Shown here: positions 1 through 64,000 of the stretch, in pieces | Layout of the letters: every line of letters starts with the position of its first letter | Position numbering within the stretch: the stretch's first letter is position 1 | Assembly: GCA_041666525.1 (NCBI GenBank) | Contig: JBAYGT010000001.1 | Location: 334,426-398,425 of the forward strand | Direction: 5' to 3' | Length of the DNA: 64,000 nucleotides | Source of the DNA: Negativicutes bacterium | GTDB lineage: Bacteria; Bacillota; Negativicutes; JBAXTZ01 | Position numbers and translations under genes: made by a program | The notes under the pieces: generated by a model | The model's input: the letters and a program-made list of their open reading frames with translations, nothing else | Told to the model about the DNA's origin: nothing | Databases searched by the model: none

Positions 1-600
<600 letters not shown>

Positions 601-665
601 TTATATTTAATAATGATAACTGAAAGTTATTTAACAGTAATTCTGTCAACAATGTGTAGATTTTA

Positions 666-1250
666 TTATTTCGCTGCTACTTTTACCATACTCGGTCGGA
701 TAACCTTCCCGCGCAGGCTGTAACCCTTTTGTAACTCTTCGACAACAGTATCGTCAGCATGTTCTTCACTTTCGACACGCATTACTGCGTTATGAAGATT
801 TGGATCAAATTCACAACCACAAGCATTGATACTTTCGACACCTACCTGAGTGAGAAAATCGACAAATAACCGGTGGATCAATTCAAATCCTTTAGTAATT
901 GTCTCGACATCTTTGTCACCGCTACTCAAACCGCGTTCGAAGCTGTCGATAACCGGCAGCATCTTGCAAACTACTTCTTCAGTAGCACGGTTAATCAAAT
1001 CTTCTTTTTCTTTTTGCGTCCGGCGGCGATAGTTATCAAATTCTGCTTGCAACCGCAATAACCGGTCTTGCAGATCAGCTGAAGCTTTGCTTTGCTCGTC
1101 AATCTGCTGGTTCAAATCATTTATTAGTTGCGCTGTTTCGTCAACTACATCGTCCGAGTTCCCATGATTGCAAGCACAATCGCATTTACCACCGCAGCCT
1201 GCAATCTCATCTTCCGGCTTATCTTCAATCTTGTTTTTATGTTTGCTCAT
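666..1250 (-). CDS. grpE: Nucleotide exchange factor GrpE with an unusual Cys-rich N-terminal segment
   Basis: 194-aa ORF with a GrpE-type coiled coil (LQAEFDNYRRRTQKE) and C-terminal beta domain (LRGKVIRPSMVKV). RBS GGAGG. Located directly upstream of dnaK. Confidence 0.9.
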   Translation of the reverse strand: MSKHKNKIEDKPEDEIAGCGGKCDCACNHGNSDDVVDETAQLINDLNQQIDEQSKASADLQDRLLRLQAEFDNYRRRTQKEKEDLINRATEEVVCKMLPVIDSFERGLSSGDKDVETITKGFELIHRLFVDFLTQVGVESINACGCEFDPNLHNAVMRVESEEHADDTVVEELQKGYSLRGKVIRPSMVKVAAK

Positions 1251-1261
1251 TAATTACCTCC

Positions 1262-2842
1262 TTAATAATCCCTGATTTCGCTATCAACATCAGCCGCGCG
1301 CGCGCCTTCGCTCTCATCTTTTTTCTTGATAATCGTGTCGATTCGCAGTATCGCTACTGCAACTTCGCCGGCGGCTTTTATTGCGTGACGTTTTACCAAA
1401 GTCGGATCAATTATACCTCGTTCTAACATATCCATTGTGCCGCCACTGTCGCAATCGATGCCAATGCTGTCTGACTGAGCGCTGCGTTGCGCCGCGACAA
1501 CTTCTTCAAGCTTTTCCAGATGATTAAAACCGGCATTGTCGACTATTTGCGACAACGGCCGTTCCAGCGCTTTCACTACACAATCCAAGCCATAAGCCGA
1601 CATGCCTTTTAATTCTTCACGCCGGGCTTTTATCTCCGAAGCAATGGCAATTTCCAATGCTCCGCCGCCAGGAACATAGCCACCTCTCACCGCGGCTTGC
1701 ACGCTGCTGGCGGCATCTTTGGCAATTCGTTCGCGTTCGCCTACTACTTCAGCAGTAGCCGCGCTAACCAAAATCGTTGCCATCGGTTTACCGCGACCGC
1801 CGATAACACGGATGTGCTCAAGCTTTTCATCTTCGTAAATCAACTCGGCCGAACCGAGATATTTTTTTAAGTCATCAACGCTTTTGCGCAAACCGGTGCG
1901 TTTAATCATCCGCGCGCCACAATGTTCGGCAGTACGTTTCAAATCGCGGCCGGCAACACGTTGGATAACCATAATTCCGGCATCGCTCAGAATCTCTTCG
2001 GCAGCCTCGTGCACCGCCCGGTCCACCAAAACCGCAGTAACGCCCAGCTCAACAATTTTTTTAACGTTTTCCTTGAATTCTTCCTGCAAATCCATGAACC
2101 GCTTAAACCCGGCTTCAGTGCCTAACGCCTCGTCGCCCAGTTCTTCCGGCTCAAGGCCGTCGTCAATCAGCAACAATCTGGCATTTTCCACCCGCTCCGG
2201 CATTTCACTGTTCATGCGCTCGCGATCGATTATCACGCCCATGAAAACCTCGTTTTGAGCGCCCGCTTCAGAAATAATGATATCCGACAACTTGAAATTG
2301 TTCTCGTGCAATTTTTCCTTACCGATTAACCGCGCAGCTTCCAATACCAGCTCGGCGATATCCTCATTCTCACGTCCGGCAATCATCGCGATATTGCGCA
2401 ACACTGGCGAACTCAGGTCGTCAATTTTGCGGCTATGACTGTCCAAAATATCCAGGCACATCTTCGTGCCCACTTTTACACCTTCGATAATCCGCGACAC
2501 CGGAACGCCGCGCAGTACCTGCCCAACACCTTCACCGATCAACGCCCCAGCCAGTACTGATGCCGTCGTTGTGCCATCGCCAATTTCTGCCTGTTGAGCT
2601 TTGGCAATATTTATCAGCATCTTCGCCGCCGGATGATTCACGTCCATTTTATCGAGAATAGTCACACCATCGTTGGTGATGATAACTTCACCAAACCGGT
2701 CAACCAGCATCGTATCCAGACCTTTAGGTCCGATAGTGCCTTCGACAGCTCCGGTAATCGCACGCACAGCGTTAGCATTCGCCAACAGCGCAGCCAGCGA
2801 CTCATCTATATCATTACCACCGGTCATTTGTTTCAAATTCAT
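1262..2842 (-). CDS. Thermosome/CCT-like (group II/III) chaperonin
   Basis: 526-aa ORF with group II chaperonin motifs [24 protein letters not shown] and VPGGGA; it is not GroEL-like. Lies between hrcA and grpE with 11-13 nt gaps. Confidence 0.85.
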
Positions 2843-2855
2843 AATTCCTCTTCTC

Positions 2856-3884
2856 TCAAGCGGCGTAGCGTTTAATTAACTCCGCCATGTATTTTGCCAT
2901 GAAATCAATTGTTGAAATTATTTTGCCATAGTGCATCCTGGTCGGACCAAGAACAGCAATCTTACCGGTCGTTTCATCATCCAGTCGAAAATCCGCCTGA
3001 ACGATACTACAATCCCGGATACCACTAAACTTATTTTCATGCCCGATTGTAATTACCGTACCCGCTGAATCTGACCGATGGAGAATATCACACATCAGTT
3101 TTTGCTCATCAAGCATATTCAACAATGAACGCACCCGCTCAACTTCGCGAAACTCCGGCTGATTAAGCAACTGAGTAGCTCCGCCCAAAAACAACTGTTC
3201 TGACGAACCTTTCTTGTTGGTGTTACGCAAAACATTCAGAAAACTCTCGAACACCGCTGCGTCCGGAAGCAAGCGCGACTGGAGCGCATTGACTTCTTCA
3301 AAAGAAATTTCACTGACCCGTTTTTCGGCAAACGCATCATTTACTACTTTAGCCACCCGGCGTAAATCTTCGACGATAATATCTTTACTACTTTCAATGA
3401 TTTTATTATCGAGAACTCCGTTCTTGCCGACCACAACCATAATCGCACGCCGGGCATCCAACGGTAAAAACTCAACATATTTAAAAATATCCTTGGCGTC
3501 TTTACGCGCAACCATTAGCGCAACATTATGCGTTGTGTGCGACAAAATCCGTACCGTCTCCTGAAAAACTTCACTCACTTGACGGGTGCGTTCGTCATAC
3601 CACTTTTTTATCAGTGCTACTTCTTTGTCGGTAATACCTATTGGTGCCATCAACCAATCAACATAAAACCGATAGCCTTTGGACGACGGAATACGTCCGG
3701 CGGAAGTGTGCGGCTGTTCCAAAAAACCCAGATGCTCCAAATCAGCCATTTCGTTGCGAATGGTCGCCGCACTGATATTAATATTCATTTTGCGGGCGAT
3801 CGTGCGCGAGCCAATCGGCTCTGCCGTCGCAATAAAATCTTCTATGATCGCCTGAAGAATTAGCTTCTTCCGTTCATCAAGCAT
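2856..3884 (-). CDS. hrcA: Heat-inducible transcription repressor HrcA
   Basis: The ORF-track start at 3890 is a GTG inside the RBS. The ATG at 3884 (GAGGTGCAG-ATG) gives [17 protein letters not shown]..., a typical HrcA N-terminus. CIRCE lies immediately upstream. Confidence 0.9.
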
Positions 3885-3902
3885 CTGCACCTCGTTTTCT
3901 TG

Positions 3903-3929
3903 TTAGCACTCACCTTGTTGGAGTGCTAA
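3903..3929 (-). promoter_or_regulatory. CIRCE operator (HrcA binding site)
   Basis: Perfect inverted repeat TTAGCACTC-N9-GAGTGCTAA, read directly at 3903-3929, 19 nt upstream of the hrcA start. Confidence 0.95.
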
Positions 3930-3941
3930 CGCTCAAGCAAT

Positions 3942-3970
3942 ATATTATACCCTCGTGTAATAAAAGTCAA
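3942..3970 (-). promoter_or_regulatory. Sigma-A-type promoter of the hrcA operon
   Basis: On the minus strand, TTGACT is followed by TATAAT/TAATAT (spacing 15-17 nt), just upstream of CIRCE. This is the classical arrangement for class I heat-shock operons. Confidence 0.55.
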
Positions 3971-4016
3971 GCAAAATTTAGAATAACTGTATCATATATT
4001 GGCTATTTTCAGTTCA

Positions 4017-5165
4017 TTATATGAATTCTGCAAAAACCTGATTTCCGAATTTAAATCCGGATTCAGTAAGAAAAATATGCTGCCCGTTTTTATTCAACCA
4101 GCCGCTTTTGTAACAAATGACCAACGCCTCGGCAAACACCGTTTCAAAATTTTCGGCAAACAGTTCAAAAAAATCAGCTAAGCAAATCCCAGCTGCGGTT
4201 CGCAGACCGAGAAAAGCATATTCTGACATCGCGTCTGTCTTCCTAAGTGTAGTTTGTTCTCTAATCGCCGAAATGCTTTCTGTGATTGCTTCAATATACT
4301 TGTGCACGCTATTAACATTAGTCGAGCGTACCCCGTCGCAAAACATCGCTGCCGATGCACCAAAACCAAGATACGGTTGGTATTGCCAATACTTCAAATT
4401 ATGACGGCATTCATAACCAGCCAAAGCATAATTGGATATTTCATAACGCGCGAATTTTCTGCTGGCAAGTTCGTGTATCGCGGCATCGTACATTTCATCT
4501 TCAATTTCTTCCGTAGGCAGTTCAAGCTCGCCGCCCTCCAGCGCCGCGGCAAATTTCGTACCTGTTTCGATTTTTAAAGTATACAACGAAATATGTTTCG
4601 CGCCAAAATCTATTGCTGTTCCTACGCTGTCCAAGAGCCTTTCACTGGTTTGCCCGGGCAGCCCCGATAATAAATCTACATTAATATTGTTATAACCGCC
4701 AGCACGCAACAACGTTAAAGCGGCTCGCGCATCCTGGCTGCTGTGAATTCGCCCACAGTCGCGCAGCAAATCATCATCAAATGACTGCACACCGACACTC
4801 ACGCGATTAAATCCAGCCATACGCCAAGCTGTAACCTTCGCTTCACTAATAGTTCCCGGATTGGCTTCGAGTGAAATTTCGCAATTCGCGCTAAATTGAA
4901 AAGTATGTCGGAGCGCCGCAAGTATCCACGTCAAAAACTCCGGCGGCAATAGCGAAGGCGTGCCGCCGCCGAAAAATATTGTATCAGCAGCCATGCCACG
5001 ATATTTTGATGTCGCTATTTCTTCACACACTGCATCCGTGTATCTTGCAAAATAACTGTCGCCATCTTCTATAGAAGCAAAATCACAATAACCGCATTTC
5101 TTTACACAAAACGGAATATGCACATATATCCCCAAGGGCTGAGTCATCATTTTTTCGATCCACAT
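4017..5165 (-). CDS. hemW: Radical SAM heme chaperone HemW (HemN-like, oxygen-independent coproporphyrinogen oxidase family)
   Basis: 382 aa with the CxxxCxxC radical SAM motif (FCVKKCGYCDF). Its position between lepA and hrcA matches Bacillus. Confidence 0.85.
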   Translation of the reverse strand: MWIEKMMTQPLGIYVHIPFCVKKCGYCDFASIEDGDSYFARYTDAVCEEIATSKYRGMAADTIFFGGGTPSLLPPEFLTWILAALRHTFQFSANCEISLEANPGTISEAKVTAWRMAGFNRVSVGVQSFDDDLLRDCGRIHSSQDARAALTLLRAGGYNNINVDLLSGLPGQTSERLLDSVGTAIDFGAKHISLYTLKIETGTKFAAALEGGELELPTEEIEDEMYDAAIHELASRKFARYEISNYALAGYECRHNLKYWQYQPYLGFGASAAMFCDGVRSTNVNSVHKYIEAITESISAIREQTTLRKTDAMSEYAFLGLRTAAGICLADFFELFAENFETVFAEALVICYKSGWLNKNGQHIFLTESGFKFGNQVFAEFI

Positions 5166-5375
5166 ATTAACCTCAAAGCAAATCCGAAATTTTAAAATTG
5201 AGACAGTAACGCGAGACTATTATATAAAATTTAGCGGCTATTTGCTCGCAAGCCGCAAAAAACTCTGCCACATGCAAAGTTTAACTTTATTAACACCGTT
5301 TTCGGCTGACAATTATTTCCCCAGGATTCAAATTGCTCAGCGATGCGCGATTTCCAAAAACTAATACTTACTATG

Positions 5376-5416
5376 ACAAAAATATGACCGCAAACATTCT
5401 GTTCACGGTCATATTT
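5376..5416 (-). terminator. Rho-independent terminator after lepA
   Basis: Perfect 10-bp stem aatatgaccg / cggtcatatt (5381-5390 / 5406-5415) with a 15-nt loop, followed on the minus strand by TTTTTG. Confidence 0.7.
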
Positions 5417-5420
5417 TTAA

Positions 5421-7220
5421 TTAGTCCATCTTCAATATCGCCATGAATGCTTCTTGCGGAAGTTCGACACTGCCGACTTGTTTCATGCGTTTCTTGCCTT
5501 CTTTTTGTTTTTCCAGCAATTTGCGTTTACGCGATATATCGCCGCCGTAGCATTTTGCCAAAACGTCTTTGCGCAGTGCTTTTACTGTCTCACGCGCGAT
5601 TACTTTGCTGCCGATTGCCGCCTGAATCGGAATCTCGAAGTTTTGCCGCGGTATAATGCCGCGCAATTTTTCGACCAACAACCGTCCGCGCACCTGCGCG
5701 CGATCACGATGAACAATCGCGGACAATGCATCTACCGGTTCACCGTTTAGCAGCACGTCGAGTTTTGCCAGTTTGGATTCGCGATAGCCAATCATTTCAT
5801 AGTCCAGCGACGCATAGCCGCGCGTGACTGTTTTTAGTTTATCGAAATAATCAAAAATTATCTCCGATAATGGCAATTCGTAAACAACCATTACCCTGGT
5901 CTGATCAAGATATTTTATTTCGCCGAATATGCCACGTTTTTCCTGTGACAACTCCATAACTGCTCCAACATAGTCATTGGGAACAATTATCGTCGCCTTT
6001 ACATACGGTTCCTCGATTCGTTCCAGGTACTGTACGTCCGGCAGATGTGACGGATTGTCGATGTCAAAAGTCTCGCCATCAGTTTTAAACACCCGATAAA
6101 TAACGTTTGGCGCAGTTGTAATCAATGAAAGATCATATTCACGCTCCAAGCGCTCCTGTACAACGTCCATATGCAGCAACCCAAGAAATCCGGCGCGAAA
6201 ACCAAATCCTAGCGCTACCGAAGTTTCCGCTTCAAACACCAACGCGGCGTCGTTCAACTGCAATTTTTCTAATGCGTCCCGCAAGTTATCATAATCTTTG
6301 GTCTCTACCGGATACAAGCCGCAAAACACCATCGGATTAGCCTTTTTATAACCCGGAAGCGGTTGCGACACGCCTTTTTCCGCATAGGTAACTGTATCGC
6401 CGACGCTGGTATCGCCAACAGTTTTAATACTGGCGGTAAAGAAACCGACATCGCCCGGGCCAAGTTCAGGTACTAGTGTAGGTGTCGGCCGGAAAACGCC
6501 AACTTCATTAACTTCAAACACCTTATCCGTTGCCATCATCCGCACCCGTGTTCCCTGGGCAATTCTGCCATCAACTACACGAATATATACCACGACGCCG
6601 CGGTAAGAATCGAAATGCGAATCAAATATCAACGCCGTTAACGGTGCATCAATGTCGCCCTGTGGTGGCGGCACCAGCGCGACGACGCGTTCCAGCAATT
6701 CTTCGATTCCCTGTCCGGTTTTGGCGCTGATTAACAGCGCGTCATCCGCCGGAATACCAATAATTTCTTCAATCTCATGTTTGCAACGTTCAGGATCTGC
6801 GCTCGGCAAATCAATTTTGTTGATTACCGGAATAATCTCAAGATTGTTATCTAACGCCAAATACACGTTCGCCAGTGTCTGCGCTTCAATGCCTTGGGAA
6901 GCATCCACCACCAAAATCGCACCCTCACAGGCAGCCAGGCTCCGCGAAACTTCATAAGTAAAATCCACATGGCCAGGAGTATCGATAAGATGCAATTTGT
7001 ATTGCTCACCGTTTTTCGCAGTGTAATTTAGTGCCACTGCCTGCAACTTTATCGTAATACCACGTTCTTGCTCTAATTCCAATTGGTCAAGCATCTGTCC
7101 GTGCGTCATTTCACGCGCTGACAGAGCACCGGTCATTTCTAATATCCGATCAGCGAGCGTTGATTTTCCGTGATCAATATGGGCAATTATTGAAAAATTT
7201 CTTGTTTTCGCTATATTCAT
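5421..7220 (-). CDS. lepA: Elongation factor 4 (LepA)
   Basis: 599 aa, N-terminus [18 protein letters not shown], with a translational GTPase G-domain and the LepA C-terminal domain. Confidence 0.95.
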
Positions 7221-7269
7221 TTTTTCTCCACTACCAATTTAGTTGGTTCATTATTATAACAGTCGTTCC

Positions 7270-7308
7270 AAAAAAAAGAAAGAAGCGCGCCAGAATCTGC
7301 ACGCCTCT
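7270..7308 (-). terminator. Probable rho-independent terminator after the TPR gene
   Basis: Imperfect GC-rich hairpin (AGAGGCG...CGCTTCT on the minus strand) followed by TTCTTTTTTTT. Confidence 0.4.
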
Positions 7309-7326
7309 ATTGACTCTTCCTAATTA

Positions 7327-8670
7327 TCAAATATCCAGCACCGTCGTCACCGTCAAATCTTTAATACGTTTTTGTGCTTTTGCAACTTCCGGACGATTTG
7401 GTTCGGCAAGCGTGATAAATTTTTTGTACGCTTCAACGGTCTGGGTAATTATTTTACTGGGATCACCACTACTTTTGTTGTTCTTAATTAAATATAATTT
7501 TTGATACAGCGCCGTAGCCTTGTTATAGTAACCGTCAGCGTAGCTCGGTAAAAGTTTTGTGGTTTGATCAAAACAATTTATTGCATTATCGACATCGCCC
7601 TTGAGCATATAAATAGTACCGCGATTAAAATACAGATAACCATCGGCTTTTTGCGCAGTAATAACGACATCATAATCTTTGGCGGCTTCATCATATTTGG
7701 CGCCATAAAAATAACAATTTCCGCGATAAGTATAAGCATTTGTCAGATTACTGTCGATACTAATAGTTTTGCTGTAATCTATAATCGCCAGATCATACAT
7801 TTTCAGATTACGATAACAATTGGCACGGTAATAATATTCCTTGGCATCTGGTTTACCCACGGCGATGGCTTCGGTATAAGCGGCAATTGCCGCAGTAAAG
7901 TTGTTTTTCATATATTCGCAGTTGCCAAGATAATAACCGACGTCGTCAGGAAATGCTCCATTACGGCCTGCAGTATTCAAATCGACTATTGCCGCATCAT
8001 AATTATCAAGATAATAATTGGCAACGCCGCGCCATAATAAGGCATAGCTATCGGTTTTGTCAACGGCAACAATTCCATTCAACGTCCGCAAGGCGTCATC
8101 GTTATTATTCGCTGCCAGATCCCAAAAGGTGTCTAACAACGCATATTGTCGTTTGACGACCAACTGGTTAGCGCTCAACGCTTTATCAAGTTCAGTTTTT
8201 CCGGTTCCGGTCACAGTAATATAGTCGCGATTCAAACGATCACTTTCGGCCAGTGCTTGTTTGATATCATCGAGCAGTTTTCGATCGGCCGCCATCAACC
8301 GATTATCATTCTTCAAAACGTCATAACGATCTGAATTAGTTTCAGCGATAATCGACACGGTAATTGTCGTACCGACTATTGATGAAACATCGAGGCTGGT
8401 AATTTTGATCGAGCCAAGTGCCAATGCGGCTATATCCTTGTCAGAATACCCGCTGGCAGCCAACCCCAGTTTTAAATAGATATTGCGTTTGGCATCCGGT
8501 AGCAACGATAAAATCGCAGTTAATTTAGCTTTGTCGACCGATTGATCAAATTTTTCAGCATACCCAATCGAATAGCCAACATTCGTCCGCAAGCCGTCGT
8601 TTGCGTAACAAACTATGCTCGTCATTACAATAATCAGTGCAATCAGCCAACTTAATCTGTATTTATTCAT
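7327..8670 (-). CDS. Exported tetratricopeptide (TPR) repeat protein
   Basis: 447 aa with an N-terminal signal-like segment (LIALIIVMTSIVCYA). The C-terminal half has repeated A-x-x-Y-x-x-A-I/Y-N-x-G 34-residue TPR patterns. Confidence 0.7.
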   Translation of the reverse strand: MNKYRLSWLIALIIVMTSIVCYANDGLRTNVGYSIGYAEKFDQSVDKAKLTAILSLLPDAKRNIYLKLGLAASGYSDKDIAALALGSIKITSLDVSSIVGTTITVSIIAETNSDRYDVLKNDNRLMAADRKLLDDIKQALAESDRLNRDYITVTGTGKTELDKALSANQLVVKRQYALLDTFWDLAANNNDDALRTLNGIVAVDKTDSYALLWRGVANYYLDNYDAAIVDLNTAGRNGAFPDDVGYYLGNCEYMKNNFTAAIAAYTEAIAVGKPDAKEYYYRANCYRNLKMYDLAIIDYSKTISIDSNLTNAYTYRGNCYFYGAKYDEAAKDYDVVITAQKADGYLYFNRGTIYMLKGDVDNAINCFDQTTKLLPSYADGYYNKATALYQKLYLIKNNKSSGDPSKIITQTVEAYKKFITLAEPNRPEVAKAQKRIKDLTVTTVLDI

Positions 8671-8724
8671 AATCTCCCGCTTCAGCTTGTTTCAGCTTAT
8701 AGAACTCAGCTTTCAGCTTTAAAA

Positions 8725-10842
8725 CTATCTCGGTTTGTCAGACTTATTATTGTTGCTGCCAGCTGCTGGCACAGGAGCAGTTGCTGCCGGGTTGACCACG
8801 CCGTCAGTACCGGTCGAAGCACTTGGCAGTCCATTGGCGTTATCATCAGTAGTATTAGCCGTTTTGGTACCATCCGGGCCATTTATTAAAACTTCATTGG
8901 TAACATCCTGCGTTTTTACAGTTGAAGTCAATGGCACGCCGTCTTTTAAGGTCTGACTCGAACCAAAGTTTGCCGGTGGAGCAATAAAGCTTTCTACTGG
9001 TAATTTGGCCGTAGCCTTCAGCATAAATTTTCTCCAAATAACTGCCGGTAAATCGCCACCAGTCACGCCGCGCATCGGCGTTGGAACATCGCACCCCATC
9101 CATACCGCTGCACACAAATTGGGCGTAAAACCGATAAACCAAGCGTCTTTCCAATCACTGGTTGTTCCGGTTTTTCCTGCGGCCGGACGGCCAATTTGTG
9201 CATTAGCGCCGGTGCCGTAACTGATTACATCTTGCATCATATTGTCTAACACTCTGACCACTTGCGCGTCAGCAACTTGTGTTCCTTCCGGACGGTACTG
9301 TTCCAGCACTTTTCCGGTCTCATCTTCAATTCTCAAAATTCCAATCGGTTTCATACGCATGCCATCGTTAGCCAGTGTACCATAGGCCGTTGCCATATCA
9401 ATAAGCGTTGCGCCCTTAGTCAATCCTCCCAAAGCCATAGATAGATTCATGTCGTTTGCTGCGCCGTCGCGTACCAAAGTAGTAATGCCCAGTTTTTCCG
9501 CATCATCAATTACTTTGTCCGGCCCGACGTTATAACACAACCGTGTGGCTATTACATTCAACGAATTCACCAGCGCTTGGCGAATAGTTACCACACCATG
9601 AAATTGATAGTCGTAATTCCGCGGTTCATAATCGCCAAATTTTGTCGGACGATCTTCAACCTGCATGTTTGGCGATATCCCACTTTCCAGCGCTGCTAAA
9701 TAAACGAACGGTTTAAAAGCCGAACCCGGCTGCCGTTCGGCCATTACCGCACGATTAAAGCTGTCCGTGCCCCGGCCGCCAACCATTGCACGAATATTGC
9801 CGGTCTGCGGATCGATTGCAATCAACGCAGCTTGCGGTTGCATTAAGCCGTTTTCATCTTTAAAATAAGTAGGCAAAGTACCGCTGACCGCATTTTCAGC
9901 AGCAAGCTGCATATCCGAGTCAAGCGTTGTATAAACCTTCATATTTGAACGATACACCCGTTGCGCACCGTATTTGTCCACTAGTTTCTGCACAACATAT
10001 TCAATGAAATATGAACCGGTTTTGTTGCGTTTAACATTGTTTTTGTCAAGTTTCAGCGGTTCTTTTCTTGCCGCATCGGCTTGTGCTTCAGTAATATATC
10101 CAGCTTCAACCATGCGATCCAATACCAACGACTGACGTTTTTTGGCGTTTTCCAAATTAATAAACGGAGAGTATGCAGTCGGATTATTGGTGACACCGGC
10201 GATAATTGCACACTCCGCCAAATCCAGTTGCGCAACTTTTTTGTTGAAATATGTCTCGGCGGCACTCTCCACGCCATACGCGCCGGCGCCAAAATAGATT
10301 TGGTTCATATACATTTCGAGAATTTCCGATTTGGAATAGCGCCGCTCCATCATCACTGCCAGAAACTGCTCTTCAACCTTACGAACCAGGTTTTGATTTT
10401 GTGTCAAAAAAGCATTACGCACCAATTGTTGCGTAATCGTACTGCCGCCTTCGACAAACGAACGCGCCTTTAAGTCCACCCACAACGCGCGCACCATCGA
10501 AATCGGATCAATACCGAAATGCTTGTAGAAACGCACATCTTCAGTCGCAACAAAAGCGTTCTGCAAGTCTTTTGGCACAATGCCTATCGACACCGGTTTA
10601 CGGTCTTCACCGCCGTCGCAGGTTGCCAACAACGTGCCGTCAGAATAAAACAACTGAGTAGCAGCGTTAGGATTAAAACCGTTTCTTAATTCCGGAAAGC
10701 GATCCAGAATCGGACCGGAAAGAAAAAAACCAGCCACTGCGCTCACAACAATTGCCGCTAACACCAGTAAAGCTATCTTGACCACCGAGCCGCTTTTCTT
10801 TTCTCCGCCATCATCAACGCCGCGAACACTCTCTTTTCCCAT
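8725..10842 (-). CDS. Class A penicillin-binding protein (bifunctional glycosyltransferase/transpeptidase, PBP1A-like)
   Basis: 705 aa with GT51 motifs EDVRFYKHFG and GGSTITQQL, and transpeptidase motifs SAFKP (SxxK), SLN and KTGTT. Has an N-terminal membrane anchor and a low-complexity C-terminal tail. Confidence 0.9.
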   Translation of the reverse strand: MGKESVRGVDDGGEKKSGSVVKIALLVLAAIVVSAVAGFFLSGPILDRFPELRNGFNPNAATQLFYSDGTLLATCDGGEDRKPVSIGIVPKDLQNAFVATEDVRFYKHFGIDPISMVRALWVDLKARSFVEGGSTITQQLVRNAFLTQNQNLVRKVEEQFLAVMMERRYSKSEILEMYMNQIYFGAGAYGVESAAETYFNKKVAQLDLAECAIIAGVTNNPTAYSPFINLENAKKRQSLVLDRMVEAGYITEAQADAARKEPLKLDKNNVKRNKTGSYFIEYVVQKLVDKYGAQRVYRSNMKVYTTLDSDMQLAAENAVSGTLPTYFKDENGLMQPQAALIAIDPQTGNIRAMVGGRGTDSFNRAVMAERQPGSAFKPFVYLAALESGISPNMQVEDRPTKFGDYEPRNYDYQFHGVVTIRQALVNSLNVIATRLCYNVGPDKVIDDAEKLGITTLVRDGAANDMNLSMALGGLTKGATLIDMATAYGTLANDGMRMKPIGILRIEDETGKVLEQYRPEGTQVADAQVVRVLDNMMQDVISYGTGANAQIGRPAAGKTGTTSDWKDAWFIGFTPNLCAAVWMGCDVPTPMRGVTGGDLPAVIWRKFMLKATAKLPVESFIAPPANFGSSQTLKDGVPLTSTVKTQDVTNEVLINGPDGTKTANTTDDNANGLPSASTGTDGVVNPAATAPVPAAGSNNNKSDKPR

Positions 10843-10928
10843 AGCACTTTCTCCTGCAACTCATAATGTTTATATTTTATAGCATAATCACTGTTCTTAC
10901 CACAAATAATTAGCAAGGTGCGCCAACG

Positions 10929-11921
10929 TTAAACTATGCAAGCTTCAGCACTCAATTCTTCAAGTTCACTGCGATGTCCGATAACTATCAGCACATCACC
11001 ACTCTCAAGAATTTCTTCCGATATCGGATTGGTTATTAAGTCCTCGCCGCGTTTGATAGCTACAATTATCGTATTGTAACGGTGTTTTATATCGCTGTCA
11101 TGAATTGTCCGGCCAACGATACTGGAGTTTTTGCAAACCTTGACTTGCGCCATGTCTAAATGCAAGTTCTCGTTGAAAAACACGTTTTCTAAAAGATCGG
11201 TTATTATCGGCTTGGTCATCGAACGCACCATTTGCCGTCCGCTCATTTCCGATGGAAAAATGACTGTATCCGCACCGGCTTTGCGCAACTTGTCTTCTGA
11301 CCCGTCACGTTCGGCGCGAGACACAATAAATATATTCGGATTCAGCGATTTTGCCGCCAGCGCCACATAAACATTATCGGCATCGCTGGACATTGTGGTA
11401 ATGATTCCCCGTGCCCGCTCGATTCCGGCAATTTTTAGTTGCTCATCAGTGGTGGCATCACCAAAAATAGCTATTGCCTGCTGGCTTACCAACCATTTAT
11501 AGGTCTTCTCTTGCGACTCAATAACCACAAATTTTTCTTTTTCTTCTTTAAGCCGTTTAACGACATTGCGTCCTACACGACCGCAGCCGCAAACAATTAT
11601 ATGGTTTTTCAATCCGTTGATATGTCGCTCCATACCTTGCCTCCCAAATAAATTTACAATTTCTCCCTCAATAATCATTTTAATCAATATACCAATCGTA
11701 TAGTACGCCGTACCGACACCAACAATAATCAGAAAGCAGGCATAGATCTTGCCCAGTACAGTGACCGGTACAATATCACCGTAACCCACGGTACCAATTG
11801 TAACAAAAGTGAAGTAAAACGAATCAACCCAACTCAGATTTTCAAAATAATGAGCGCCAATACTGCCAAAAAAAATCACCGCCGCCAAAATGGCAAACGC
11901 AAATTTAGCGCGTTTTAACAT
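10929..11921 (-). CDS. Potassium channel with a C-terminal RCK/TrkA-N domain (MthK-like)
   Basis: Selectivity filter TIGTVGYGD and Rossmann-type motif IIVCGCGRVG. Start moved to the ATG at 11921 (GGAGG + 6 nt), because the track start at 11942 is a GTG upstream of that RBS. Confidence 0.8.
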   Translation of the reverse strand: MLKRAKFAFAILAAVIFFGSIGAHYFENLSWVDSFYFTFVTIGTVGYGDIVPVTVLGKIYACFLIIVGVGTAYYTIGILIKMIIEGEIVNLFGRQGMERHINGLKNHIIVCGCGRVGRNVVKRLKEEKEKFVVIESQEKTYKWLVSQQAIAIFGDATTDEQLKIAGIERARGIITTMSSDADNVYVALAAKSLNPNIFIVSRAERDGSEDKLRKAGADTVIFPSEMSGRQMVRSMTKPIITDLLENVFFNENLHLDMAQVKVCKNSSIVGRTIHDSDIKHRYNTIIVAIKRGEDLITNPISEEILESGDVLIVIGHRSELEELSAEACIV

Positions 11922-11946
11922 ATATAACCTCCGTGAGTGCACTAAG

Positions 11947-14109
11947 CTATTTTGCGCTCCGTAACCGCAAAGCGTTCAGCGCAACCGAAACCGAACTAAG
12001 CGACATTGCCAGTCCGCACAACGCCGGACTGATATCAGAAAACATTGCCAACGGCAGCATGACTATATTATATACTATGGCCCAGGCAAAATTCTGCTTA
12101 ATATTGCGGATAGTCGCACGGCTGATAACAAATATTTCCGCAATCAATTCCAAATCATCACGCAATACGTTTACTGCCGCTGACAACTGAGCAACATCGG
12201 CTCCTTGCGCTACAGCAATTCCAACATCAGCACCGGCCAGCGCCACAGCATCATTTATTCCGTCGCCACACATCGCAACAATCGAACTCTGTAATTGCAG
12301 CTTCTTCACTAACTCAATCTTATCAAACGGGGTCAATGCATAATAGTATTCAGAAATACCGGTAGCCTCTGCGATATGCACTACACTTGCTTCGGTGTCA
12401 CCACTGGCAATAATCGGTTTTATGTCTTGCCCGATTAGTGTTTCTACTATTCGTTTGGCATTATCGCGCAACTTATCAGCTAATTTAAATTCTGCCGCTA
12501 ATTGTCCGGCAACTGCTAAATAAACATTTCCAGCCATATCGGCGGTGGCAGCAACAACATCAATGGCATTTTCGCGCATGAATCGCGCCGAGCCCAGCAA
12601 CACTTCTCGGCCTGACTCCATCGCTATAATACCTTTACCAATAATTTCCCGAGTTTCCGATAAATCCAAACGCTCAGTTGTAAACATTGCCAACGTTTTA
12701 GAAAACGGATGTTTGGACAACGAACCAAGCGATGCCGCCAATTTTATGCAATCACTGTCAGAGAACTTATTAAAAGTATCCATCGACTCAACTATCGGCT
12801 GATTGGTCGTCAAAGTTCCGGTTTTATCAAAAATCAAACAATCTACCGACGCTGCCCGTTCCAGCGCTTCGCCGTCGCGAAAAACCATCCCAAGCTTTAA
12901 TGCCCGGCCGGTAGCCGCCATTATCGCAAGCGGAGTTGCCAGACCAATAGCACAAGGACAGGCTGCCACCAAAACCGCCGCCGCCCGCCATAATGCTGCG
13001 CTAAAGTCTCCCGGCGCAAAAACGAACAACCACAATAAAAAAGTCACTATTGCCAGAAAGAATACAACTAACGAAAACTTCGCGGCAATTCTATCAGCAA
13101 TACGCTGAAGTTTTGGCCGCTTTTGCTGGGCATTCATCAGCGCATCGACAATTTTTGCAAGAACGCTGTCCGCAGCTACTTTTTCGACAACAACCGTAAT
13201 CGCGCCATCAACGTTAACTGTACCGGAAAATATCTTACTATCAATACTTTTAAATACCGGTAATGCTTCACCTGTCAGCATCGATTCATCGAACAGCGCT
13301 TCTCCGGTTAGTAGCGAGCCGTCGGCCGGCGCGACATCACCGGCACGCAGCACAAACACATCACCCGGCAACAATGCCGCAGCTGCAATTTCCTGATAAG
13401 CGCTATCAATCAAAACTGTAGCCGTTCGCGCTGAATTTTGCATCAATTGCCGTAATGCCGCCGTAGCGTCGCCACGTGCCCGTATCTCCAACCATTTTCC
13501 GAACAAAATAAAAGCAATCAGCAACGCTGATGTTTCAAAAAAAGCGTGTTGATGTCTGGTAAATAACGCGGCATAAACGCTGAATAAATATACTATCGAC
13601 GTACCAGCCGCAACCAGCATATCCATACCGATTGTCCATTTACGCAAATCATTCCAGGCGCCGCGATAAAAAATCCGTCCGCCGATTATCTGTACCAAAC
13701 CGGAAAACAACATTTGCACATACAACGCCATCTTGTTGTGCATATCCATTTGCCCGCTGGCAGCCAACCCTAAATACATTAGCAACGGTAACGTCAGCAA
13801 CGCTGATAATTGGAAGGTGATTTTATATTTATGTTTTTCAGCATCAGCCGACTTTTGCATATCTTCGGCCTGCTCAACAAGCGAGACGTCGGCCGGAATT
13901 TCCGTAACAGTATAACCAAAATCACTGACCAGGCTTATTAACAATGGCGACAACACCAATTTTTCCTCAAAAACAATCTTCGCCCGATTGAGCGCAAGAA
14001 TAACAGTGGCATTAACCACGCCATTTTGCAGTTTTAATGCGCGCTCAATCTTCCCGGCGCAACCGGCGCAATGCATGCCCTGAATACTAATGTTCAGTGT
14101 TCGATTCAT
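11947..14109 (-). CDS. copA: Heavy-metal (Cu+-type) translocating P1B-type ATPase
   Basis: 720 aa with the N-terminal HMA motif GMHCAGC, TM CPC, DKTGTLT, GDGINDA, and the YN / MSLSS transmembrane motifs typical of Cu(I) pumps. Confidence 0.85.
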   Translation of the reverse strand: MNRTLNISIQGMHCAGCAGKIERALKLQNGVVNATVILALNRAKIVFEEKLVLSPLLISLVSDFGYTVTEIPADVSLVEQAEDMQKSADAEKHKYKITFQLSALLTLPLLMYLGLAASGQMDMHNKMALYVQMLFSGLVQIIGGRIFYRGAWNDLRKWTIGMDMLVAAGTSIVYLFSVYAALFTRHQHAFFETSALLIAFILFGKWLEIRARGDATAALRQLMQNSARTATVLIDSAYQEIAAAALLPGDVFVLRAGDVAPADGSLLTGEALFDESMLTGEALPVFKSIDSKIFSGTVNVDGAITVVVEKVAADSVLAKIVDALMNAQQKRPKLQRIADRIAAKFSLVVFFLAIVTFLLWLFVFAPGDFSAALWRAAAVLVAACPCAIGLATPLAIMAATGRALKLGMVFRDGEALERAASVDCLIFDKTGTLTTNQPIVESMDTFNKFSDSDCIKLAASLGSLSKHPFSKTLAMFTTERLDLSETREIIGKGIIAMESGREVLLGSARFMRENAIDVVAATADMAGNVYLAVAGQLAAEFKLADKLRDNAKRIVETLIGQDIKPIIASGDTEASVVHIAEATGISEYYYALTPFDKIELVKKLQLQSSIVAMCGDGINDAVALAGADVGIAVAQGADVAQLSAAVNVLRDDLELIAEIFVISRATIRNIKQNFAWAIVYNIVMLPLAMFSDISPALCGLAMSLSSVSVALNALRLRSAK

Positions 14110-14135
14110 ACCGTACCTGCTTTATAAAGCGTTAT

Positions 14136-14163
14136 TTGACAACAGCTATTTTGAAGTTATAAT
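14136..14163 (+). promoter_or_regulatory. Consensus sigma-A promoter for the LUD-domain gene
   Basis: TTGACA (14136-14141), a 16-nt spacer, then TATAAT (14158-14163), about 30 nt upstream of the start at 14194. Confidence 0.6.
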
Positions 14164-14193
14164 TGGTATGTAAATAAACTTATGAGGTGAAAT

Positions 14194-14829
14194 ATGAATA
14201 TTAAAAACTGGCACAGCTCAACCTTGGCAGGTCAAACCGTTAAAAATCTTCGTGATAATCATTTTACTGCTGAATACTTTGCCGATCGTGACGAAGCAGT
14301 TAAATACATTTTATCGTTAATCGACACCACCGATTCAGTGGGTACCGGCGGCTCGATGACGCTTACTGAATTGGGAATTCACGAAATGCTTGTTAAACGC
14401 GGCAATACGTTGCTCGACCACAGTACGGCCAAAACTAACGAGGAATCTATGGAGATCTGCCGCAACCAGCTGACATCAGATGTCTTTCTCAGCAGCGCCA
14501 ATGCAATAAGTTTGGACGGGAAAATCGTAAACATCGATGGTCGTTGTAACCGCGTAGCCGCACTTAGCTTCGGGCCAAAAAGAGTAATAGTTGTCGCCGG
14601 TATCAATAAAATTGCCGCTGATTTAAATGCAGCGATATACCGTGCCCGCAATATCGCCGCACCAATGAACGCCAAACGCCTGAACAAAAAAACTCCCTGC
14701 GCTGTCACCGGAACGTGTAGCGATTGCAAGTCACCTGAACGCATTTGCCGGGCATTCCAAGTGTTACATCAACGCCCTTATGCCATAGACTACCACATTG
14801 TCTTAATCGGCGAGCATCTCGGTTACTAA
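14194..14829 (+). CDS. LUD-domain (lactate-utilization C-like, DUF162) protein
   Basis: 211 aa with RBS GAGGTGA. Has the GTGGSMT segment and a C-terminal Cys cluster (CAVTGTCSDCKSPERIC) typical of this family. Confidence 0.6.
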   Translation: MNIKNWHSSTLAGQTVKNLRDNHFTAEYFADRDEAVKYILSLIDTTDSVGTGGSMTLTELGIHEMLVKRGNTLLDHSTAKTNEESMEICRNQLTSDVFLSSANAISLDGKIVNIDGRCNRVAALSFGPKRVIVVAGINKIAADLNAAIYRARNIAAPMNAKRLNKKTPCAVTGTCSDCKSPERICRAFQVLHQRPYAIDYHIVLIGEHLGY

Positions 14830-14847
14830 ACCATTATAGCATATAAC

Positions 14848-14880
14848 AAAAACGACTTGTGTTGACAAGTCGTTTTTTAT
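14848..14880. terminator. Bidirectional rho-independent terminator
   Basis: aaaaacgacttgt-gttg-acaagtcgttttt is a perfect 13-bp stem flanked by an A-run and a T-run, lying between convergent genes. Confidence 0.8.
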
Positions 14881-14884
14881 TTTG

Positions 14885-15667
14885 CTAAACAATGATATTA
14901 TTCAAGAATCGCTCGATTGTACTATTAAAAAGCTGGGGGTTTTCTAGTTTGCTCAAATGTCCGACCCCCGGCAAAATTTCTAATTTAGATCCTTTGATAT
15001 TTTCGTTAATAAATTGTGCCGCACTGACCGGAGTGGACTGATCACGCTCACCGACGACGACACAAGTCGGTACACGCACCGATTTCAGGCAATCACGAAA
15101 ATCAACCGAAAAAGTTGCCGTTGTCGCCAACTTATAAGGCTCTTTGCGATTTTGGCGAAAAATATTGAACGCTTCATCATACACGCTCTGCGCAAAATCA
15201 TAAGGCATACAAGCGCGCACAATGAAATCCGCCATCGCATCCATACTAATTCTTTCAATCATCTCCAGCCGTTCCGGCAACTTTCCGGCGGCGCCGCCAC
15301 CGACAAATGCGGCGGTATTACATAATGACAGGCTCAGCATTCGTTCCTGTGCAGTTCGGGTCAATTCCTGGCAAACCAACCCACCCATCGACAACCCGAC
15401 AAAGTGTGCCTTATCAATCATTAATGCGTCAAGCAATGCAATTATATCGGCAGCAAACTGTTCCATAGTAATTTCTGCCTCACCACCGCGGCTGGCGCCA
15501 TGACCACGCAAATCCATCGCGATAACGCGATATTTAGCTTTAAAATAATCCGTCTGATTACGCCAGGACAATGCACTTTCCCCTAAACCATGAACAAAAA
15601 TAATACCAGCGCCAGTTCCTTCATCAATATAATTCATACGGACGCCGTTAATCTGCATAACACTCAT
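14885..15667 (-). CDS. Alpha/beta-fold hydrolase
   Basis: HGLGES oxyanion region and nucleophile elbow GLSMGG. Start set to the ATG at 15667 (GAGGAG upstream), because the track start at 15676 is a TTG. Confidence 0.75.
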   Translation of the reverse strand: MSVMQINGVRMNYIDEGTGAGIIFVHGLGESALSWRNQTDYFKAKYRVIAMDLRGHGASRGGEAEITMEQFAADIIALLDALMIDKAHFVGLSMGGLVCQELTRTAQERMLSLSLCNTAAFVGGGAAGKLPERLEMIERISMDAMADFIVRACMPYDFAQSVYDEAFNIFRQNRKEPYKLATTATFSVDFRDCLKSVRVPTCVVVGERDQSTPVSAAQFINENIKGSKLEILPGVGHLSKLENPQLFNSTIERFLNNIIV

Positions 15668-15695
15668 TAGCAACAACTCCTCTAATCACTCTGAA

Positions 15696-16151
15696 TCAAA
15701 GCCACCACGGCTGTTGGCTGCCATCATAGTTTTTTGGAACATCTGTCCACTCCGCCGTAGCCAATTCCGGCAATTCATTTTTTAGCGCTTCGATAAAATG
15801 CCCTTGTTTACAATTCACCGAGCAAGACGGACTGTTATTAATGCCAATTATTGTTTCCACAATACAGCCATCACTAATAAAATCACGCAAATCTTTGGCA
15901 ATAGTGCTAGCCGCTTCCCGACAGACAGCGATAAATTCCGGTGTTGAATACTGTTCATAAGATTTTTGCGAACGAGCTATTCCGGCATAAATCAACTCCG
16001 GGCAGGGTAATTGATAAATAGCGTAGTCATTATCTATTAAATACTTTACAAGTTCCTTCAACGCGCCACCGCTTCGTGCCAGATCATACACAACACTGTT
16101 TTGATTCAAAATGCAATGACTGACTACTGCAATTATCCTATTTCTTTTCAC
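15696..16151 (-). CDS. DUF523/TudS-related putative desulfidase
   Basis: 151 aa with conserved Cys positions (SHCILNQN, LPCPE, NNSPSCSV) resembling the 2-thiouracil desulfidase (TudS/DUF523) family. Overlaps the upstream membrane-protein gene by 14 nt. Confidence 0.45.
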   Translation of the reverse strand: MKRNRIIAVVSHCILNQNSVVYDLARSGGALKELVKYLIDNDYAIYQLPCPELIYAGIARSQKSYEQYSTPEFIAVCREAASTIAKDLRDFISDGCIVETIIGINNSPSCSVNCKQGHFIEALKNELPELATAEWTDVPKNYDGSQQPWWL

Positions 16152-16698
16152 GGCTACCTCTTAAACAACTCTGCAATCCGGCGCGGTTGATGATTTCTAC
16201 TGCAAACAAACAGCAAAGGATTTTATCAATCAAATTTTCACCGACCCGCGGAAAAAACGCTGCGGAGAAAATGCTTTGTCCGCTTTGTTTTAACGTCAGA
16301 AAAAATATATCCAGCGTTCCGCCCGCCAATCCGCCAAACAGATAAATAGCTATCGGTGTACCAATCAACGGAGCGGTGAAAGAAATTACAACTCCGGTAA
16401 CCACCGCTGTTGTTTTTGTAAAACGAAACCGTTGTGCAACGAGCCCGACCAACATTCCGATCCAAAAATTAACCAAAGCAAACGGAATTTCTTTTGGACT
16501 GAAAACAATTCCGATTATCACATTGGTTAAAATACCAATAAGTCCGCCGATCCACGGACCATATACAACCGCTCCGAGAATCGTACCAAGCGCATCTAAA
16601 AACACAAACGGTACATTGAGATATTTGGCGCTCAAACCTAAAACAATATTGATCGCCACACACAACCCGGCAAATACAACTGCTTTTCGACTATTCAT
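16138..16698 (-). CDS. ECF-transporter S-component-like membrane protein
   Basis: 186 aa with about 5-6 hydrophobic helices. Size and topology fit an ECF substrate-capture component. RBS AGGTGA. Confidence 0.5.
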   Translation of the reverse strand: MNSRKAVVFAGLCVAINIVLGLSAKYLNVPFVFLDALGTILGAVVYGPWIGGLIGILTNVIIGIVFSPKEIPFALVNFWIGMLVGLVAQRFRFTKTTAVVTGVVISFTAPLIGTPIAIYLFGGLAGGTLDIFFLTLKQSGQSIFSAAFFPRVGENLIDKILCCLFAVEIINRAGLQSCLRGSREKK

Positions 16699-16706
16699 CT
16701 ACTCAC

Positions 16707-17141
16707 CTAATAATTCAGTTTCGTAATTATTTGTTTAGCATAAGGAATAATCTGCTGGTAAACTTCGGCATAAGTCAGATTTTCAGGCAGCTCTTCAAAT
16801 AACCGATATTCCGCAATTTCCGATTCAGGTTTTATCCCCAACTCATTCACCTTAGAAAAAAACAAACAACCATATGAAACTAGACCATTACTAGTTACTC
16901 GGTAATGAAGTAATTCAGTCAATTGATGTTCAACTACACCTGTTTCCTCGTACATCTCACGGTGTGCCGCTTCAACAGCTGTCTCTCCTAGTTCAACGTG
17001 TCCACCAGGAAATTCCCAGGTGCTACGATCTTTATGGCGAACCATAAACCATTTTTCATTATACTGACTGACCATAACTACATAGTCAAATTTTACCAAA
17101 ACAGCATCAACATCTTCAATTATCTCTACGTATAAGCTCAT
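16707..17141 (-). CDS. NUDIX hydrolase
   Basis: NUDIX box [23 protein letters not shown]. Confidence 0.85.
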
Positions 17142-17196
17142 TGTTCTAAATCATCGACTTTCTTAACATGCTCCAATAATATCAACAAATCACATA

Positions 17197-17223
17197 GTTC
17201 GACACAAACAGTTGTTTTCCTGC
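17197..17223 (-). promoter_or_regulatory. Sigma-H-type promoter (site A) upstream of the NUDIX / ECF-S / TudS-like genes
   Basis: The minus strand reads GCAGGAAAACAACTGTTTGTGTCGAAC, that is AGGAAAA, 14 nt, then GAAC. It contains TGTCGAA, which matches the Spo0A-box consensus TGNCGAA. Confidence 0.5.
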
Positions 17224-17253
17224 TCAAATCATAAATTAAGTTGTTTTTATAAA

Positions 17254-17296
17254 CAAAAAAACCTGCATATTTCGTATAAACCGAAACTTCTGCAGG
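17254..17296 (-). terminator. Rho-independent terminator after the tRNA-Ser pair
   Basis: Minus strand CCTGCAGAAGTTTCG-GTTTATA-CGAAATATGCAGG followed by TTTTTTTG. Confidence 0.6.
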
Positions 17297-17308
17297 CATT
17301 GATTTTAC

Positions 17309-17399
17309 TGGCGGAGTGGAGAGGATTTGAACCTCCGCCCCAGTTTCCCGGGCTAACGGTTTAGCAAACCGCCCTCTTGAGCCACTTGAGTACCACTCC
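17309..17399 (-). tRNA. tRNA-Ser (anticodon GCU)
   Basis: Reverse complement GGAGTGGTACTCAAGTGG...GCGGT-TTGCTAA-ACCGT, with a long variable arm, GGTTCAAATCC T-loop and ...CCACTCCGCCA. Cloverleaf with an encoded CCA. Confidence 0.9.
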
Positions 17400-17415
17400 G
17401 TTATTGAAAGTAATC

Positions 17416-17504
17416 TGGCGGAAGGGGTGGGATTCGAACCCACGGCCCCTTGCGGGGTCACTGGTTTTCAAGACCAGCTCCATAAACCGCTCGGACACCC
17501 TTCC
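17416..17504 (-). tRNA. tRNA-Ser (anticodon UGA)
   Basis: Reverse complement GGAAGGGTGTCCGAGCGG...CTGGT-CTTGAAA-ACCAG, with a long variable arm, GGTTCGAATCC T-loop and ...CCCTTCCGCCA. Confidence 0.9.
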
Positions 17505-17520
17505 AAGAGATACGAATGAT

Positions 17521-17549
17521 ATTATATTAAAAGCTGTTCAACTTGTCAA
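17521..17549 (-). promoter_or_regulatory. Consensus sigma-A promoter for the tRNA-Ser genes
   Basis: Minus strand TTGACA, 17 nt, then TATAAT. The -10 ends about 16 nt upstream of the tRNA 5' end. Confidence 0.7.
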
Positions 17550-17571
17550 CAACCCAACTGCTTTTTCATTA

Positions 17572-18279
17572 CTATTGCAACTCGCACACTACTTCGACCG
17601 ACGCCTTAAACTGCAGTGCCCCCGGTGAAACCGACACACTACCACCACCGGCGCCGCCACCCTTGTTTGCCGAGAACATTATCATATCATCATTATAGTT
17701 GTTCCCAGACACTTCCCGGATTACGATTGCCTTTCCGAGCTTTCGCCCGGCAGACGTAGCCATAATATCAGCTTTGTGCAGTGCATCAATTACCGCTATT
17801 TTTAAAGCTTCATTTTGTGTTTCGACACGGTCTTTTTTAATAAATCGAATATCGCCGATTTGGTTGGCACCGGCAGAAATGCACAAATTCAGCAACGTAC
17901 CAATCGTTTCAAAATTATCGATAATCACAGTCACACTATTCCCCGACTGATAACCGTGAATCTGCGGTTTTTTATTTTGATCACCGTTATCCCACATCGG
18001 ATATACGTTAATTCTTCCGGTTGTAATGTTTTTTTCGTTTACAGTCAAGAGCAACTGCCGCTTGACTTTCGCCATTATTTCATTGTTTTGCTGTTGCACA
18101 GTGCGCAAGTCAGCACCAACTACCAACACTCCGATATCAATTTTCGCCTGATCCGGCGCAACTTCTACCACCCCGTCGCCACGAGCAACAACAGTGTTGC
18201 GCAAATCAACATTTTCAGCATTGCAGACCGTTGTAGATAGAAATAAACAGATAAAGAATAACATAACTAATTTTTTCAT
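17572..18279 (-). CDS. SIMPL-domain (DUF541/BP26-like) exported protein
   Basis: 235 aa with signal peptide MKKLVMLFFICLFLSTTVCNA. Shows a SIMPL-like pattern (VVARGDGVVEVAPDQA..., YQSGNSVTV...). RBS GGGAGG. Confidence 0.65.
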   Translation of the reverse strand: MKKLVMLFFICLFLSTTVCNAENVDLRNTVVARGDGVVEVAPDQAKIDIGVLVVGADLRTVQQQNNEIMAKVKRQLLLTVNEKNITTGRINVYPMWDNGDQNKKPQIHGYQSGNSVTVIIDNFETIGTLLNLCISAGANQIGDIRFIKKDRVETQNEALKIAVIDALHKADIMATSAGRKLGKAIVIREVSGNNYNDDMIMFSANKGGGAGGGSVSVSPGALQFKASVEVVCELQ

Positions 18280-18294
18280 GACAATTCCTCCCTT

Positions 18295-18903
18295 TTATAA
18301 TGTCGCAAGCACTGCCTTTAGCAAAAAATATCCCGCCATCATTAACATTACCAGCCGGGCGACGTTTTTGACCGCCGGATTGTTGAACAGTTTTGCAGAA
18401 ACGCCGAACAATGGTAAAAAATAAACACTCGTCCCAAGATAAAACCATAAAAAATATTCAACACCAGCTACCGCTGAAGCCTTGGAAAATACGACAATTA
18501 TCGCTGCAACAAGCGGCGGGCAAACAGCAATTCCAGTAAGCAGACCGAACAACAACGCCCCGCACCATGGTTTATAAACCCGTCCTAATTTTCCGCAAGG
18601 CTTGAACGTCGGAAAAGCGCCTAACAAACCACCAGTTAATAACGTCACGCCGATTAACCAGTTGGAAATTGCTGTCAGATTTTGAAACAAAGTCGCTTGC
18701 TCAGTTGCAACAAATGCACCGGCAAACCCGGCGACTGTTCCAACCGCTACATACGAAAACAAACGTCCTCCGAAAAATAACAGCAAGTGACCTGCAGTCC
18801 TTCGCCAACCAGTGTTTTCAGCAAATAAGAACGGCAACAGGTACATTCCGCAAGATAGCAAACAATACCATCCAGTTGACAAACCCAACAAGAATGCCTC
18901 CAT
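18295..18903 (-). CDS. DsbD_2/TauE-like polytopic membrane protein (cytochrome c biogenesis transmembrane-region family)
   Basis: 202 aa with about 6 TM helices and paired Cys residues in the first helix (WYCLLSCGMYLLP), resembling the HCxxMCGP motif of that family. Confidence 0.4.
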   Translation of the reverse strand: MEAFLLGLSTGWYCLLSCGMYLLPFLFAENTGWRRTAGHLLLFFGGRLFSYVAVGTVAGFAGAFVATEQATLFQNLTAISNWLIGVTLLTGGLLGAFPTFKPCGKLGRVYKPWCGALLFGLLTGIAVCPPLVAAIIVVFSKASAVAGVEYFLWFYLGTSVYFLPLFGVSAKLFNNPAVKNVARLVMLMMAGYFLLKAVLATL

Positions 18904-18904
18904 A

Positions 18905-19357
18905 TCAATGCCTGTTTTTCAATTTAACTCTGACCGCTACCGATTTGTCATCAAACAAATATACCCATTGCACATTTCCAGCATAACGATCGGTCGCCGT
19001 AAGTTTTGCGGTTAATTTAATCGTATCAACAATTATTCCAAAAACATAGCCGTCAATATTAATGTTCTCTTTTATCTCGGCCGGCAAGGTCGGCTGACCT
19101 TTTAAGCGAAATTGCACAAACCCTTCACGCGCATCGCCAAATACAGTCTTAAAAACCGGATGATTGACAGTAAGCTCATAACCTTTGCGTTGAACGGTAG
19201 TTGCCGGTTGGCCGCCGGAATACCAGGCAGTAGGATGAAGGCCGGTCATCAAAACAATTTTTTCCAGTTTATCCATACCGACAAATGAAAACACCATGAA
19301 CAAAATCGCTGCCACCGCAATCAAGTATGCGAAAAATGCTTTTATTTTTCCAAACAT
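18905..19357 (-). CDS. Hypothetical membrane-anchored protein
   Basis: N-terminal TM helix (AFFAYLIAVAAILFMVFSF) followed by a roughly 120-aa beta-rich domain. Start set to the ATG at 19357 (GAGGGGGA upstream), because the track start at 19375 is a TTG. I do not recognise a family. Confidence 0.45.
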   Translation of the reverse strand: MFGKIKAFFAYLIAVAAILFMVFSFVGMDKLEKIVLMTGLHPTAWYSGGQPATTVQRKGYELTVNHPVFKTVFGDAREGFVQFRLKGQPTLPAEIKENINIDGYVFGIIVDTIKLTAKLTATDRYAGNVQWVYLFDDKSVAVRVKLKNRH

Positions 19358-19367
19358 ACCATCCCCC

Positions 19368-20486
19368 TCAACCAAGAACCAGTTTGAAGATTACACCCAA
19401 ACTTTTTGCCAGCATCGTACCCAGCATCGCCACCATCAGTACATAAGCCGCATACATAAATAGTAACCGTGCCGCAACCGAACTGGCCGCACAGCCGGTT
19501 CCACGAATATGATAACTGATTGCCCGAGTCGGGCAACTATCGGCGCATTTACCACACTTGGCGCATTCAAGACGAATTTTTCCCGCCTGCAAACTTTCGT
19601 CATCAATCGCATGCAACGGACAAACCATAATACATTTTTTGCATTTAATGCATTTGTTCGTATCAATACTTACGCTGAAAATATTCACCCGGTTGGACAA
19701 CGCCAACAACGTCGGGCCAAGCGGGCAGAAAAACGAACACTGGGCACGTTTTTTCGATAAAAACGGCAAAACAGCAATGAAAATCACGAACATTGAAAAA
19801 AAGACCAACGCCTCGATCATATCCAGTGTCGTAGTCACCATCTTAAACTCGGTAACCGGTTTGAACGGACAGAGCCACTGGCAATATATCGGCGTCAATG
19901 TATAAGCCGAAACCAATGCGGTAAAAATCAAAATCGCCCAAGGCAACAACCGCCACAATTTATTCTCAAATCTGAACGACGGCTTCTTTTTGAGCTGCGC
20001 TACGCCCTCATCCCATCCGCCATAAAAACAGCCCCAGGCACACCAGCCACGACCAAGAACAATAACTGCGCAAATTAAAATCACGAGCATCGAGGCAATT
20101 GAGGCATACCCGCCGTACATATTGCCCGGGAAAGGAATTTCCTGTATTACTAATCCGGGAATAATCAACGCAGGTGATAATAAATGGCAAAACGGAACTT
20201 TGCACTCATAAACCGTAGACAGCGACAGCAACATGCTGCCACGTTCAATAATGTGTGAATAGATAAAACTCACCGGAAATAGAACTGCAGCCGAAATAAA
20301 TAACATCGCCCGATATTTCCAGGTTTTTCCAGTTCGCAACATCATAAAAAATAAGTAATTTACAAACAAAAACACCAAAAATGATGCCACCCCGTTATAT
20401 GTTTTGAAATTGCCGCCATGCAGCAAAAACATTGCCGAGATAAGCAATATCGGTAACTGTGCCAGCAATGATTTCCAGAGTTTCAT
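19368..20486 (-). CDS. NapH/MauN-like integral-membrane polyferredoxin (4Fe-4S binding protein)
   Basis: 372 aa with membrane CxxxCP motifs (WCAWGCFYG, CQWLCPFKP, CSFFCPLGP) and two ferredoxin motifs (CIKCKKCIMVCP, CAKCGKCADSCP). Confidence 0.7.
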   Translation of the reverse strand: MKLWKSLLAQLPILLISAMFLLHGGNFKTYNGVASFLVFLFVNYLFFMMLRTGKTWKYRAMLFISAAVLFPVSFIYSHIIERGSMLLSLSTVYECKVPFCHLLSPALIIPGLVIQEIPFPGNMYGGYASIASMLVILICAVIVLGRGWCAWGCFYGGWDEGVAQLKKKPSFRFENKLWRLLPWAILIFTALVSAYTLTPIYCQWLCPFKPVTEFKMVTTTLDMIEALVFFSMFVIFIAVLPFLSKKRAQCSFFCPLGPTLLALSNRVNIFSVSIDTNKCIKCKKCIMVCPLHAIDDESLQAGKIRLECAKCGKCADSCPTRAISYHIRGTGCAASSVAARLLFMYAAYVLMVAMLGTMLAKSLGVIFKLVLG

Positions 20487-20511
20487 ACTACCTCCAGATT
20501 TTTAAAAACAT

Positions 20512-21594
20512 TTATGAAAAAATCAGTGACTTGCCCAATCCGCCCTCGGCAAAATATTTTCCGTGCAATTCGCAGCACGAAAACTGCTGCGCAAGCGCAT
20601 CGATTAATCTAAATAACCGTGCAGCATTTTCTTTGCCGTTTTCCGTTGAAATAACAATACCGGCGGCAGCGTCACCAGCCGGCAATGTTACCGATGTCAT
20701 ATCGAGCATATTGGCAATCTTAACCAAATATTTTCCGCTTTTATTTTGAAGTGCGCGAGCCGCCGGGCCGGTTAATCCAAAAACCGAATCACCAAAGCCC
20801 AAGACATCAACCGGACCTTCAAAAGTCATAACTGTATCGAAGTCGTGCAATATTTTTTGCATCGCGGTAATTGAATGGCTACGATCAGCAAAATCCGGAA
20901 ATTCGATTTCGACGCACTTAACTCCAAGCGATTGGAGGCTCTCAATAACCGGCTGTAGACGGTCACACATATCTGAACCATCAGGAAGTATTATATTGGC
21001 TTTGGCTGGTACAGCAATTTTAATCGGTAACTTTGTTTCATTGTCATTAAGTTCTAATATAGACAACGCCGCGCAGATAACTTTCCACTCCCGCGCAATT
21101 ATTCCGACTGACGAAGAAAACGAGATTCCATCAGTTGATCGATTACATGAATTGCTTTTGTAGCCGCATCCGGCCAGTAACACACTAAACAAATTACACG
21201 CCAAAGCCGGCGCCAACACCGAGCCACCGCCATCAGTGCCAAGCGCAATATCATTAATTCCTAACAAAACATTAACTGCTGAACCGCTGGACGAGCCAGT
21301 CATCGGTCGCCCGGTGAGCGGATTGAGTAAATCAACATCAATCGCCCGTCCGCCGCTAGCCGATTTATCAAGCGTATGCCAGATAAAGCTTCCGCCACAT
21401 AACCGTTCAATCAAATCGCGCGGCATTACCGCGGTATCTTTCACGCCCAACAAATACGGACGCACCCCGCCTTCCAGAACTTTTGCTGCTAATTCCAGAG
21501 TTTGCGGGTTATTTGTGAGGACTGATTTTCTTGAATTTTTTTCTGCCTTCAGCGCTGCTTTGGCTATTTTTTCAAATATTTTTATTGAATTCAT
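20512..21594 (-). CDS. Amidase-signature family protein (compact, 360 aa)
   Basis: Contains GVKD (catalytic Lys context), GSSSGSAVNV and GTDGGGSVLAPA, which together form the Ser-cisSer-Lys amidase signature. Its start overlaps the yhfU-like stop (TAATG). Confidence 0.7.
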   Translation of the reverse strand: MNSIKIFEKIAKAALKAEKNSRKSVLTNNPQTLELAAKVLEGGVRPYLLGVKDTAVMPRDLIERLCGGSFIWHTLDKSASGGRAIDVDLLNPLTGRPMTGSSSGSAVNVLLGINDIALGTDGGGSVLAPALACNLFSVLLAGCGYKSNSCNRSTDGISFSSSVGIIAREWKVICAALSILELNDNETKLPIKIAVPAKANIILPDGSDMCDRLQPVIESLQSLGVKCVEIEFPDFADRSHSITAMQKILHDFDTVMTFEGPVDVLGFGDSVFGLTGPAARALQNKSGKYLVKIANMLDMTSVTLPAGDAAAGIVISTENGKENAARLFRLIDALAQQFSCCELHGKYFAEGGLGKSLIFS

Positions 21595-21956
21595 TATCCG
21601 TTCACAATTTTATTAATAATAATCGGCAGCACTTTATCGGTGTGTTCAGCGGTAAATCCAAACGCTTTTTTTCCTGCTGTCACTTCGGCAATAATCTGCT
21701 CGTCCGACTTTATACTTCCCGGCATCGAAACTGTTACGCACTGCCCCATACCCAGCAACGCAATCGCCATCGCCAAAGCGCCACCGCCGCCGGTATTGCA
21801 GGCACCGACATAATAATCGGCCTGCCCGGTTTTGATCAGCATCGCAGCTTCAATATCGCTCTTTATTTCAACAGATACTTTATCGCCGCCCAACTCCTTG
21901 ACTTTATTAGCAATCTCCTGCTTGTTCATTTGGCCGCCTATTACAAATTTAATCAT
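21594..21956 (-). CDS. yhfU: DUF2620 protein (E. coli YhfU-like)
   Basis: 120 aa. The segment GQADYYVGACNTGGGGALAMAIALLG parallels E. coli YhfU GQLDYYIGACNTGAGAALSIAIAVIG. Confidence 0.8.
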   Translation of the reverse strand: MIKFVIGGQMNKQEIANKVKELGGDKVSVEIKSDIEAAMLIKTGQADYYVGACNTGGGGALAMAIALLGMGQCVTVSMPGSIKSDEQIIAEVTAGKKAFGFTAEHTDKVLPIIINKIVNG

Positions 21957-21983
21957 TTAATCCTCCAATATTTTTTTGCAATA

Positions 21984-22535
21984 TCAATTATATCTTATTT
22001 TGTTAACAACATCCCAAGTCAATTTTACCCGCACATCACACAGCTTATAAAGTTCCTCGTGCGGAGGATTGGTACTACCGTAAATAAGCGTTACGTGTAC
22101 TCCTTCATCTTTGGCAATCTGCACCGACGGAATCATGTCACTGTCACCGGTCAAGATTACTGCATGAGTAATTTTCCCCTTCATCGCCAACTTCGCCAGA
22201 TCCAGCGCAAATAATACATCCACGCGTTTTTGCATATAGATCGGTTTATTTTTGGCGCTGTAGCCACGACGTTCCAGCCGACCAAGACAAACGGAAAAGT
22301 TCGATAATTCGCTCAATCCGGCGACAAACTCATCAAATTTTTGCGTAAGCTTATCGCTCTGCGGGGAATGGTCATTATATGGCGGGCAGTGGTAATAACA
22401 GGTGCGCAGAACATTTTTACCATCCGCCATATAGTTTGCCAATTTAGCATAATCAATCGGCACATTACCAAATTCATCCTTAACCACCGCATCAAGATAA
22501 CCGCCATCGATAAAGCTCGCTACTTGTAAATCCAT
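21984..22535 (-). CDS. NYN-domain (LabA/DUF88-like) predicted ribonuclease
   Basis: 183 aa with the conserved acidic motifs FIDGGY, RVDVLFALD and LTGDSDMIP. Confidence 0.7.
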   Translation of the reverse strand: MDLQVASFIDGGYLDAVVKDEFGNVPIDYAKLANYMADGKNVLRTCYYHCPPYNDHSPQSDKLTQKFDEFVAGLSELSNFSVCLGRLERRGYSAKNKPIYMQKRVDVLFALDLAKLAMKGKITHAVILTGDSDMIPSVQIAKDEGVHVTLIYGSTNPPHEELYKLCDVRVKLTWDVVNKIRYN

Positions 22536-22545
22536 TCTGTCTCCT

Positions 22546-23841
22546 TCACTTCACCGCTGGCGCAAATAAATGCAGCCAGGCCAGAATATTAACAATAATT
22601 CCGGTTGCAATCGCGGCGATCGGCCCGACTGCCATTTTTATCAGCGGCCGCTTGGAAACTTCGTTTAAGCAATAAGCTCCGGCAACAATTAGAAACCCCA
22701 TCCCCGGAAACATTTTATTTGCCGCCATCATTGAACCGACCAGCAATGCCAACTCCAACACTTTAGTCATCGCGGCACGCATATTGTCGGCTGATTTTTT
22801 TAAACCAGGAAAACGGTCAAAAACATTAGCAAACAACACTAAACTGGAAGCCTCCAACACAATAACTATTGCTCCGGTAATAGCAGCTACCAACAAATTA
22901 GGCGACAACAATCCGGCGGTAACAACAAAACCAAAGCCATCAGTTACCCAAACCCCGGTTGCCAAACTAGTCATCCCTTTTAGGGGAATATAAGAAAAAC
23001 CGCTGATTACTGACAAATTTACTGCATCCGTCATCTGATTTTTCGCCAACGCCAATAGCGTCAAGTTCGAACCAACTAACAAATGAATATGTGCTGCCAT
23101 ACCATAGACCGCACCAACCAGCGCAATATACGGCAAATTCTTTTTGATGTTTTTTACCCGGTCACCAAACAACGACGCCATATTTATTGATACTGTGTTT
23201 TTTTCTTGCATCGCAAAAAATAATAACATCACGAATCCCGCGAGCAACGCACATCCGTCAGCACTACTATACCAAGCGCTGATTGCAATCAGTTGCCGAA
23301 CCACCACGGTAACCATCAGCGCGGCGGCGCCTTTTTTGAAACCGTATTCCATGGCAATTGCCAGCGCCGGAAACGCAGCAAAGGCAAATAGCACCGGATC
23401 GCCCAAAATGCTCAATCCATCAAAAACATTGACCGGTAACTGCTGCATGGCATCAACAAACCACTGCAATCCTGCAAGCAAACCGATGCCGTAAATTCCG
23501 CCGGCCACGGCAGCGCCCGCAAATCCCAAAGTGTTTTTGCGATCCGTGTACCATTTTTTGTCCCAGTCTGCCGGAAAAAACACACCGATAATATCCGTAC
23601 CCAGCCACAGACAATGTACTAAAATAATCGGCGACATCAATGAAAACGGAATACCAAACCCGATTATCAAACCAAAACTTAACGCAAAAGTCGTCGCCGC
23701 CAATTCGGCTCGGCTCATCCGTTTTTCACGATACTCCGGCATAATCGGACGCACCGCATCATTAAAAACCGCAATGCCGCGGTTAGCTAACACCGCTCCA
23801 AGCGCACCGGCTAAAAACATCAAAGTATATTTTAACAGCAT
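22546..23841 (-). CDS. yhfT: YhfT-like polytopic membrane (putative transport) protein, paralog 2
   Basis: The N-terminus LANRGIAVFNDAVRPIMPEY matches the YhfT family and the paralog at 28435-29727. Start set to the ATG at 23841 (GGAG upstream). Overlaps the yhfW-like stop within ATGCTGTTAA. Confidence 0.8.
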   Translation of the reverse strand: MLLKYTLMFLAGALGAVLANRGIAVFNDAVRPIMPEYREKRMSRAELAATTFALSFGLIIGFGIPFSLMSPIILVHCLWLGTDIIGVFFPADWDKKWYTDRKNTLGFAGAAVAGGIYGIGLLAGLQWFVDAMQQLPVNVFDGLSILGDPVLFAFAAFPALAIAMEYGFKKGAAALMVTVVVRQLIAISAWYSSADGCALLAGFVMLLFFAMQEKNTVSINMASLFGDRVKNIKKNLPYIALVGAVYGMAAHIHLLVGSNLTLLALAKNQMTDAVNLSVISGFSYIPLKGMTSLATGVWVTDGFGFVVTAGLLSPNLLVAAITGAIVIVLEASSLVLFANVFDRFPGLKKSADNMRAAMTKVLELALLVGSMMAANKMFPGMGFLIVAGAYCLNEVSKRPLIKMAVGPIAAIATGIIVNILAWLHLFAPAVK

Positions 23842-25073
23842 AAAATCTCCTTCAAAAACGACTCCCCGTTCTCGCATTTTGTTGTGTCAAAAAAACTGCA
23901 CACCGTTTGGCCAATATCAGACAAAGTTTTTCGCTCGCCGATGAAACCAGCACGAACTTTCTTGCCAAATACCAGCAACGGCGTATTTTCTCGGGTGTGT
24001 TGACTGTGACCGATGGTCGGATCGTTGCCATGATCAGCAGTCACCAATAAAACATCGTCCTCATTAAGCAAAGCTATGATTTTTTTGATATAAATATCAC
24101 TGATTAGCAGTTTTTCAGCATAAATTTTCGCCGATTGCAAATGTCCGGCAATATCGGTTTCCTGGACATTGATGCAGACAAAAGCGTTTTCACTGTTCTT
24201 AATGCATTGCAGCGCTTGCTCCAATGTTTCGGCGGTATCAACTACCGAATAACTCTCTCCGTCCGGATTCTCCACAATATCGGCTACCTTGCCGACCAAT
24301 ATCGTTTTTACGCCAACAGCAGCAAGCTGTTTGGGGACTTGCACCGCCGCGTTTATCCCATAACCCAGATGCTGCACTAAATAGCCGGTATCATATACGC
24401 CGGAAAGCGGCGCGTTGATACCAATGTAATTCTCTTCTTTGATTTCCGCAGCAGCAAGTATCGCTGACGGTTCAACAGCTTCACCGCCAAAAGCAATCAC
24501 TCGTGATACATCGGCAATTTCACGAACTATTTTTCCAATTGCCAATACTTCTGCAAATGTAATTTTATCAAATGTTGCGGTAATATTATAGGCGCTACCG
24601 CAATCGGCCTCGATATTATCGGCGATTGTAACACAGCCATTCACCAGCAGATATTTCAACTGTTCACCAATAATATCTACCTGATATCCCGATTTAATCA
24701 ACATTTCGCGAACTCTCGGCAAAATTTCGGAAAACGGCCGCTTATGCGGTTTTTTCGGCAGCGTTCCCATTATTTCCTGATGTCCATAAAACGTATCCGC
24801 ACCAAAATGCATCAGCGCACTTTTACCCCAACAGACATCGCTTTGCTTTCGCAAATATGGCACATCTACACCAACAGCATTGGCAAGCCCTAGCGCTTCC
24901 AAGTTCGGCAACCGGAGTTCAGGAATTTCCTCAAAGATATGTAAGCAAGTATGGGCAGCAACATCTTGCGGCCGAACCAGCGCTGCGTCAACTGTTGCAC
25001 CGATACCATAACCATCAAGAATTAAAACGATGAAACGCTTTCGTATTTCCAAATCTGAAATCTGTTTCGACAC
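23832..25073 (-). CDS. yhfW: YhfW-like phosphopentomutase/alkaline-phosphatase-superfamily metalloenzyme
   Basis: 413 aa with a GTG start and RBS AAGGAG. Has LDGYGIG near the N-terminus and TADHGNDPT near the C-terminus, both typical of phosphopentomutase-type metalloenzymes. Confidence 0.75.
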   Translation of the reverse strand: MSKQISDLEIRKRFIVLILDGYGIGATVDAALVRPQDVAAHTCLHIFEEIPELRLPNLEALGLANAVGVDVPYLRKQSDVCWGKSALMHFGADTFYGHQEIMGTLPKKPHKRPFSEILPRVREMLIKSGYQVDIIGEQLKYLLVNGCVTIADNIEADCGSAYNITATFDKITFAEVLAIGKIVREIADVSRVIAFGGEAVEPSAILAAAEIKEENYIGINAPLSGVYDTGYLVQHLGYGINAAVQVPKQLAAVGVKTILVGKVADIVENPDGESYSVVDTAETLEQALQCIKNSENAFVCINVQETDIAGHLQSAKIYAEKLLISDIYIKKIIALLNEDDVLLVTADHGNDPTIGHSQHTRENTPLLVFGKKVRAGFIGERKTLSDIGQTVCSFFDTTKCENGESFLKEILCC

Positions 25074-25116
25074 TCTATCTCCTTTGAAACTTTGCGACTA
25101 CAAAGCTTTGTTGCTA

Positions 25117-26268
25117 TTATCGCAACCATCGTCCTTGTGCATCATATACGCCAATGATCCGTGGCGCACCTGACTGAATTCCTTCAACAACTGCAACTTC
25201 GCTACGGGTAACAAAAACCTGCGTGCGAAAACAAAACACTATCGGAGTACCGACGCTACACCGTCCGTCAAGCGGAAAATAATAGTCTATCGAACCATCA
25301 TCAATTTTCCCTGTACCGATAACTTCATACTCGCCATCCGATTTTTTGGCAATAGCATTACACATATTGGACCGGCGGTAATAACCACCGCCATAACATA
25401 GCGATCGCCCGAGATAATTGTGTGATACTTCACTTATATATAGCATGGCAATGCGTTCCGGTTGTGCACCGGTTGCGTGCAACGGCGTTGTTCCTGTAAG
25501 CGCGTGCCCCGGTTCGCCATGGGTACTGCCGCACTCTTTGAGTAATGGCATCGCCGCAATACAAGTAGCCGAAGGAGTGTTGATTTGGTTTATGGCAACA
25601 CCATTCCTGCGCAAAACATACGCTGCTGTTTTTAATGTATCCATATTGTTCGTAGCCTTGATTTTTTCATCGCTAAATAGAAAACAGGGAAAAGCAGTAA
25701 TCCCTTCTACAACAACGTTGCTCAACGCGTTTATCTGTTCAGCGACTGTTGTCGCGATAGTCAGTGGCAGACCGCCTTCTTGTCCCGGATAAATTACATC
25801 ACCGGTCTCGATAATTTTCAACAATAACTTTTGCGTCATTCCCAATTTTTTGGCTACTAAATTAACTTGCTCTGCCATATCCAGCGAATAGACGGTCAGC
25901 ACTTCCGGTCTGTGCATAAGAATTCTTTCCAATACTGTAAACGGCGTTTGTACCAGATGACCGACATGGCCAAGCCGTACGCCATTTTCCGCAAGCGTCA
26001 ATGCCTCGCGCCAATCAACAGCAACAGCGCCGCAATAACCTAATTCATCCAGCTTGCGGGCAATATCGGGATTACGTCCGAATTGCTTAGTCATGTAATA
26101 CAATGAAATAGCAAATTTGTCCGCTTCATCCTTTATCAATCGCGCGTTTTCCAGCAACATATCTAAATCAATAAGATATGTATCCGGTTGCAACTCGCCT
26201 GTAGCGTATAAATCAAATGCTGCCTCAATAAATCGCGGATTGTTTTTTCGCAAAGCTTCTATAAACAT
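25117..26268 (-). CDS. yhfX: YhfX-like alanine-racemase-fold (fold-type III PLP) protein
   Basis: 383 aa. Resembles E. coli YhfX in length and in position within the cluster. Has an N-terminal TIM-barrel-like region with a conserved Lys context (YYMTKQFGRNP). Confidence 0.65.
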   Translation of the reverse strand: MFIEALRKNNPRFIEAAFDLYATGELQPDTYLIDLDMLLENARLIKDEADKFAISLYYMTKQFGRNPDIARKLDELGYCGAVAVDWREALTLAENGVRLGHVGHLVQTPFTVLERILMHRPEVLTVYSLDMAEQVNLVAKKLGMTQKLLLKIIETGDVIYPGQEGGLPLTIATTVAEQINALSNVVVEGITAFPCFLFSDEKIKATNNMDTLKTAAYVLRRNGVAINQINTPSATCIAAMPLLKECGSTHGEPGHALTGTTPLHATGAQPERIAMLYISEVSHNYLGRSLCYGGGYYRRSNMCNAIAKKSDGEYEVIGTGKIDDGSIDYYFPLDGRCSVGTPIVFCFRTQVFVTRSEVAVVEGIQSGAPRIIGVYDAQGRWLR

Positions 26269-26301
26269 AACCTCTCCATTGAACCATCTTTGCCTGACTA
26301 C

Positions 26302-27390
26302 TTATATATCAATTTGAATCGCCTGTGCCAAAATTCTTAACACAGTATCTGCTCCGCTCCGCATCGGATTAATCCTGATCAACCGGCTGTCAGCATCGGG
26401 AATACTGGCGCGAAAGGTACCGGACACGCGGTAAAACATCGGTGTGATTTCATAACGTGACTCAGCGCCAACCGGATGGGGCGCCGCCCCTAGTTTTTCG
26501 GCATTTTCTATAACTGAGGGCGCATTTGGCTCGGAAAGTTCAACAATTATCACTCGAGATTGCGCATTTGCAATAAAAGCCCGTTTGACACCGCGCACCT
26601 CACCAGCATTCAACCGTCGGATCACTTCTGTACCGACTTCGGCCTGAATTGCCAACGCGACCGGCGTGTAAACCAGACTGCGTAATGCATCCATAGCTTC
26701 ATGGCCCTGTACCTGTCCGCCACCGGAATAATTCGCTTTAGTTATTCTTTCGATATAACATCGTTTTCCAAGAACACAACCAATTCCTTCCGGACCAAGT
26801 AATTTAAACAACGAGAACGCCGACAAATCAGCGCCACACTGTACGCCAATTTTGTCAGTCTTCATTACCACATAGTTGTCGTCGGTAATTATCGGAATAT
26901 TTTTCCCGGCAATAATTGCAATCACGTCAGCGATTGTATAATGATCGTCGATTTTTTGCCGTGAATATTGTATCAGCGCACAATCTGCAGAAACAGCACC
27001 AAGCGTTTTAATTAAAGTTGATTCGCTATTATAATCCGATACGATTGTTTTTAGCGCCATACTTTCAACTATTGTTTTGGTAGTCGGGTATATAGGTGCA
27101 TCGTGTAACAATATCGAACCATTTGGTTTCACCAAGCTCCACAAACCCCAACGAATTGCCGCCGTACCGGCGCCACGCACTAATACACAGGCTTCGCAAT
27201 CAAAAAAATCCGCCAATACCGCTTCAACTTTTGCAGTATAAGACGGTTTGTTAAATCCGCTAACCAACCCGACGTCGCCACAGCTCAAAAACTCCGCGCC
27301 CCCGAAATGCGCGGTGATTTTGTCCACCAGTTTAAACTGCAATCGCATGGCTTGATCTATAGTCAACGGAACAAGTGGAAATGTCTGCAT
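26302..27390 (-). CDS. yhfS: YhfS-like fold-type I PLP-dependent enzyme
   Basis: 362 aa. MQTFPL...LVRGAGTAAIRWGL...DDNYVVMK...FKLLGPEGIG...PVGAESRYEI...FYRVSGTF is closely colinear with E. coli YhfS. Confidence 0.8.
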   Translation of the reverse strand: MQTFPLVPLTIDQAMRLQFKLVDKITAHFGGAEFLSCGDVGLVSGFNKPSYTAKVEAVLADFFDCEACVLVRGAGTAAIRWGLWSLVKPNGSILLHDAPIYPTTKTIVESMALKTIVSDYNSESTLIKTLGAVSADCALIQYSRQKIDDHYTIADVIAIIAGKNIPIITDDNYVVMKTDKIGVQCGADLSAFSLFKLLGPEGIGCVLGKRCYIERITKANYSGGGQVQGHEAMDALRSLVYTPVALAIQAEVGTEVIRRLNAGEVRGVKRAFIANAQSRVIIVELSEPNAPSVIENAEKLGAAPHPVGAESRYEITPMFYRVSGTFRASIPDADSRLIRINPMRSGADTVLRILAQAIQIDI

Positions 27391-27429
27391 AATTCAACTC
27401 CAAATTGAAACTAAATTTGAGCTATTATT

Positions 27430-28413
27430 TTAGGACAACAGCCGGTTGGGATTGTCAATCAGCATCGTATCAATATCTTTTTGTACAATTTCTGCTGCTA
27501 ATAGCATCGGAACAAAAGTGCCTAACAAATAACCATATCCAATTCCGCCATTAACTGTAAAATGTGACTTTCGGGTAATATCTAACGACATAATCACCTG
27601 ATTACTAAAGCCTCGCTGGCATATTTCTTTTAGAAATTCTACACGCTTGCTGTCTGGCAAATATTTGTTTTTGCCAATGGTGTCAAAGCCAAGCGTAACT
27701 CCTCTATCCAACATTTTCATAACATATTCCAAATCGCCACACAAATCAGCGTGGCCGATAACGATCCGATCTCGCTCGACACCAAGACTTGTCAGCAAAT
27801 CAATCTGCTCAAGCCCTAGTTTTCCAAGTGTAGTATGCGTCGAAATTGTCGCGCCATTTTCGCAATGCGCTCGCGCCGCTGCGCGAAATACTTTGGTTTC
27901 AAAAACAGTGATATAATCGGCCCCGGAGCCGATCTCGCCGATGATTTGAGCTTTGTATTCAGTGTCGTCAATTCCTACTTCGAGTTCCTTACGCATTTGT
28001 GCGGCTAGCTGCTTTTCGCTCAGCCGATACACATCCACCGGAAAAAACGGCTCTTTGTAATAGCCGGTTGCTAAAACAACATTCATACCCGTTTCTTTTA
28101 CAACCCGTTCAATATAGGACACATTACGCCCCATGCCGCTGTTGGTCAAATCCACAATGCGTTGTACCCCTTGGTTCTTCAATCGGACAAACTCAACTAC
28201 TGTATCAAGAAAACAATTCAGACAACAATCATCGTCGTGCTTAACCCCCGACAAATCAACTGTAACGTGTTCATGCATAAGGGTTATCCCGCTGAACGCA
28301 AGTTTTGAATTTTTAATTTTCAATTCCGAATTATCCGAAGATAACTTAACTGTTTTACTTTTTGACAATTTTCTATTTCCTGGCAACTTTTTCTCCTTTG
28401 CGATTCTCTGCAA
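27430..28413 (-). CDS. php: Phosphotriesterase-homology protein (Php/YhfV, amidohydrolase superfamily)
   Basis: HEH metal motif (LMHEHVTVDLSG), plus GEIGSG, STHT, IGHADL, FDTIGK and SLDITRKSH, colinear with E. coli Php. The start is uncertain: TTG at 28413, or TTG at 28386 preceded by AAGGAG. Confidence 0.85.
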   Translation of the reverse strand: MQRIAKEKKLPGNRKLSKSKTVKLSSDNSELKIKNSKLAFSGITLMHEHVTVDLSGVKHDDDCCLNCFLDTVVEFVRLKNQGVQRIVDLTNSGMGRNVSYIERVVKETGMNVVLATGYYKEPFFPVDVYRLSEKQLAAQMRKELEVGIDDTEYKAQIIGEIGSGADYITVFETKVFRAAARAHCENGATISTHTTLGKLGLEQIDLLTSLGVERDRIVIGHADLCGDLEYVMKMLDRGVTLGFDTIGKNKYLPDSKRVEFLKEICQRGFSNQVIMSLDITRKSHFTVNGGIGYGYLLGTFVPMLLAAEIVQKDIDTMLIDNPNRLLS

Positions 28414-28434
28414 TCAGAGTACTCGACTGTTTGA

Positions 28435-29727
28435 TTACTTGACGACCGGCGGCAAATATAACCCCAGCCAATATAGCACATTAATAAGTATTCCAGTGAA
28501 AATCGCACCCACCGGCCCAACTGCCATTTCGACTAACGGTTTCTTGGTAGTTTTGTTTAACACATATATTCCCACTACAACAAATAACCCCAACCCTGGT
28601 GCCATGTTATGCGCCGCCAGCATCCCGCCAACCAACAACGCCACTTCTAAAACTTTGGTCATCGAAGTTCGGATATTGTCGCCGCACTTTCTCATCCCGG
28701 GGAATTTATCCAACATTTTCGCCGCCAGGTTTAGCAACATGATTTCCGCAAACATAATCAAGGCGCCAACAAAAAAAGCAATAAACGGATTTTTAATCAG
28801 AAATCCGGCTACAAAAATAAACGTCATTCCTATCGGACTATACACCCCGGTAGTAATCGCCGTAGTTGCAAGCAGCGGAATGAAACCTAACCCACGAGCG
28901 AAAGCAGTCATCGCAGCTTCGGTAGTTTTTCCACTAGCAGCTAAATTAAGCGAAATCGGATCACCGGCAATCATTAAATATGAGGTGGCGGCTGTAGCCA
29001 AACCACCAGTAAACGACAGCACCAGCGCATTTTTGCGAATTCGTTTCATCCGTTCACTGAAAATTGATGCTAAATCAATTTGCATTGCATTCGGATCAGA
29101 TTTTTCACGCAATGCAAAAAACAACATGATTATCATCCCGGCAAGCAGTGCCATTCCTTCCGGATCAATACTTAACTTAGCACCGGCAATGTTGAATTTT
29201 CCGTAATATACGAACCATTGCCGCACCATAAATGAAGCGACAAAGGTCATAATACCTTTCTTTATTCCATATTGCAGCGCCACCACCAACGCCGGAAACG
29301 CCGCAAAAGAAACAATTATTGGCGTGCCAACCATCCCCATGCTCGGCAGAAAATTTATCGGCAGCAACTTAAATGCCGTAACGACAAATTGCAAACCAAT
29401 AACGATACCAACTCCATACAACGCACCAAACACTAGCGCCAGCAATGAACCGCTTTTGCCTTTTGGTGACCAGGTTCCAATGATATCGGTTCCAAGTAAA
29501 ATACTATGCACTAAAATTACCGAAGCTGCTAGCGATACCGGTATTCCAAAACCGATTACTAACCCAAAACTTAGCGCAAAACTGGTTGCCGCCAAAGCTT
29601 TTTTATCCATGCGGCCTTCAATATATTCTGGCATAATCGGCCGTAATCCGTCATGAAACACTGCAATACCGCGTTGCGCCAGCAACGCCGACGTAGCACC
29701 TAATAAAGCAATGAAGATATAGTTCAT
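28435..29727 (-). CDS. yhfT: YhfT-like polytopic membrane (putative transport) protein, paralog 1
   Basis: 430 aa. LAQRGIAVFHDGLRPIMPEYIEGRM... and the C-terminal ILINVLYWLGLY are colinear with E. coli YhfT. RBS GGAGG. Confidence 0.85.
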   Translation of the reverse strand: MNYIFIALLGATSALLAQRGIAVFHDGLRPIMPEYIEGRMDKKALAATSFALSFGLVIGFGIPVSLAASVILVHSILLGTDIIGTWSPKGKSGSLLALVFGALYGVGIVIGLQFVVTAFKLLPINFLPSMGMVGTPIIVSFAAFPALVVALQYGIKKGIMTFVASFMVRQWFVYYGKFNIAGAKLSIDPEGMALLAGMIIMLFFALREKSDPNAMQIDLASIFSERMKRIRKNALVLSFTGGLATAATSYLMIAGDPISLNLAASGKTTEAAMTAFARGLGFIPLLATTAITTGVYSPIGMTFIFVAGFLIKNPFIAFFVGALIMFAEIMLLNLAAKMLDKFPGMRKCGDNIRTSMTKVLEVALLVGGMLAAHNMAPGLGLFVVVGIYVLNKTTKKPLVEMAVGPVGAIFTGILINVLYWLGLYLPPVVK

Positions 29728-29763
29728 AGTTCCTCCGTTAATAAAGCTTTATGATGACAACTC

Positions 29764-30117
29764 TCATTCAAAATATTTATTCAAATGCAAAAATATATAG
29801 CCCTGTTCTGAATCTGGTAAGTTAATTTCAAATAGTTTTTCGATTTCTGCCATAGCCAGGAGGCTTTTAGAAAATGCGGCTGACTGCTCAATTTCAGTAA
29901 TAATTATTCTGTCTAGCGCCTGCAAATTCTCGCTTTCACGCACGCGCTTTAACGTCATGGCAAAGTGAGTAATAAACATACCGGCATTTTCTTCAGTAAG
30001 TTCAATTTGCCACAACTCTGCAAACATTGCTAACATTTCTGTCAATTTGGCTGCTTCAGTCGAAGTTATTTGTTCGGTATCGGCCAAAAGTTTAATTCTG
30101 AACGGTAAATCAATCAT
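29764..30117 (-). CDS. yhfY: PRD-domain-only protein (YhfY-like)
   Basis: About 117 aa and all-helical. Size and position match E. coli YhfY. Start set to the ATG at 30117, because the track start at 30123 is the GTG of the GAGGTG RBS. Confidence 0.6.
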   Translation of the reverse strand: MIDLPFRIKLLADTEQITSTEAAKLTEMLAMFAELWQIELTEENAGMFITHFAMTLKRVRESENLQALDRIIITEIEQSAAFSKSLLAMAEIEKLFEINLPDSEQGYIFLHLNKYFE

Positions 30118-30148
30118 GAACACCTCGCATAAAATTCACTCAGGTATT

Positions 30149-30176
30149 ATTCGTTATAAACTAAGATTTTTCCTGC
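30149..30176 (-). promoter_or_regulatory. Sigma-H-type promoter (site E) immediately upstream of the php-like operon
   Basis: The minus strand reads GCAGGAAAAATCTTAGTTTATAACGAAT, that is AGGAAAA, 15 nt, then GAAT. The -35 element overlaps the last codons and stop of the Kv channel gene. Confidence 0.5.
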
Positions 30177-30958
30177 AAATAATGTTGTATTTCTTCACTT
30201 TTGTTTTCTTGCTGCGCATTGCGCTTTAGCGCAATCAACACTGAATACATAGCATCGATATCGTTGATAGACAGTGACTCAAATTTTCCTAAATCCGTGA
30301 TAATTTGATTCACCGTTTCACCCGCAAAGCTTTTTTTATTTTTGTGACGCAGCAAAAAGCTGGCTACATTTGCAGTTAAAGCACTGATTAAACCAATTCC
30401 AATAAACATCAGTACCACAGCAACAATCCTGCCTTCACCCGATTTTGGCGAAAGATCACCGTAGCCGACTGTAGTAATCGTAACGAATGACCACCAGAGC
30501 GCATCTTCTAAAGACATATTTTCGAAACGGGAAATGATTACTGTGCCGATTGTCATTAACATTATTGTCAAAATAAACAGGTAATGAAAGTCGTTTTTCA
30601 GAGCAAGTGTGCTAAATTGTTTAAGCGAATTAGAAAAACGCGATACTACCCTGAGCAAATAAACGACACGCAGTATCCGCAATGTCCGTAATCCCGGCAT
30701 GAAAGCTCCGAATGGAATGATTGATATCAAGTCAATCGGATTTCCAGTAATAAATTTTCTTCGATTGTCGGATAAATACAATCTGACAAAATAATCTATA
30801 ACGAAAACTACCCATATGGCCCAATCAATTGCCTTGACCACGTTTATTTCTGCTTCGCTAAGCGTGCCTTCCTTTGCCAGCACAACGTTCATCAATACAA
30901 TAGCAGCCAGTATCGGAATAACGATATTATAAATTGTAACCAGTCGATTTTTATTCAT
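30161..30958 (-). CDS. Voltage-gated-type potassium channel (6TM, Kv-like)
   Basis: S4-like segment LRTLRILRVVYLLRVVSRF and selectivity filter TTVGYGD. Confidence 0.8.
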   Translation of the reverse strand: MNKNRLVTIYNIVIPILAAIVLMNVVLAKEGTLSEAEINVVKAIDWAIWVVFVIDYFVRLYLSDNRRKFITGNPIDLISIIPFGAFMPGLRTLRILRVVYLLRVVSRFSNSLKQFSTLALKNDFHYLFILTIMLMTIGTVIISRFENMSLEDALWWSFVTITTVGYGDLSPKSGEGRIVAVVLMFIGIGLISALTANVASFLLRHKNKKSFAGETVNQIITDLGKFESLSINDIDAMYSVLIALKRNAQQENKSEEIQHYLQEKS

Positions 30959-31000
30959 ATTACTATCCTCAAAGAAATTTGCGTTCCCTGGAAATAAACA

Positions 31001-32362
31001 TTACTTTGTAATTTTTTCTTTCACCCAATAACCAATATACAGCAAAGCTACTGCAGCTAATCCAGAAATCAGGGTTACTTGTTGATTGGGATCAAAATAC
31101 AGCGCGCCGATTACCACAAAATTAAAAATAACCGATAAAACCGGCACCACTGGATAAAAAGGTGTGCGGTATTCCAAATCAGCGACTTTTTCGCCATTTT
31201 TTGCCAATTCACGTCTAAACGAAAAATGACAAAGTGAAATAATTATCCAGACCAACGATCCAGAAATCCCCGTACAAGCCATTAGCCAAATATACACCGT
31301 ACCCGCCGCATATTTTTGGGTGAGTAGTGACAACGCTGCAACTGCCAGCGTTAAAAACATTCCCATATATGGCACACCACGGCTGTTTACTTTAGCAAAA
31401 AACTTTGGTGCCATACCCTCGTTGGCCATTGACCATAATAATCGCGAGCAAGCATAAAGCGCGCCATTATTGGCAGATAACGCCGAAGTCAAAACCACAA
31501 ATGACATCAAAGAATAAGCAATCGGCAAACCGGCCATACTGAACACAACCGCAAATGGGCTTTCCAACACTCCCGCGTCTTTCCAAGGCACGATGGCTGC
31601 CAGCGCCGCAACAGACAAAATATAAAACAAAATTATTCTAACACCGACACCATTAATTACGCGTGGTACATTTTTCCCAGGATTTTCGCATTCTCCGGCA
31701 GCAATACCAATCAACTCTGCACCTTGAAATGAATAAACTACCGCAATCATCGTAAGAAATACTGCGGAAAAACCGTTAGGAAACAAGCCATCTGCCACAA
31801 AGTTTTTCCAGCCAACAATCGAGCTGCTGCTTGGCACTACGCCAAAAATCATCAATGCGCCGATGATTACAAAGCAAACTATCGCAATTACTTTTATCCC
31901 GGCAAACCAAAATTCGGTTTCACCATAGGCTTTGGCCGAAATCATATTGATAAATGCCAGCACTATTGCAAATATTGCGCACCATATCCAGACGGGTATC
32001 GATGGCAAAAATGAATTCATTATTATTCCAGCTGCTGTAAAACCGGCGGTAGCCGCTAACGCCCAATTCAGCCAATACATCCAGCCGCAAACGAAACCAG
32101 TTCCCGGACTCAGATATTTTACAGCGTACTGATAAAAAGAACCGGTAACAGGTTCCTTAACCGCCATTTCGGCCAAACTTAACAGCACCATGAACATAAC
32201 CAAACCGCCAAATGCAAAAGCAATTATTGCTCCCAGCGGACCGGCAGCTCCAATTGTAGCTCCGGCGCCCAGAAACAATCCAGTGCCAATGGTACCGCCG
32301 ATGCTGATCATCATAATGTGCCGTGACTTCATGCTGCGTTTTAATTCTTTTCCCTGAGCCAT
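31001..32362 (-). CDS. Amino acid permease (APC superfamily, AAT family)
   Basis: The MAQGKELKRSMKSRHIMMISIGGTIGTGLF signature. Start set to the ATG at 32362 (GGAGG upstream); the 19-aa N-terminal extension in the track is unlikely to be real. Confidence 0.85.
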   Translation of the reverse strand: MAQGKELKRSMKSRHIMMISIGGTIGTGLFLGAGATIGAAGPLGAIIAFAFGGLVMFMVLLSLAEMAVKEPVTGSFYQYAVKYLSPGTGFVCGWMYWLNWALAATAGFTAAGIIMNSFLPSIPVWIWCAIFAIVLAFINMISAKAYGETEFWFAGIKVIAIVCFVIIGALMIFGVVPSSSSIVGWKNFVADGLFPNGFSAVFLTMIAVVYSFQGAELIGIAAGECENPGKNVPRVINGVGVRIILFYILSVAALAAIVPWKDAGVLESPFAVVFSMAGLPIAYSLMSFVVLTSALSANNGALYACSRLLWSMANEGMAPKFFAKVNSRGVPYMGMFLTLAVAALSLLTQKYAAGTVYIWLMACTGISGSLVWIIISLCHFSFRRELAKNGEKVADLEYRTPFYPVVPVLSVIFNFVVIGALYFDPNQQVTLISGLAAVALLYIGYWVKEKITK

Positions 32363-32422
32363 AAAACCTCCAAAACAAAATGCGCTCTTCCAAAATAACG
32401 GAAGAGCGCAATAATTCATACT

Positions 32423-32920
32423 CTAATTTTCCTCCGAAGGCTTTCGTTTCATGCTGGTTTTTATTTTTTTAGTTTCTTTTTTGATATACTTTGCCAGCTT
32501 TCCACCTGCCTCTTTTACTCGGCGACCGGTAGCAACGCGGGTACGTGACTTTGGCTTCATGTCTTTCTGTTCACCAAAATCACCGCGTTTAAGATTGGTA
32601 ATTTTAATTTTCTCCGGCTTAAACGCCTTTCGCAACAAATTTCGCACCGGTGTTAAATCAGCGTTTTCTGTAGCGGTATAGATATCGATTGCCGCAAATT
32701 TTAGTTCACTATAAGAATGAATGCTAACATATACGCAACCCAATGTTGCCAACACATGGGTGCACTCACCGTTACTAAACGATTTGGCCTTAAACTCCTC
32801 ATTATTCATTAGCGCTGCAACGGACTCAACTGCCGCTATCAACTCTTTCTCATTGCCTAAATCAATATTTTTGCAATTATACAAATCCATCACTAAGTGA
32901 CGAGCTATCGGTGTTTTCAT
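32423..32920 (-). CDS. S-adenosylmethionine-decarboxylase-fold (SpeH-like) protein lacking the pyruvoyl-forming Ser, with a Lys/Arg-rich C-terminal tail
   Basis: ARHLVMDLYNC and VSIHSYSELKFAAIDIYT align with class 1 AdoMetDC ([35 protein letters not shown]). The ES cleavage dipeptide is CV here (TGC GTA at 32732-32737). Start at the ATG at 32920 (GGGAGG upstream). Confidence 0.6.
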   Translation of the reverse strand: MKTPIARHLVMDLYNCKNIDLGNEKELIAAVESVAALMNNEEFKAKSFSNGECTHVLATLGCVYVSIHSYSELKFAAIDIYTATENADLTPVRNLLRKAFKPEKIKITNLKRGDFGEQKDMKPKSRTRVATGRRVKEAGGKLAKYIKKETKKIKTSMKRKPSEEN

Positions 32921-32949
32921 AATGCCTCCCAATTGAACTTAATGCAGTA

Positions 32950-32978
32950 ATTATAACAGATGTGTCTACATTATCCAA
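32950..32978 (-). promoter_or_regulatory. Sigma-A-type promoter for the AdoMetDC-like/permease unit
   Basis: Minus strand TTGGAT, 17 nt, then TATAAT. Confidence 0.45.
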
Positions 32979-32997
32979 ACGACGGCACTGAATAACT

Positions 32998-34251
32998 CTA
33001 ATCAACTTGCAATCGCGGCAACGTCGACCCGCCAAAAGGCATAACGATTACTTTAGCAGCTTCTCCATGCTTGGCAAGCGCAACATCAAAGGCAAAGTCC
33101 AAATCATTATATGGCTTCATAAATAAAGCTTCTACCAACTCTGGTTTCAAATCCGAAACAAGAAATATTTCGTTTTTTTCCAACACGAGCGCAATAGCAG
33201 CGGCCTTATGTCCACCGAGAACAAATTCCCGTTTAATGCGAAAGATTAAATCACCGGGACACTGTGCCTGGAGTAACCATTCTTCAAAAACTTCTTCACC
33301 CAATCCTTCTTTGCAGGATGCCAGCAAAATTATCGTGCCGCCATCGCAGACTGCATGTTTAGCGTTATCCAAAGCTTTTTGCGCCTGATATACATTGATG
33401 TCCTTCGGCCAGCCGCCGGCAGAAACCAAAACTATATCGGCTTTTTCTTCAATGGATATCTTGTAAATAGCATCTAAAAACTCGCAACCGGCAAGATGCG
33501 CCTTGACGCAATTTCCGGCCACTGCTTTAATTATTTCTTTTTTTTCGCTCAAGACGACATTTAAAATAAAGTCCACCGGGCAATATCTTAATACTTCGTC
33601 GATATCCAACCGCACCGGATTGTCCATGATATTTCCGGCGTGCGCTGCAGCTTCCACCATTCGTTTATGATTAGCTTGGATGGCTACGCGGGTAGAAACT
33701 CCTGGCATAATCGCTTTGGCGCCGCCGCTGTAACCAGCGAAATAGTGAAACTCAATATTACCGACACAAATTCTTTTTTGAGCTTCTGCCACATGTTTAC
33801 AAATTTCCAGCGGTGTGCCATAACTAGAAATCCCCATATTAACAAAACCATTACTACCAGAATCCACACAACGGTAAGTGTCGTAGATATCCGGTCCAAC
33901 CAAATTAATCATTTCCGCCTCAGAATGATTCCGATGACTTCCCAAAGCAAACACAATAGTAATATTTTCAGTTTTCACACCGGCGAGAACCAATCTGCAC
34001 AATAACTGCGGCAAAATAAGTTTATTGGGAACCGGACGAGTTATGTCACTAGTGACTATGGCAATTTTATCTTCCGCGCTAAACAATTCCTCGATTGACT
34101 GCGATTCAATCGGGTTGTCCAGCGCCCATTCGATTTCATCTTCATTAATCAACCCTGTTTCGTATTCATTTGGCGTAAGGATTTGCAAAAGGTTTATGTC
34201 CGGTATATCAATAATTTTTTTCTCTTTGCCAAAATTCAGCGTGATGTTCAT
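32998..34251 (-). CDS. LarA-family nickel-pincer-cofactor-dependent 2-hydroxyacid racemase/epimerase (DUF2088)
   Basis: 417 aa with ALGSHRNH and FHYFAGYSGGAKAIMPG (the Lys context for cofactor tethering), characteristic of lactate racemase homologs. Confidence 0.75.
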   Translation of the reverse strand: MNITLNFGKEKKIIDIPDINLLQILTPNEYETGLINEDEIEWALDNPIESQSIEELFSAEDKIAIVTSDITRPVPNKLILPQLLCRLVLAGVKTENITIVFALGSHRNHSEAEMINLVGPDIYDTYRCVDSGSNGFVNMGISSYGTPLEICKHVAEAQKRICVGNIEFHYFAGYSGGAKAIMPGVSTRVAIQANHKRMVEAAAHAGNIMDNPVRLDIDEVLRYCPVDFILNVVLSEKKEIIKAVAGNCVKAHLAGCEFLDAIYKISIEEKADIVLVSAGGWPKDINVYQAQKALDNAKHAVCDGGTIILLASCKEGLGEEVFEEWLLQAQCPGDLIFRIKREFVLGGHKAAAIALVLEKNEIFLVSDLKPELVEALFMKPYNDLDFAFDVALAKHGEAAKVIVMPFGGSTLPRLQVD

Positions 34252-34310
34252 CTGTCAATCTCCTGCTTCTTAATCTTCCAAATCTATCTGATACTCAGTT
34301 ACAATCGAGT

Positions 34311-36227
34311 TTAACGCACAAAATCGACAGGAGAAAATTCGAACGACTGGACATCTAACCAGGTAGTAAGGTTGAAAAAAGCATTATATGTTCCGCGGGG
34401 CAAAGGAGTATTAATATTAAACTTTAAGTCATCCAACGAACTGATATTAATTGTCCCGCTATCTACTTCTACAACTTTTTCGTCTGCTCCAATCTGTTCT
34501 TGTATCAAGGTAATTGAATCTCCGGGTTTAACCTCATAAATATTAATTCCGCCTTGTGCTGCAACCTTCATATTAAGCACGGTACCATTGGGATATTCAG
34601 AACTTACCAGCACCATCAATGCACCACTGCTTACTTCGCCTTCGTGGTTTATTTTCACCGGTAACATAAATTGTTCGGCACCGGTGGTTCTGTTAACCCC
34701 GGACGGAGAAGGCGTGGTCACATTGTAGCCGTTTACCGTCCACCATTGTGGCTGTCTAAAAGTCGACAACACGCCAGTAGTCGGGTCAATCACGGCGCCG
34801 GCTTTTGTGGAATAAAACACTCCGTCTTTCACCAGCAACAAATCCACATTGCGCACCCAGGCAATATCTTCTTTTTGGACGACAGGTTGATCACTACTGT
34901 TTTTGTTAATGCGAATTTTTTCCTGGCGTTTGCTTTTGATTTTTGTGGCAAATTCATTCGTAAATTTTAAATACTCATCATCGTAGCCAATGGTCTTATA
35001 TATATTTTGGTTGTCTGCCATAACTTCGTCGCTCGCTCTTAATGGACAATAAATTGACAATCCGTAACCCAAACGGTTAAGTCCCTCACCCTGAAGAATC
35101 ACGTTGTCCAGCAATCTGTCAATTTCTTTACCCTGACTCTCACTAACATTGGCTGAAAAACCAAACAGGTCGACTAAGTCGTGCGCCGAACTGTCTTCGG
35201 TAGTGCCAAAGGACTCAGCCTGAGCGCGGGCTTTTACCAACGCCAAAAAGCCGGAATCAGTTTTCAGCATACCCGAAAAGCTTACTGCCATTTTACCAAT
35301 CCCGGAATTCAAGTCATCAATTTTGGACATGTCAATTAACGACGCAGTGGCAGCGTCTTTTTCCCGGGTTTTGTCCTTTTCTTTCCAGGACTGTTCCAGC
35401 CACTGTTCGCGTTTATCCATATAAGTATTAACTATACATTCGCCTATTGTATCATTTGCAGCCTGCGGGTTTTCTACCAGCCACCCCAGCCACTCCTTCC
35501 AAGCCCAACCAGTCGCCACATCTTCAGACGCTACCAGATACCGCCCTTCGCTTTTTAGTGAATTGGCAATTTCTACTTCAGCGTTAAGACAGGTATCAAA
35601 ACTAATAATGTCCAGCGCATTGCCGGTGCTCGCCCTTGCTGATTTTATTGCCTGTTTAATAGCGTTAAGGCCCATCGCTGCCTGTTCAAAATTGGCATCA
35701 GCGCCGATACCCCAGTTGCAGCCGCCGCCATGCGCCCACATCACCAAAATATAGCGGTCTGCCGGATAACTTTTTTCACCCCAGACAATGAAATCTTGCA
35801 GGGTTTTCGCTTCGGCCATCGATATTTTCCCGGGAGTGCCTAGCAGCTTAATACCGTCGTTGTCTTTGTCAGCAGCCACTATCAGGTATCGTTGCACAAG
35901 CGAGTTGCTGATGTTTTTTTCAGGAATTTTATCATTGTACCACCATTTAGTGCTGCCGCCGGTTTGCACCAGTACCTTAACCTTGTCGCTGGCACCTACA
36001 CCGCTATTTATCATATTATTGATATCATTAGTTGCCATTCCATTGTTTCCCTCAAGATCAGTGCCAATTATGTAAACCAAGACCGTAGTTTTTCCGGCGT
36101 TTTCACTGAGCACCGGATTATTGCTCGACGGTGCATTGAAATTATTTTGGTTTTCAGCAAAAACCGGTATACTTACCAGACTAAAAAATAATGCAAAAAT
36201 TACTAAAGTCAACGCTATTCTTTTCAT
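34311..36227 (-). CDS. Secreted clostripain-like cysteine peptidase (family C11) with a C-terminal extension
   Basis: Signal peptide MKRIALTLVIFALFFSLVSIPVFA. Has the His-Gly and Cys dyad contexts (VMWAHGGG, ISFDTCLN) typical of C11/clan CD. About 200 additional C-terminal residues are of unknown fold. Confidence 0.7.
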   Translation of the reverse strand: MKRIALTLVIFALFFSLVSIPVFAENQNNFNAPSSNNPVLSENAGKTTVLVYIIGTDLEGNNGMATNDINNMINSGVGASDKVKVLVQTGGSTKWWYNDKIPEKNISNSLVQRYLIVAADKDNDGIKLLGTPGKISMAEAKTLQDFIVWGEKSYPADRYILVMWAHGGGCNWGIGADANFEQAAMGLNAIKQAIKSARASTGNALDIISFDTCLNAEVEIANSLKSEGRYLVASEDVATGWAWKEWLGWLVENPQAANDTIGECIVNTYMDKREQWLEQSWKEKDKTREKDAATASLIDMSKIDDLNSGIGKMAVSFSGMLKTDSGFLALVKARAQAESFGTTEDSSAHDLVDLFGFSANVSESQGKEIDRLLDNVILQGEGLNRLGYGLSIYCPLRASDEVMADNQNIYKTIGYDDEYLKFTNEFATKIKSKRQEKIRINKNSSDQPVVQKEDIAWVRNVDLLLVKDGVFYSTKAGAVIDPTTGVLSTFRQPQWWTVNGYNVTTPSPSGVNRTTGAEQFMLPVKINHEGEVSSGALMVLVSSEYPNGTVLNMKVAAQGGINIYEVKPGDSITLIQEQIGADEKVVEVDSGTINISSLDDLKFNINTPLPRGTYNAFFNLTTWLDVQSFEFSPVDFVR

Positions 36228-36336
36228 AACGCCTCCGTTTTTTCATTACATTAATTGTACACAGATTTTCTCAAAAATGATATTTACACCGCAATTATAG
36301 CAGGGTTACTTCAAATTTTCCTTTAATGTATATATT

Positions 36337-36364
36337 ATTCTACAAAAATACGCCATTTTCCTGC
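36337..36364 (-). promoter_or_regulatory. Sigma-H-type promoter (site B) upstream of the C11 peptidase gene
   Basis: The minus strand reads GCAGGAAAATGGCGTATTTTTGTAGAAT, that is AGGAAAA, 15 nt, then GAAT. Confidence 0.5.
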
Positions 36365-36399
36365 AAAAAAATAAAGCTTCCGAAGAACGGAAGCTTTAT
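36365..36399 (-). terminator. Rho-independent terminator closing the iol operon
   Basis: Minus strand ATAAAGCTTCCG-TTCTT-CGGAAGCTTTAT followed by TTTTTTT. Confidence 0.8.
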
Positions 36400-36412
36400 T
36401 AATTGATTAATC

Positions 36413-37312
36413 TTACAAACCTGTTTCAGCGTGTATGTATTTGCGCGCCTTGATCGCATATTCTAAGGGATTGGCTTTCACAGGATCTTGCTCAGCTTCG
36501 ACCAACATCCAGCCGCCATAATTATTCGCTGACAGCACCCCGAACACCGCCGGAAAATCAACACAGCCATCACCGGGAACTGTAAATACGCCGGCAATAA
36601 CACCCTGCAGAAAACTCATTTTTTCGGTCTTTACCTTCGCCAAAACGTCCGCTCGTATATCTTTCAAGTGAACATGCTTTACCCGTTTGATATGTTTTTT
36701 CAATACTTCGGTCGGGTTCTCGCCGGAAAAATAGAAGTGACCGGTATCAAACAACAAGAAAACTTTTTCCTGATCAGTGTTTGTCATGAGCCGGTCGACT
36801 TCGGCAGCCGTCTGTACTCCCGTTCCCATGTGATGATGAAAAGTAACGGTTATCCCTCTCTGAGCTGCCACGTCGGCCAGTCGATTCAGTCCATCGCAAA
36901 GCTTCGTCCACTCTTCGTCGGAAAAGATTGGTTTGTTATCAAATATCGCGGTGTTCATTTGCCCTTGAATACTGTGGCTTTGTTCAGAAATCCCTACACG
37001 GGTGGCTCCCATAGCAGCCAAGAAATCAACCTGTTTGATAAATTCGGCTTCGACTTCGGCGTAAGGCCGAGTTGCCAAGAAAGACGAAAACCAAGCGTTG
37101 CATATCTGTAGTCCGCGCAAATCTAACGCCGCTTTTAAAACCCTAGTATCCCGAGGATATTTACTGCCAACTTCACAGCCCGCGAAACCAGCCAGCGCCA
37201 TTTCACTGACACATTGCTCAAAAGAAGTGCTCCCACCTAACAAGTGCGGCACGTCGTCGTTCGTCCAGGCAATCGGTGCGATTCCCAGCTTCACTTCGTT
37301 TTTTGTAAACAT
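36413..37312 (-). CDS. iolE: Inosose dehydratase (myo-inosose-2 dehydratase) IolE
   Basis: 299 aa, colinear with B. subtilis IolE ([40 protein letters not shown]). Confidence 0.9.
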
Positions 37313-37362
37313 TTTTCCTCCAAAATTTCATTTTTACAGCCTTGACTCAGGGTTAATGCCAC

Positions 37363-38373
37363 TTATTGTTGAACTTTGACCGGTTTTCCAGTGCGCGCGG
37401 ATTCGGTAGCGGCAATTGCGATCAATACCGGTTTAAGCCCATCCAAGCCACAGACTGGGGTCGGGCTATCGTTTGCTACGGCTTCAAAAAATTCTCGCAT
37501 TTCGTTGGCAAAGGAATCCATATAGCGTTCCAGGAAGAAATATTTCGGTTTCTCTGCTGTTACTCCGTCGTTATTGCTGATTACTAACGTTGACAATGTA
37601 TCGTTTTCGGTGTGAATTCCAGCTTTAGTTCCTAGCACTTCGATCCGCTGATCGTAGCCATAAATTGCTTTGCGGCAATTATCAATCAATCCGATTGCAC
37701 CGTTGGCAAATTTCAACGATACTAACGCCGTGTCAATGTCACCGGCTTCGCCGATTGCCGGGTCAACGGTACAAGCAGCGTTAGCGTAAACTTCAACAAC
37801 TTCGCTGCCCGTCAAATAGCGCGCCATGTCAAAATCATGAATGGTCATATCAAAAAACATGCCGCCGGAAACTTTTACGTACTCCACCGGGGGCGGAGCC
37901 GGATCGCGCGAAGTTATTTTAACGATTTGCAATTCACCGACGCGGCCATCCACTATTGCCTGACGCGCAGCGCGGAAATTATGGTCGAAACGGCGATTAA
38001 AGCCAATTTGGAATTTTACTTTGGCTGCTTCGACTGCTTCTAGCACTGCTTGAATACGATCGACATCATAATCAATCGGTTTTTCGCAGAAAATATGTTT
38101 GCCGGCATTGGCCGCTTCGATACTAATCGGAGCGTGGGTATTGGTCGACGAACAGATGATAACGGCCTCAATCGCCGGATCGTTGATGATTTGTTTATAA
38201 TCAGTGTAGGCAACTTCGATTCCTAGTCCTTTAGCCCAATCCCGTTGACCGTCAATAAACGGGTCGGCAACCGCTTTAACAACAACATTTGGGAAATTTT
38301 TGACAATGTTCTCAGTGTGCAATTTGCCAATTCGTCCAGTACCAATGATTCCAATAACTAGTTTTTTGTTCAT
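37363..38373 (-). CDS. iolG: Gfo/Idh/MocA oxidoreductase, probable inositol 2-dehydrogenase IolG
   Basis: N-terminal Rossmann motif IGIIGTGRIGKLH and FCEKP. Sits in an operon context with iolE/D/B. Confidence 0.7.
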   Translation of the reverse strand: MNKKLVIGIIGTGRIGKLHTENIVKNFPNVVVKAVADPFIDGQRDWAKGLGIEVAYTDYKQIINDPAIEAVIICSSTNTHAPISIEAANAGKHIFCEKPIDYDVDRIQAVLEAVEAAKVKFQIGFNRRFDHNFRAARQAIVDGRVGELQIVKITSRDPAPPPVEYVKVSGGMFFDMTIHDFDMARYLTGSEVVEVYANAACTVDPAIGEAGDIDTALVSLKFANGAIGLIDNCRKAIYGYDQRIEVLGTKAGIHTENDTLSTLVISNNDGVTAEKPKYFFLERYMDSFANEMREFFEAVANDSPTPVCGLDGLKPVLIAIAATESARTGKPVKVQQ

Positions 38374-38434
38374 AATTTTTTCCTACCTCATATTTATTTC
38401 TTAACTAACCTTTTTCTGTAATAATCAGATCCAA

Positions 38435-40294
38435 TCAATACTTTCGCGCCTTCGCCAATTCTGCTTTCATTTCGCTGCTTGCGGCTAAGACTGAGTTTTT
38501 GGCGTTACATTCCGGAACACCGACATGCCACCAGGCACCATAACCGCCAGTCATCGTTTTCGGCAAGACCTTAATGTCAATCAGTGTTGACCGGGTTTGC
38601 TTCTTTGCATCCATCAGTGCAGCAAGTAACTCCTCGGCATTTGTGGCGCGATAGGCAATCACGCCCATACCTTCAGCAATTTTTGCATAATCAGTCTTAA
38701 TGTACTCGCCATCCATTCTACCACTGAGCTCGCTACGATAACGAAACTCGGTACCAAAACTGCCAATACCCATAGCACACTGTAAATTGTTTATGCAGCC
38801 AAATCCCCAATTGTCAAACAACAGTACGTTTATTTTGGCATGTTCCTGTAGCGAGGTAAATAATTCAGAAGATGCCATCTGAAAACTGCCATCGCCGACA
38901 AAAGTATATACTTCCTGTCCACTGTTTGCCGCCAGTTTCGCGCCAAGTGCACCGTTTACTTCATATCCCATAGTCGAAAAACCATATTCCATATGGTAAG
39001 TACTAAGCTGTTCACTGCGCCAAACCCGCTGCAAATCACCGGGCAGACTTCCGCTTGAACCGACCGCGATGTCCCCTGGATTCAGCATTCCGGCAATTAC
39101 TCCTAATGCCTCCGTCTGAGCAAAACCATTTTCACATTTAATCGCATATAACCGCTGTAATTCAACTTCCCATGCAGTTTGTACTTCTTCAATCTCGCCG
39201 GCATAACCGGCGCAGTATTGTCTGCCAATCAGTGAATCTGTTAGTCCTCGCAACGCCATCCGAGCATCAGCTTCGACGCTGACTTCTGCATCCAACTTGT
39301 GACTGTCAAAATCATTAACGTTAATCGTTACAAACTGCACCGCTGGGTTGCAGAACAACGATTTCGATGCCGTAGTGAAATCGGAAAACCGCGTACCGAT
39401 ACCAATTACGACATCGGCTTCTTTCGCGATGGTATTTGCCGCCAAATTGCCGGTTACACCGATACCACCAAGATTGTAAGGATGTTTCCAGCTGACCGCG
39501 CTCTTGCCGGCTTGAGTTTCAGCAAAAGGAATATTGAATTTTTCGGCAAATTCGGCAAGTTCAACTCCTGCTTCAGAATAAACTACACCGCCACCACAAA
39601 CAATTAGCGGCTTTTTCGCATTGACAATCAGTTCTGTAGCTGCTGCAATCGCCCGCGCCGTCGGCATTCTCCGATCGATATTCCAAACGCGCCGGCGGAA
39701 AAATTCTTCCGGATAGTCATAGCTCATCGCTTGCACATCCTGAGGAATTGCCACAGTGACCGCACCGGTCGCTGCCGGATCGGTCAATACCCGCAAGGCG
39801 TTCAACATCGCCGTCATCAGTTGTTCCGGACGCTCCACGCGATCCCAATACTTTGACACTGGTTTAAAAGCATCGTTGCAAGTAATCGCGGCGCTGTGCG
39901 GATTTTCCAATTGCTGTAATACCGGATCAGGCTGACGGCTGGCGAACGCATCACCCGGTAGCAACAACAGCGGAATCCGGTTGACAGACGCGCAAGCGGC
40001 GGCAGTAACCATATTCATCGCCCCCGGCCCGATGCTCGACGTGCAAGCAATTATTTTACGTCGCCGCGACTGTTTGGCAAACGCCATTGCCGCCAACGCC
40101 ATACCCTGTTCATTCCGCCCCTGATAAAACCGGATATCGCCGCGATAGGCTTCGAGCGCCTCGCCTAAGCCAACTACGCAACCATGTCCAAATATTCCAA
40201 ACACGCCATGCACAAACTTGGTTTCAACACTGTCAAATTCTACATACTGGTTATCCAAAAATTGCAGCAACGCCTGTGCCATTGTCATTTTCAT
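38435..40294 (-). CDS. iolD: 3D-(3,5/4)-trihydroxycyclohexane-1,2-dione acylhydrolase IolD (ThDP enzyme)
   Basis: Start set to the ATG at 40294 (AAGGAG upstream), giving [21 protein letters not shown]..., colinear with B. subtilis IolD. Has the ThDP motif GDGSF...N. The 60-aa extension in the track has no support. Confidence 0.9.
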
Positions 40295-40307
40295 AAAATT
40301 CTCCTTT

Positions 40308-41105
40308 TCAGCAATCGTAGGGCCAAATCTTGGCATCCTTTTCGAGTACCCAAGTATGTTCCGGCACAAAAGTTGGCGTAATATACGGATTTCCGTCCAG
40401 GTGACGAATCGCCCAGATATAATACATCGCGTAGCCTGGAGCAGTAGTCTGGGGATGTGTCTCGCCGCGAACAATTTTCACCGTGTCATTATTGCGGAGT
40501 TTGACCACATCTTCGCCAAGCTCGCAAAAACCATAACCATTTTCCGGCAGAAATTTATAGAAATAAATCTCCGGCTGCGGATGATGGTGCGGCGGATAAC
40601 TCGACCATTTTCCTGGAAAATCAATTACCTCGCCAATGACCAGCTTCGAATACGGCGCATTACTATAATCGAATACGGTCCGCACAATTCGTGTCGACGT
40701 CTCGCGCATCGTTCCCTGTCCGCGCTTTTCCGAAGCACATTCACTCGGTGGATAAAGTTTGGCAGAAAACTCCGTGTCATTTTCGGTACGGGTTATGCTG
40801 ATTTCGCTGTTGGCGCCTACCCCGGTTACTGTAACGCCGACATTCTTCGGAACGTGGAGTACCCAGGGGTCACAGTCAAAACAATTTTCCCGGCTGATCG
40901 TTTCAGTCTTTCCTGACCAAGTTAATCGGACTTCACCGCTAATCAACAAATAGGCCTTCTCGAGCAGACGATTGTCGGCATAACTCATACCGGCCGCCAG
41001 GCGCAATATACCGAAATCCATCAGCGTATTGTTTGTTTGTTCGTCAACTGTTGTAATAGTAGTATAGCCGTATTGCAGTGGTTCGTGCTGTCGGATCCGT
41101 TTCAT
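40308..41105 (-). CDS. iolB: 5-deoxy-glucuronate isomerase IolB
   Basis: 265 aa with the cupin motif [11 protein letters not shown] and a C-terminus ending in [10 protein letters not shown], as in IolB. Confidence 0.85.
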
Positions 41106-42355
41106 CGCTTCCCCTTTTTCATCGCTGTAATAAGCGGCATTTCAACGCCGGATAAAAACCGTACCATTGCCCCGCCGGCGGTGCAAACATAATTTATTTT
41201 GCTAATATCAATGAATTTTTGCGCGGCGGACACGGTATCGCCGCCTCCGATAACCGAATAGCCTTTGGCTTCAGCGATTGCTTTCCAGATTTCGCGGGTA
41301 CCGTTTTCGAACAGCGGATTCTCGTAGATACCTGCTGGGCCGTTCACAAAAATTGTGCCCGCTGACTGCAGTTCGCGCTTGAATATTTCGATAGTCTTAC
41401 TCCCCATATCCGCGAACAACGCTTCTGCCGGCAATTTCTCTATCGCAATTTCTGCACGTTTTCCCTCTAGCTCATATGCCAAGTCCTGAGGAAAAATTAT
41501 CCGGTCGCCGAAACGCGCCAGGTAGTCTTTGGCAGGTGCAACGAATACATCTAGAGAACGGTCGCTGATAAATTTAGCGTTTTTTTCGCCGAGATCGTAT
41601 CCACTCGCCATCAACATAATATTGCCGGTCACACCGCAGGTCAGAATTCTATCAGCACTGCCATTTTCCAACACTTGCTTCATCATACCAAAAGCATCGC
41701 TGATTTTTAATCCGCCAAGCACAAACACCGCCGGACGTTCCGGGCAGCGCATAACTTTGGTCAGCGCGGTAATTTCCTTCATCATTAGTTCACCGCCGCA
41801 GGACGGCAGTACTTCCTGAAAAGCCACCATCGACGGCGCGTCGCGGTGGGCTGCGGCAAAAGCATCATTGACATATAAATCAAACAACGGCGCCAGTTTA
41901 CGTACCAGCCATGTCTTAGTCATTTCGTTTGCCGTCAGCTTTACAGCAGCTTCGAAAGACGAAACTTCCTCGGTCAAATAGCGCAAATTACCAAGAAAGA
42001 TTATTTCGCCCGGCTTCAGTTCCTGAACCGCCGCCAGCGCCGCCGGGCCGCAGACATCGTCGATGTATTTAACCGGATGCCCGAGTTTTGTTCCCAGCTT
42101 TTCTGCATGTTCATTCATTGCAATCAAATTATGGTAGTCCAGCGTATCGCCCTGATGAGCAATTATTGCAATCGCGCAATTTTGCTCAAGCAGATATTTA
42201 AGAGTTGGCAAACTTTTGTCAATACGATTTTCGCTGGTGATTTTCCCGGTCACAGGATTAATCGGCGAATTTACATCCAAACGCAACAATACTTTTTTGT
42301 TGCACAGATCGATATCACTCATCAAAGCGATACCAGTTTCGACTCTCACTTCCAT
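41102..42355 (-). CDS. Archaeal-type phosphoglycerate kinase homolog
   Basis: 417 aa with PGK motifs RLDVNSP, IIAHQG, GNLRY..EE, NDAFAAAHR and GGGDT. Its stop overlaps the iolB start (ATGA), and its start overlaps the GAPDH stop by 10 nt. The start could alternatively be the internal ATG at 42322. Confidence 0.8.
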   Translation of the reverse strand: MEVRVETGIALMSDIDLCNKKVLLRLDVNSPINPVTGKITSENRIDKSLPTLKYLLEQNCAIAIIAHQGDTLDYHNLIAMNEHAEKLGTKLGHPVKYIDDVCGPAALAAVQELKPGEIIFLGNLRYLTEEVSSFEAAVKLTANEMTKTWLVRKLAPLFDLYVNDAFAAAHRDAPSMVAFQEVLPSCGGELMMKEITALTKVMRCPERPAVFVLGGLKISDAFGMMKQVLENGSADRILTCGVTGNIMLMASGYDLGEKNAKFISDRSLDVFVAPAKDYLARFGDRIIFPQDLAYELEGKRAEIAIEKLPAEALFADMGSKTIEIFKRELQSAGTIFVNGPAGIYENPLFENGTREIWKAIAEAKGYSVIGGGDTVSAAQKFIDISKINYVCTAGGAMVRFLSGVEMPLITAMKKGKR

Positions 42356-43368
42356 TTACCTAACCCCAAATATTTATTAGTTTCGGCAACGCCGCAGTCT
42401 CGACGCTCCTGCATTCCCATAAGAGCGCGAATTCCGTCAATAGTCTCCGGAATAGTGACCGCTTCTTGAGGAATATTTATTGCAAACATGATATCGTCAC
42501 CACTATTTACAATCGTCTCATCCCAAACAGCAATTTCGTACATATCACCGCGCGGATTACCAAGATCACGAGCATAACGGAACAACGATGCATTGCCTAA
42601 GAACCCGTCTTCAAGCTTCACAATACGAATTCGGTCATGCTCAGCAAAAGCTTCCAACACTTCTTGCTTACCAATTTTTTGCTTCGGCGTGGCCAGCACC
42701 GTAATGATATGCCCGTGGGTTATCGGAGTGTGCACCAAAATTCCAGTTGCGTTAACATGTGGCATGATCGTCATCAGATCCAACGCCTGATGGCTCGGTG
42801 CTTTATCGACTTGGAGCGCATTAGTCAAACCGCGGTGATAATCACCAGGATCGGCAACGCGGCGAATAATTGTTATTGCGACCTTTTCGATACCGTATTT
42901 CCTGTCCAGACAATCAACCGCGCGAATCAGACCGGTTGTGTTGCAAGACGTGAGCTTGAGAAAATCTGCACCAACCCCTTTTTCAAAATTGGCATAACCG
43001 TGAAAAAACACATCAGCTACAGAGTTTTGTTCACCCCCTTGGAAAATTGCTTTTTTGCCGTATTTCTTATATAGTTCCTTGTTCTTCGCACCAACACCGG
43101 CTGATGTGGCATCGAGTAACACGTCACACTGCTGCACGAGATCTTCCAACGTGCCGCTAACAGGAATATTAAGGGCGGCAAACTGCGGTTTATTTGCAGG
43201 AACTGCTAAAAACAAGTTATAGGGCATGCCTTTTTCTCTTAATGCCCGCACTGCCAGTGTTGGCGATACATCCGCGACACCGACCAACTGCATATCGCCT
43301 TGACGTGCAACACCATCTGCCAACCGTTGACCGATTACTCCATAACCAACTACTCCAACTTTTACCAT
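42346..43368 (-). CDS. Type II (archaeal-type) glyceraldehyde-3-phosphate dehydrogenase homolog
   Basis: MVKVGVVGYGVIGQRLADGV, AIFQGGE, active-site SCNTTGL, RRVADP, PSHQ and EIAVWDE are colinear with archaeal GAPDH (for example the Methanothermus type). Start at the ATG at 43368 (GGAGG upstream). Confidence 0.85.
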   Translation of the reverse strand: MVKVGVVGYGVIGQRLADGVARQGDMQLVGVADVSPTLAVRALREKGMPYNLFLAVPANKPQFAALNIPVSGTLEDLVQQCDVLLDATSAGVGAKNKELYKKYGKKAIFQGGEQNSVADVFFHGYANFEKGVGADFLKLTSCNTTGLIRAVDCLDRKYGIEKVAITIIRRVADPGDYHRGLTNALQVDKAPSHQALDLMTIMPHVNATGILVHTPITHGHIITVLATPKQKIGKQEVLEAFAEHDRIRIVKLEDGFLGNASLFRYARDLGNPRGDMYEIAVWDETIVNSGDDIMFAINIPQEAVTIPETIDGIRALMGMQERRDCGVAETNKYLGLGKWK

Positions 43369-43384
43369 AAAATCCTCCAAAATA

Positions 43385-44658
43385 TTATTGTTTTTCTTGT
43401 TCTAACTTAACCATTTTATCCCGCAGCAGACAGCTGCTGGCGAAACCAACCGCTGATGCCACAACCATTAACATAAAAACGTAACTATATCCTTGTTTGC
43501 CAGGAAATTCATCAATCAACCATCCTATCAGCCAATACGTCCAAAACGCCGGCGAATAGCCGATAATTGATGCAATCGACATCGCCGCGCCGCTCATTTC
43601 GTGCGGTACACCCATCTCGCCGATTGGTGCGAAATAAACGCCACGCAACATATAGCAGGCTATCGATACTATGACAAACAAAATCATCAACGGCCAAGCA
43701 AATGTTTGTTCAACAGGCATCGCAGTTATCACCAGCGTAACCAGCCCAAGCAGTAGAAAAAACACCCGCATTAAGTGCGCTGAAGACTGAAATACAGTAT
43801 CACCCATCAATCCGCCAACCGGACTAGACAACATTCGTACTCCTGAAGAATTCATAAGAGCGAAAAATGCGATCGTGGATAAAGGCAGTTTGTAAACATC
43901 CTGCAAAAACGGCGCAAAATACATCAAACAAATGTAAATGACGTACACGCAACCGGCATTGACACCAATCAGCCAGACACTTCGCATTTTTGCTGCTTGC
44001 AGCAAACCAATCGATGCTTTCTTGTTTTTTTCGCAATTATTGGCACCGGTTATTCCATCTGGAGGTAGCACCAACCAGGCAACAACTGCAGCCACGGACA
44101 TCAAAACAATATTTATCGCCACCGCCGCCTTGATTCCGAACAGCGATTGTCCCAACCAACTGATCGCCGCAACTACAATAAGGTTAGTTACCAACTCCAC
44201 GACACCGCGAACCAATTCAAGCGCGCCGAAAGCGGTTGCCTGTTTGTCATCAGGGGCGATGCAGCGTACGCTGCGTAGAACCGCTGTCCAAAACACCGCT
44301 TCTTTAGTAACTCCGAACACACAAAATATCAGCACCAGCGTTGTATAACCGACATTGAACAACAACAGCGCACTGAGCAACGCAGTAATTAGTGTATTAA
44401 CCAATAGCAGCCAGCGGTTAGAAAACCGATTCACCAGCCAGCCTGCCGGTCCGTACGCCAACAACTGCACAATACCAGTCAACGAATATAAGAATCCGAT
44501 TTCGGCGAATGACACGCCCAGCATCTCCCGATAGGAGTTAAACACAACATTACGCATTGCATCAACTGAATAAATCAACTGACTGCAGAGCGCGACCGCG
44601 ATGAACCTGATTAATGTCGTCCGATCAAAACCGAGTTTCTTAATAATATTCATTGCCA
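43385..44658 (-). CDS. MFS transporter
   Basis: About 12 TM helices with MFS-like loop motifs. The start is ambiguous among 44668 (TTG), 44658 and 44653 (ATG). Confidence 0.7.
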
Positions 44659-44696
44659 TCAACCGCAAACCGATTATTCATCTTCACCAACAATTG

Positions 44697-45926
44697 CTAT
44701 TTTTTCGCAGCCAATCGTGCGATCGTATTTTCTCGCACCATCTCAGGTGTAATGTCCGTCTTACGGGCGATGCCAGAATCCAAGGCGCATTTGGCTACTG
44801 CTGCTGCAACAGCCGGAGCTACTCGCAAATCAAAAGCCGCCGGAATAACATAATTTTCGTTCAACCCATCACTTTCAGCTATTGAAGCAATCGCCATCGC
44901 AGCTGCTAGCTTCATTTCTTCAGTAATTTGAGCTGCCCTTACATCCAGCGCGCCGCGGAATATCCCCGGAAACGCCAACACATTATTAACCTGATTTGGA
45001 AAATCCGAACGGCCGGTTCCGACAATGCGCGCGCCACCGGCTTTGGCATCATCCGGCATGATTTCTGGCGTTGGATTTGCCATCGCAAACACAATAGCAT
45101 CTTTATTCATGGATTGAACCATTTCCTTGTTGATCAATCCCGCCGCGGATACTCCGATAATAACGTCAGCTCCGCTCATGATTTCTGCAAGACTACCATC
45201 ACGGTTGCCAAAATTAGTAATTTTCGCTAGCTCAGCCTGGGCAGAATTCGCTGCATTTGTTTTGGTAACAGCACCTTGTTTGTCGCAAGCAACGATGTTT
45301 TTTGCACCGGCTCGCAGCAAAAGTTTCATTACTGATATTCCGGCAGAACCGGTACCACTGACAACAATATTTACTTCACCAAGGCTTTTTTTGATTACTT
45401 TTAACGCATTCATTATGCCAGCAAGAACAACTATTGCAGTACCATGCTGATCATCATGAAAAACCGGGATGTTGCAAATTTCCTTGAGTTTACTCTCAAT
45501 GTAGAAACATTCCGGAGCTTTGATGTCCTCAAGATTAATTCCACCCCAAGTCGGTTCCATTAGTTTTACGACTTCAATAATTTTATCCGGATCTTTAGTA
45601 TCTAGACATATCGGAAACGCATCGACATCAGCAAATGCCTTGAACAGCACAGCTTTTCCTTCCATAACCGGCAACCCGGCACCAGCGCCGATATCTCCCA
45701 AGCCGAGCACCGCTGTTCCATTGGTTACAACGGCAACCCAATTACCCTTTGCTGTATAGTCATAGATTTTATCGAAATCGCGATTTATTTCCAAACAAGG
45801 TTCCGCTACGCCGGGAGTGTATGCCAGGGTCATATCTTCACTGGTCTTGACCGGCACTTTACAGTGCAAAGCGATTTTTCCCTGATTGTCTTTGTGAAAC
45901 TTTAGCGCGCGCTCTTTTAGTGTCAT
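44697..45926 (-). CDS. NAD(P)-dependent malic enzyme (short prokaryotic type)
   Basis: 409 aa with [32 protein letters not shown] and GTGSAG. Confidence 0.85.
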
Positions 45927-45936
45927 TGTTACCTCT

Positions 45937-46770
45937 TTATTTCGTCATATACCTTGTAATCATATCGTCAGTGTAGCGCTTGCCGAGCGCTATCGTTTGC
46001 TCAGCATCCAATTCCCAGTATTCTGGCCGAAAAAGCTCGATGGAAGCCATTTCACTATATCCTATTTCCTTCAAAGCTCCGAATATTGCTTCGAGATCCA
46101 CCGCGCCGGCTCCCGGCCAAACTCGATGATTATCACGCAACCAGCCATGTGGCAAGTCTTCACAGTCATCCAGATGGAAAACGAATATTTTCTTCGGATC
46201 GGCCGTTTTTAGCGCCGCGATTTTCGATTTCATGGCGTGGAAATGGAAGCAGTCCAAAACTATGCCCACATTATTCAAGCCAACCTGCTCGACAATCTTG
46301 TAAGCCTCTTCAAAACAGTTTACTGAACAATTCGGATAACCGACAAACTCAAAAGCCAAATCAACATTGTACCCCGCAGCAATTGCTCCCAGTTCGCGCA
46401 ACCGGTTTACTGACTCGGTAGCAATTTCGGTTAGGGTTTTATCGCCAACATCAAAAGTTGGCACAACAACAATCTTATGACAATTAATTTTAGCGCCGGT
46501 TTCGCAGAGAAATCTCAGATCGGCGAGTATTTGAGCGTACCCGACCTCATCGCGAAAAATTATGAACTCCAGCGCATTGAATGCGTAAGGTTTGAGATGA
46601 GATTTTTCAAAAAAATCCATCAACTCTTTCACCGTATACATTTGCAAATATTCGCGAAGTTTGTCAAGGCGGATTTCGATGTAATCATAGCCGTGTTTTT
46701 CGCAAAGTTCCAAATCTTTCAGCAAGGTGCTGTTATTTAGTGTAGTAGCCTGATTAAAACAAGTTTTCAC
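45937..46770 (-). CDS. Xylose-isomerase-like TIM-barrel protein (sugar phosphate isomerase/epimerase; IolI/IolH-like)
   Basis: 277 aa with a GTG start after AGGAGA. The fold-family pattern includes GYDYIEI, conserved His/Asp/Glu positions (HFH, HLDD) and IELF. Confidence 0.65.
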   Translation of the reverse strand: MKTCFNQATTLNNSTLLKDLELCEKHGYDYIEIRLDKLREYLQMYTVKELMDFFEKSHLKPYAFNALEFIIFRDEVGYAQILADLRFLCETGAKINCHKIVVVPTFDVGDKTLTEIATESVNRLRELGAIAAGYNVDLAFEFVGYPNCSVNCFEEAYKIVEQVGLNNVGIVLDCFHFHAMKSKIAALKTADPKKIFVFHLDDCEDLPHGWLRDNHRVWPGAGAVDLEAIFGALKEIGYSEMASIELFRPEYWELDAEQTIALGKRYTDDMITRYMTK

Positions 46771-46785
46771 AGTTTGTCTCCTAAA

Positions 46786-48210
46786 TTATTGTTCGTGTCC
46801 GAGTTCAAGAACCGGACGGCCATTCTCAAGATTTTTCTCAATAGTTTCGAGCGAAACTCCTTTGGTTTCCGGTACATAGAATCTGGTGAATAATATTACC
46901 ACTAAACACATTCCGCCATACAGCCAAAATGCAGTAGCAATACCAAACACGCTCAGTATCGGAAGAAACGTCATCGATACAACGAAGTTGGCCAACCACT
47001 GAATTCCCGACACAAAACTCATACCAATACTACGGATTTTCAATGGATAAATCTCGGAAATTATCAACCAAAACAGTGACCCAATACTAACCGCGTAACC
47101 AGCAATATAAGTTACCATAAGCACCACTGACATAACTTTCGACAACTCTGACACCTGCCCCTCAGCGTTGTACGACAGAAAGCCAAGAACCATCAGACTC
47201 ACAAAGGCTACAAGCATACCGTTTAACATCAGCTTTTTACGTCCCCAGCGATCGACGGTAAACATCACGAATATTGACGCGAAAAAGTTGACTAACCCCA
47301 TGCCAAAAGTAGCGAGAATCTCAGCGCTCGCACCTGACAAACCAACATTTTTGAAAATATACGGTCCGTAATACATCACTGTATTGATACCAACAAACTG
47401 CTGCAGAATACCCAACGCCAAACCAATTATCAACACCGGACGAGCTGTTTTGGAAAACAGTTCTCTGTAACCGCCGTGTTGAATTTTAAAGCTCTCTTCA
47501 ATTTCTTGTATCTCTGGTTGAACACGATCAGCGTCGCGAATCTTTCCAAGAATTGTAATTGCTTGAGCCCTACGGCATTTCATCATTAGCCAGCGCGGTG
47601 AATCAGGTAGAAAAAATGCTCCCAACAACAGTATCAGCGCCGGAATTATCGCAACTCCTAGCATCATCCGCCAATTACCGCTCTGCGTAAAATAATAATC
47701 CGAAAGAAACGAAATCGCTTGTGCCCCGGTTATCGCGACACCATTAAGCATGACCATCGTACCACGTTTCTCAGGCACGGATATTTCCGCAATGTAAAGC
47801 GGCACAGTATAAGATGCTATACCAATAGCTACACCTAGTATGAACCGACCGACGGTGAGCACTTCCGTATTATTAGCGAACGCACACATCAATGTACCGA
47901 CAATAAAGGTTATCGAACAATATATTAATGTCATCCTCCGGCCAAATTTATTAGTCAGAACGCCGCTGGTTATACATCCAAAAAAAGCCCCAAGAACAGT
48001 TGCGCTTACGATCATACTTATTTGCAGAACTGTCGGTTTAAAAGCTTCCTCAATAAATGATAAAGCGCCCGATATCACACCCGTGTCGAAACCGAACAGA
48101 AAACCGCCTACTGCAGCCATAACAGCAACAAACCACATAAATCTACGAACTTTGGCATCCTTGATTGAATAATTGCTAACTGAACCCTTGACAATTTTTA
48201 TTTCCGCCAT
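46786..48210 (-). CDS. Sugar-porter-family MFS transporter (IolT-like inositol/sugar:H+ symporter)
   Basis: GRR motif (KFGRRM), PDSPRWL and PETKG, which are the sugar-porter signatures. Start at the ATG at 48210 (GGAGGG upstream). Confidence 0.8.
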   Translation of the reverse strand: MAEIKIVKGSVSNYSIKDAKVRRFMWFVAVMAAVGGFLFGFDTGVISGALSFIEEAFKPTVLQISMIVSATVLGAFFGCITSGVLTNKFGRRMTLIYCSITFIVGTLMCAFANNTEVLTVGRFILGVAIGIASYTVPLYIAEISVPEKRGTMVMLNGVAITGAQAISFLSDYYFTQSGNWRMMLGVAIIPALILLLGAFFLPDSPRWLMMKCRRAQAITILGKIRDADRVQPEIQEIEESFKIQHGGYRELFSKTARPVLIIGLALGILQQFVGINTVMYYGPYIFKNVGLSGASAEILATFGMGLVNFFASIFVMFTVDRWGRKKLMLNGMLVAFVSLMVLGFLSYNAEGQVSELSKVMSVVLMVTYIAGYAVSIGSLFWLIISEIYPLKIRSIGMSFVSGIQWLANFVVSMTFLPILSVFGIATAFWLYGGMCLVVILFTRFYVPETKGVSLETIEKNLENGRPVLELGHEQ

Positions 48211-48234
48211 TTTTCCCTCCACGGCATAGCCGTA

Positions 48235-49437
48235 TTACAATTTATTTTTACCGATACTTGACAGCGCCCGATCTGAATCCAAAACCAAGTGCGCCGCACC
48301 AAGCAAACCGGATTTACGCCCTAATACTGCTGCCTTCATTTCAACATTGAATGGCAATATCTGTTTGATTTCCCGGGTCATAAACTTAATGCCTTCTCTA
48401 CCGACTATGGGCATTTCGCCGCCCAACACTACCAACTGCGGACTGATAACCGATACCATCGCCGCAACAGCATATGCCCAATTGCGCAAAATATCTTCCC
48501 AAAATTCGCGCGCATTTTTATCCATCTCGGCCAAATTACGCAGTTGACATAGCAAACTCGAATTATCTTCCGGCACGATCGGTAACAATGCTTTCAGTTT
48601 CTTGTCTAAAAAAAACCGTTTGCGAATTGTGCGTGCCGAATAATTCCCTTCAAATATTCCGCCATGCCCAATTGCCGCGTTCTCACGTTTACCAAACATT
48701 AAATAGCCAATTTCTCCAGCCATTTCTCCAAACCCTCTGAACAACTGACTATTAACAATAATTCCCGCGCCGATTCCGCTGCTTACATTGATATAAATCA
48801 TATCATCAACATCTTGTCCAATACCGGCATTATGTTCACCAAGCGCCATAAGATTTGAATCATTTTCCACAAATATCGGTAATTCGATCCGCTTTTGCAA
48901 TTCATCAACAATGTGCACACCCTGCCAACCTTTTACTGGAGTGAATAACATTTGACCATCACTCTGCCGAATTGCGCCTGGGATACCAAATCCTAATCCC
49001 AGATATCGGTCAACACGTCTGCGATTGACATCAATGAAAGCATTCACATTGCGGCAAATTTCATCCAACAGTTCGACTCCATATAATTCATCGTCAATCA
49101 CTGCAAATGATTCAACTTTCGTGGCGCCGGAAAAATCCATTATCGACATTTCCAAACCATAGCTATTATAGATTACACCAACAATTCCACCGCCTCTAGG
49201 ATTAAGTTTCAACATAGTCGGTTTCCGGCCACCCGTCGAATCTCCGGTTCCAATTTCCACCAACCAACCTTCACCAATCAATTCGTCCACCAGCGATGAA
49301 ACAGCCGGCTTACTAAGGCTTAACTCACGAGCCAACATAGCCCGCGATAATTCTCGATGCGCACGCACCGCACGAATGATACTACTCCTGTTAAGTTGTC
49401 TCAGCAATGAAGAATTTGCAGTTACAATTTTGTTCAT
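48235..49437 (-). CDS. ROK-family transcriptional regulator (N-terminal HTH plus sugar-kinase-like domain)
   Basis: 400 aa with an HTH region (SRAMLARELSLSKPAVSSLV) and ROK motifs (NDSNLMALGE, GIGAGII). It is the first gene of the iol-type operon. Confidence 0.8.
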   Translation of the reverse strand: MNKIVTANSSLLRQLNRSSIIRAVRAHRELSRAMLARELSLSKPAVSSLVDELIGEGWLVEIGTGDSTGGRKPTMLKLNPRGGGIVGVIYNSYGLEMSIMDFSGATKVESFAVIDDELYGVELLDEICRNVNAFIDVNRRRVDRYLGLGFGIPGAIRQSDGQMLFTPVKGWQGVHIVDELQKRIELPIFVENDSNLMALGEHNAGIGQDVDDMIYINVSSGIGAGIIVNSQLFRGFGEMAGEIGYLMFGKRENAAIGHGGIFEGNYSARTIRKRFFLDKKLKALLPIVPEDNSSLLCQLRNLAEMDKNAREFWEDILRNWAYAVAAMVSVISPQLVVLGGEMPIVGREGIKFMTREIKQILPFNVEMKAAVLGRKSGLLGAAHLVLDSDRALSSIGKNKL

Positions 49438-49679
49438 CTGACCGCCTTTAATGTTAGTTCGTAACCTTTATTAACTAAGTTTGACAAAAAAATATAGTGT
49501 TATACAGATATCTCTAAAATTTCAACACACAACCCTTCGAAACAATCACTACAATAACTATATTGCTCTTGTTTAATTTCAACACTTCCAGAATAATAAC
49601 AAACCTGAATAAAATAATCAATACAAATTTAATGTTCTGTGAAAATATTTTTATTTGTATTTTTGTTTTTATACACAAT

Positions 49680-50483
49680 TTATCTGCCAAAAAATTTGTA
49701 AAAAAAACCTTTTTGTCGAGGCAAAATCAAACGCTCCGGTTTTGTGACCACCACATTTTCGCTTTTAAAAACCGCACGCGAATTGGTGATGAAAATTTGT
49801 TCAGCATACTCAGCGCCGAATTTCACCGCCACCTCTTCATAGGCTGATAACAATTTTGTGTTTCGTCCCCGAATGGAGTGTGCATCCGAAGCAACAAAAG
49901 AAACAACTTGGTTTTCCAGTAACATCAACACACATTTTTGAATTTCAGGACCAAATAAACCCGTAATACTCTTGGAATTAACCTGTAACAACAATCCTTT
50001 ATGCAACCAGTCTAAAACAATTTCTGGATTTTTTACAACTTCCGGATAACGTTCCGGATGCGCCATAATCAAACGTATTCCTTTAGTTTGTAAACCAAAA
50101 ATCACCTTTTCAGCATACTGCGGCATTTGCAACATCGGCAATTCAACCAACATATATTTCCCGGAGTTTAAACAATATTCACCAGGTTTGATTTCATCAA
50201 GTAACTCTGGTGTTAAAGCAACCTCTGCTCCGGAAACAACGGTTATATTGATGCCGGCACTTTTAAGATACCCATTAAGTTTTTTGCATTCTTCACAAAT
50301 GACCGTCCATTGCGGTTGATGTTCATTCCAAATGACGTGCGGCGTCGCCGCTATGTAACGAGTACCGCTGTCACAGGCTTGCTTTAGCATTGTCAAGCTG
50401 TCGGCAGCGCTTTGCGCTCCATCATCAATTCCGGCAATGACATGGGAATGGATATCGAAGAATTTCTTATCAATAATATTCAT
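49680..50483 (-). CDS. CpsB/YwqE-type PHP-domain protein-tyrosine phosphatase
   Basis: FDIHSHVIAGIDDG, TPH, HPERY and SDAH, which are the CpsB-family metal-binding motifs. Confidence 0.8.
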   Translation of the reverse strand: MNIIDKKFFDIHSHVIAGIDDGAQSAADSLTMLKQACDSGTRYIAATPHVIWNEHQPQWTVICEECKKLNGYLKSAGINITVVSGAEVALTPELLDEIKPGEYCLNSGKYMLVELPMLQMPQYAEKVIFGLQTKGIRLIMAHPERYPEVVKNPEIVLDWLHKGLLLQVNSKSITGLFGPEIQKCVLMLLENQVVSFVASDAHSIRGRNTKLLSAYEEVAVKFGAEYAEQIFITNSRAVFKSENVVVTKPERLILPRQKGFFYKFFGR

Positions 50484-50536
50484 AATTTTCCTTAGCCAAT
50501 AGCAGACCTATATTTACTCTTCTGCGTGACAAAGTC

Positions 50537-50565
50537 ATAATAAACAATAATTGCGGTTATGTCAA
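50537..50565 (-). promoter_or_regulatory. Sigma-A-type promoter for the cpsB-like gene
   Basis: Minus strand TTGACA, 17 nt, then TATTAT. Confidence 0.4.
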
Positions 50566-50765
50566 TAAAAGACAAATCAATTTGACAAAGCCGCTCATTG
50601 AGTGTAAACTTCTCTAAAAAACAAAAAATTGCTACACAATAGCAATGAAATTTACTCGAAAACTCTGACAGCATTAATTAGCCGCCTGAGTTTTTTTTGT
50701 GCTTCGTTCGAAATCTGTCCGCCATATACCATTAGCTCATCAATTCATTAATCATGGAGGTCACT

Positions 50766-51410
50766 ATGCTCGAAATGTTAGGTCAAAATTTCTCCGTAAA
50801 CGAAACGGATTATCTTATCAACAAATTCCTTGGTCGCGGTAAATCAGCGTATTCCTTTCTCGCGGAAAATGCTGACGGCACCAAAATTACCCTTAAACTC
50901 TTACACGATGAACCGTTCGAGTTCTATCAATGCGATGATAAATTCCAGGCGGAACTTGACGCCTACGAAGCATTGCACGGCAAACTGCCGTTGCCGGAAT
51001 TGGTCGCAGTCGATGACGAACGCGGTTGGTTGGCAAAAGAATATGTGGACGGCGAAAACCTAACCCAACTGATTGCCGAAAACCGTGTCACACCGGAAAT
51101 CTGGCGACAAATTTTCGCCATATCCGAGAGTCTTGAACCACAGTTAATCAATATTGATTATTTCCCTGCGAATTTTCTGTGGGATGGCGAAACACTGATT
51201 TACGTTGATTATGAAGTCAACACCTATAATTCCGAATACGACTGGCTGCACTGGGGCATTTATTTCTGGGTTAACAACGAAGGGATGCAGAAATATCTTG
51301 AGACCGGCGACGCGCTGGCGATTAACGATGGCAAGGCCGGCGGCAAGCCAATCAAAAAACCATTCAGAAATAAAGTACATCAACTAAAACAGCGTTATTC
51401 CGTGCAATAA
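50766..51410 (+). CDS. Small protein-kinase-like-fold protein (atypical kinase)
   Basis: Gly-rich loop LGRGKSAYSF, Lys in ITLKLL, hinge KEYVDGENL, and catalytic-loop-like NIDYFPANF plus VDYE. Start at the ATG at 50766 (GGAGG + 6 nt). Confidence 0.35.
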   Translation: MLEMLGQNFSVNETDYLINKFLGRGKSAYSFLAENADGTKITLKLLHDEPFEFYQCDDKFQAELDAYEALHGKLPLPELVAVDDERGWLAKEYVDGENLTQLIAENRVTPEIWRQIFAISESLEPQLINIDYFPANFLWDGETLIYVDYEVNTYNSEYDWLHWGIYFWVNNEGMQKYLETGDALAINDGKAGGKPIKKPFRNKVHQLKQRYSVQ

Positions 51411-51440
51411 AACTAGCTAATACCTAAATAGCACTTCACA

Positions 51441-51480
51441 AAAAAGCAAGCCACGGAAATCTTTCTGTGGCTTGTTTTAA
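51441..51480. terminator. Bidirectional rho-independent terminator
   Basis: aaaaagCAAGCCAC-ggaaatctttct-GTGGCTTGtttt, lying between convergent genes. Confidence 0.65.
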
Positions 51481-51483
51481 ATT

Positions 51484-52305
51484 TTATTTCGCCAGTACTG
51501 CCCACCAATGCCCAAAGTTTCCTTCAGACACTGCCGACAAGATTGCGTCGGTGCGCTGTGAAAAAGCCTGCGCTTCAGATTCGCCAACCAATTCAACAAC
51601 TTTCAACCAATTATCATCCAACAATAAGCGCATTTTCTGCCAGTGTCTGCGATATTGACGCGAAGTATCATTACACAACAAAACCAGCGCCGGGCAATCA
51701 TTCAGCAGCGCACTGATTTCATCATACCCAGGCGGCAGTTGAATCCCCCAACTATTAATAACGTTGGCCGCGGCGGTAGTATATACGTCACAACTATAGC
51801 CAGATATAGAAATAATTCTGTCTGGTTTCACCCAGCTAAGCAGTTTGCTGAAATCACCAACTATGTTTGGGGAATAACACAAGACGTCATGTGCTATTAC
51901 TAAATCATAACACTTAGCGCTATTGAAATTGTCGATTTTTGCCTGCCAAAAATTTATTTTGCCAGATAATCCATTAGTCTCTATCAGCTCCGCGGCACTG
52001 GACAACATATCCCAAGACGGATCAAACGCATCGACACAAGCATCATTATGCTTCGCCCACCAAAGTGTAGTCTGTCCACGGCCGCAACCGGCGTCCAGCA
52101 CTGATATTTTTTTTGTTCCCAATAACCTGCGCAATAGTTCAAACGGTTGTTCACCCAGCGGATTATAGTACACCCGCCCTAACAAATTTTGCAGTTGTAT
52201 TTGTTTATCAGCATAAATTGCCGCCGCACGCGCTTTGTCATTGTCGCCTTTGTTGCTGTCAACTGTGAACCGAACCGGGCCGCTGGTACTTGTTTCTATT
52301 TTCAT
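51484..52305 (-). CDS. Class I SAM-dependent methyltransferase
   Basis: Motif I VLDAGCGRGQTT followed by an acidic residue in post-I (DAFD). It is the last gene of the permease/mccA/mccB unit, 4 nt after the mccB-like stop. Confidence 0.75.
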   Translation of the reverse strand: MKIETSTSGPVRFTVDSNKGDNDKARAAAIYADKQIQLQNLLGRVYYNPLGEQPFELLRRLLGTKKISVLDAGCGRGQTTLWWAKHNDACVDAFDPSWDMLSSAAELIETNGLSGKINFWQAKIDNFNSAKCYDLVIAHDVLCYSPNIVGDFSKLLSWVKPDRIISISGYSCDVYTTAAANVINSWGIQLPPGYDEISALLNDCPALVLLCNDTSRQYRRHWQKMRLLLDDNWLKVVELVGESEAQAFSQRTDAILSAVSEGNFGHWWAVLAK

Positions 52306-52309
52306 TTTA

Positions 52310-53461
52310 CTACCTCAGCGCTTGTTCTAAATCTTCCAATAAATCTGCCTCATCCTCAATACCCACTGATATCCTGATTAAATTATCGCTAATTCCTAAT
52401 TGTATTCGTATTTCGGCGGGAATGGACGCATGCGTCATTATCGCCGGATGTTCAATCAGACTCTCGACACCGCCCAAACTTTCCGCCAATTGAAACAGTT
52501 TTACTCTTTCCAAAAACCGTTTTGATTCTTCAAGTCCGCCTTTGATAAAAAATGTTATCATACCGCCAAAGCCGCTCATCTGCAATTTGGCAATTTCATA
52601 CTGATTGTGCGAAACCAGTCCCGGATAAATCACTCGTTCAACCTGCGGATGTTGTTCGAGGTATTTGGCAATTTGCAAGGCATTGGCACAATGTTTTTCC
52701 ATCCGCAATTGCAATGTTTTCATTCCCCGCAGCAACAGAAATGAATCAAACGGTGACAAAATACTGCCAATGGCATTGTGCAAAAACCGGATCCGTTCGG
52801 TCAAAGCAGATTCTTCGCGGACGATTACGGCACCGGCAATAATATCGGAGTGTCCGTTTAAATATTTAGTTGCTGAATGCACGACAATATCAAAACCCAA
52901 GACTAACGGTTTTTGTAAATACGGCGTGGCAAAAGTATTATCACATACCGTTATAATGCCGTATGCTTGGGCGATTTGGGCAATTCGTGCCAGATCAACA
53001 ATCCTCAGCATCGGATTGCTCGGTGATTCCACCCAAATCATTTTCACCGATGAATCAATCGCTTGCCGCAGCGCGTCAATATTCGTGAGATCAACATACT
53101 TTACCCGTAAATCGGCGTTGATTTTTTTAACTTCATCAAACAACCGAAATGTACCGCCATACATATCGTCCATAGCAATAATTGTGCTGCCGTGCGGAAA
53201 GGCATCCAACACCGTAGAAGAAGCCGCCAACCCGGACGCAAAAGCAAATGCGGCAACGCCTTCTTCCAAGTCAGCAAGACAAGTTTCCAACGCCTGCCGG
53301 GTCGGATTACCCGACCGCGAGTATTCATAGCCTTTGTTAACGCCCGGACTGGCTTGCGCGAAAGTAGAGGTCGCAAATATCGGCGTTATTACCGCCCCGG
53401 TAGCTGTTTCCGGATCCTGTCCGGCGTGGATGGCGCGAGTAGCAAATCCCTGTTTATTCAT
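52310..53461 (-). CDS. mccB: Cys/Met-metabolism PLP enzyme (cystathionine gamma-lyase/homocysteine gamma-lyase, MccB-like)
   Basis: Start at the ATG at 53461 (AGGAG upstream), giving MNKQGFATRAIHAGQ.... Has the PLP-Lys context HSATKYLNGHSD. The 35-aa extension in the track would overlap the upstream gene. Confidence 0.75.
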   Translation of the reverse strand: MNKQGFATRAIHAGQDPETATGAVITPIFATSTFAQASPGVNKGYEYSRSGNPTRQALETCLADLEEGVAAFAFASGLAASSTVLDAFPHGSTIIAMDDMYGGTFRLFDEVKKINADLRVKYVDLTNIDALRQAIDSSVKMIWVESPSNPMLRIVDLARIAQIAQAYGIITVCDNTFATPYLQKPLVLGFDIVVHSATKYLNGHSDIIAGAVIVREESALTERIRFLHNAIGSILSPFDSFLLLRGMKTLQLRMEKHCANALQIAKYLEQHPQVERVIYPGLVSHNQYEIAKLQMSGFGGMITFFIKGGLEESKRFLERVKLFQLAESLGGVESLIEHPAIMTHASIPAEIRIQLGISDNLIRISVGIEDEADLLEDLEQALR

Positions 53462-53483
53462 ATCAATACAATCTCCTGTTCCA

Positions 53484-54455
53484 TTATTCAACGCTGAATC
53501 CGCGTTCGCGCATCCAGTCATCATTAAAAACTTTTGACAAATACTTGTTACCGGTGTCGCAGACAAAAGTAATTATGTTTTTCGATTGCACCTGCTGTTG
53601 TGCGTACCGGACCGCGGCTGCAATCAACACTCCGCTTGATGTCCCGGCGAGAATCCCCTCTTTTTTCAGTAACGCACGGATGGTGGCGAAGGCCTGGGCA
53701 TCAGTTATCGTATATGCAGCTTTCACCAGCGAAAAATCGCACATCTCCGGCACAAAATCCTCACCAATTCCTTCAACGTACCAACTGCCCGGCTCATCGT
53801 GTTTTCCGGTCATAATATAATCTGCGAGAATCGAACCGGCAGGGTCGGCCAACACAAATTCCGGCGGCGCTGGCAGCGTTTTAAAGTAATCGGTCAACCC
53901 GCGCAGCGTACCGCCTGAACCGACGCCGACTACGATGGCATCGACTTTACCATCCATATGTTGCCAGATTTCCGGTCCGGTGGTCGTGCTGTGCGCCAGC
54001 GGATTATCCAGGTTGCAAAACTGATTTATGAAAAACGAATTTTCCGTTTCCTGAGACAAGCGCAGAGCATAATCCTGGTAATACTCCGGGTGGCCTTTGG
54101 CAACATCAGAGCGGGTCATTACGATTTTTGCACCCAATGCTTTTAAGTGGGCTATTTTTTCCGCGCTCATCTTATCCGGAATCACAAGAACAAGTTTGTA
54201 ACCTTTCTTCAGCGCTACCAGCGCCAGTCCGAGACCAGTATTTCCGGCAGTTGCCTCAATCAGTGTCGCGCCGGGCTTGAGCAGTCCCCGCGCCTCTGCG
54301 CTTTCGATAATTGATTTGCCAATCCGGTCTTTGATTGAACCGGATGGGTTTTGATTTTCCAGTTTCAAAAACAATCGGCTGTTACCGGTGTCAAAGCAAC
54401 CAATTTCAACAATCGGCGTGTTGCCGATCAAATCCAGTGAATCTTTGTAAAACAT
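53484..54455 (-). CDS. mccA: Cysteine synthase/cystathionine beta-synthase family PLP enzyme (MccA-like)
   Basis: NPSGSIKDRIG (PLP Lys), GNTG and GVGSGGT. Its start overlaps the permease stop (TAATG). Confidence 0.75.
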   Translation of the reverse strand: MFYKDSLDLIGNTPIVEIGCFDTGNSRLFLKLENQNPSGSIKDRIGKSIIESAEARGLLKPGATLIEATAGNTGLGLALVALKKGYKLVLVIPDKMSAEKIAHLKALGAKIVMTRSDVAKGHPEYYQDYALRLSQETENSFFINQFCNLDNPLAHSTTTGPEIWQHMDGKVDAIVVGVGSGGTLRGLTDYFKTLPAPPEFVLADPAGSILADYIMTGKHDEPGSWYVEGIGEDFVPEMCDFSLVKAAYTITDAQAFATIRALLKKEGILAGTSSGVLIAAAVRYAQQQVQSKNIITFVCDTGNKYLSKVFNDDWMRERGFSVE

Positions 54456-55861
54456 TACATTACCTCGCTTTTTTTAATTTGTGTTTCCGACAAAACACTG
54501 TTCCTGTAACCATAAAATACGTATATCAAAATCCCGATAATCGCCCAAATACAAAAAAAACACCAAGTTACCCCCGATAAATTTAACATCAGGTAACCGC
54601 AGGTAATCACCGCCAACGGCATTATCACATAAGCCGCCGGACAACGAAACGGCCGGTTTATATCCGGTTGAGTAAATCGCAAAACAAACACACCCACCGA
54701 TGCGACGATGAAAGCAAACAGCGTGCCGATATTTACCATCTCCGCCAAAACCTCGATTTTTACCAACCCGACGACTGTTGCTACAATCATACCGGTGACC
54801 AATGTTAACCGGTGCGGCGTCCTGTATAAGTTATGGATTTTTCCAATCTTTTGCGGCAACAAACCGTCGCGCGCCATTGCCAGAAATAATCTGATTTGAG
54901 CGTATAGCAACCCCAATATCACTGCTGCCAGTCCGACGATAACGCCAACACCGACCAATGCTGCGCCAAATTTGTAGCCGGCGGCTTCCATGACCATGAC
55001 AATCGGTGCACCGTTTGCCAAAAGATGATAAGGTACAACGCCGGTCATAACCGCCGTTACAATTACATATAATACCGTTGTTACTGCCAGCGTGCCCAAA
55101 ATACTGCGCGGGATATCGCGCTGGGGATTCGCGGTTTCTTCGGCACTATTGGCAATAATATCAAACCCAAGATAAGAAAAGAACGCAAACGATGCACCGG
55201 TCAATACACCCTGCCAGCCAAATGGCAGAAACGGCGTCCAATTGGCAGGATTAACAGCCGGGATACAAAGAATAATAAATATCGCGACAATTGACAGCTT
55301 AATTGCTACCAGAATCCGATTCAGTTTAGCGCTTTCACGCGCACCGTGATACAGAACCGAAGTAATTGTCAGCACCAACAATACAGCTGGTAGATTAATC
55401 CAGCCACCGTTCGCCGGAACCTTCAACAATGATTCGGGAACATTCAAGCCCAGCCGTTGCACTAAATTTGCTACATATTGTGACCAACCAGAAGAAACTG
55501 CAGCAGCTCCAATACCATATTCCAATATTAACGCCCAACCTACCAGCCAGGCAATCAATTCACCTAAAGCCGAGTATGCATAAGTATAAACACTTCCGGC
55601 AACCGGCGTCATTGCAGCCAGTTCGGCGTACGCCAATCCCGCAAACCCGCAGGCAAATCCGGAAAACACAAACGACAACATCAAACCCGGACCGGCATAT
55701 TCGGCAGCACCGATACCGGTAAATACAAATACTCCGGTGCCGATTATTATACCGATACCAAGACAGATTAAATCCCAGGGAGTCAGCACCCGGCGTAACC
55801 CGCTAGACTTCGCCGCTTTATTCATATCAGAAATAGATTTTTTACGAAAAACATCAGCCAT
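54455..55861 (-). CDS. Amino acid permease (APC superfamily, cationic amino acid transporter-like)
   Basis: Start at the ATG at 55861 (GGAGG upstream), giving MADVFRKKSISDM.... Has about 12-13 TM helices and the GIGIIIGTGVFV motif. Confidence 0.8.
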   Translation of the reverse strand: MADVFRKKSISDMNKAAKSSGLRRVLTPWDLICLGIGIIIGTGVFVFTGIGAAEYAGPGLMLSFVFSGFACGFAGLAYAELAAMTPVAGSVYTYAYSALGELIAWLVGWALILEYGIGAAAVSSGWSQYVANLVQRLGLNVPESLLKVPANGGWINLPAVLLVLTITSVLYHGARESAKLNRILVAIKLSIVAIFIILCIPAVNPANWTPFLPFGWQGVLTGASFAFFSYLGFDIIANSAEETANPQRDIPRSILGTLAVTTVLYVIVTAVMTGVVPYHLLANGAPIVMVMEAAGYKFGAALVGVGVIVGLAAVILGLLYAQIRLFLAMARDGLLPQKIGKIHNLYRTPHRLTLVTGMIVATVVGLVKIEVLAEMVNIGTLFAFIVASVGVFVLRFTQPDINRPFRCPAAYVIMPLAVITCGYLMLNLSGVTWCFFCIWAIIGILIYVFYGYRNSVLSETQIKKSEVM

Positions 55862-55876
55862 CCAGCACCTCCCCGT

Positions 55877-55911
55877 CAAAAAGCAAAAGACCGAAGACAT
55901 CACGTCTCCGG
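55877..55911 (-). terminator. Terminator-like hairpin inside the leader of the permease-mccA-mccB operon (possible attenuator)
   Basis: Minus strand GGCCGGAGAC-GTGAT-GTCTTCGGTC (10 bp including 2 G-U pairs) followed by TTTTGCTTTTT. It ends about 15 nt before the RBS and lies downstream of a candidate promoter. Confidence 0.45.
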
Positions 55912-55948
55912 CCTTCAGTATTTCTGATCAACCAAGTAAATTTATTTG

Positions 55949-55977
55949 ATGGTAACAAATATTTGCACACTTGTCAA
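55949..55977 (-). promoter_or_regulatory. Candidate sigma-A promoter of the permease-mccA-mccB operon
   Basis: Minus strand TTGACA, 17 nt, then TACCAT. Confidence 0.35.
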
Positions 55978-56011
55978 TGTTTTGTTAATCATGCTATCTG
56001 ATATTCTTATT

Positions 56012-56479
56012 TCAGTCCGTCAATTCCGCAAAAATCGTAATCTCATTATTTGCAGTCTCGGCTGACGTTATTTTGATTACATCCAGCAGCGGCCGGCCAA
56101 ACATCCGGCTGCCACTTAGCAGCCTTATTAGTGCCCGGCGCATATTGAAGACGTATTTGTCATCACGCTTTTCGTACTGCGGCAAAAATCGCTCCAGCAT
56201 GTTCAGCGCCATGGCGATAGTATTGTCGCTCGGTTTGATAACAATTTCGCTACGGCTGTAATCATGAACACATTCACATAGTTCAAACTTAACATTAAAA
56301 CTGGTAGCCAGCAGTGCGCTAACACCAACCTGAACATTTAGTTCGATAAAATTACGCTCCAGCAACTTGGCGTTAAGCGAGCGGATTAACCGCGGGGTTC
56401 TTGTGGCTTCATTCAAACCGCGGTTAAGTGCGGCTTCAGAAAGCGAAAATTGGATAGATTGGTTATTCTTGTCTCTCAA
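56012..56479 (-). CDS. Hypothetical protein (TTG start)
   Basis: 155-aa ORF lying 36 nt after the PTS EIIC gene, with a TTG start preceded by AGGT. I do not recognise a family, and coding status rests only on ORF length and position. Confidence 0.3.
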   Translation of the reverse strand: MRDKNNQSIQFSLSEAALNRGLNEATRTPRLIRSLNAKLLERNFIELNVQVGVSALLATSFNVKFELCECVHDYSRSEIVIKPSDNTIAMALNMLERFLPQYEKRDDKYVFNMRRALIRLLSGSRMFGRPLLDVIKITSAETANNEITIFAELTD

Positions 56480-56515
56480 TGATCTTACCTGCTTATAATT
56501 TTTCAGTAACTGTTT

Positions 56516-57763
56516 TTACTCACCAGTATTGCCGCTTGCTTCCTCGGCGAGACGCTGTTTCTCCAACGAGCGGGCAAATGGATAATATACAATAAAAGCA
56601 ATAACGATAGACACAACTGCCCACACTGCTGCACGCCAGTCGCCGCCCGTAGCAAGATATTGACCGATGATCGGCGGCGTTGTCCATGGCACCATTATAC
56701 ATGGTTTATTGATAATATTTGCCGCCATCAGAAAATAGGTGCCAACCACTAATATCTGCGGTACGATAACGTAAGGAATCAGTAATATCGGATTAAGCAT
56801 AACCGGTACTCCAAAGATTACCGGTTCATTTATCTGGAAACAGGCTGAGGGGAACGCCATGCGGCTGAGCTGCCGCAAACCGATTTCCTTGGAACGCATT
56901 AATATCAACACCAGCGCCAGCGTCGTACCCGTACCGCCGACATTAACGAACATCGCATTGAAACCGTCGGCGCCAATATACGGTAACGGCTGTCCGGCCA
57001 CCATTGCCGACGCGTTAGCGGCGAGATAAGTCAGACATATTGGTGAAGCCACGGATGACACAACATTGTCGCCATGAATACCCACAAACCATAGCAACGA
57101 AATTATTAACGTCATAACCATAAGTCCCGGCAAGGTATTCAGCGCAAATACAAAAGGTTGGAAAATCATAGTTACGATTGCGTTAATATCAACGCCGCCG
57201 ACAAATCGCACCAACCACAAAAACGTCAACAATGTTGCGGTTGGCGTCAGTGAAATAAACGAACGTGATACTGCCGGCGGCACATTTTCCGGCAATTTGA
57301 TAACCAGGTTGCGTAGCACAAAAAACCTTTGAATCTGAATTGCGATAAACGCTACCACGATTGCAGTAAACATGCCGCTGGCACTGAAATTTGCCGTTGC
57401 AATGCTCCCTGTTTCCGGATCAACCTGCAACAATATGAAACCGATCAGTGACATCAGCGAACCGATGATTGCATCCTGTTTCAGTTCGCGGGCGTAATTA
57501 TAAGCAATCGAAATCGAAACGATAATCGACAGCAATCCGAAAGTCGCCGATATCGGAATCGACAATAACTGTTGATAGGGTTTAACGATATTAGTCCAGG
57601 CCTGAATCGGGATAAAGCTGATAATCATGAAGATACTGCCAAAAATCGTGAACGGCACGGTCGCTATCATACCATTACGCACGGCCTTCAAAAATTTTAC
57701 ATCACCAAGTTTGGTCAACGGCGGCACCAAATAGTTTTCAATAAGGAAAATAAATTTTTCCAC
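56516..57763 (-). CDS. PTS EIIC component, lactose/cellobiose (type 3) family
   Basis: 415 aa with a GTG start after GGGGAG. The N-terminus ENYLVPPLTKLGDVKFLKAVRNGMIATVPFTIFGS is typical of the cellobiose-type EIIC family. Confidence 0.8.
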   Translation of the reverse strand: MEKFIFLIENYLVPPLTKLGDVKFLKAVRNGMIATVPFTIFGSIFMIISFIPIQAWTNIVKPYQQLLSIPISATFGLLSIIVSISIAYNYARELKQDAIIGSLMSLIGFILLQVDPETGSIATANFSASGMFTAIVVAFIAIQIQRFFVLRNLVIKLPENVPPAVSRSFISLTPTATLLTFLWLVRFVGGVDINAIVTMIFQPFVFALNTLPGLMVMTLIISLLWFVGIHGDNVVSSVASPICLTYLAANASAMVAGQPLPYIGADGFNAMFVNVGGTGTTLALVLILMRSKEIGLRQLSRMAFPSACFQINEPVIFGVPVMLNPILLIPYVIVPQILVVGTYFLMAANIINKPCIMVPWTTPPIIGQYLATGGDWRAAVWAVVSIVIAFIVYYPFARSLEKQRLAEEASGNTGE

Positions 57764-57778
57764 AATGCTCCCCTTTTA

Positions 57779-60700
57779 TTAATTCCGACCGTGTTTATTG
57801 GTCAAAGTTAAAATTCTGGCAACTAATTTTTCATCCAATACGTCCGCCGCCATCCGCCACTCCCAATTTCCACCTAAAACTGACGGAACGTTCATTCGCG
57901 CAGCATTGTCCAATCCCAGCCAATCCTGCATTGGCACAATCGCGGTATTTGCCGTAGCCGACAACGTCAGCTCAATCATTCGCTCGCAAATAGCACGGCT
58001 GTCGATTTTTTTCGCAGCATCAAAACCCAGTTCAGTAACGATGTTTTTGTAAACTACGGGTTTTTCCGTCTTGATTCGGTCAAAAAAGCCGGTAGTAGTG
58101 TCATTATCATGAGTTCCGGTATACACGATCTCATTTATCAAATAACAATTCGGATCAAACGGCGCGCGCCGTTCGCCTTCCAGAGCAAACTGAACAATAA
58201 TCATTCCGGGATAACTGAAACGTTCACGCAAATATTCGACTTGCGGCGTAATCACGCCCAGATTTTCGGCAATAATATTCATCTTGCCCAAATGTTTTTC
58301 GATGGCGTCAAATAATTTCCGATCCGGTCCTTTTACCCAGCGTCCTTTAATCGCGGTCGGCTCGGTCGCCGGTATTTCCCAGTAAGCTTCAAAACCACGG
58401 AAGTGGTCAATCCGCAAAATGTCAACTATTTTAGCCAGTTTGCCAACGCGCAACCGCCACCAGGCGAAATCATCTTGTTCCATCAGATCCCACTTATAAT
58501 GCGGATTGCCCCAACGCTGACCGGTTTTGCTGAAATAGTCAGGCGGTACACCGGCAATCAAGCTCGGTGAACCATCCGGATTCAACTCAAACAACCGCTG
58601 CATTGCCCAGACGTCAGATGAATCATGTGCGACAAAAATCGGAATGTCGCCAACAATTTTGATGTTTTTGGCATTAGCGTATTTTTTTAGTTTGAACCAC
58701 TGCCGAAAATAGATGAATTGCAGAAAACGTTGATATTCGATTTCATCAGCCAACTCTTCCCGTTTGACCAATAACGCATTTTCTTCACGTTTAGCCAATT
58801 CTTCCGGCCACTCAGTCCAGGGTTTTAAGTTCTGTTGAGCTTTGATAGCCGCGAACAACACCCAGTCTTCCAGCCATTCGTTTTCATCCGCGACAAATTG
58901 CTTGTAATCTTTGGTTTTACCGACTTTGTTTTTGGCATGCGCAAACGCTTGGCGGAACAAACCGTCTTTGAGTTTTTTTATTGATTCAAAGTCAATTTTA
59001 TCCAATGAAAAAGCTTTACCTTCGAGTGCTGCCGCAATATCTTTTTCAGTAAGCAATTTTGATTCAACAAGCATATCCGGGCTGATCATCATCGGATTTC
59101 CGGCGAAAGCGCTTAAACCCTGATAGGGTGATTCACCATAACCCACCGGATTAATCGGCAGCAACTGCCAGAGCTTTTGCCCGGACTGCTCCATAAAGTC
59201 GATAAAGGCATAAGCCTCTTTGCCAAAATCACCGATACCATAACGGCTTGGAAACGAAGTGGGATGCATCAATATTCCCGCTTCACGTTTTGCCGTAACC
59301 TTTTGAATTAACAAACGCGTTGACTGCGGAGCTAACGACAAATTCAACAACCCGCCATGTGCATGTTCGGCACGATGCCCGTCGAGGATATCATAATATT
59401 TTTCGACTTCCAGACTATTCACGGCTACACTCACAAGCTGGTTTGAGCGATTAACAGCGATTATCGCCGTGTTGTTTGCATCACAACGGCTAAAAACAAA
59501 ACAACCAGAGCTGGCATATACCGGCCGCCATTCACCCGTTTGCAACACCGGATACTCACGCCGCAGCGCCGTTATCAACTTGAACCATTCGTATACTTCT
59601 TTATCTTCCTCGCCCCACGGATAAGCGCGCCGATTAAGCGGATCGGCAAATCCTTCCATACCAGCTTCATCACCATAATATACGCTGGGAATTCCCGGGT
59701 GGCACATCTGCCAGAGACTGAGCATTTTCAACCGCGCCACAGCAGTTTTGCGTTCTGATTCGGTTAGTTCGCTATGATAATATTTATCCGCAAAACTGAT
59801 ACCTTCGCCTTCATTACCTTTGCCCAAAACCGTCAATATCCGGGCCCGATCATGCGTACCGAGCAGATTCATATTGGCAGCAAAAACTTGTGGCGGATAA
59901 TTTTCACACAGGCTCATCAGCTCACGGCTGACTCGCGTTGCATCAATTTTTCCAAGTGCAAAATCCAGCATAACTTTTCTGAGCGGATAATTCATCGGCG
60001 CATCCAATTCATCGCCGACCAAATATTCCCGCAATTTATCGTAGGCTTTCTTGTTCGATGCATCTTCCCACACTTCGCCGATCACCACGGCATCGGGGTT
60101 GATTTCTTTGACCGCTTTACGCAACTCCTTAATAAACTCATCCGGCAACTCATCGGCAACATCCAACCGCCAGCCTTTTGCACCGGCCCGCAGCCATTTT
60201 TTAATAACCGAATCTTTATCACGCAAAATATAATCCAAATACGACGGCGTCAGCTCTTTCACATTCGGCATATTGTCAATGCCCCACCAGCAATCATAAC
60301 TGCCGTCCTTTTTGAACGAATACCAATCATGATATTCCGATTTCGTCGATTGCGCAGCACCGATTGATGGGTATTTACCCTTACTGTTAAAATACACGCT
60401 GTTATTACCGGTATGCGAAAACACACCGTCCAGTATAATATTTATTCCCAAGTGTTCCGCTTCGGAACATAACAATTTAAACGCCTGTTCGTCCCCCAGG
60501 TATTGATCGATTTTTTTGTAGTCACCAGTATCATAACGATGATTGCTTTCAGCTTCAAAGATCGGATTAAGATAAATAACACTAACGCCTAACCCTTTTA
60601 AATATGGCAGGCGGTCAATAATTCCCTGAATGTTTCCACCAAAAAAATCATACGCAACCACCGCCTGTGTTTCCGGATTACGTGCGTAAATCGGTTCGTC

Positions 60701-61201
60701 GGCCCAATTCAAGTGTAATAAACTCATCGGTTTGGGATTGCTAAACTGGTCGCCTTGTTCACCGCGCGCAAACCGGTCAGGAAATATTTGATACATAATC
60801 CCGGTTTTCATCCAGTCCGGTGTAGTGAACTTCTTATCAAAAGCGGTTATCTGATAAGGCGGTGGATAACTGTCGCGCATTTCACCGATACCACCAAGAT
60901 TATCCGCGTTATTACCATAAAACATCGTACGGCCATTAGCAATAACTTCAAAGCAATACCAATATATTCCAGGATTTACCGGCACTTTAATTTTGTATTC
61001 ATACTCGAAATAATTTTCCTTGGCCAACCGTTGTTTCATCGTGAAATGACGGCTGTCGACTCCCTCGAGCCAAATATGCAGAATCGCTTTCTCTGGCCGG
61101 CAATCGCTAACAGCTATTGCTAAAGTGATTTCCGTGCCACAGGCAACGGCACCAAAAGGATTGCGGTAATTAATTTCCTGTGAATTGTGAAATATATGCA
61201 T
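57779..61201 (-). CDS. Fusion protein: GH13 neopullulanase/cyclomaltodextrinase-like alpha-amylase (N-terminal) plus GH77 4-alpha-glucanotransferase MalQ (C-terminal)
   Basis: 1140 aa. GH13 regions I-IV are DGVFSHTG, GWRLDVADE, GEVWED and LLGTHDRAR. From about aa 645 it shows GH77 features: GILMHPTSFPS..GIGDFG, RIDHFRGF, IIAENLG and YTGTHDND. Confidence 0.85.
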   Translation of the reverse strand: MHIFHNSQEINYRNPFGAVACGTEITLAIAVSDCRPEKAILHIWLEGVDSRHFTMKQRLAKENYFEYEYKIKVPVNPGIYWYCFEVIANGRTMFYGNNADNLGGIGEMRDSYPPPYQITAFDKKFTTPDWMKTGIMYQIFPDRFARGEQGDQFSNPKPMSLLHLNWADEPIYARNPETQAVVAYDFFGGNIQGIIDRLPYLKGLGVSVIYLNPIFEAESNHRYDTGDYKKIDQYLGDEQAFKLLCSEAEHLGINIILDGVFSHTGNNSVYFNSKGKYPSIGAAQSTKSEYHDWYSFKKDGSYDCWWGIDNMPNVKELTPSYLDYILRDKDSVIKKWLRAGAKGWRLDVADELPDEFIKELRKAVKEINPDAVVIGEVWEDASNKKAYDKLREYLVGDELDAPMNYPLRKVMLDFALGKIDATRVSRELMSLCENYPPQVFAANMNLLGTHDRARILTVLGKGNEGEGISFADKYYHSELTESERKTAVARLKMLSLWQMCHPGIPSVYYGDEAGMEGFADPLNRRAYPWGEEDKEVYEWFKLITALRREYPVLQTGEWRPVYASSGCFVFSRCDANNTAIIAVNRSNQLVSVAVNSLEVEKYYDILDGHRAEHAHGGLLNLSLAPQSTRLLIQKVTAKREAGILMHPTSFPSRYGIGDFGKEAYAFIDFMEQSGQKLWQLLPINPVGYGESPYQGLSAFAGNPMMISPDMLVESKLLTEKDIAAALEGKAFSLDKIDFESIKKLKDGLFRQAFAHAKNKVGKTKDYKQFVADENEWLEDWVLFAAIKAQQNLKPWTEWPEELAKREENALLVKREELADEIEYQRFLQFIYFRQWFKLKKYANAKNIKIVGDIPIFVAHDSSDVWAMQRLFELNPDGSPSLIAGVPPDYFSKTGQRWGNPHYKWDLMEQDDFAWWRLRVGKLAKIVDILRIDHFRGFEAYWEIPATEPTAIKGRWVKGPDRKLFDAIEKHLGKMNIIAENLGVITPQVEYLRERFSYPGMIIVQFALEGERRAPFDPNCYLINEIVYTGTHDNDTTTGFFDRIKTEKPVVYKNIVTELGFDAAKKIDSRAICERMIELTLSATANTAIVPMQDWLGLDNAARMNVPSVLGGNWEWRMAADVLDEKLVARILTLTNKHGRN

Positions 61202-61243
61202 TTTCCCTCCGAAAAAAAATCATTCATGTTCTTAATAATTACT

Positions 61244-61270
61244 ATTCGACACGGTTTCGTGTTTTCCTGC
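61244..61270 (-). promoter_or_regulatory. Sigma-H-type promoter (site C) upstream of the GH13-GH77 / EIIC operon
   Basis: The minus strand reads GCAGGAAAACACGAAACCGTGTCGAAT, that is AGGAAAA, 14 nt, then GAAT. It contains TGTCGAA. Confidence 0.5.
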
Positions 61271-61353
61271 AAAAGATTGCTATTAGCCTGAAAAATCAAT
61301 GCTGGATCATACTTCATATTATTTAATCGCATTACAGTCTAACGCGCAGCGCA

Positions 61354-61977
61354 TTATTTATGATAGCCTTTAACAAGATAGTTATATTTATAAGGATATT
61401 CGTCAACAACTCCGGCATGGCCTGCACCATAAATTTCGACAATATCACTTCGAATGCTTTTTGTATTCACTGCATACCGCGACAAGTGCCGCGCAGCCTT
61501 CAACATCTGCGACTGCCAGCGTTTTCCGGTCTCAAGTTGTAAGTACGGCTGCTCAAGATAATATATCACTTTAGTCGGATCAACCACTTCGTCGACAGCT
61601 TGACGTACAACAACGTGCATCGGATGCACCAACCCGAACGGACAATAGATTTTATCGTAACTGGCAAAACAAAACGCGCTCATTTTTTGTTGCAAAGTGA
61701 CATAGTGCTCATAATTAGTGCGGTAATATTTAAATGCTTCAGCATGGTCGCGAGCAGCTTCAGCCGGAAGTTCCAGATAATTATAGTAATCCGTCAACAA
61801 AAAATCAAAAGTCTGACCGACCAAAAACCGCCGTCGGATGTTTTCCGGCTTACGGTCACCATCCGCACTTACCGTCAACGTATCCAAAACAATTTTTTTC
61901 TTGTTAGCATTCAGTAAAACAGGGTAACACGAGTATATTGCATCATCGGCATGTGGCTCAACTATCAAACACTTCAT
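61354..61977 (-). CDS. PIG-L/LmbE-like deacetylase-family protein (weak assignment)
   Basis: 207 aa. The N-terminal LIVEPHADDA resembles the PIG-L AHPDD metal motif. I see no other firm signature. Confidence 0.35.
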   Translation of the reverse strand: MKCLIVEPHADDAIYSCYPVLLNANKKKIVLDTLTVSADGDRKPENIRRRFLVGQTFDFLLTDYYNYLELPAEAARDHAEAFKYYRTNYEHYVTLQQKMSAFCFASYDKIYCPFGLVHPMHVVVRQAVDEVVDPTKVIYYLEQPYLQLETGKRWQSQMLKAARHLSRYAVNTKSIRSDIVEIYGAGHAGVVDEYPYKYNYLVKGYHK

Positions 61978-62041
61978 AATCGGTTTCCTTTCTATGTGTC
62001 ACCCGTAAATCCTCTATAACTAATATATGCAGGTAATATTA

Positions 62042-62068
62042 ATTCCACCAAACACACTATTTTCCTGC
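62042..62068 (-). promoter_or_regulatory. Sigma-H-type promoter (site D) upstream of the PIG-L-like gene
   Basis: The minus strand reads GCAGGAAAATAGTGTGTTTGGTGGAAT, that is AGGAAAA, 14 nt, then GAAT. Confidence 0.5.
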
Positions 62069-62075
62069 ATATTTA

Positions 62076-62105
62076 TTGCAGTTTATTAATAATTTGTTCT
62101 ATAAT
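62076..62105 (+). promoter_or_regulatory. Candidate sigma-A promoter for the exported-protein gene
   Basis: TTGCAG (62076-62081), 18 nt, then TATAAT (62100-62105). Confidence 0.35.
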
Positions 62106-62132
62106 AATTGCGACAACATCGTGGAGGCTAAT

Positions 62133-62645
62133 GTGAATAGTTCGAAGTCCAGAGCACCAGATCTGTTTTCTTCCGCAATACGCGGATTGACATTATCATT
62201 ATTATTCATTTTTATACTTGCGACCTGCTCTGTCGGCAGCGCCAACGAAGTGTGGAAATGGATTTACAAAGATGACACCTGTATTGTGTATGCCGATTTT
62301 ACCACGCTGCACATCTGGGACAAACCCGAAGGCGATTGTGTAGATATTTATACAATGACAAATCTCAGTAACCTTGGCCGCGAAGAATTACTGACCGGAC
62401 GGGAAATCAGTAACAAGACACTCTCCGGCTGGCAAACGGTTTCGACCATCATTACCCGCCAGTTGTTCATGCTCAAGGAGCGCAAAGTCCAAATGCTGAC
62501 GGTTACTTATTATGATGACAGCGGCAAAATTCTTGAAGAAGAAAAACAAGCCTATTCGCCAGATCGTTGGACGACGCTGCGTCAGGTGGAACGTAGTCAA
62601 AAAGTATATGATATTATTGTAGATATTGCCAAAAATACAAAATAG
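62133..62645 (+). CDS. Hypothetical exported protein
   Basis: The GTG at 62133 is preceded by GGAGG at a 5-nt spacing, whereas the track start at 62076 is a TTG inside the putative promoter. Has a hydrophobic signal-like segment (LTLSLLFIFILATCSVGSA). Confidence 0.45.
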   Translation: MNSSKSRAPDLFSSAIRGLTLSLLFIFILATCSVGSANEVWKWIYKDDTCIVYADFTTLHIWDKPEGDCVDIYTMTNLSNLGREELLTGREISNKTLSGWQTVSTIITRQLFMLKERKVQMLTVTYYDDSGKILEEEKQAYSPDRWTTLRQVERSQKVYDIIVDIAKNTK

Positions 62646-62683
62646 AAACAGCCGGGCGATTTTGCCCGGCTGTTTCTATTTTT
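62644..62683. terminator. Bidirectional rho-independent terminator
   Basis: AGAAACAGCCGGGC-gatttt-GCCCGGCTGTTTCT, a perfect 14-bp stem followed by ATTTTTG, lying between convergent genes. Confidence 0.85.
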
Positions 62684-62685
62684 GC

Positions 62686-63702
62686 TTATTCTTCTACGAC
62701 TTTTGGTTTTAGTATTCCAATCAAACCGGCCGACACTATCATTCCTACCAATATAGCAACGACATACCAAATCCGGTGATCGACCACCGGTAATACGATA
62801 AGTCCGCCATGCGGTGCATGATCTGTACAACCAAAAAATGCAGCTATTGCACCACCAACCGCCGAACCAATCATGATGGACGGAATTACACGAATCGGAT
62901 CAGCGGCAGCAAAGGGTATTGCTCCCTCAGTGATCCCTATCGAACCCATAATCAACGCACCAATACCAGCTTCACGCTCAATTTCGTCAAATTTTTTCGG
63001 AAACAACAACGTCGCTAACCCTAATCCAAGCGGTGGAATACAAATTGCCGCAGCGATTGGACCCATTACAGTATAAACTCCTTCACCAATCATTGCCGCA
63101 CCAAACATAAAGGCAACTTTATTGACCGGACCACCCATATCAAAAGCAATCATTGCACCCGTAAGTGCTCCAAGTAATACAGCGTTACCGCCGCCCATTG
63201 CTTTCAATCCTGCCGTCATTGACTCCATCAATCCGGCGATTGGTTTACCTACAACAAATAACATTAAACCGCCCGTAACCAACGCTGACAATAACGGAAT
63301 TACAAAAATTGGCATAATTGGACGCAAATTAGGATGCACCGGCCATTTCTTTATCCAGCGCGCCATATAACCAGCAATTATGCCGGCGATTATTCCACCT
63401 AAAAATCCGGCTTTTGTACTGACTGCCAAAGCACCGCCCACCAGACCCGGCGCCAATCCCGGACGATCTGCGATTGCAAAAGCGATAAAACCTGCCAATA
63501 CTGGCACCATTAATCCAAAAGCTGCAGCACCAATATCCAGCATTCCTTTTAGCCAAACATTGGTTACTTGCGGACCAGTTCCGGCCTGAACGCCGGACAT
63601 TGCAATTGCAAAAGCAATATACACACCGCCGATTACTACAATCGGAATCATATAAGACACGCCGTTCATCAGATATTGCCTGATTTTCTTCAGTTCGTTC
63701 AT
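62686..63702 (-). CDS. PTS fructose-family EIIC component
   Basis: 338 aa, polytopic, with conserved fructose-type EIIC segments (GGPVNKVAFMFG, ITEGAIPFAAADP). RBS GGAGGG. Confidence 0.8.
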   Translation of the reverse strand: MNELKKIRQYLMNGVSYMIPIVVIGGVYIAFAIAMSGVQAGTGPQVTNVWLKGMLDIGAAAFGLMVPVLAGFIAFAIADRPGLAPGLVGGALAVSTKAGFLGGIIAGIIAGYMARWIKKWPVHPNLRPIMPIFVIPLLSALVTGGLMLFVVGKPIAGLMESMTAGLKAMGGGNAVLLGALTGAMIAFDMGGPVNKVAFMFGAAMIGEGVYTVMGPIAAAICIPPLGLGLATLLFPKKFDEIEREAGIGALIMGSIGITEGAIPFAAADPIRVIPSIMIGSAVGGAIAAFFGCTDHAPHGGLIVLPVVDHRIWYVVAILVGMIVSAGLIGILKPKVVEE

Positions 63703-63710
63703 TTTCCCTC

Positions 63711-64000
63711 CTAGAATTCACTTTCTCTTTGTAATGCGCTAATAATTGCTTCAGCAGTAGTTGCTGATTTTAACGCCGCAACAATCTCGTCATCCATCAA
63801 CTTTACCGCGATTTGTTGCAAGAGTTTAAGATGCAAATCGCTGGCATCGGAATCCTGAATTGCCAGCAAAAATACCAAGTCAACCGGCTGATCATCCATC
63901 GCCTGCCATTCTACAGGCTGCTTTAGCTTGGCGATCGCAATGCTGGACAGTTTGACGCAATCGGTTTTGCCGTGCGGAATAGCGATGCCATTACCAATAC
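63711..64000 (-). CDS. PTS EIIA component (type 2, fructose/mannitol/Ntr family), C-terminal part; ORF continues beyond the window edge
   Basis: The reading frame is open to position 64000. The translation GNGIAIPHGKTDCVKLSSIAIAKLKQPVEWQAMDDQPVDLVFLLA contains the EIIA-type-2 active-site His motif (IAIPHG). Confidence 0.8.
   Translation of the reverse strand, partial: IGNGIAIPHGKTDCVKLSSIAIAKLKQPVEWQAMDDQPVDLVFLLAIQDSDASDLHLKLLQQIAVKLMDDEIVAALKSATTAEAIISALQRESEF

Follow-up and report, generated by a model that had tools for sequence, protein, structure and literature searches.

A block of ten closely spaced genes in a Negativicutes genome raises the question of how far it forms a single unit, how it relates to the yhf/php cluster of E. 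coli K-12 and on what kind of compound its enzymes would act. The block lies in a stretch of 64,000 nucleotides, referred to here as the window, whose first letter is position 1. A literature search found no published function or pathway for the yhf/php cluster, RefSeq for E. coli K-12 (September 2026) still labels the yhf genes as putative or uncharacterised, and the PDB entries 4j8l (YhfS) and 4kbx are still named "Uncharacterized protein," in agreement with the initial annotation, which had called the substrate and pathway unassigned.

Extent and organization of the block

All ten open reading frames were present on the minus strand, each where the initial annotation had placed it, and Pfam profile searches assigned every one to its proposed family. 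The block spans positions 20512 to 30117 and reads, on the minus strand, Y-T1-php-S-X-W-T2-NYN-U-amidase:

30161..30958, minus strand: K+ channel gene (Pfam Ion_trans_2), between an AA permease gene and the PRD gene; context, outside the module
29764..30117, minus strand: PRD-only protein (YhfY-like), first gene of the block (Pfam PRD, 4.7e-10)
28435..29727, minus strand: YhfT1, polytopic membrane protein, presumed permease (Pfam YhfT, 4e-173)
27430..28386, minus strand: Php, PTE-family binuclear-metal hydrolase (Pfam PTE, 2.6e-80); alternative start at 28413
26302..27390, minus strand: YhfS-like fold-type I PLP enzyme (Pfam YhfS-like_C, 5.7e-43)
25117..26268, minus strand: YhfX-like alanine-racemase-fold PLP enzyme (Pfam YhfX-like_C, 9.5e-33, and Ala_racemase_N, 3.4e-15)
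23832..25073, minus strand: YhfW-like phosphopentomutase-superfamily enzyme (Pfam Metalloenzyme, 2.9e-34; NCBIfam PRK12383)
22546..23841, minus strand: YhfT2, deeply divergent second YhfT paralog (Pfam YhfT, 1.3e-133); alternative start at 23877
21984..22535, minus strand: NYN/LabA-like nuclease-domain protein (Pfam NYN, 1.1e-12)
21594..21956, minus strand: DUF2620 (YhfU-like), RpiB-like alpha/beta protein (Pfam DUF2620, 8.3e-46)
20512..21594, minus strand: short (360 aa) amidase-signature enzyme (Pfam Amidase, 1.4e-9)
18295..20486, minus strand: 4Fe-4S membrane protein, 156-aa ORF and DsbD_2 protein (Pfam); context only

Both overlaps described earlier read as claimed: the YhfW stop and YhfT2 start share the 10 nt ATGCTGTTAA (23832-23841), and the DUF2620 stop and amidase start share 1 nt in TAATG. 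The remaining neighbours are separated by 10 to 48 nt; the packing is thus as tight as proposed, but the largest gap is 48 rather than 43 nt, given that Php probably starts at TTG 28386 behind AAGGAG (N6 spacer; 318 aa), the choice of the gene callers on two identical contigs. For the PRD gene, the likeliest start is ATG 30117, preceded by GAGGTG; the upper boundary of 30176 assigned initially falls where the upstream K+ channel gene ends, in its stop region.

The K+ channel gene stops 44 nt upstream of the PRD gene, and the 4Fe-4S membrane-protein gene, which has a GGAGG site of its own, begins 25 nt past the amidase stop; neither gap contains a terminator, no promoter or terminator was found at the block ends in the window, and the flanking genes are spaced as closely as those inside. 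The 4Fe-4S, 156-aa ORF and DsbD_2 genes are probably cotranscribed with the block. The tight packing and the two overlaps fit the reading as one coupled unit, but no transcription signal marks the ten genes as a single transcript or sets the flanking genes apart from it, and "ten-gene operon" is a functional delimitation. Such a delimitation can be drawn from related genomes: the ten-gene order, NYN included, is kept in three genomic contexts, namely, the window, L011 and L097/L098 (uncultured Bacillota), and because the flanking genes differ in L011 and L097/L098, the block is the conserved unit. In L097 the K+ channel gene is missing at the matching position, the AA permease gene adjoining the PRD gene instead, and a SIMPL gene directly follows the amidase gene; the three genes downstream of the amidase in the window are absent from L011 as well.

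Relationship to other yhf/php clusters

The block shares seven families with the E. coli K-12 cluster yhfZ-yhfY-yhfX-yhfW-php-yhfU-yhfT-yhfS (b3376-b3383), which likewise lies tightly packed on one strand. For six of them (yhfS/T/U/php/W/X) the proposed homology held at 36 to 53% identity, whereas the PRD-only protein gave no BLAST match to E. coli YhfY at an E value of ≤1e-3, yet it matches the PRD protein of the Geosporobacter cluster (30% identity; E value, 1e-16) and has the invariant His/Arg/Glu positions. In contrast to E. coli, the window has no YhfZ anywhere in its 64 kb, carries a second YhfT gene, an NYN gene and an amidase gene, and has another gene order.

From other genomes we sampled the 80 loci most similar to YhfT1, among which Proteobacteria are barely represented; 69 complete loci were compared. 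YhfS was found in all 69 complete loci, YhfX in 68, Php, DUF2620 and YhfZ in 67 each, PRD in 64 and the amidase in 50 (from other Bacillota, Thermotogae and Fusobacteria). The same set of seven to nine families thus recurs across several phyla, in at least 69 genomes. The canonical cluster of Bacillota, Thermotogae and Fusobacteria (e.g., Thermoanaerobacterium thermosaccharolyticum [CP002171], Geosporobacter ferrireducens [CP017269] and Oceanotoga teriensis) comprises the same families, short amidase included, in the order YhfZ-PRD-DUF2620-YhfT-(amidase)-Php-YhfS-YhfX-YhfW, followed optionally by nagB, HPr or Enzyme I; it differs from the window in having a single YhfT and no NYN. Only a few uncultured Bacillota (L011 and L097/L098) share with the window its gene order, the loss of YhfZ, the divergent second YhfT and the NYN gene.

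Of the departures from E. coli that the initial annotation had listed, the missing YhfZ-type regulator, the altered order, the duplicated permease and the added NYN gene were all confirmed, but the amidase is not an addition at this locus. It is a regular cluster member that also lies inside the yhf clusters of other phyla, where its usual place is either between YhfT and Php or behind YhfW; the E. coli K-12 cluster is among the examined loci that do without it. The window amidase, which has 897 relatives at an E value of ≤1e-5, is 39 to 46% identical to canonical-cluster amidases, and its Lys-Ser-Ser triad is intact, with K52, S101/S103 and S125 invariant across 25 family members.

The two YhfT proteins are 43% identical to each other. 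YhfT1 is of the canonical type (55 to 72% identity to the Bacillota, Thermotogae and Fusobacteria clusters, 65 to 72% to Clostridium YhfT and 38% to E. coli YhfT), while YhfT2 is 86 to 95% identical to its L097 and L011 counterparts but does not exceed 49% identity with any of the other YhfT proteins sampled. YhfT is presumed from its membrane topology alone to be a transporter; an AF2 model of YhfT1 (pLDDT, 84) matched no PDB fold, whether a solved EIIC or another transporter (best E value, 0.058; TM score, 0.24).

The NYN gene occurred in the yhf locus of only one of the 69 complete loci sampled from genome contigs, L011, and all yhf-linked copies (L011, L097/L098 and the window's own contigs) form one lineage, with 74 to 93% identity among the conserved ten-gene blocks; relatives beyond it lie outside yhf clusters. 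The gene is a lineage-specific insertion. Its GC and GC3 contents are similar to those of neighbouring genes, and 12 relatives show no variation at D10, D15, D106 and D131-S-D133.

Enzymes, DUF2620 and accessory genes

The catalytic motifs are retained in all enzyme genes of the block. Php matches E. coli Php best in the PDB (4lef, 6.5e-83; 1bf6, 7.1e-83) and, aligned to 4lef, keeps the HxH, EIG, THT, GH and D motifs that supply the metal ligands; its nearest curated NCBIfam family besides its own is a phospho-furanose lactonase model, with a score far below that model's cut-off. The YhfS-like enzyme (53% identity to E. coli YhfS) matches 4j8l (2e-118), and the YhfX-like enzyme matches 4kbx (5e-108). 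YhfW scores 553 bits against the phosphopentomutase model PRK12383 (cut-off, 254). Aligned with Bacillus cereus phosphopentomutase, it retains the Thr nucleophile and the metal ligands in the DT and DHGNDP motifs, whereas residues 120 to 255, the cap region, do not align.

The DUF2620 model (AF2; pLDDT, 97.8) pointed to sugar phosphate isomerases: RpiB structures were the top eight PDB matches and most of the strongest ones (TM score, 0.57 to 0.68; probability, 0.99 to 1.0), and C53/T55, in its Cys-x-Thr-Gly motif, align with the catalytic C66/T68 of RpiB, so that the RpiB Cys-x-Thr is kept. In contrast to RpiB/LacAB isomerases, DUF2620 is some 30 residues shorter, at 12 to 19% identity, has no match to Pfam LacAB_rpiB and shows no aligned counterpart of RpiB Asp9/His10, His99 or the C-terminal arginines. 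Without these other catalytic and phosphate-binding residues, the modelled protein may not be an isomerase.

Among the accessory genes of relatives, nagB, HPr and the PBP4B-like gene, none of them in the window, each occur in 9 to 15% of the sampled loci. A bona fide nagB gene (297 to 317 bits; cut-off, 236.9) either directly adjoins the YhfW stop or overlaps it in 10 of the 69 loci, which come from Clostridia, Negativicutes and Thermotogae; a PBP4B-like PF00144 hydrolase gene lies within or beside the cluster in 9, and an HPr gene lies directly downstream in 6. In two Thermotogae MAGs HPr and Enzyme I are inside the operon, with no recognised EII gene, and in L031 an aldose 1-epimerase gene follows the cluster. 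Neither the block nor the conserved core of its relatives has a recognised kinase gene.

Proposed function and alternative explanations

Amino-sugar operons with PTS uptake (nagE-nagBA, murQP-yfeW and the Salmonella dga operon for D-glucosaminate) turn a phosphorylated amino sugar into a central sugar phosphate by deacylation and deamination. The yhf cluster resembles them in logic, and relatives carry nagB and PBP4B (YfeW)-like genes, but it is devoid of NagA, MurQ, DgaE/F and recognisable EII components. Indications of a sugar phosphate come from the DUF2620-RpiB match, YhfW, the lactonase-model neighbour of Php, nagB and aldose 1-epimerase; the amidase and the PBP4B-like hydrolase are indications of an amide or peptide. 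The initial proposal of a phosphorylated and/or N-acylated amino compound is reasonable, and the accessory genes of relatives together with the RpiB-like fold narrow it to the amino-sugar type.

We propose, with about even confidence, that the block is a lineage-specific rearrangement of a widespread yhf/php catabolic module, linked to PTS/PRD, that imports and degrades an amino sugar, either N-substituted or as a conjugate, e.g., from cell wall or glycation. The order of steps is conjecture: (i) YhfT1 and YhfT2 would take up the compound(s); (ii) the amidase would remove an N-linked acyl or aminoacyl group or open a lactam; (iii) Php would hydrolyse a lactone, ester or amide on the phosphorylated sugar; (iv) YhfX and YhfS would carry out PLP-dependent epimerisation, deamination or elimination at the amino-bearing carbon; (v) YhfW would move the phosphate group; and (vi) YhfU, with its RpiB-like fold and Cys-x-Thr, would interconvert aldose and ketose. 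The product would enter central metabolism as a sugar phosphate, via glucosamine-6-phosphate where relatives carry nagB. The PRD-only protein, in which H51, R58 and E104 are invariant among cluster PRD proteins (69 of 74 also keep H111), would couple the system to HPr/PTS phosphorylation. YhfZ, the DNA-binding partner, would have been lost in this lineage and an NYN nuclease with intact catalytic residues inserted; that it acts on the operon mRNA is the most speculative step.

This amino-sugar reading leaves the source of the mutase's phosphate without explanation. A phosphomutase without a kinase would be explained by a new PTS-like group translocation, in which Enzyme I and HPr phosphorylate the YhfU cysteine, YhfU phosphorylates the substrate during import by YhfT and the PRD protein senses the phosphorylation state. 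The HPr and Enzyme I genes of relatives, the invariant PRD histidine and DUF2620 Cys53, nearly invariant throughout its family, are consistent with it, as are the almost constant adjacency of DUF2620 to YhfT and the DUF2620-PRD and DUF2620-YhfT fusions; these fusions, however, are single cluster representatives and possibly gene-calling artefacts. We consider it unlikely, since YhfT resembles no solved EIIC, PTS EIIB is absent from the top 50 folds for DUF2620, no EIIA-like gene was found, and the cysteine sits at the RpiB catalytic-base position, whereas EIIB proteins use one in an N-terminal loop. We would give a similarly low probability to a non-sugar substrate, i.e., a small peptide, lactam or amide containing a D-amino acid (such as an omega-amino-acid lactam or part of a peptidoglycan stem peptide) hydrolysed by the amidase and Php, with the PLP enzymes processing the products. 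An intact-triad amidase in most clusters, two PLP enzymes, one of alanine racemase fold, and the PF00144 gene (DD-peptidase/D-aminopeptidase type) fit this, and the nylon-oligomer enzymes NylA and NylB belong to the same two hydrolase families; left unexplained are the universally conserved phosphopentomutase-type enzyme, the RpiB-like protein, the terminal nagB, the aldose epimerase and the PTS link.

The phosphotriesterase name might also suggest detoxification or use of organophosphates or phosphonates, and YhfW is weakly similar to the phosphonate-pathway model PhpG (E value, 5e-5). Although Php is a PTE-family member, its organophosphate hydrolase match reaches 82 bits against a cut-off of 500, E. 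coli Php is to our knowledge without phosphotriesterase activity, and the accessory nagB, HPr and aldose epimerase genes point to sugars, making this most improbable. Alternatively, instead of one functional unit, the block could comprise two adjacent modules (PRD-T1-Php-S-X-W and T2-NYN-U-amidase) or belong to an extended read-through array, NYN being an unrelated passenger. This would agree with the unmarked, tightly spaced ends, the NYN relatives outside yhf clusters and the longer spacers (78 to 408 nt) around NYN and before the amidase in L011. It is nevertheless quite improbable in view of the order kept in three contexts and the W/T2 and U/amidase overlaps; moreover, the canonical cluster has DUF2620 and the amidase among its core or frequent members, which means that the second half cannot work as a module unrelated to it.

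A parallel architecture is offered by the EF_0829-EF_0839/AHA_3910 cluster, which we take from TIGRFAM descriptions to encode a PRD-only protein, a Gly-rich SFCGS protein, DUF4310/4311 membrane proteins, an amidohydrolase, a SelA-like PLP enzyme and a KDPG-type aldolase. Both thus combine a PRD-only protein, a small Cys-Gly-rich alpha/beta protein, membrane proteins and amidohydrolase-superfamily and PLP enzymes, and DUF2620 weakly matches Gly_rich_SFCGS (E value, 0.0013) and TIGR03577 (E value, 0.0078), but the membrane proteins and enzymes come from other families; a literature search found no function for this cluster either.

To conclude, the extra permease, the embedded NYN gene and the missing regulator are the only unusual traits of this block, the rest of which is a widespread orphan cluster.

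Gene content and family membership

ORF calling placed ten minus-strand ORFs at 20512-30123 (in minus-strand order PRD, YhfT1, Php, YhfS, YhfX, YhfW, YhfT2, NYN, DUF2620 and amidase, where YhfT1 and YhfT2 are the first and second YhfT paralogs), and Pfam and NCBIfam profile matches agreed with the families to which the initial annotation had assigned all ten. The two YhfT copies scored 577 and 447 bits against Pfam PF10797 (cut-off 26), the DUF2620 protein 155 bits (Pfam cut-off 25; 40% identity to YhfU), and the YhfS-like_C and YhfX-like_C domains 146 and 113 bits (Pfam), respectively; YhfW is a PRK12383-type phosphopentomutase-superfamily enzyme (NCBIfam, 553 bits, cut-off 254). The YhfS-, YhfX- and YhfW-type enzymes are 45-53% identical to the E. 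coli proteins, and across the six proteins with E. coli counterparts in YhfT, Php, YhfS, YhfX, YhfW and YhfU identity ranges from 36 to 53%. The 117-aa PRD protein, which has one PRD domain (Pfam), is too divergent to give a significant BLAST match to E. coli YhfY; it matches the PRD protein of the Geosporobacter cluster (30% identity, E 1e-16), and its His51, Arg58 and Glu104 are invariant across 73 yhf-cluster PRD proteins, YhfY included. We regard membership of the block in the yhf/php cluster family as close to certain.

Both overlapping junctions, ATGCTGTTAA and TAATG, are exactly as first described; the upper end originally set near 30176 lies in the last part of the preceding gene. For the PRD gene the most likely start is ATG 30117, preceded by GAGGTG; Php probably starts at TTG 28386, which is preceded by AAGGAG and is the choice of gene callers on two identical contigs, and YhfT2 probably at the overlapping ATG 23841.

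The description of the block as an uncharacterised system holds in that no function was found in RefSeq, the PDB or the literature searched, and needs tempering in that the cluster has long been known, in E. coli K-12 itself. The RefSeq K-12 record (September 2026) labels all eight genes putative or uncharacterised, PDB entries 4j8l and 4kbx are named "Uncharacterized protein YhfS/YhfX", and a full-text literature search by gene names, b-numbers, Pfam/DUF names and enzyme combinations returned no functional study. Within the literature and databases searched, the yhf/php cluster remains an orphan, and the window's own contribution is a rare rearranged variant of a known cluster.

Comparison of yhf loci

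One genome per species was scanned with a YhfT alignment, giving 565 relatives, and the best 80 loci were analysed by ORF calling and BLAST against reference proteins. Counts refer to the 69 of these 80 loci that are not cut by contig ends, in a sample skewed to Bacillota, Thermotogae and Fusobacteria because it was ranked by similarity to YhfT1.

Occurrence of genes among the complete yhf loci
YhfS: 69/69
YhfX: 68/69
Php: 67/69
DUF2620: 67/69
YhfZ: 67/69
PRD: 64/69
Short amidase: 50/69
nagB: 10/69
PF00144/PBP4B-like hydrolase: 9/69
HPr: 6/69
NYN: 1/69 (L011, a MAG locus with the block's gene order)
Two YhfT: 1/69 (L011)

The amidase had been taken for a gene added in the window; the locus counts and usual gene orders make it a regular member of the cluster instead. 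The commonest order is YhfZ-PRD-DUF2620-YhfT-(amidase)-Php-YhfS-YhfX-YhfW, whereas Enterococcus and Vagococcus clusters have DUF2620-YhfT-Php-YhfS-YhfZ-PRD-YhfX-YhfW-amidase, and the amidase was seen directly within the cluster in Thermoanaerobacterium, Geosporobacter and Oceanotoga. Its family comprises 897 relatives at E <= 1e-5, of about 360-380 aa. The amidase-signature (AS) triad, Lys52 (in GVKD), Ser101/103 (in GSSS) and Ser125 (in DGGGS), is present without exception in a 25-sequence alignment, and the alignment to GatA 2df4 covers the AS signature. At 360 aa the protein is shorter than the full-length AS fold of about 450 aa, its Pfam match spanning profile positions 126-280 of 445.

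The other peculiarities ascribed to the block were borne out. No GntR-type YhfZ regulator was detected by tblastn anywhere in the 64-kb window, the sole weak match being an MFS-like membrane protein; the permease is duplicated, both copies exceeding the Pfam cut-off; DUF2620 and the amidase have shifted to the block end relative to the usual order; and NYN is an added gene, found among the complete loci in L011 alone. YhfT2 shares no more than 49% identity with any other YhfT in the sample and is 86-95% identical among the three lineages that bear the block, which marks it as an old, constrained paralog. A metagenome scan with YhfT2 gave just one further match, a 1-kb fragment, so the variant looks rare. 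Clostridium swellfunianum has two YhfT-family proteins on the same 4.7-Mb chromosome (P0154 and P0246, 70% and 66% identical to YhfT1); duplication of YhfT is thus not confined to the window lineage, and here it probably takes the form of two clusters.

The NYN domain scored 49 bits (Pfam cut-off 24), with the putative catalytic D10, D15, D106, D131 and D133 invariant, and relatives outside the window lineage lie in unrelated gene contexts. A recent horizontal origin was rejected on GC and GC3, which are like those of neighbouring genes, as was a place in a defence system, the PADLOC matches being generic and weak.

In some genomes the operon takes in further genes. Ten genomes, from Clostridia, Negativicutes and Thermotogae, have a bona fide nagB (297-317 bits, cut-off 237) that either overlaps the YhfW stop or lies immediately against it. 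HPr is linked in 6 of the 69 loci and HPr together with Enzyme I in two, with no such linkage in the window; the latter are Thermotogae MAGs whose operons run on into ptsH (HPr) and ptsI (Enzyme I) (L031 17824-20887; L038 14340-15983), that of L031 also into an aldose 1-epimerase and a NUDIX gene. No recognisable EII gene accompanies HPr and Enzyme I in these two operons. A PBP4B-like (PF00144) serine hydrolase gene sits within the operon at one of three positions, depending on the taxon, its carriers being Clostridium paraputrificum-group, Streptobacillus and Carnobacteriaceae/Streptococcus MAGs; in E. coli the PBP4B gene (yfeW) belongs to the murQP MurNAc operon. No kinase gene was recognised in the cluster.

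PBP4B-like genes within yhf loci
L026/L027: 8194-9930
L080: 12192-13421
L086: 3159-4538
L088: 4122-5501

Apparent DUF2620 fusions were also seen, namely PTE-DUF2620 (413 aa; P0281), DUF2620-PRD (267 aa; P0321) and DUF2620-YhfT (partial; P0302), as well as a PRD-DUF2620 ORF in a Tissierellia MAG (L079 1277-1927); these could be real Rosetta-stone fusions or artefacts of frameshift or gene calling.

Limits of the block

Features flanking the yhf block
17309-17504, minus strand: two tRNA-Ser genes (anticodons GCT, TGA), downstream of the SIMPL gene
18295-20486: 4Fe-4S membrane protein, 156-aa ORF (no Pfam match) and DsbD_2 protein
30161-30958: K+ channel gene, an insertion relative to L097
31001-32362: APC amino-acid permease gene, upstream of the block
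32381-32410, minus strand: strong hairpin (12 bp plus T-run), directly before the amino-acid permease RBS
32423-34251: LarA-like (lactate racemase family) and 169-aa AdoMet_dc-like (pyruvoyl decarboxylase family) genes, upstream of the block
34311-36227: secreted clostripain-family (Peptidase_C11) protein, 638 aa, upstream of the LarA-like gene

The end of the K+ channel gene lies 44 nt upstream of the PRD gene, and 25 nt past the amidase stop begins the 4Fe-4S membrane-protein gene, which has a GGAGG site of its own. A scan for sigma-70 and terminator consensus found no promoter or terminator in either flanking gap, and site counts across the scan were not above those of shuffled sequence; the block is not closed off by any sequence signal. 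The nearest convincing signals lie farther out, a promoter-like site (32977-32950) upstream of the AdoMet_dc-like gene and the 12-bp hairpin, within the 60-nt gap between that gene and the amino-acid permease (ATG about 32362). A similar terminator-then-RBS layout stands directly before the PRD gene of L097, and in L011 a hairpin lies some 50 nt ahead of the PRD gene; such hairpins could serve partial termination or attenuation within the co-directional gene arrays of this lineage. A perfect TTGACA-17-TATAAT match (17521-17549, minus strand) precedes the two tRNA-Ser genes, and a 107-aa ORF at 17138-17461 is probably spurious, since it overlaps them. The genes of the 18295-20486 trio overlap or abut and resemble a small redox or membrane module of their own.

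The module is defined better by comparative data than by signals. L011 (contig JBAXTZ010000003) carries the same ten genes in the same order as the window (YhfT1 97%, NYN 91% and amidase 72% identical), flanked by unrelated housekeeping genes. The ENA metagenome contigs L097/L098 also carry the ten genes in order (NYN 74%, amidase 56% identical), with a permease gene directly before PRD and a SIMPL gene directly after the amidase; by comparison with this layout of L097, the window's K+ channel gene and its Fer4, 156-aa and DsbD_2 genes represent insertions or deletions, and the ten-gene block is the sole unit common to all three contexts. The LarA-like, AdoMet_dc-like and APC permease genes also lie upstream of the block in L097 (1-2522); being syntenic in the window and L097 and absent from L011, they were set aside as neighbours only. 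The SIMPL gene adjoins the cluster in the window lineage and Geosporobacter and, by profile search, in no other locus, and was dismissed as coincidence.

Predicted structures and active sites

Structure-prediction alignments were built from representative-search homologs. DUF2620 is a small family (140 representatives at 50% identity among 1.8 billion proteins), and its AF2 model (pLDDT 97.8) superposes best on type B ribose-5-phosphate isomerases (RpiB), with TM 0.57-0.68 and Foldseek probability 0.99-1.0 for at least eight RpiB structures, followed by flavodoxins and receiver domains. In a profile alignment the nearly invariant Cys53-x-Thr55-Gly of DUF2620 falls on RpiB Cys66-Gly-Thr68, of which Cys66 is the catalytic base and Thr68 the proton-shuttle residue. 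The RpiB His/Asp/Arg substrate-binding residues are without counterpart in the DUF2620 alignment, and the sequences by themselves give weak support (hhalign E 0.0054, probability 6.7%). In its predicted structure YhfU looks like a cut-down RpiB, for which isomerase activity is plausible rather than established, the remaining active-site residues being unmatched.

The YhfT model (pLDDT 84, pTM 0.82) gave no significant match in the PDB (best E 0.058, TM 0.24). Assignment of YhfT to PTS EIIC or another known transporter was rejected on this good-confidence AF2 model; judged by it, no solved transporter, EIIC included, has this fold. From topology alone we infer that YhfT transports the substrate. 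YhfW keeps the phosphopentomutase Thr nucleophile and metal ligands, with its substrate-binding cap region unaligned with phosphopentomutase. Php, 47% identical to E. coli Php, keeps the binuclear-metal ligands, and its best PDB matches are the Php entries 4lef and 1bf6 (about 7e-83). It scored 335 bits against the NCBIfam equivalog NF007373, under the 486-bit cut-off; the next-nearest curated NCBIfam family is a phospho-furanose lactonase model, matched far under that model's cut-off.

Discussion

For the yhf module as a whole, we consider an amino-sugar-type catabolism to have about an even chance of being correct. The module would take up and degrade an N-substituted amino sugar or amino-sugar conjugate as follows: (i) the amidase and Php would remove or open amide, ester, lactone or lactam functions; (ii) the two PLP enzymes would act at the amino-bearing carbon; (iii) YhfW would shift the phosphate; (iv) YhfU would isomerise the sugar phosphate; (v) in genomes with nagB, glucosamine-6-phosphate would be the end point of the route; and (vi) the PRD protein would tie the system to HPr/PTS phosphorylation. 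Candidate substrates are muramic delta-lactam, muropeptide fragments, Heyns-type glucosamine-amino-acid adducts and aminoacyl-sugars, each of which is, taken singly, very improbable.

Several other readings can be weighed against amino-sugar catabolism. PTS-like group translocation with YhfU as phosphocarrier would account for the absence of a kinase as well as for HPr and Enzyme I being encoded in the operon, but the fold data for YhfT and YhfU speak against it: the search with DUF2620 gave RpiB, with no PTS EIIB among the top 50 fold matches, and the DUF2620 cysteine is at position 53, after the third strand, whereas the EIIB active-site cysteine is N-terminal. We rejected DUF2620 as an EIIB and keep group translocation solely as a minority rival. 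A pathway for a non-sugar D-amino-acid amide or peptide suits the hydrolases and PLP enzymes but leaves YhfW, YhfU and nagB unaccounted for, and an organophosphate role takes its support only from the family name.

The block could also consist of two unrelated modules, or NYN could be a passenger, but both readings are disfavoured by a gene order that is constant across three contexts and by the overlapping junctions. That the NYN protein has taken over from the lost YhfZ by acting on the operon mRNA is a conjecture that we hold doubtful; a NYN gene within a catabolic operon deprived of its transcription factor is in any event a small but unusual case. Still less probable is the full combination, in which a PTS-dependent amino-sugar-conjugate route would run through a YhfT fold absent from the PDB and a miniature RpiB-like YhfU, a NYN ribonuclease would replace YhfZ control by tuning the polycistronic mRNA, and the second YhfT would widen or change the substrate range.

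To conclude, yhf/php counts as one of the older orphan clusters of E. coli K-12: crystal structures exist for three of its proteins, yet it has no assigned substrate. The window alone adds just a rare variant; the comparison yields leads that can be tested across the family. Outside the enterobacterial form of the cluster the short amidase belongs to the core set, and some genomes have nagB, a PBP4B-like hydrolase, HPr and Enzyme I incorporated into the operon. Together with the YhfU and YhfT models, these leads restrict the search for the substrate to N-substituted amino sugars, with the PTS involved, and they are useful for the old question of yhf/php function.

Follow-up and report, generated by a model that had tools for sequence, protein, structure and literature searches.

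A proposed route of myo-inositol breakdown in anaerobic bacteria that bypasses kinase and aldolase by means of GAPDH-like and PGK-like enzymes

A cluster of eleven genes in a Negativicutes genome probably encodes a variant of the myo-inositol catabolism of anaerobes that uses neither a kinase nor an aldolase. The cluster was analyzed within a 64,000-nucleotide stretch of DNA (the window). From the gene neighborhoods, the residue patterns, and the chemistry, we favor a model in which 5-dehydro-2-deoxy-D-gluconate (DKG) is cleaved to D-malate semialdehyde, which is oxidized to D-malate with formation of ATP and then converted to pyruvate; on balance, this whole sequence of steps seems likely to be right. 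If true, zero ATP would be spent on activation and one ATP would be gained through substrate-level phosphorylation. In the literature, no paper describing this inositol route was found, although it would be present in hundreds of species of anaerobes.

The eleven genes are co-directional on the minus strand (36413-49437), and Pfam and NCBIfam models confirmed the gene identities and order that an earlier note had read from the sequence (Table 1). The close spacing it described, with two overlaps and no gap above 61 nt, matches the gene calls in the public record. In transcription order, the gaps up to the GAPDH gene are 24, 15, 10, 43, and 16 nt, GAPDH and PGK overlap by 10 nt, PGK and iolB by 4 nt, and the remaining gaps are 13, 61, and 50 nt. 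The true start of the GAPDH-like gene is the ATG at 43368, with GGAGG upstream. The terminator said to close the operon was also borne out. The ROK regulator is NagC/Mlc-like according to NCBIfam, with scores below the cut-offs. Judging its substrate from gene context, the sugar-porter MFS protein is probably an IolT-like inositol importer. The TIM-barrel protein, which has weak, sub-threshold matches to IolO and psicose 3-epimerase, is probably an IolI/IolO-like isomerase or epimerase of inososes or keto-sugars with an accessory role.

Table 1. Features of the inositol gene cluster and its surroundings, in window coordinates
Feature	Position	Strand	Evidence
ROK-family transcriptional regulator, N-terminal HTH, first gene of cluster	48235..49437	-	Pfam ROK 137 bits; MarR_2 and IclR HTH matches
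Sugar-porter MFS transporter, 474 aa	46786..48210	-	TIGR00879, 381 bits vs cut-off 238
Xylose-isomerase-like TIM-barrel protein	45937..46770	-	PF01261, 115 bits
Small-type malic enzyme, forming pyruvate + CO2 from L-malate	44697..45926	-	PF00390 and PF03949
Second MFS transporter	43385..44653	-	PF07690 only
Archaeal-type (type II) GAPDH paralog	42346..43368	-	NF003251, 403 bits vs cut-off 185
Archaeal-type PGK paralog	41102..42355	-	PF00162, 359 bits
KduI/IolB-family cupin	40308..41105	-	PF04962, 185 bits
IolD, ThDP-dependent ring-opening hydrolase, 619 aa	38435..40294	-	TIGR04377, 911 bits vs 715
IolG, inositol 2-dehydrogenase	37363..38373	-	TIGR04380, 473 bits vs 355
IolE, inosose dehydratase	36413..37312	-	TIGR04379, 411 bits vs 290
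Intrinsic terminator, operon end	36370..36400	-	13-bp stem, 5-nt loop, T-run
Nickel-pincer-dependent malate racemase (LarAH6/Mar2 type)	32998..34251	-	NF052593, 554 bits vs 500

The upper part of the pathway follows the known enzymes. IolG, IolE, IolD, and a divergent IolB-like isomerase would convert inositol to DKG, as previously suggested, an assignment that is well supported at the family level. For IolB itself, membership in the KduI/IolB family held, but the equivalog assignment did not (93 bits against the IolB cut-off of 205), a point against the model; the cupin is probably a divergent IolB, that is, 5-deoxyglucuronate isomerase. An ORF screen confirmed that iolC, iolJ, and iolA are absent from the window. 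The ORFs screened were those of at least 150 aa, all in the window except two short ones, and they included neither a PfkB kinase nor a class II aldolase, an ALDH, or a transketolase. The missing transketolase is the main weakness of the model, and the cleavage step consequently needs a gene elsewhere in this genome.

From DKG onwards, the proposed route would exploit the likeness of carboxylates to sugar phosphates. DKG, with its fructose-like 3S,4R configuration, may be regarded as the carboxylate analogue of xylulose-5-phosphate, in which -CH2-COO- replaces -CH2-O-PO3. A specialized split transketolase, operon-borne in most relatives, would transfer the C1-C2 glycolaldehyde unit to an acceptor of the pentose phosphate pathway. 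The leftover fragment would be D-malate semialdehyde (3-hydroxy-4-oxobutanoate), which is related to D-GAP in the same way, as its carboxylate analogue. With NAD+ and phosphate, the GAPDH paralog would oxidize it to D-malyl-1-phosphate, from which the translationally coupled PGK paralog would form D-malate and ATP using ADP. A Ni-dependent malate racemase would then produce L-malate, to be decarboxylated to pyruvate by the malic enzyme of the operon; a few relatives instead have a D-malate/tartrate dehydrogenase. The earlier suggestion that the malic enzyme acts on a resulting 2-hydroxy-dicarboxylate is consistent with this malate-based model.

Stereochemistry would account for the pairing of the last two enzymes. 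As derived from its stereochemistry, 5-deoxy-D-glucuronate has the D configuration at C4, so that transketolase cleavage and oxidation would yield D-malate. Judging by its family, the malic enzyme is presumably specific for L-malate, which would explain why a racemase accompanies it. The racemase gene lies outside the operon, two genes downstream, in a separate transcription unit past the terminator and a Peptidase_C11 gene, an arrangement that counts against the model. Malate racemase activity has been demonstrated for the LarAH6/Mar2-type family (PMC7583248). The carnitine catabolism of Acinetobacter offers a precedent, having been proven to run from malic semialdehyde through D-malate to pyruvate, with a non-phosphorylating ALDH (PMC11353897).

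The archaeal type of both proteins was borne out by the best-matching solved structures, namely P. horikoshii 2CZC and M. fervidus 1CF2 for the GAPDH-like protein and P. horikoshii 2CUN for the PGK-like protein (277 bits versus 207 bits for the T. maritima enzyme). The GAPDH-like protein retains Cys142, Arg169/170, and His218. Three positions differ from four archaeal structures, each of them in 71 of 71 members of the clade: Gln replaces His194, Asp replaces Lys33, and Pro replaces His299. Lys33 specifies NADP, and its replacement by Asp predicts the use of NAD+ over NADP+. NAD+ is the usual cofactor choice in the catabolic, oxidative direction. The PGK-like protein retains D23, N25, R38, H62, R122, R170, K215, and D218, and its Arg65 is replaced (motif HQGDT). 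Asp or Ser occupies this position in all 69 PGK-like partners examined; among the 120 nearest representatives of the PGK family it is Arg in 100 and Lys in 3. Three arginines of PGK, Arg65 among them, bind the 3-PG phosphate (PMC7729029). All 28 cluster-linked transketolase subunits carry Asp instead of His461, Tyr or Phe instead of Glu468, and Asn instead of Asp469. The GAPDH-, PGK-, and transketolase-like proteins are all changed clade-wide at positions where the canonical enzymes contact phosphate. We propose that the GAPDH-like protein is an NAD-dependent, phosphorylating D-malate-semialdehyde dehydrogenase and the PGK-like protein an ATP-forming D-malyl-1-phosphate:ADP phosphotransferase, both with substrates that we infer.

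The GAPDH-like gene is present in at least 575 species genomes, and its products are 72-82% identical across five phyla, with invariant catalytic residues. We compared 83 distinct loci belonging to Bacillota, Chloroflexota, Spirochaetota, Atribacterota, and Synergistota and found a PGK-like partner nearby in 77. A malate enzyme (Ni-dependent racemase, malic enzyme, or D-malate dehydrogenase) was near the GAPDH-like gene in 55 loci: a Mar-like racemase stands beside the pair in 47, a malic enzyme homolog adjoins the GAPDH-like gene in 29, and a D-malate/tartrate dehydrogenase occurs in 3, both tested examples of which score above the TIGR02089 cut-off. Split transketolase is encoded in 32 loci and iolD or iolE in 35. 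Of the latter 35, 14 lack transketolase, although several of these sit on short contigs. Since it recurs across phyla, the gene arrangement is not due to chance. Caloramator sp. E03 holds every predicted pathway step in a single row (ABC transporter, LacI, malic enzyme, GAPDH-like, PGK-like, TktN, TktC, IolB, IolD, IolE, IolG, Mar), and the closest long relative (83% identity) has transketolase and Mar. The TIM-barrel gene occurs in only three further loci (L026, L028, and L045), and the second MFS transporter was found only in the source lineage. Independent gene contexts also speak for the model. In three loci (L044, L073, and L085), the pair is directly preceded by a GABA-transaminase-like gene and a sigma-54 activator, and in L044 and L085 malic enzyme and/or Mar follow it; omega-transaminases yield unphosphorylated aldehyde-acids.

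It is possible, although unlikely, that the pair handles another unphosphorylated aldehyde-acid, such as succinate or tartronate semialdehyde, or reduces malate to the aldehyde as a kinase-plus-dehydrogenase carboxylate reductase, similar to aspartokinase and aspartate-semialdehyde dehydrogenase. With GABA as substrate, the GABA-transaminase-like enzymes encoded upstream in several loci would give succinate semialdehyde. The chemistry is reversible in principle, but the predicted use of NAD+ argues against reduction, and IolD ring opening is presumably irreversible, so that the iol context runs downhill toward the acid. Moreover, the commonest partners, in 55 of 83 loci, are malate-specific, and transketolase cleavage of DKG yields only the C4 hydroxy-aldehyde-acid.

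We regard it as improbable that the pair represents genuine GAPDH and PGK isoenzymes of archaeal origin whose co-expression with the catabolism of sugars or inositol would simply boost lower glycolysis. The score of the GAPDH-like protein exceeds the type II equivalog cut-off, the PGK-like protein matches the Pfam PGK model over its full length, and conservation of 72-82% identity across phyla would suit a central enzyme. Catalytic residues are retained, and so is the Arg167/168 pair with which archaeal GAPDH binds the GAP phosphate, so that GAP as substrate is compatible with the GAPDH-like sequence alone. In 19 loci the GAPDH-like gene lacks any partner genes nearby, and in about a dozen of these the GAPDH/PGK pair stands alone. 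Against this, every PGK-like partner has lost Arg65 of the basic patch, where 103 of the 120 nearest representatives have Arg or Lys. Furthermore, CDQ83_07070 of Clostridium thermosuccinogenes, which is 80% identical to the window protein and located in an iol-transketolase cluster, showed no GAP-dependent activity with NAD+ or NADP+, while the two type I GAPDHs of that organism were active in the same study (PMC6543838). The negative assay was made in E. coli extract, and poor expression could explain its result. Isoenzymes would also leave no enzyme for the oxidation of malate semialdehyde, nor would they account for the tight linkage with malate racemase, malic enzyme, and D-malate dehydrogenase. 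The earlier view of the pair as a recruited substrate-level phosphorylation branch rather than housekeeping genes thus gains support from the iol, transketolase, and malate linkage in dozens of genomes, the loss of Arg65, and the GAP-inactive ortholog.

The substrates named in that note fared worse. It suggested that the pair could oxidize either malonate semialdehyde or 5-deoxyglucuronate, which IolD produces, to a dicarboxylate with ATP formation; we consider this very unlikely. Both are aldehyde-acids of the iol pathway, and iolC, iolJ, and iolA are indeed missing from the window. However, neither substrate explains the conserved IolB-like isomerase, the specialized split transketolase, or the genes for malate enzymes. 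Were 5-deoxyglucuronate oxidized, the isomerase and the transketolase would serve no purpose, and the product, 5-deoxyglucarate, is no substrate for malic enzyme or malate racemase. Malonate semialdehyde requires an aldolase, which these clusters lack, and malonate is no 2-hydroxy acid, leaving Mar, malic enzyme, and D-malate dehydrogenase without a role. Malate semialdehyde is a close analogue of GAP, unlike either of these compounds. Finally, it is scarcely conceivable that the linkage lacks functional meaning, with the pair carried along on a mobile catabolic island as an inactive or moonlighting relic. Intact and translationally coupled, the genes share 72-82% identity over five phyla with invariant catalytic residues, and their substitutions are specific and uniform, unlike decay.

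Pfam and NCBIfam searches of the inositol operon confirmed all eleven genes, with the identities that the earlier note had given them from the sequence alone. The GAPDH gene begins at the ATG at 43368, which has GGAGG ahead of it; a TTG upstream is not the start. According to the gene calls of the public record, intergenic gaps measure 10 to 61 nt, and overlaps occur between GAPDH and PGK (10 nt) and between PGK and IolB (4 nt). IolG, IolE and IolD all exceed their NCBIfam equivalog cut-offs. The IolB-like protein matches PF04962 with 185 bits and scores 93 against the cut-off of 205 for the IolB equivalog TIGR04378, for which its Azotosporobacter soli ortholog reaches 113 against the same cut-off. 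The malic enzyme is recognized by PF00390 (112 bits) and PF03949 (86 bits). The window is part of a metagenome-assembled genome (GCA_041661225.1), and the same sequence is present in groundwater metagenome runs, which are DNA only.

IolC, IolJ and IolA had been reported as missing from the window, and indeed Pfam, NCBIfam and tblastn searches of its ORFs of at least 150 aa revealed neither a PfkB nor a class II aldolase nor an ALDH domain; these domains were likewise not found in the complete cluster of Caloramator. Transketolase is also missing from the window, as judged by tblastn with the split subunits TktN and TktC of related clusters as queries and by Pfam on ORFs of at least 150 aa. A nickel-pincer malate racemase gene lies outside the operon, cut off from it by the terminator and a clostripain-like protease gene. 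The racemase is found near the GAPDH-like/PGK-like pair in most relatives, often immediately adjacent. The protein encoded by the intervening Peptidase_C11 gene has no NCBIfam match.

Location of the operon, the racemase gene and other features of the window
Feature	Coordinates	Strand	Description
Inositol operon	36413-49437	minus	Eleven genes: ROK with N-terminal HTH, sugar-porter MFS, xylose-isomerase-like TIM-barrel, malic enzyme, second MFS, type II GAPDH, PGK, KduI/IolB cupin, IolD, IolG, IolE
GAPDH-like gene	42346-43368	minus	Archaeal-type, coupled to the PGK-like gene
PGK-like gene	41102-42355	minus	Archaeal-type
Terminator	36400-36370		13-bp stem, 3' of iolE
Peptidase_C11 gene	34311-36227	minus	Clostripain-like, 638 aa, between the iol terminator and the racemase gene
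Malate racemase gene	32998-34251		LarAH6-type, two genes downstream of the operon, beyond the reported span; NF052593 554 against 500
php-yhf-like cluster	22546-29727	minus	Resembles E. coli php-yhfSTUVWX
tRNA genes	17312-17504	minus	Two, adjacent
hrcA	2856-3890		Heat-shock operon
Chaperonin gene	1262-2842	minus	Cpn60/TCP-1 family, 526 aa
grpE	666-1250		Heat-shock operon
PTS EIIC gene	56516-57763		Adjoins the fusion gene
Amylase-GH77 fusion gene	57779-61201	minus	1140 aa

A route that accommodates these genes can be written by replacing phosphate esters with carboxylates. IolG, IolE, IolD and IolB would convert inositol to 5-dehydro-2-deoxy-D-gluconate (DKG). Written from the ketone end, DKG reads CH2OH-CO-CHOH-CHOH-CH2-COO- and shares the 3S,4R configuration of fructose; it has the skeleton of xylulose-5-phosphate, with a carboxylate in place of the phosphate ester. 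A transketolase would take the CH2OH-CO- unit, which is assumed to go to pentose-phosphate acceptors, and leave OHC-CHOH-CH2-COO-, i.e., 3-hydroxy-4-oxobutanoate or malate semialdehyde, whose hydroxyl would have the configuration of that in D-glyceraldehyde-3-phosphate. The GAPDH-type enzyme would then form a mixed anhydride at the carboxyl beside the hydroxyl, from which the PGK-type enzyme would generate ATP and malate. The malate formed would be the D enantiomer, in keeping with the D stereocentre. This would explain why a racemase is paired with a malic enzyme, which we take from its family to be specific for L-malate, and why a D-malate-decarboxylating dehydrogenase replaces both in a few genomes. 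With the exception of the transketolase in the window, every conserved gene would then have a task and no step would lack an enzyme. We regard this transketolase and D-malate-semialdehyde scheme, the lower branch of which we infer, as fairly probable.

The earlier note had proposed that the pair could be a substrate-level phosphorylation branch recruited to inositol catabolism. That general idea stands, but the substrates proposed, malonate semialdehyde and 5-deoxyglucuronate, are rejected, and two key partners had been overlooked. The TIM-barrel protein is also rejected as a stand-in for the cleavage enzyme, as it belongs to an isomerase/epimerase/dehydratase family and occurs beside transketolase in Fonticella (locus L028).

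Whether the pair could be simple housekeeping genes can be judged in a close relative. The three proteins annotated as GAPDHs in Clostridium (Pseudoclostridium) thermosuccinogenes were expressed by Koendjbiharie and co-workers (PMC6543838). Both enzymes of type I, one being the glycolytic enzyme that is highly expressed, showed activity with NAD+, whereas the type II protein CDQ83_07070 in E. coli extract showed no detectable GAP activity with either cofactor; the authors stated in 2019 that there was no functional evidence for the type II GAPDH class in bacteria (PMC6543838). CDQ83_07070 is 80% identical to the GAPDH-like protein of the window and is encoded in a cluster with the order LacI, GAPDH-like, PGK-like, TktN, TktC, IolB, IolD, IolE and IolG. 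In this species, the outcome that the earlier note had named as a refutation did not occur, as the pair is not the sole gap/pgk set and its GAPDH-like member did not show normal activity on GAP. Having been made in crude extract, the negative assay argues only weakly against the use of GAP.

The GAPDH-like protein matches its family over the whole length (NF003251, 403 against 185; TIGR01546, 291 against 233), and the nearest solved structures of both glycolysis-like proteins are archaeal. Residues of 71 members of the clade formed by the GAPDH-like proteins of related loci were compared with four archaeal structures. The motifs SCNTT, RR and THGH, which contain the catalytic Cys140 and His219 and the phosphate-site pair Arg167/168 (M. 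fervidus numbering), are kept in all 71. The Arg167/168 pair binds the phosphate of GAP in archaeal GAPDH (PMC12041015). Such a pair of arginines could accommodate a carboxylate just as it does a phosphate. His194, present in all four archaeal structures, is Gln throughout the clade (71/71); it is part of the other phosphate-binding site (His193/His194), which we take to be that for inorganic phosphate. Lys33 is likewise found in all four structures and replaced by Asp in 71 of 71 members. Since this lysine specifies NADP, the clade probably uses NAD+. The clade also uniformly has Pro in place of His299, Asn in place of Thr258, and replacements at a few further positions. By themselves, the GAPDH changes are mild.

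The PGK-like protein is a full-length match to PF00162 (359 bits) and attains no NCBIfam equivalog cut-off. In canonical PGK, the 3-phosphate is bound by Arg65, Arg122 and Arg170, and the bridging oxygen by His62 (PMC7729029). Arg65 is replaced in all 69 partner PGKs, either by Asp (HQGDT) or by Ser (HQGSD), and His62, Arg122 and Arg170 are kept in all of them. The residues of the carboxyl, 2-OH and catalytic sites (Asp23, Asn25, Arg38, Lys215 and Asp218) are also kept in 69 of 69, with one exception in which Lys215 is Arg. A search of 1.8 billion representative proteins retrieved 12,981 PGK relatives, and residue 65 was read in the 120 nearest full-length sequences: it is Arg in 100, Lys in 3, and Asp or Ser in ten, the last being mostly the sequences closest to the window protein. 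A rough neighbour-joining tree placed eight of the ten PGKs without Arg65 in one clade and two elsewhere, and neither strict monophyly nor a dated transfer from archaea is claimed. The HQGDT proteins, including that of the window, and the HQGSD proteins form two classes, between which identity is only about 40-46%. Arg65 is gone from both classes, which share the same gene context, and their GAPDH-like partner is 72-82% identical throughout.

The split transketolase of related loci also carries clade-wide replacements. All 28 cluster-linked C-terminal subunits carry GSDPGVxAx(Y/F)NGGTHMP where the Carboxydothermus split transketolase and human transketolase have xxHxGxxxGEDGxxxQ. In E. coli numbering, His461 is replaced by Asp, Glu468 by Tyr or Phe, and Asp469 by Asn (28/28). 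Arg358 is often Lys and Ser385 often Cys or Ala, while Arg520 and His473 are kept. Of the canonical residues, His461 is a phosphate ligand, and Asp469 senses the configuration of a substrate hydroxyl. Of the 35 iol-linked loci, 14 are without a transketolase, several of these being from spirochaetes or on short contigs. In the present organism, cleavage would require either a transketolase encoded outside the window or the housekeeping enzyme. Both transketolase and racemase are present in the nearest long relative (83% identity).

Conserved linkage was assessed by a species scan with one genome each, which found at least 575 carriers of the GAPDH-like gene; 80 loci with flanks were kept. They were searched with the window proteins, the split transketolase, and an isocitrate-dehydrogenase-family protein of Azotosporobacter soli, and the neighbouring ORFs of all loci were also clustered de novo. 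Homologs of the GAPDH-like protein with 72-94% identity are abundant in anaerobic bacteria, and the kept loci are spread over Clostridia, Negativicutes, Flexilinea (Chloroflexota), many Spirochaetota, Atribacterota and Synergistaceae. The PGK-like gene accompanies the GAPDH-like gene in 77 of 83 distinct loci. A LarA-type racemase is present in 47 of the 83, malic enzyme in 29, and D-malate/tartrate dehydrogenase in 3 (above the TIGR02089 cut-off in both loci tested), so that 55 loci have at least one of these three malate enzymes. Split transketolase occurs in 32 loci and iolD or iolE in 35. The genes that otherwise recur in the neighbourhood encode sugar ABC transporters and regulators of the LacI or DeoR type, and about a dozen loci have the pair without partner genes nearby.

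In the closed genome of the cultured Caloramator sp. E03, the full set stands in one row: ABC transporter, LacI, malic enzyme, GAPDH-like, PGK-like, TktN, TktC, IolB-like, IolD, IolE, IolG and racemase. Based on the locus counts, this row and the nearest long relative, the recurrent core consists of transketolase, GAPDH-like protein, PGK-like protein, malate racemase and malic enzyme, with upper iol genes often attached. With respect to the racemase equivalog NF052593, the homolog in locus L038 scores 580, and spirochaete homologs score 378-403, under the cut-off of 500. Malate racemase activity of the LarAH6/Mar2 family has been shown biochemically (PMC7583248). The balance tips slightly towards the view that anaerobes of at least five phyla run a shadow of transketolase, GAPDH and PGK with carboxylate in place of phosphate, in which a specialized transketolase would cleave DKG, and a natural phosphorylating D-malate-semialdehyde dehydrogenase and a D-malyl-phosphate-forming kinase would yield ATP and D-malate.

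Inositol may not be the only feed. In loci L044, L073 and L085, a GABA-transaminase-like gene and a sigma-54 activator lie immediately upstream of the pair, and no iol genes are nearby. The gene of L044 (8638-9987), the one tested, exceeds the TIGR00700 cut-off, and the pair is followed by malic enzyme and/or racemase in L044 and L085. The same aminotransferase family occurs in L019 away from the pair. The product of an omega-transaminase is an unphosphorylated aldehyde-acid, and the GABA-transaminase-like context points to another feed for the module, which might be an omega-amino hydroxy acid; speculatively, 4-amino-3-hydroxybutyrate would yield the same malate semialdehyde. In Clostridium magnum (L017) and an Acetobacterium MAG (L080), a module of malic enzyme, GAPDH-like protein, PGK-like protein and racemase adjoins a 2-oxoacid dehydrogenase complex (E1 alpha, E1 beta, E2 and E3) and a molybdenum hydroxylase with its 2Fe-2S subunit; a metallo-beta-lactamase-fold protein and a 3-hydroxyacyl-CoA dehydrogenase are further neighbours. 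The pair occurs twice in C. magnum, the second copy being that of the iol-linked locus L021. Because of the transaminase and 2-oxoacid dehydrogenase contexts, the module looks like a general funnel that leads a C4 hydroxy-aldehyde-acid to pyruvate with a gain of ATP, for which inositol would be the commonest feed. Genes for TauE/SafE-family (sulfite-exporter-like) membrane proteins lie near the module in L067, L068, L076 and L078.

The operon shares its upper half with the canonical pathway of Bacillus subtilis and Salmonella (iolGEDBCJA), having IolG, IolE and IolD, an IolB-family protein that is probably the isomerase, and a sugar-porter transporter, while IolC kinase, IolJ aldolase and IolA dehydrogenase are missing in the window. 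The proposed transketolase would cut the ketose between C2 and C3 instead of the aldolase cut between C3 and C4, and would lead to a C2 unit and D-malate instead of DHAP and malonate semialdehyde, without spending ATP. Another parallel is to the pentose-phosphate pathway and lower glycolysis, with which the enzyme families, their order and the proposed chemistry (ketol transfer, thiohemiacetal oxidation with phosphorolysis, and ATP formation from an acyl phosphate) are shared. The proposed intermediates would match Xu5P, GAP, 1,3-BPG and 3-PG atom for atom, with carboxylate in the place of the phosphate ester; in contrast to the canonical transketolase, GAPDH and PGK, each enzyme has clade-wide replacements at phosphate-contacting sites.

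Malic semialdehyde and the D enantiomer of malate are shared with L-carnitine catabolism in Acinetobacter baumannii (PMC11353897). [quoted passage not shown] By contrast, the GAPDH-type and PGK-type pair would conserve energy, and the D-malate would mostly be racemized and then pass to malic enzyme; pyruvate as the end product is common to both in relatives with the decarboxylating D-malate dehydrogenase. The racemase has a known counterpart in LarAH6/Mar2 of Thermoanaerobacterium thermosaccharolyticum, and the window protein passes the LarAH6 equivalog cut-off. Malate racemases are the largest group of the LarA superfamily, and their in vivo role has been left open (PMC7583248, PMC11770544). 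The gene context here suggests such a role, namely passing internally made D-malate to malic enzyme.

Unusual ketose donors are also used by operon-encoded split transketolases of two other catabolic pathways. The sulfo-transketolase pathway employs one on 6-deoxy-6-sulfofructose, where a different anion replaces phosphate, and D-apiose catabolism employs an apulose-4-phosphate transketolase. The donor differs in both, and neither pathway is known to continue with GAPDH-like and PGK-like enzymes. A malate acyl-phosphate and a malate semialdehyde also occur with the malate kinase and malate semialdehyde dehydrogenase that were engineered for 2,4-dihydroxybutyrate production, starting from aspartokinase and aspartate-semialdehyde dehydrogenase. 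That pair acts reductively on the carboxyl far from the hydroxyl, whereas the enzymes proposed here are natural and would act on the carboxyl beside the hydroxyl in the oxidative direction.

The lower half is unlike that of every described inositol route found, namely those of B. subtilis/Salmonella, Thermotoga, Anaerostipes and Dysosmobacter. The “non-canonical” inositol pathway of Dysosmobacter is rejected as the same pathway, as it retains a phosphorylated intermediate and an aldolase (PMC13311982). No paper linking inositol to these genes or describing the route was found in the full-text literature, a coverage that leaves many subscription papers outside, and one review and one genome survey on the use of inositol make no mention of it. 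Neither a phosphorylating D-malate-semialdehyde dehydrogenase nor a D-malyl-phosphate-forming kinase is described in the papers found. We rate the system as a known type of pathway with a novel lower branch, for which three enzymes of known families are predicted to have new specificities.

If true, the proposal would add to the short list of substrate-level phosphorylations a new one, from aldehyde-acid via acyl phosphate to ATP, that is widespread in anaerobes, and would show how three enzymes of central metabolism were jointly adapted to carboxylates instead of phosphate esters. [quoted passage not shown] In gut anaerobes such as Megamonas, iolG, iolE, iolD and iolB are found more widely than iolC and iolJ (PMC13617567). 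The proposed route would explain inositol use by gut and sediment anaerobes that have iolGEDB without iolC and iolJ, and genome screens that demand iolC or iolJ would overlook such users, which bears on inositol and phytate turnover in the gut and the environment. As cultured carriers exist (Caloramator sp. E03, C. thermosuccinogenes, C. magnum and Flexilinea flocculi), the model is directly testable.

Several other clusters were observed elsewhere in the window. The cluster that resembles the uncharacterized php-yhfSTUVWX genes of E. coli encodes two YhfT-family membrane proteins (PF10797), a phosphotriesterase-family protein, YhfS-like and YhfX-like proteins, and a metalloenzyme-superfamily protein; the YhfX-like protein has an alanine-racemase N-terminal domain. 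The chaperonin gene lies inside the hrcA-grpE heat-shock operon, and its product matches the “archaeal-like” group III chaperonins described in some Firmicutes. The fusion protein encoded beside the PTS EIIC gene combines an alpha-amylase catalytic domain with a GH77 4-alpha-glucanotransferase.
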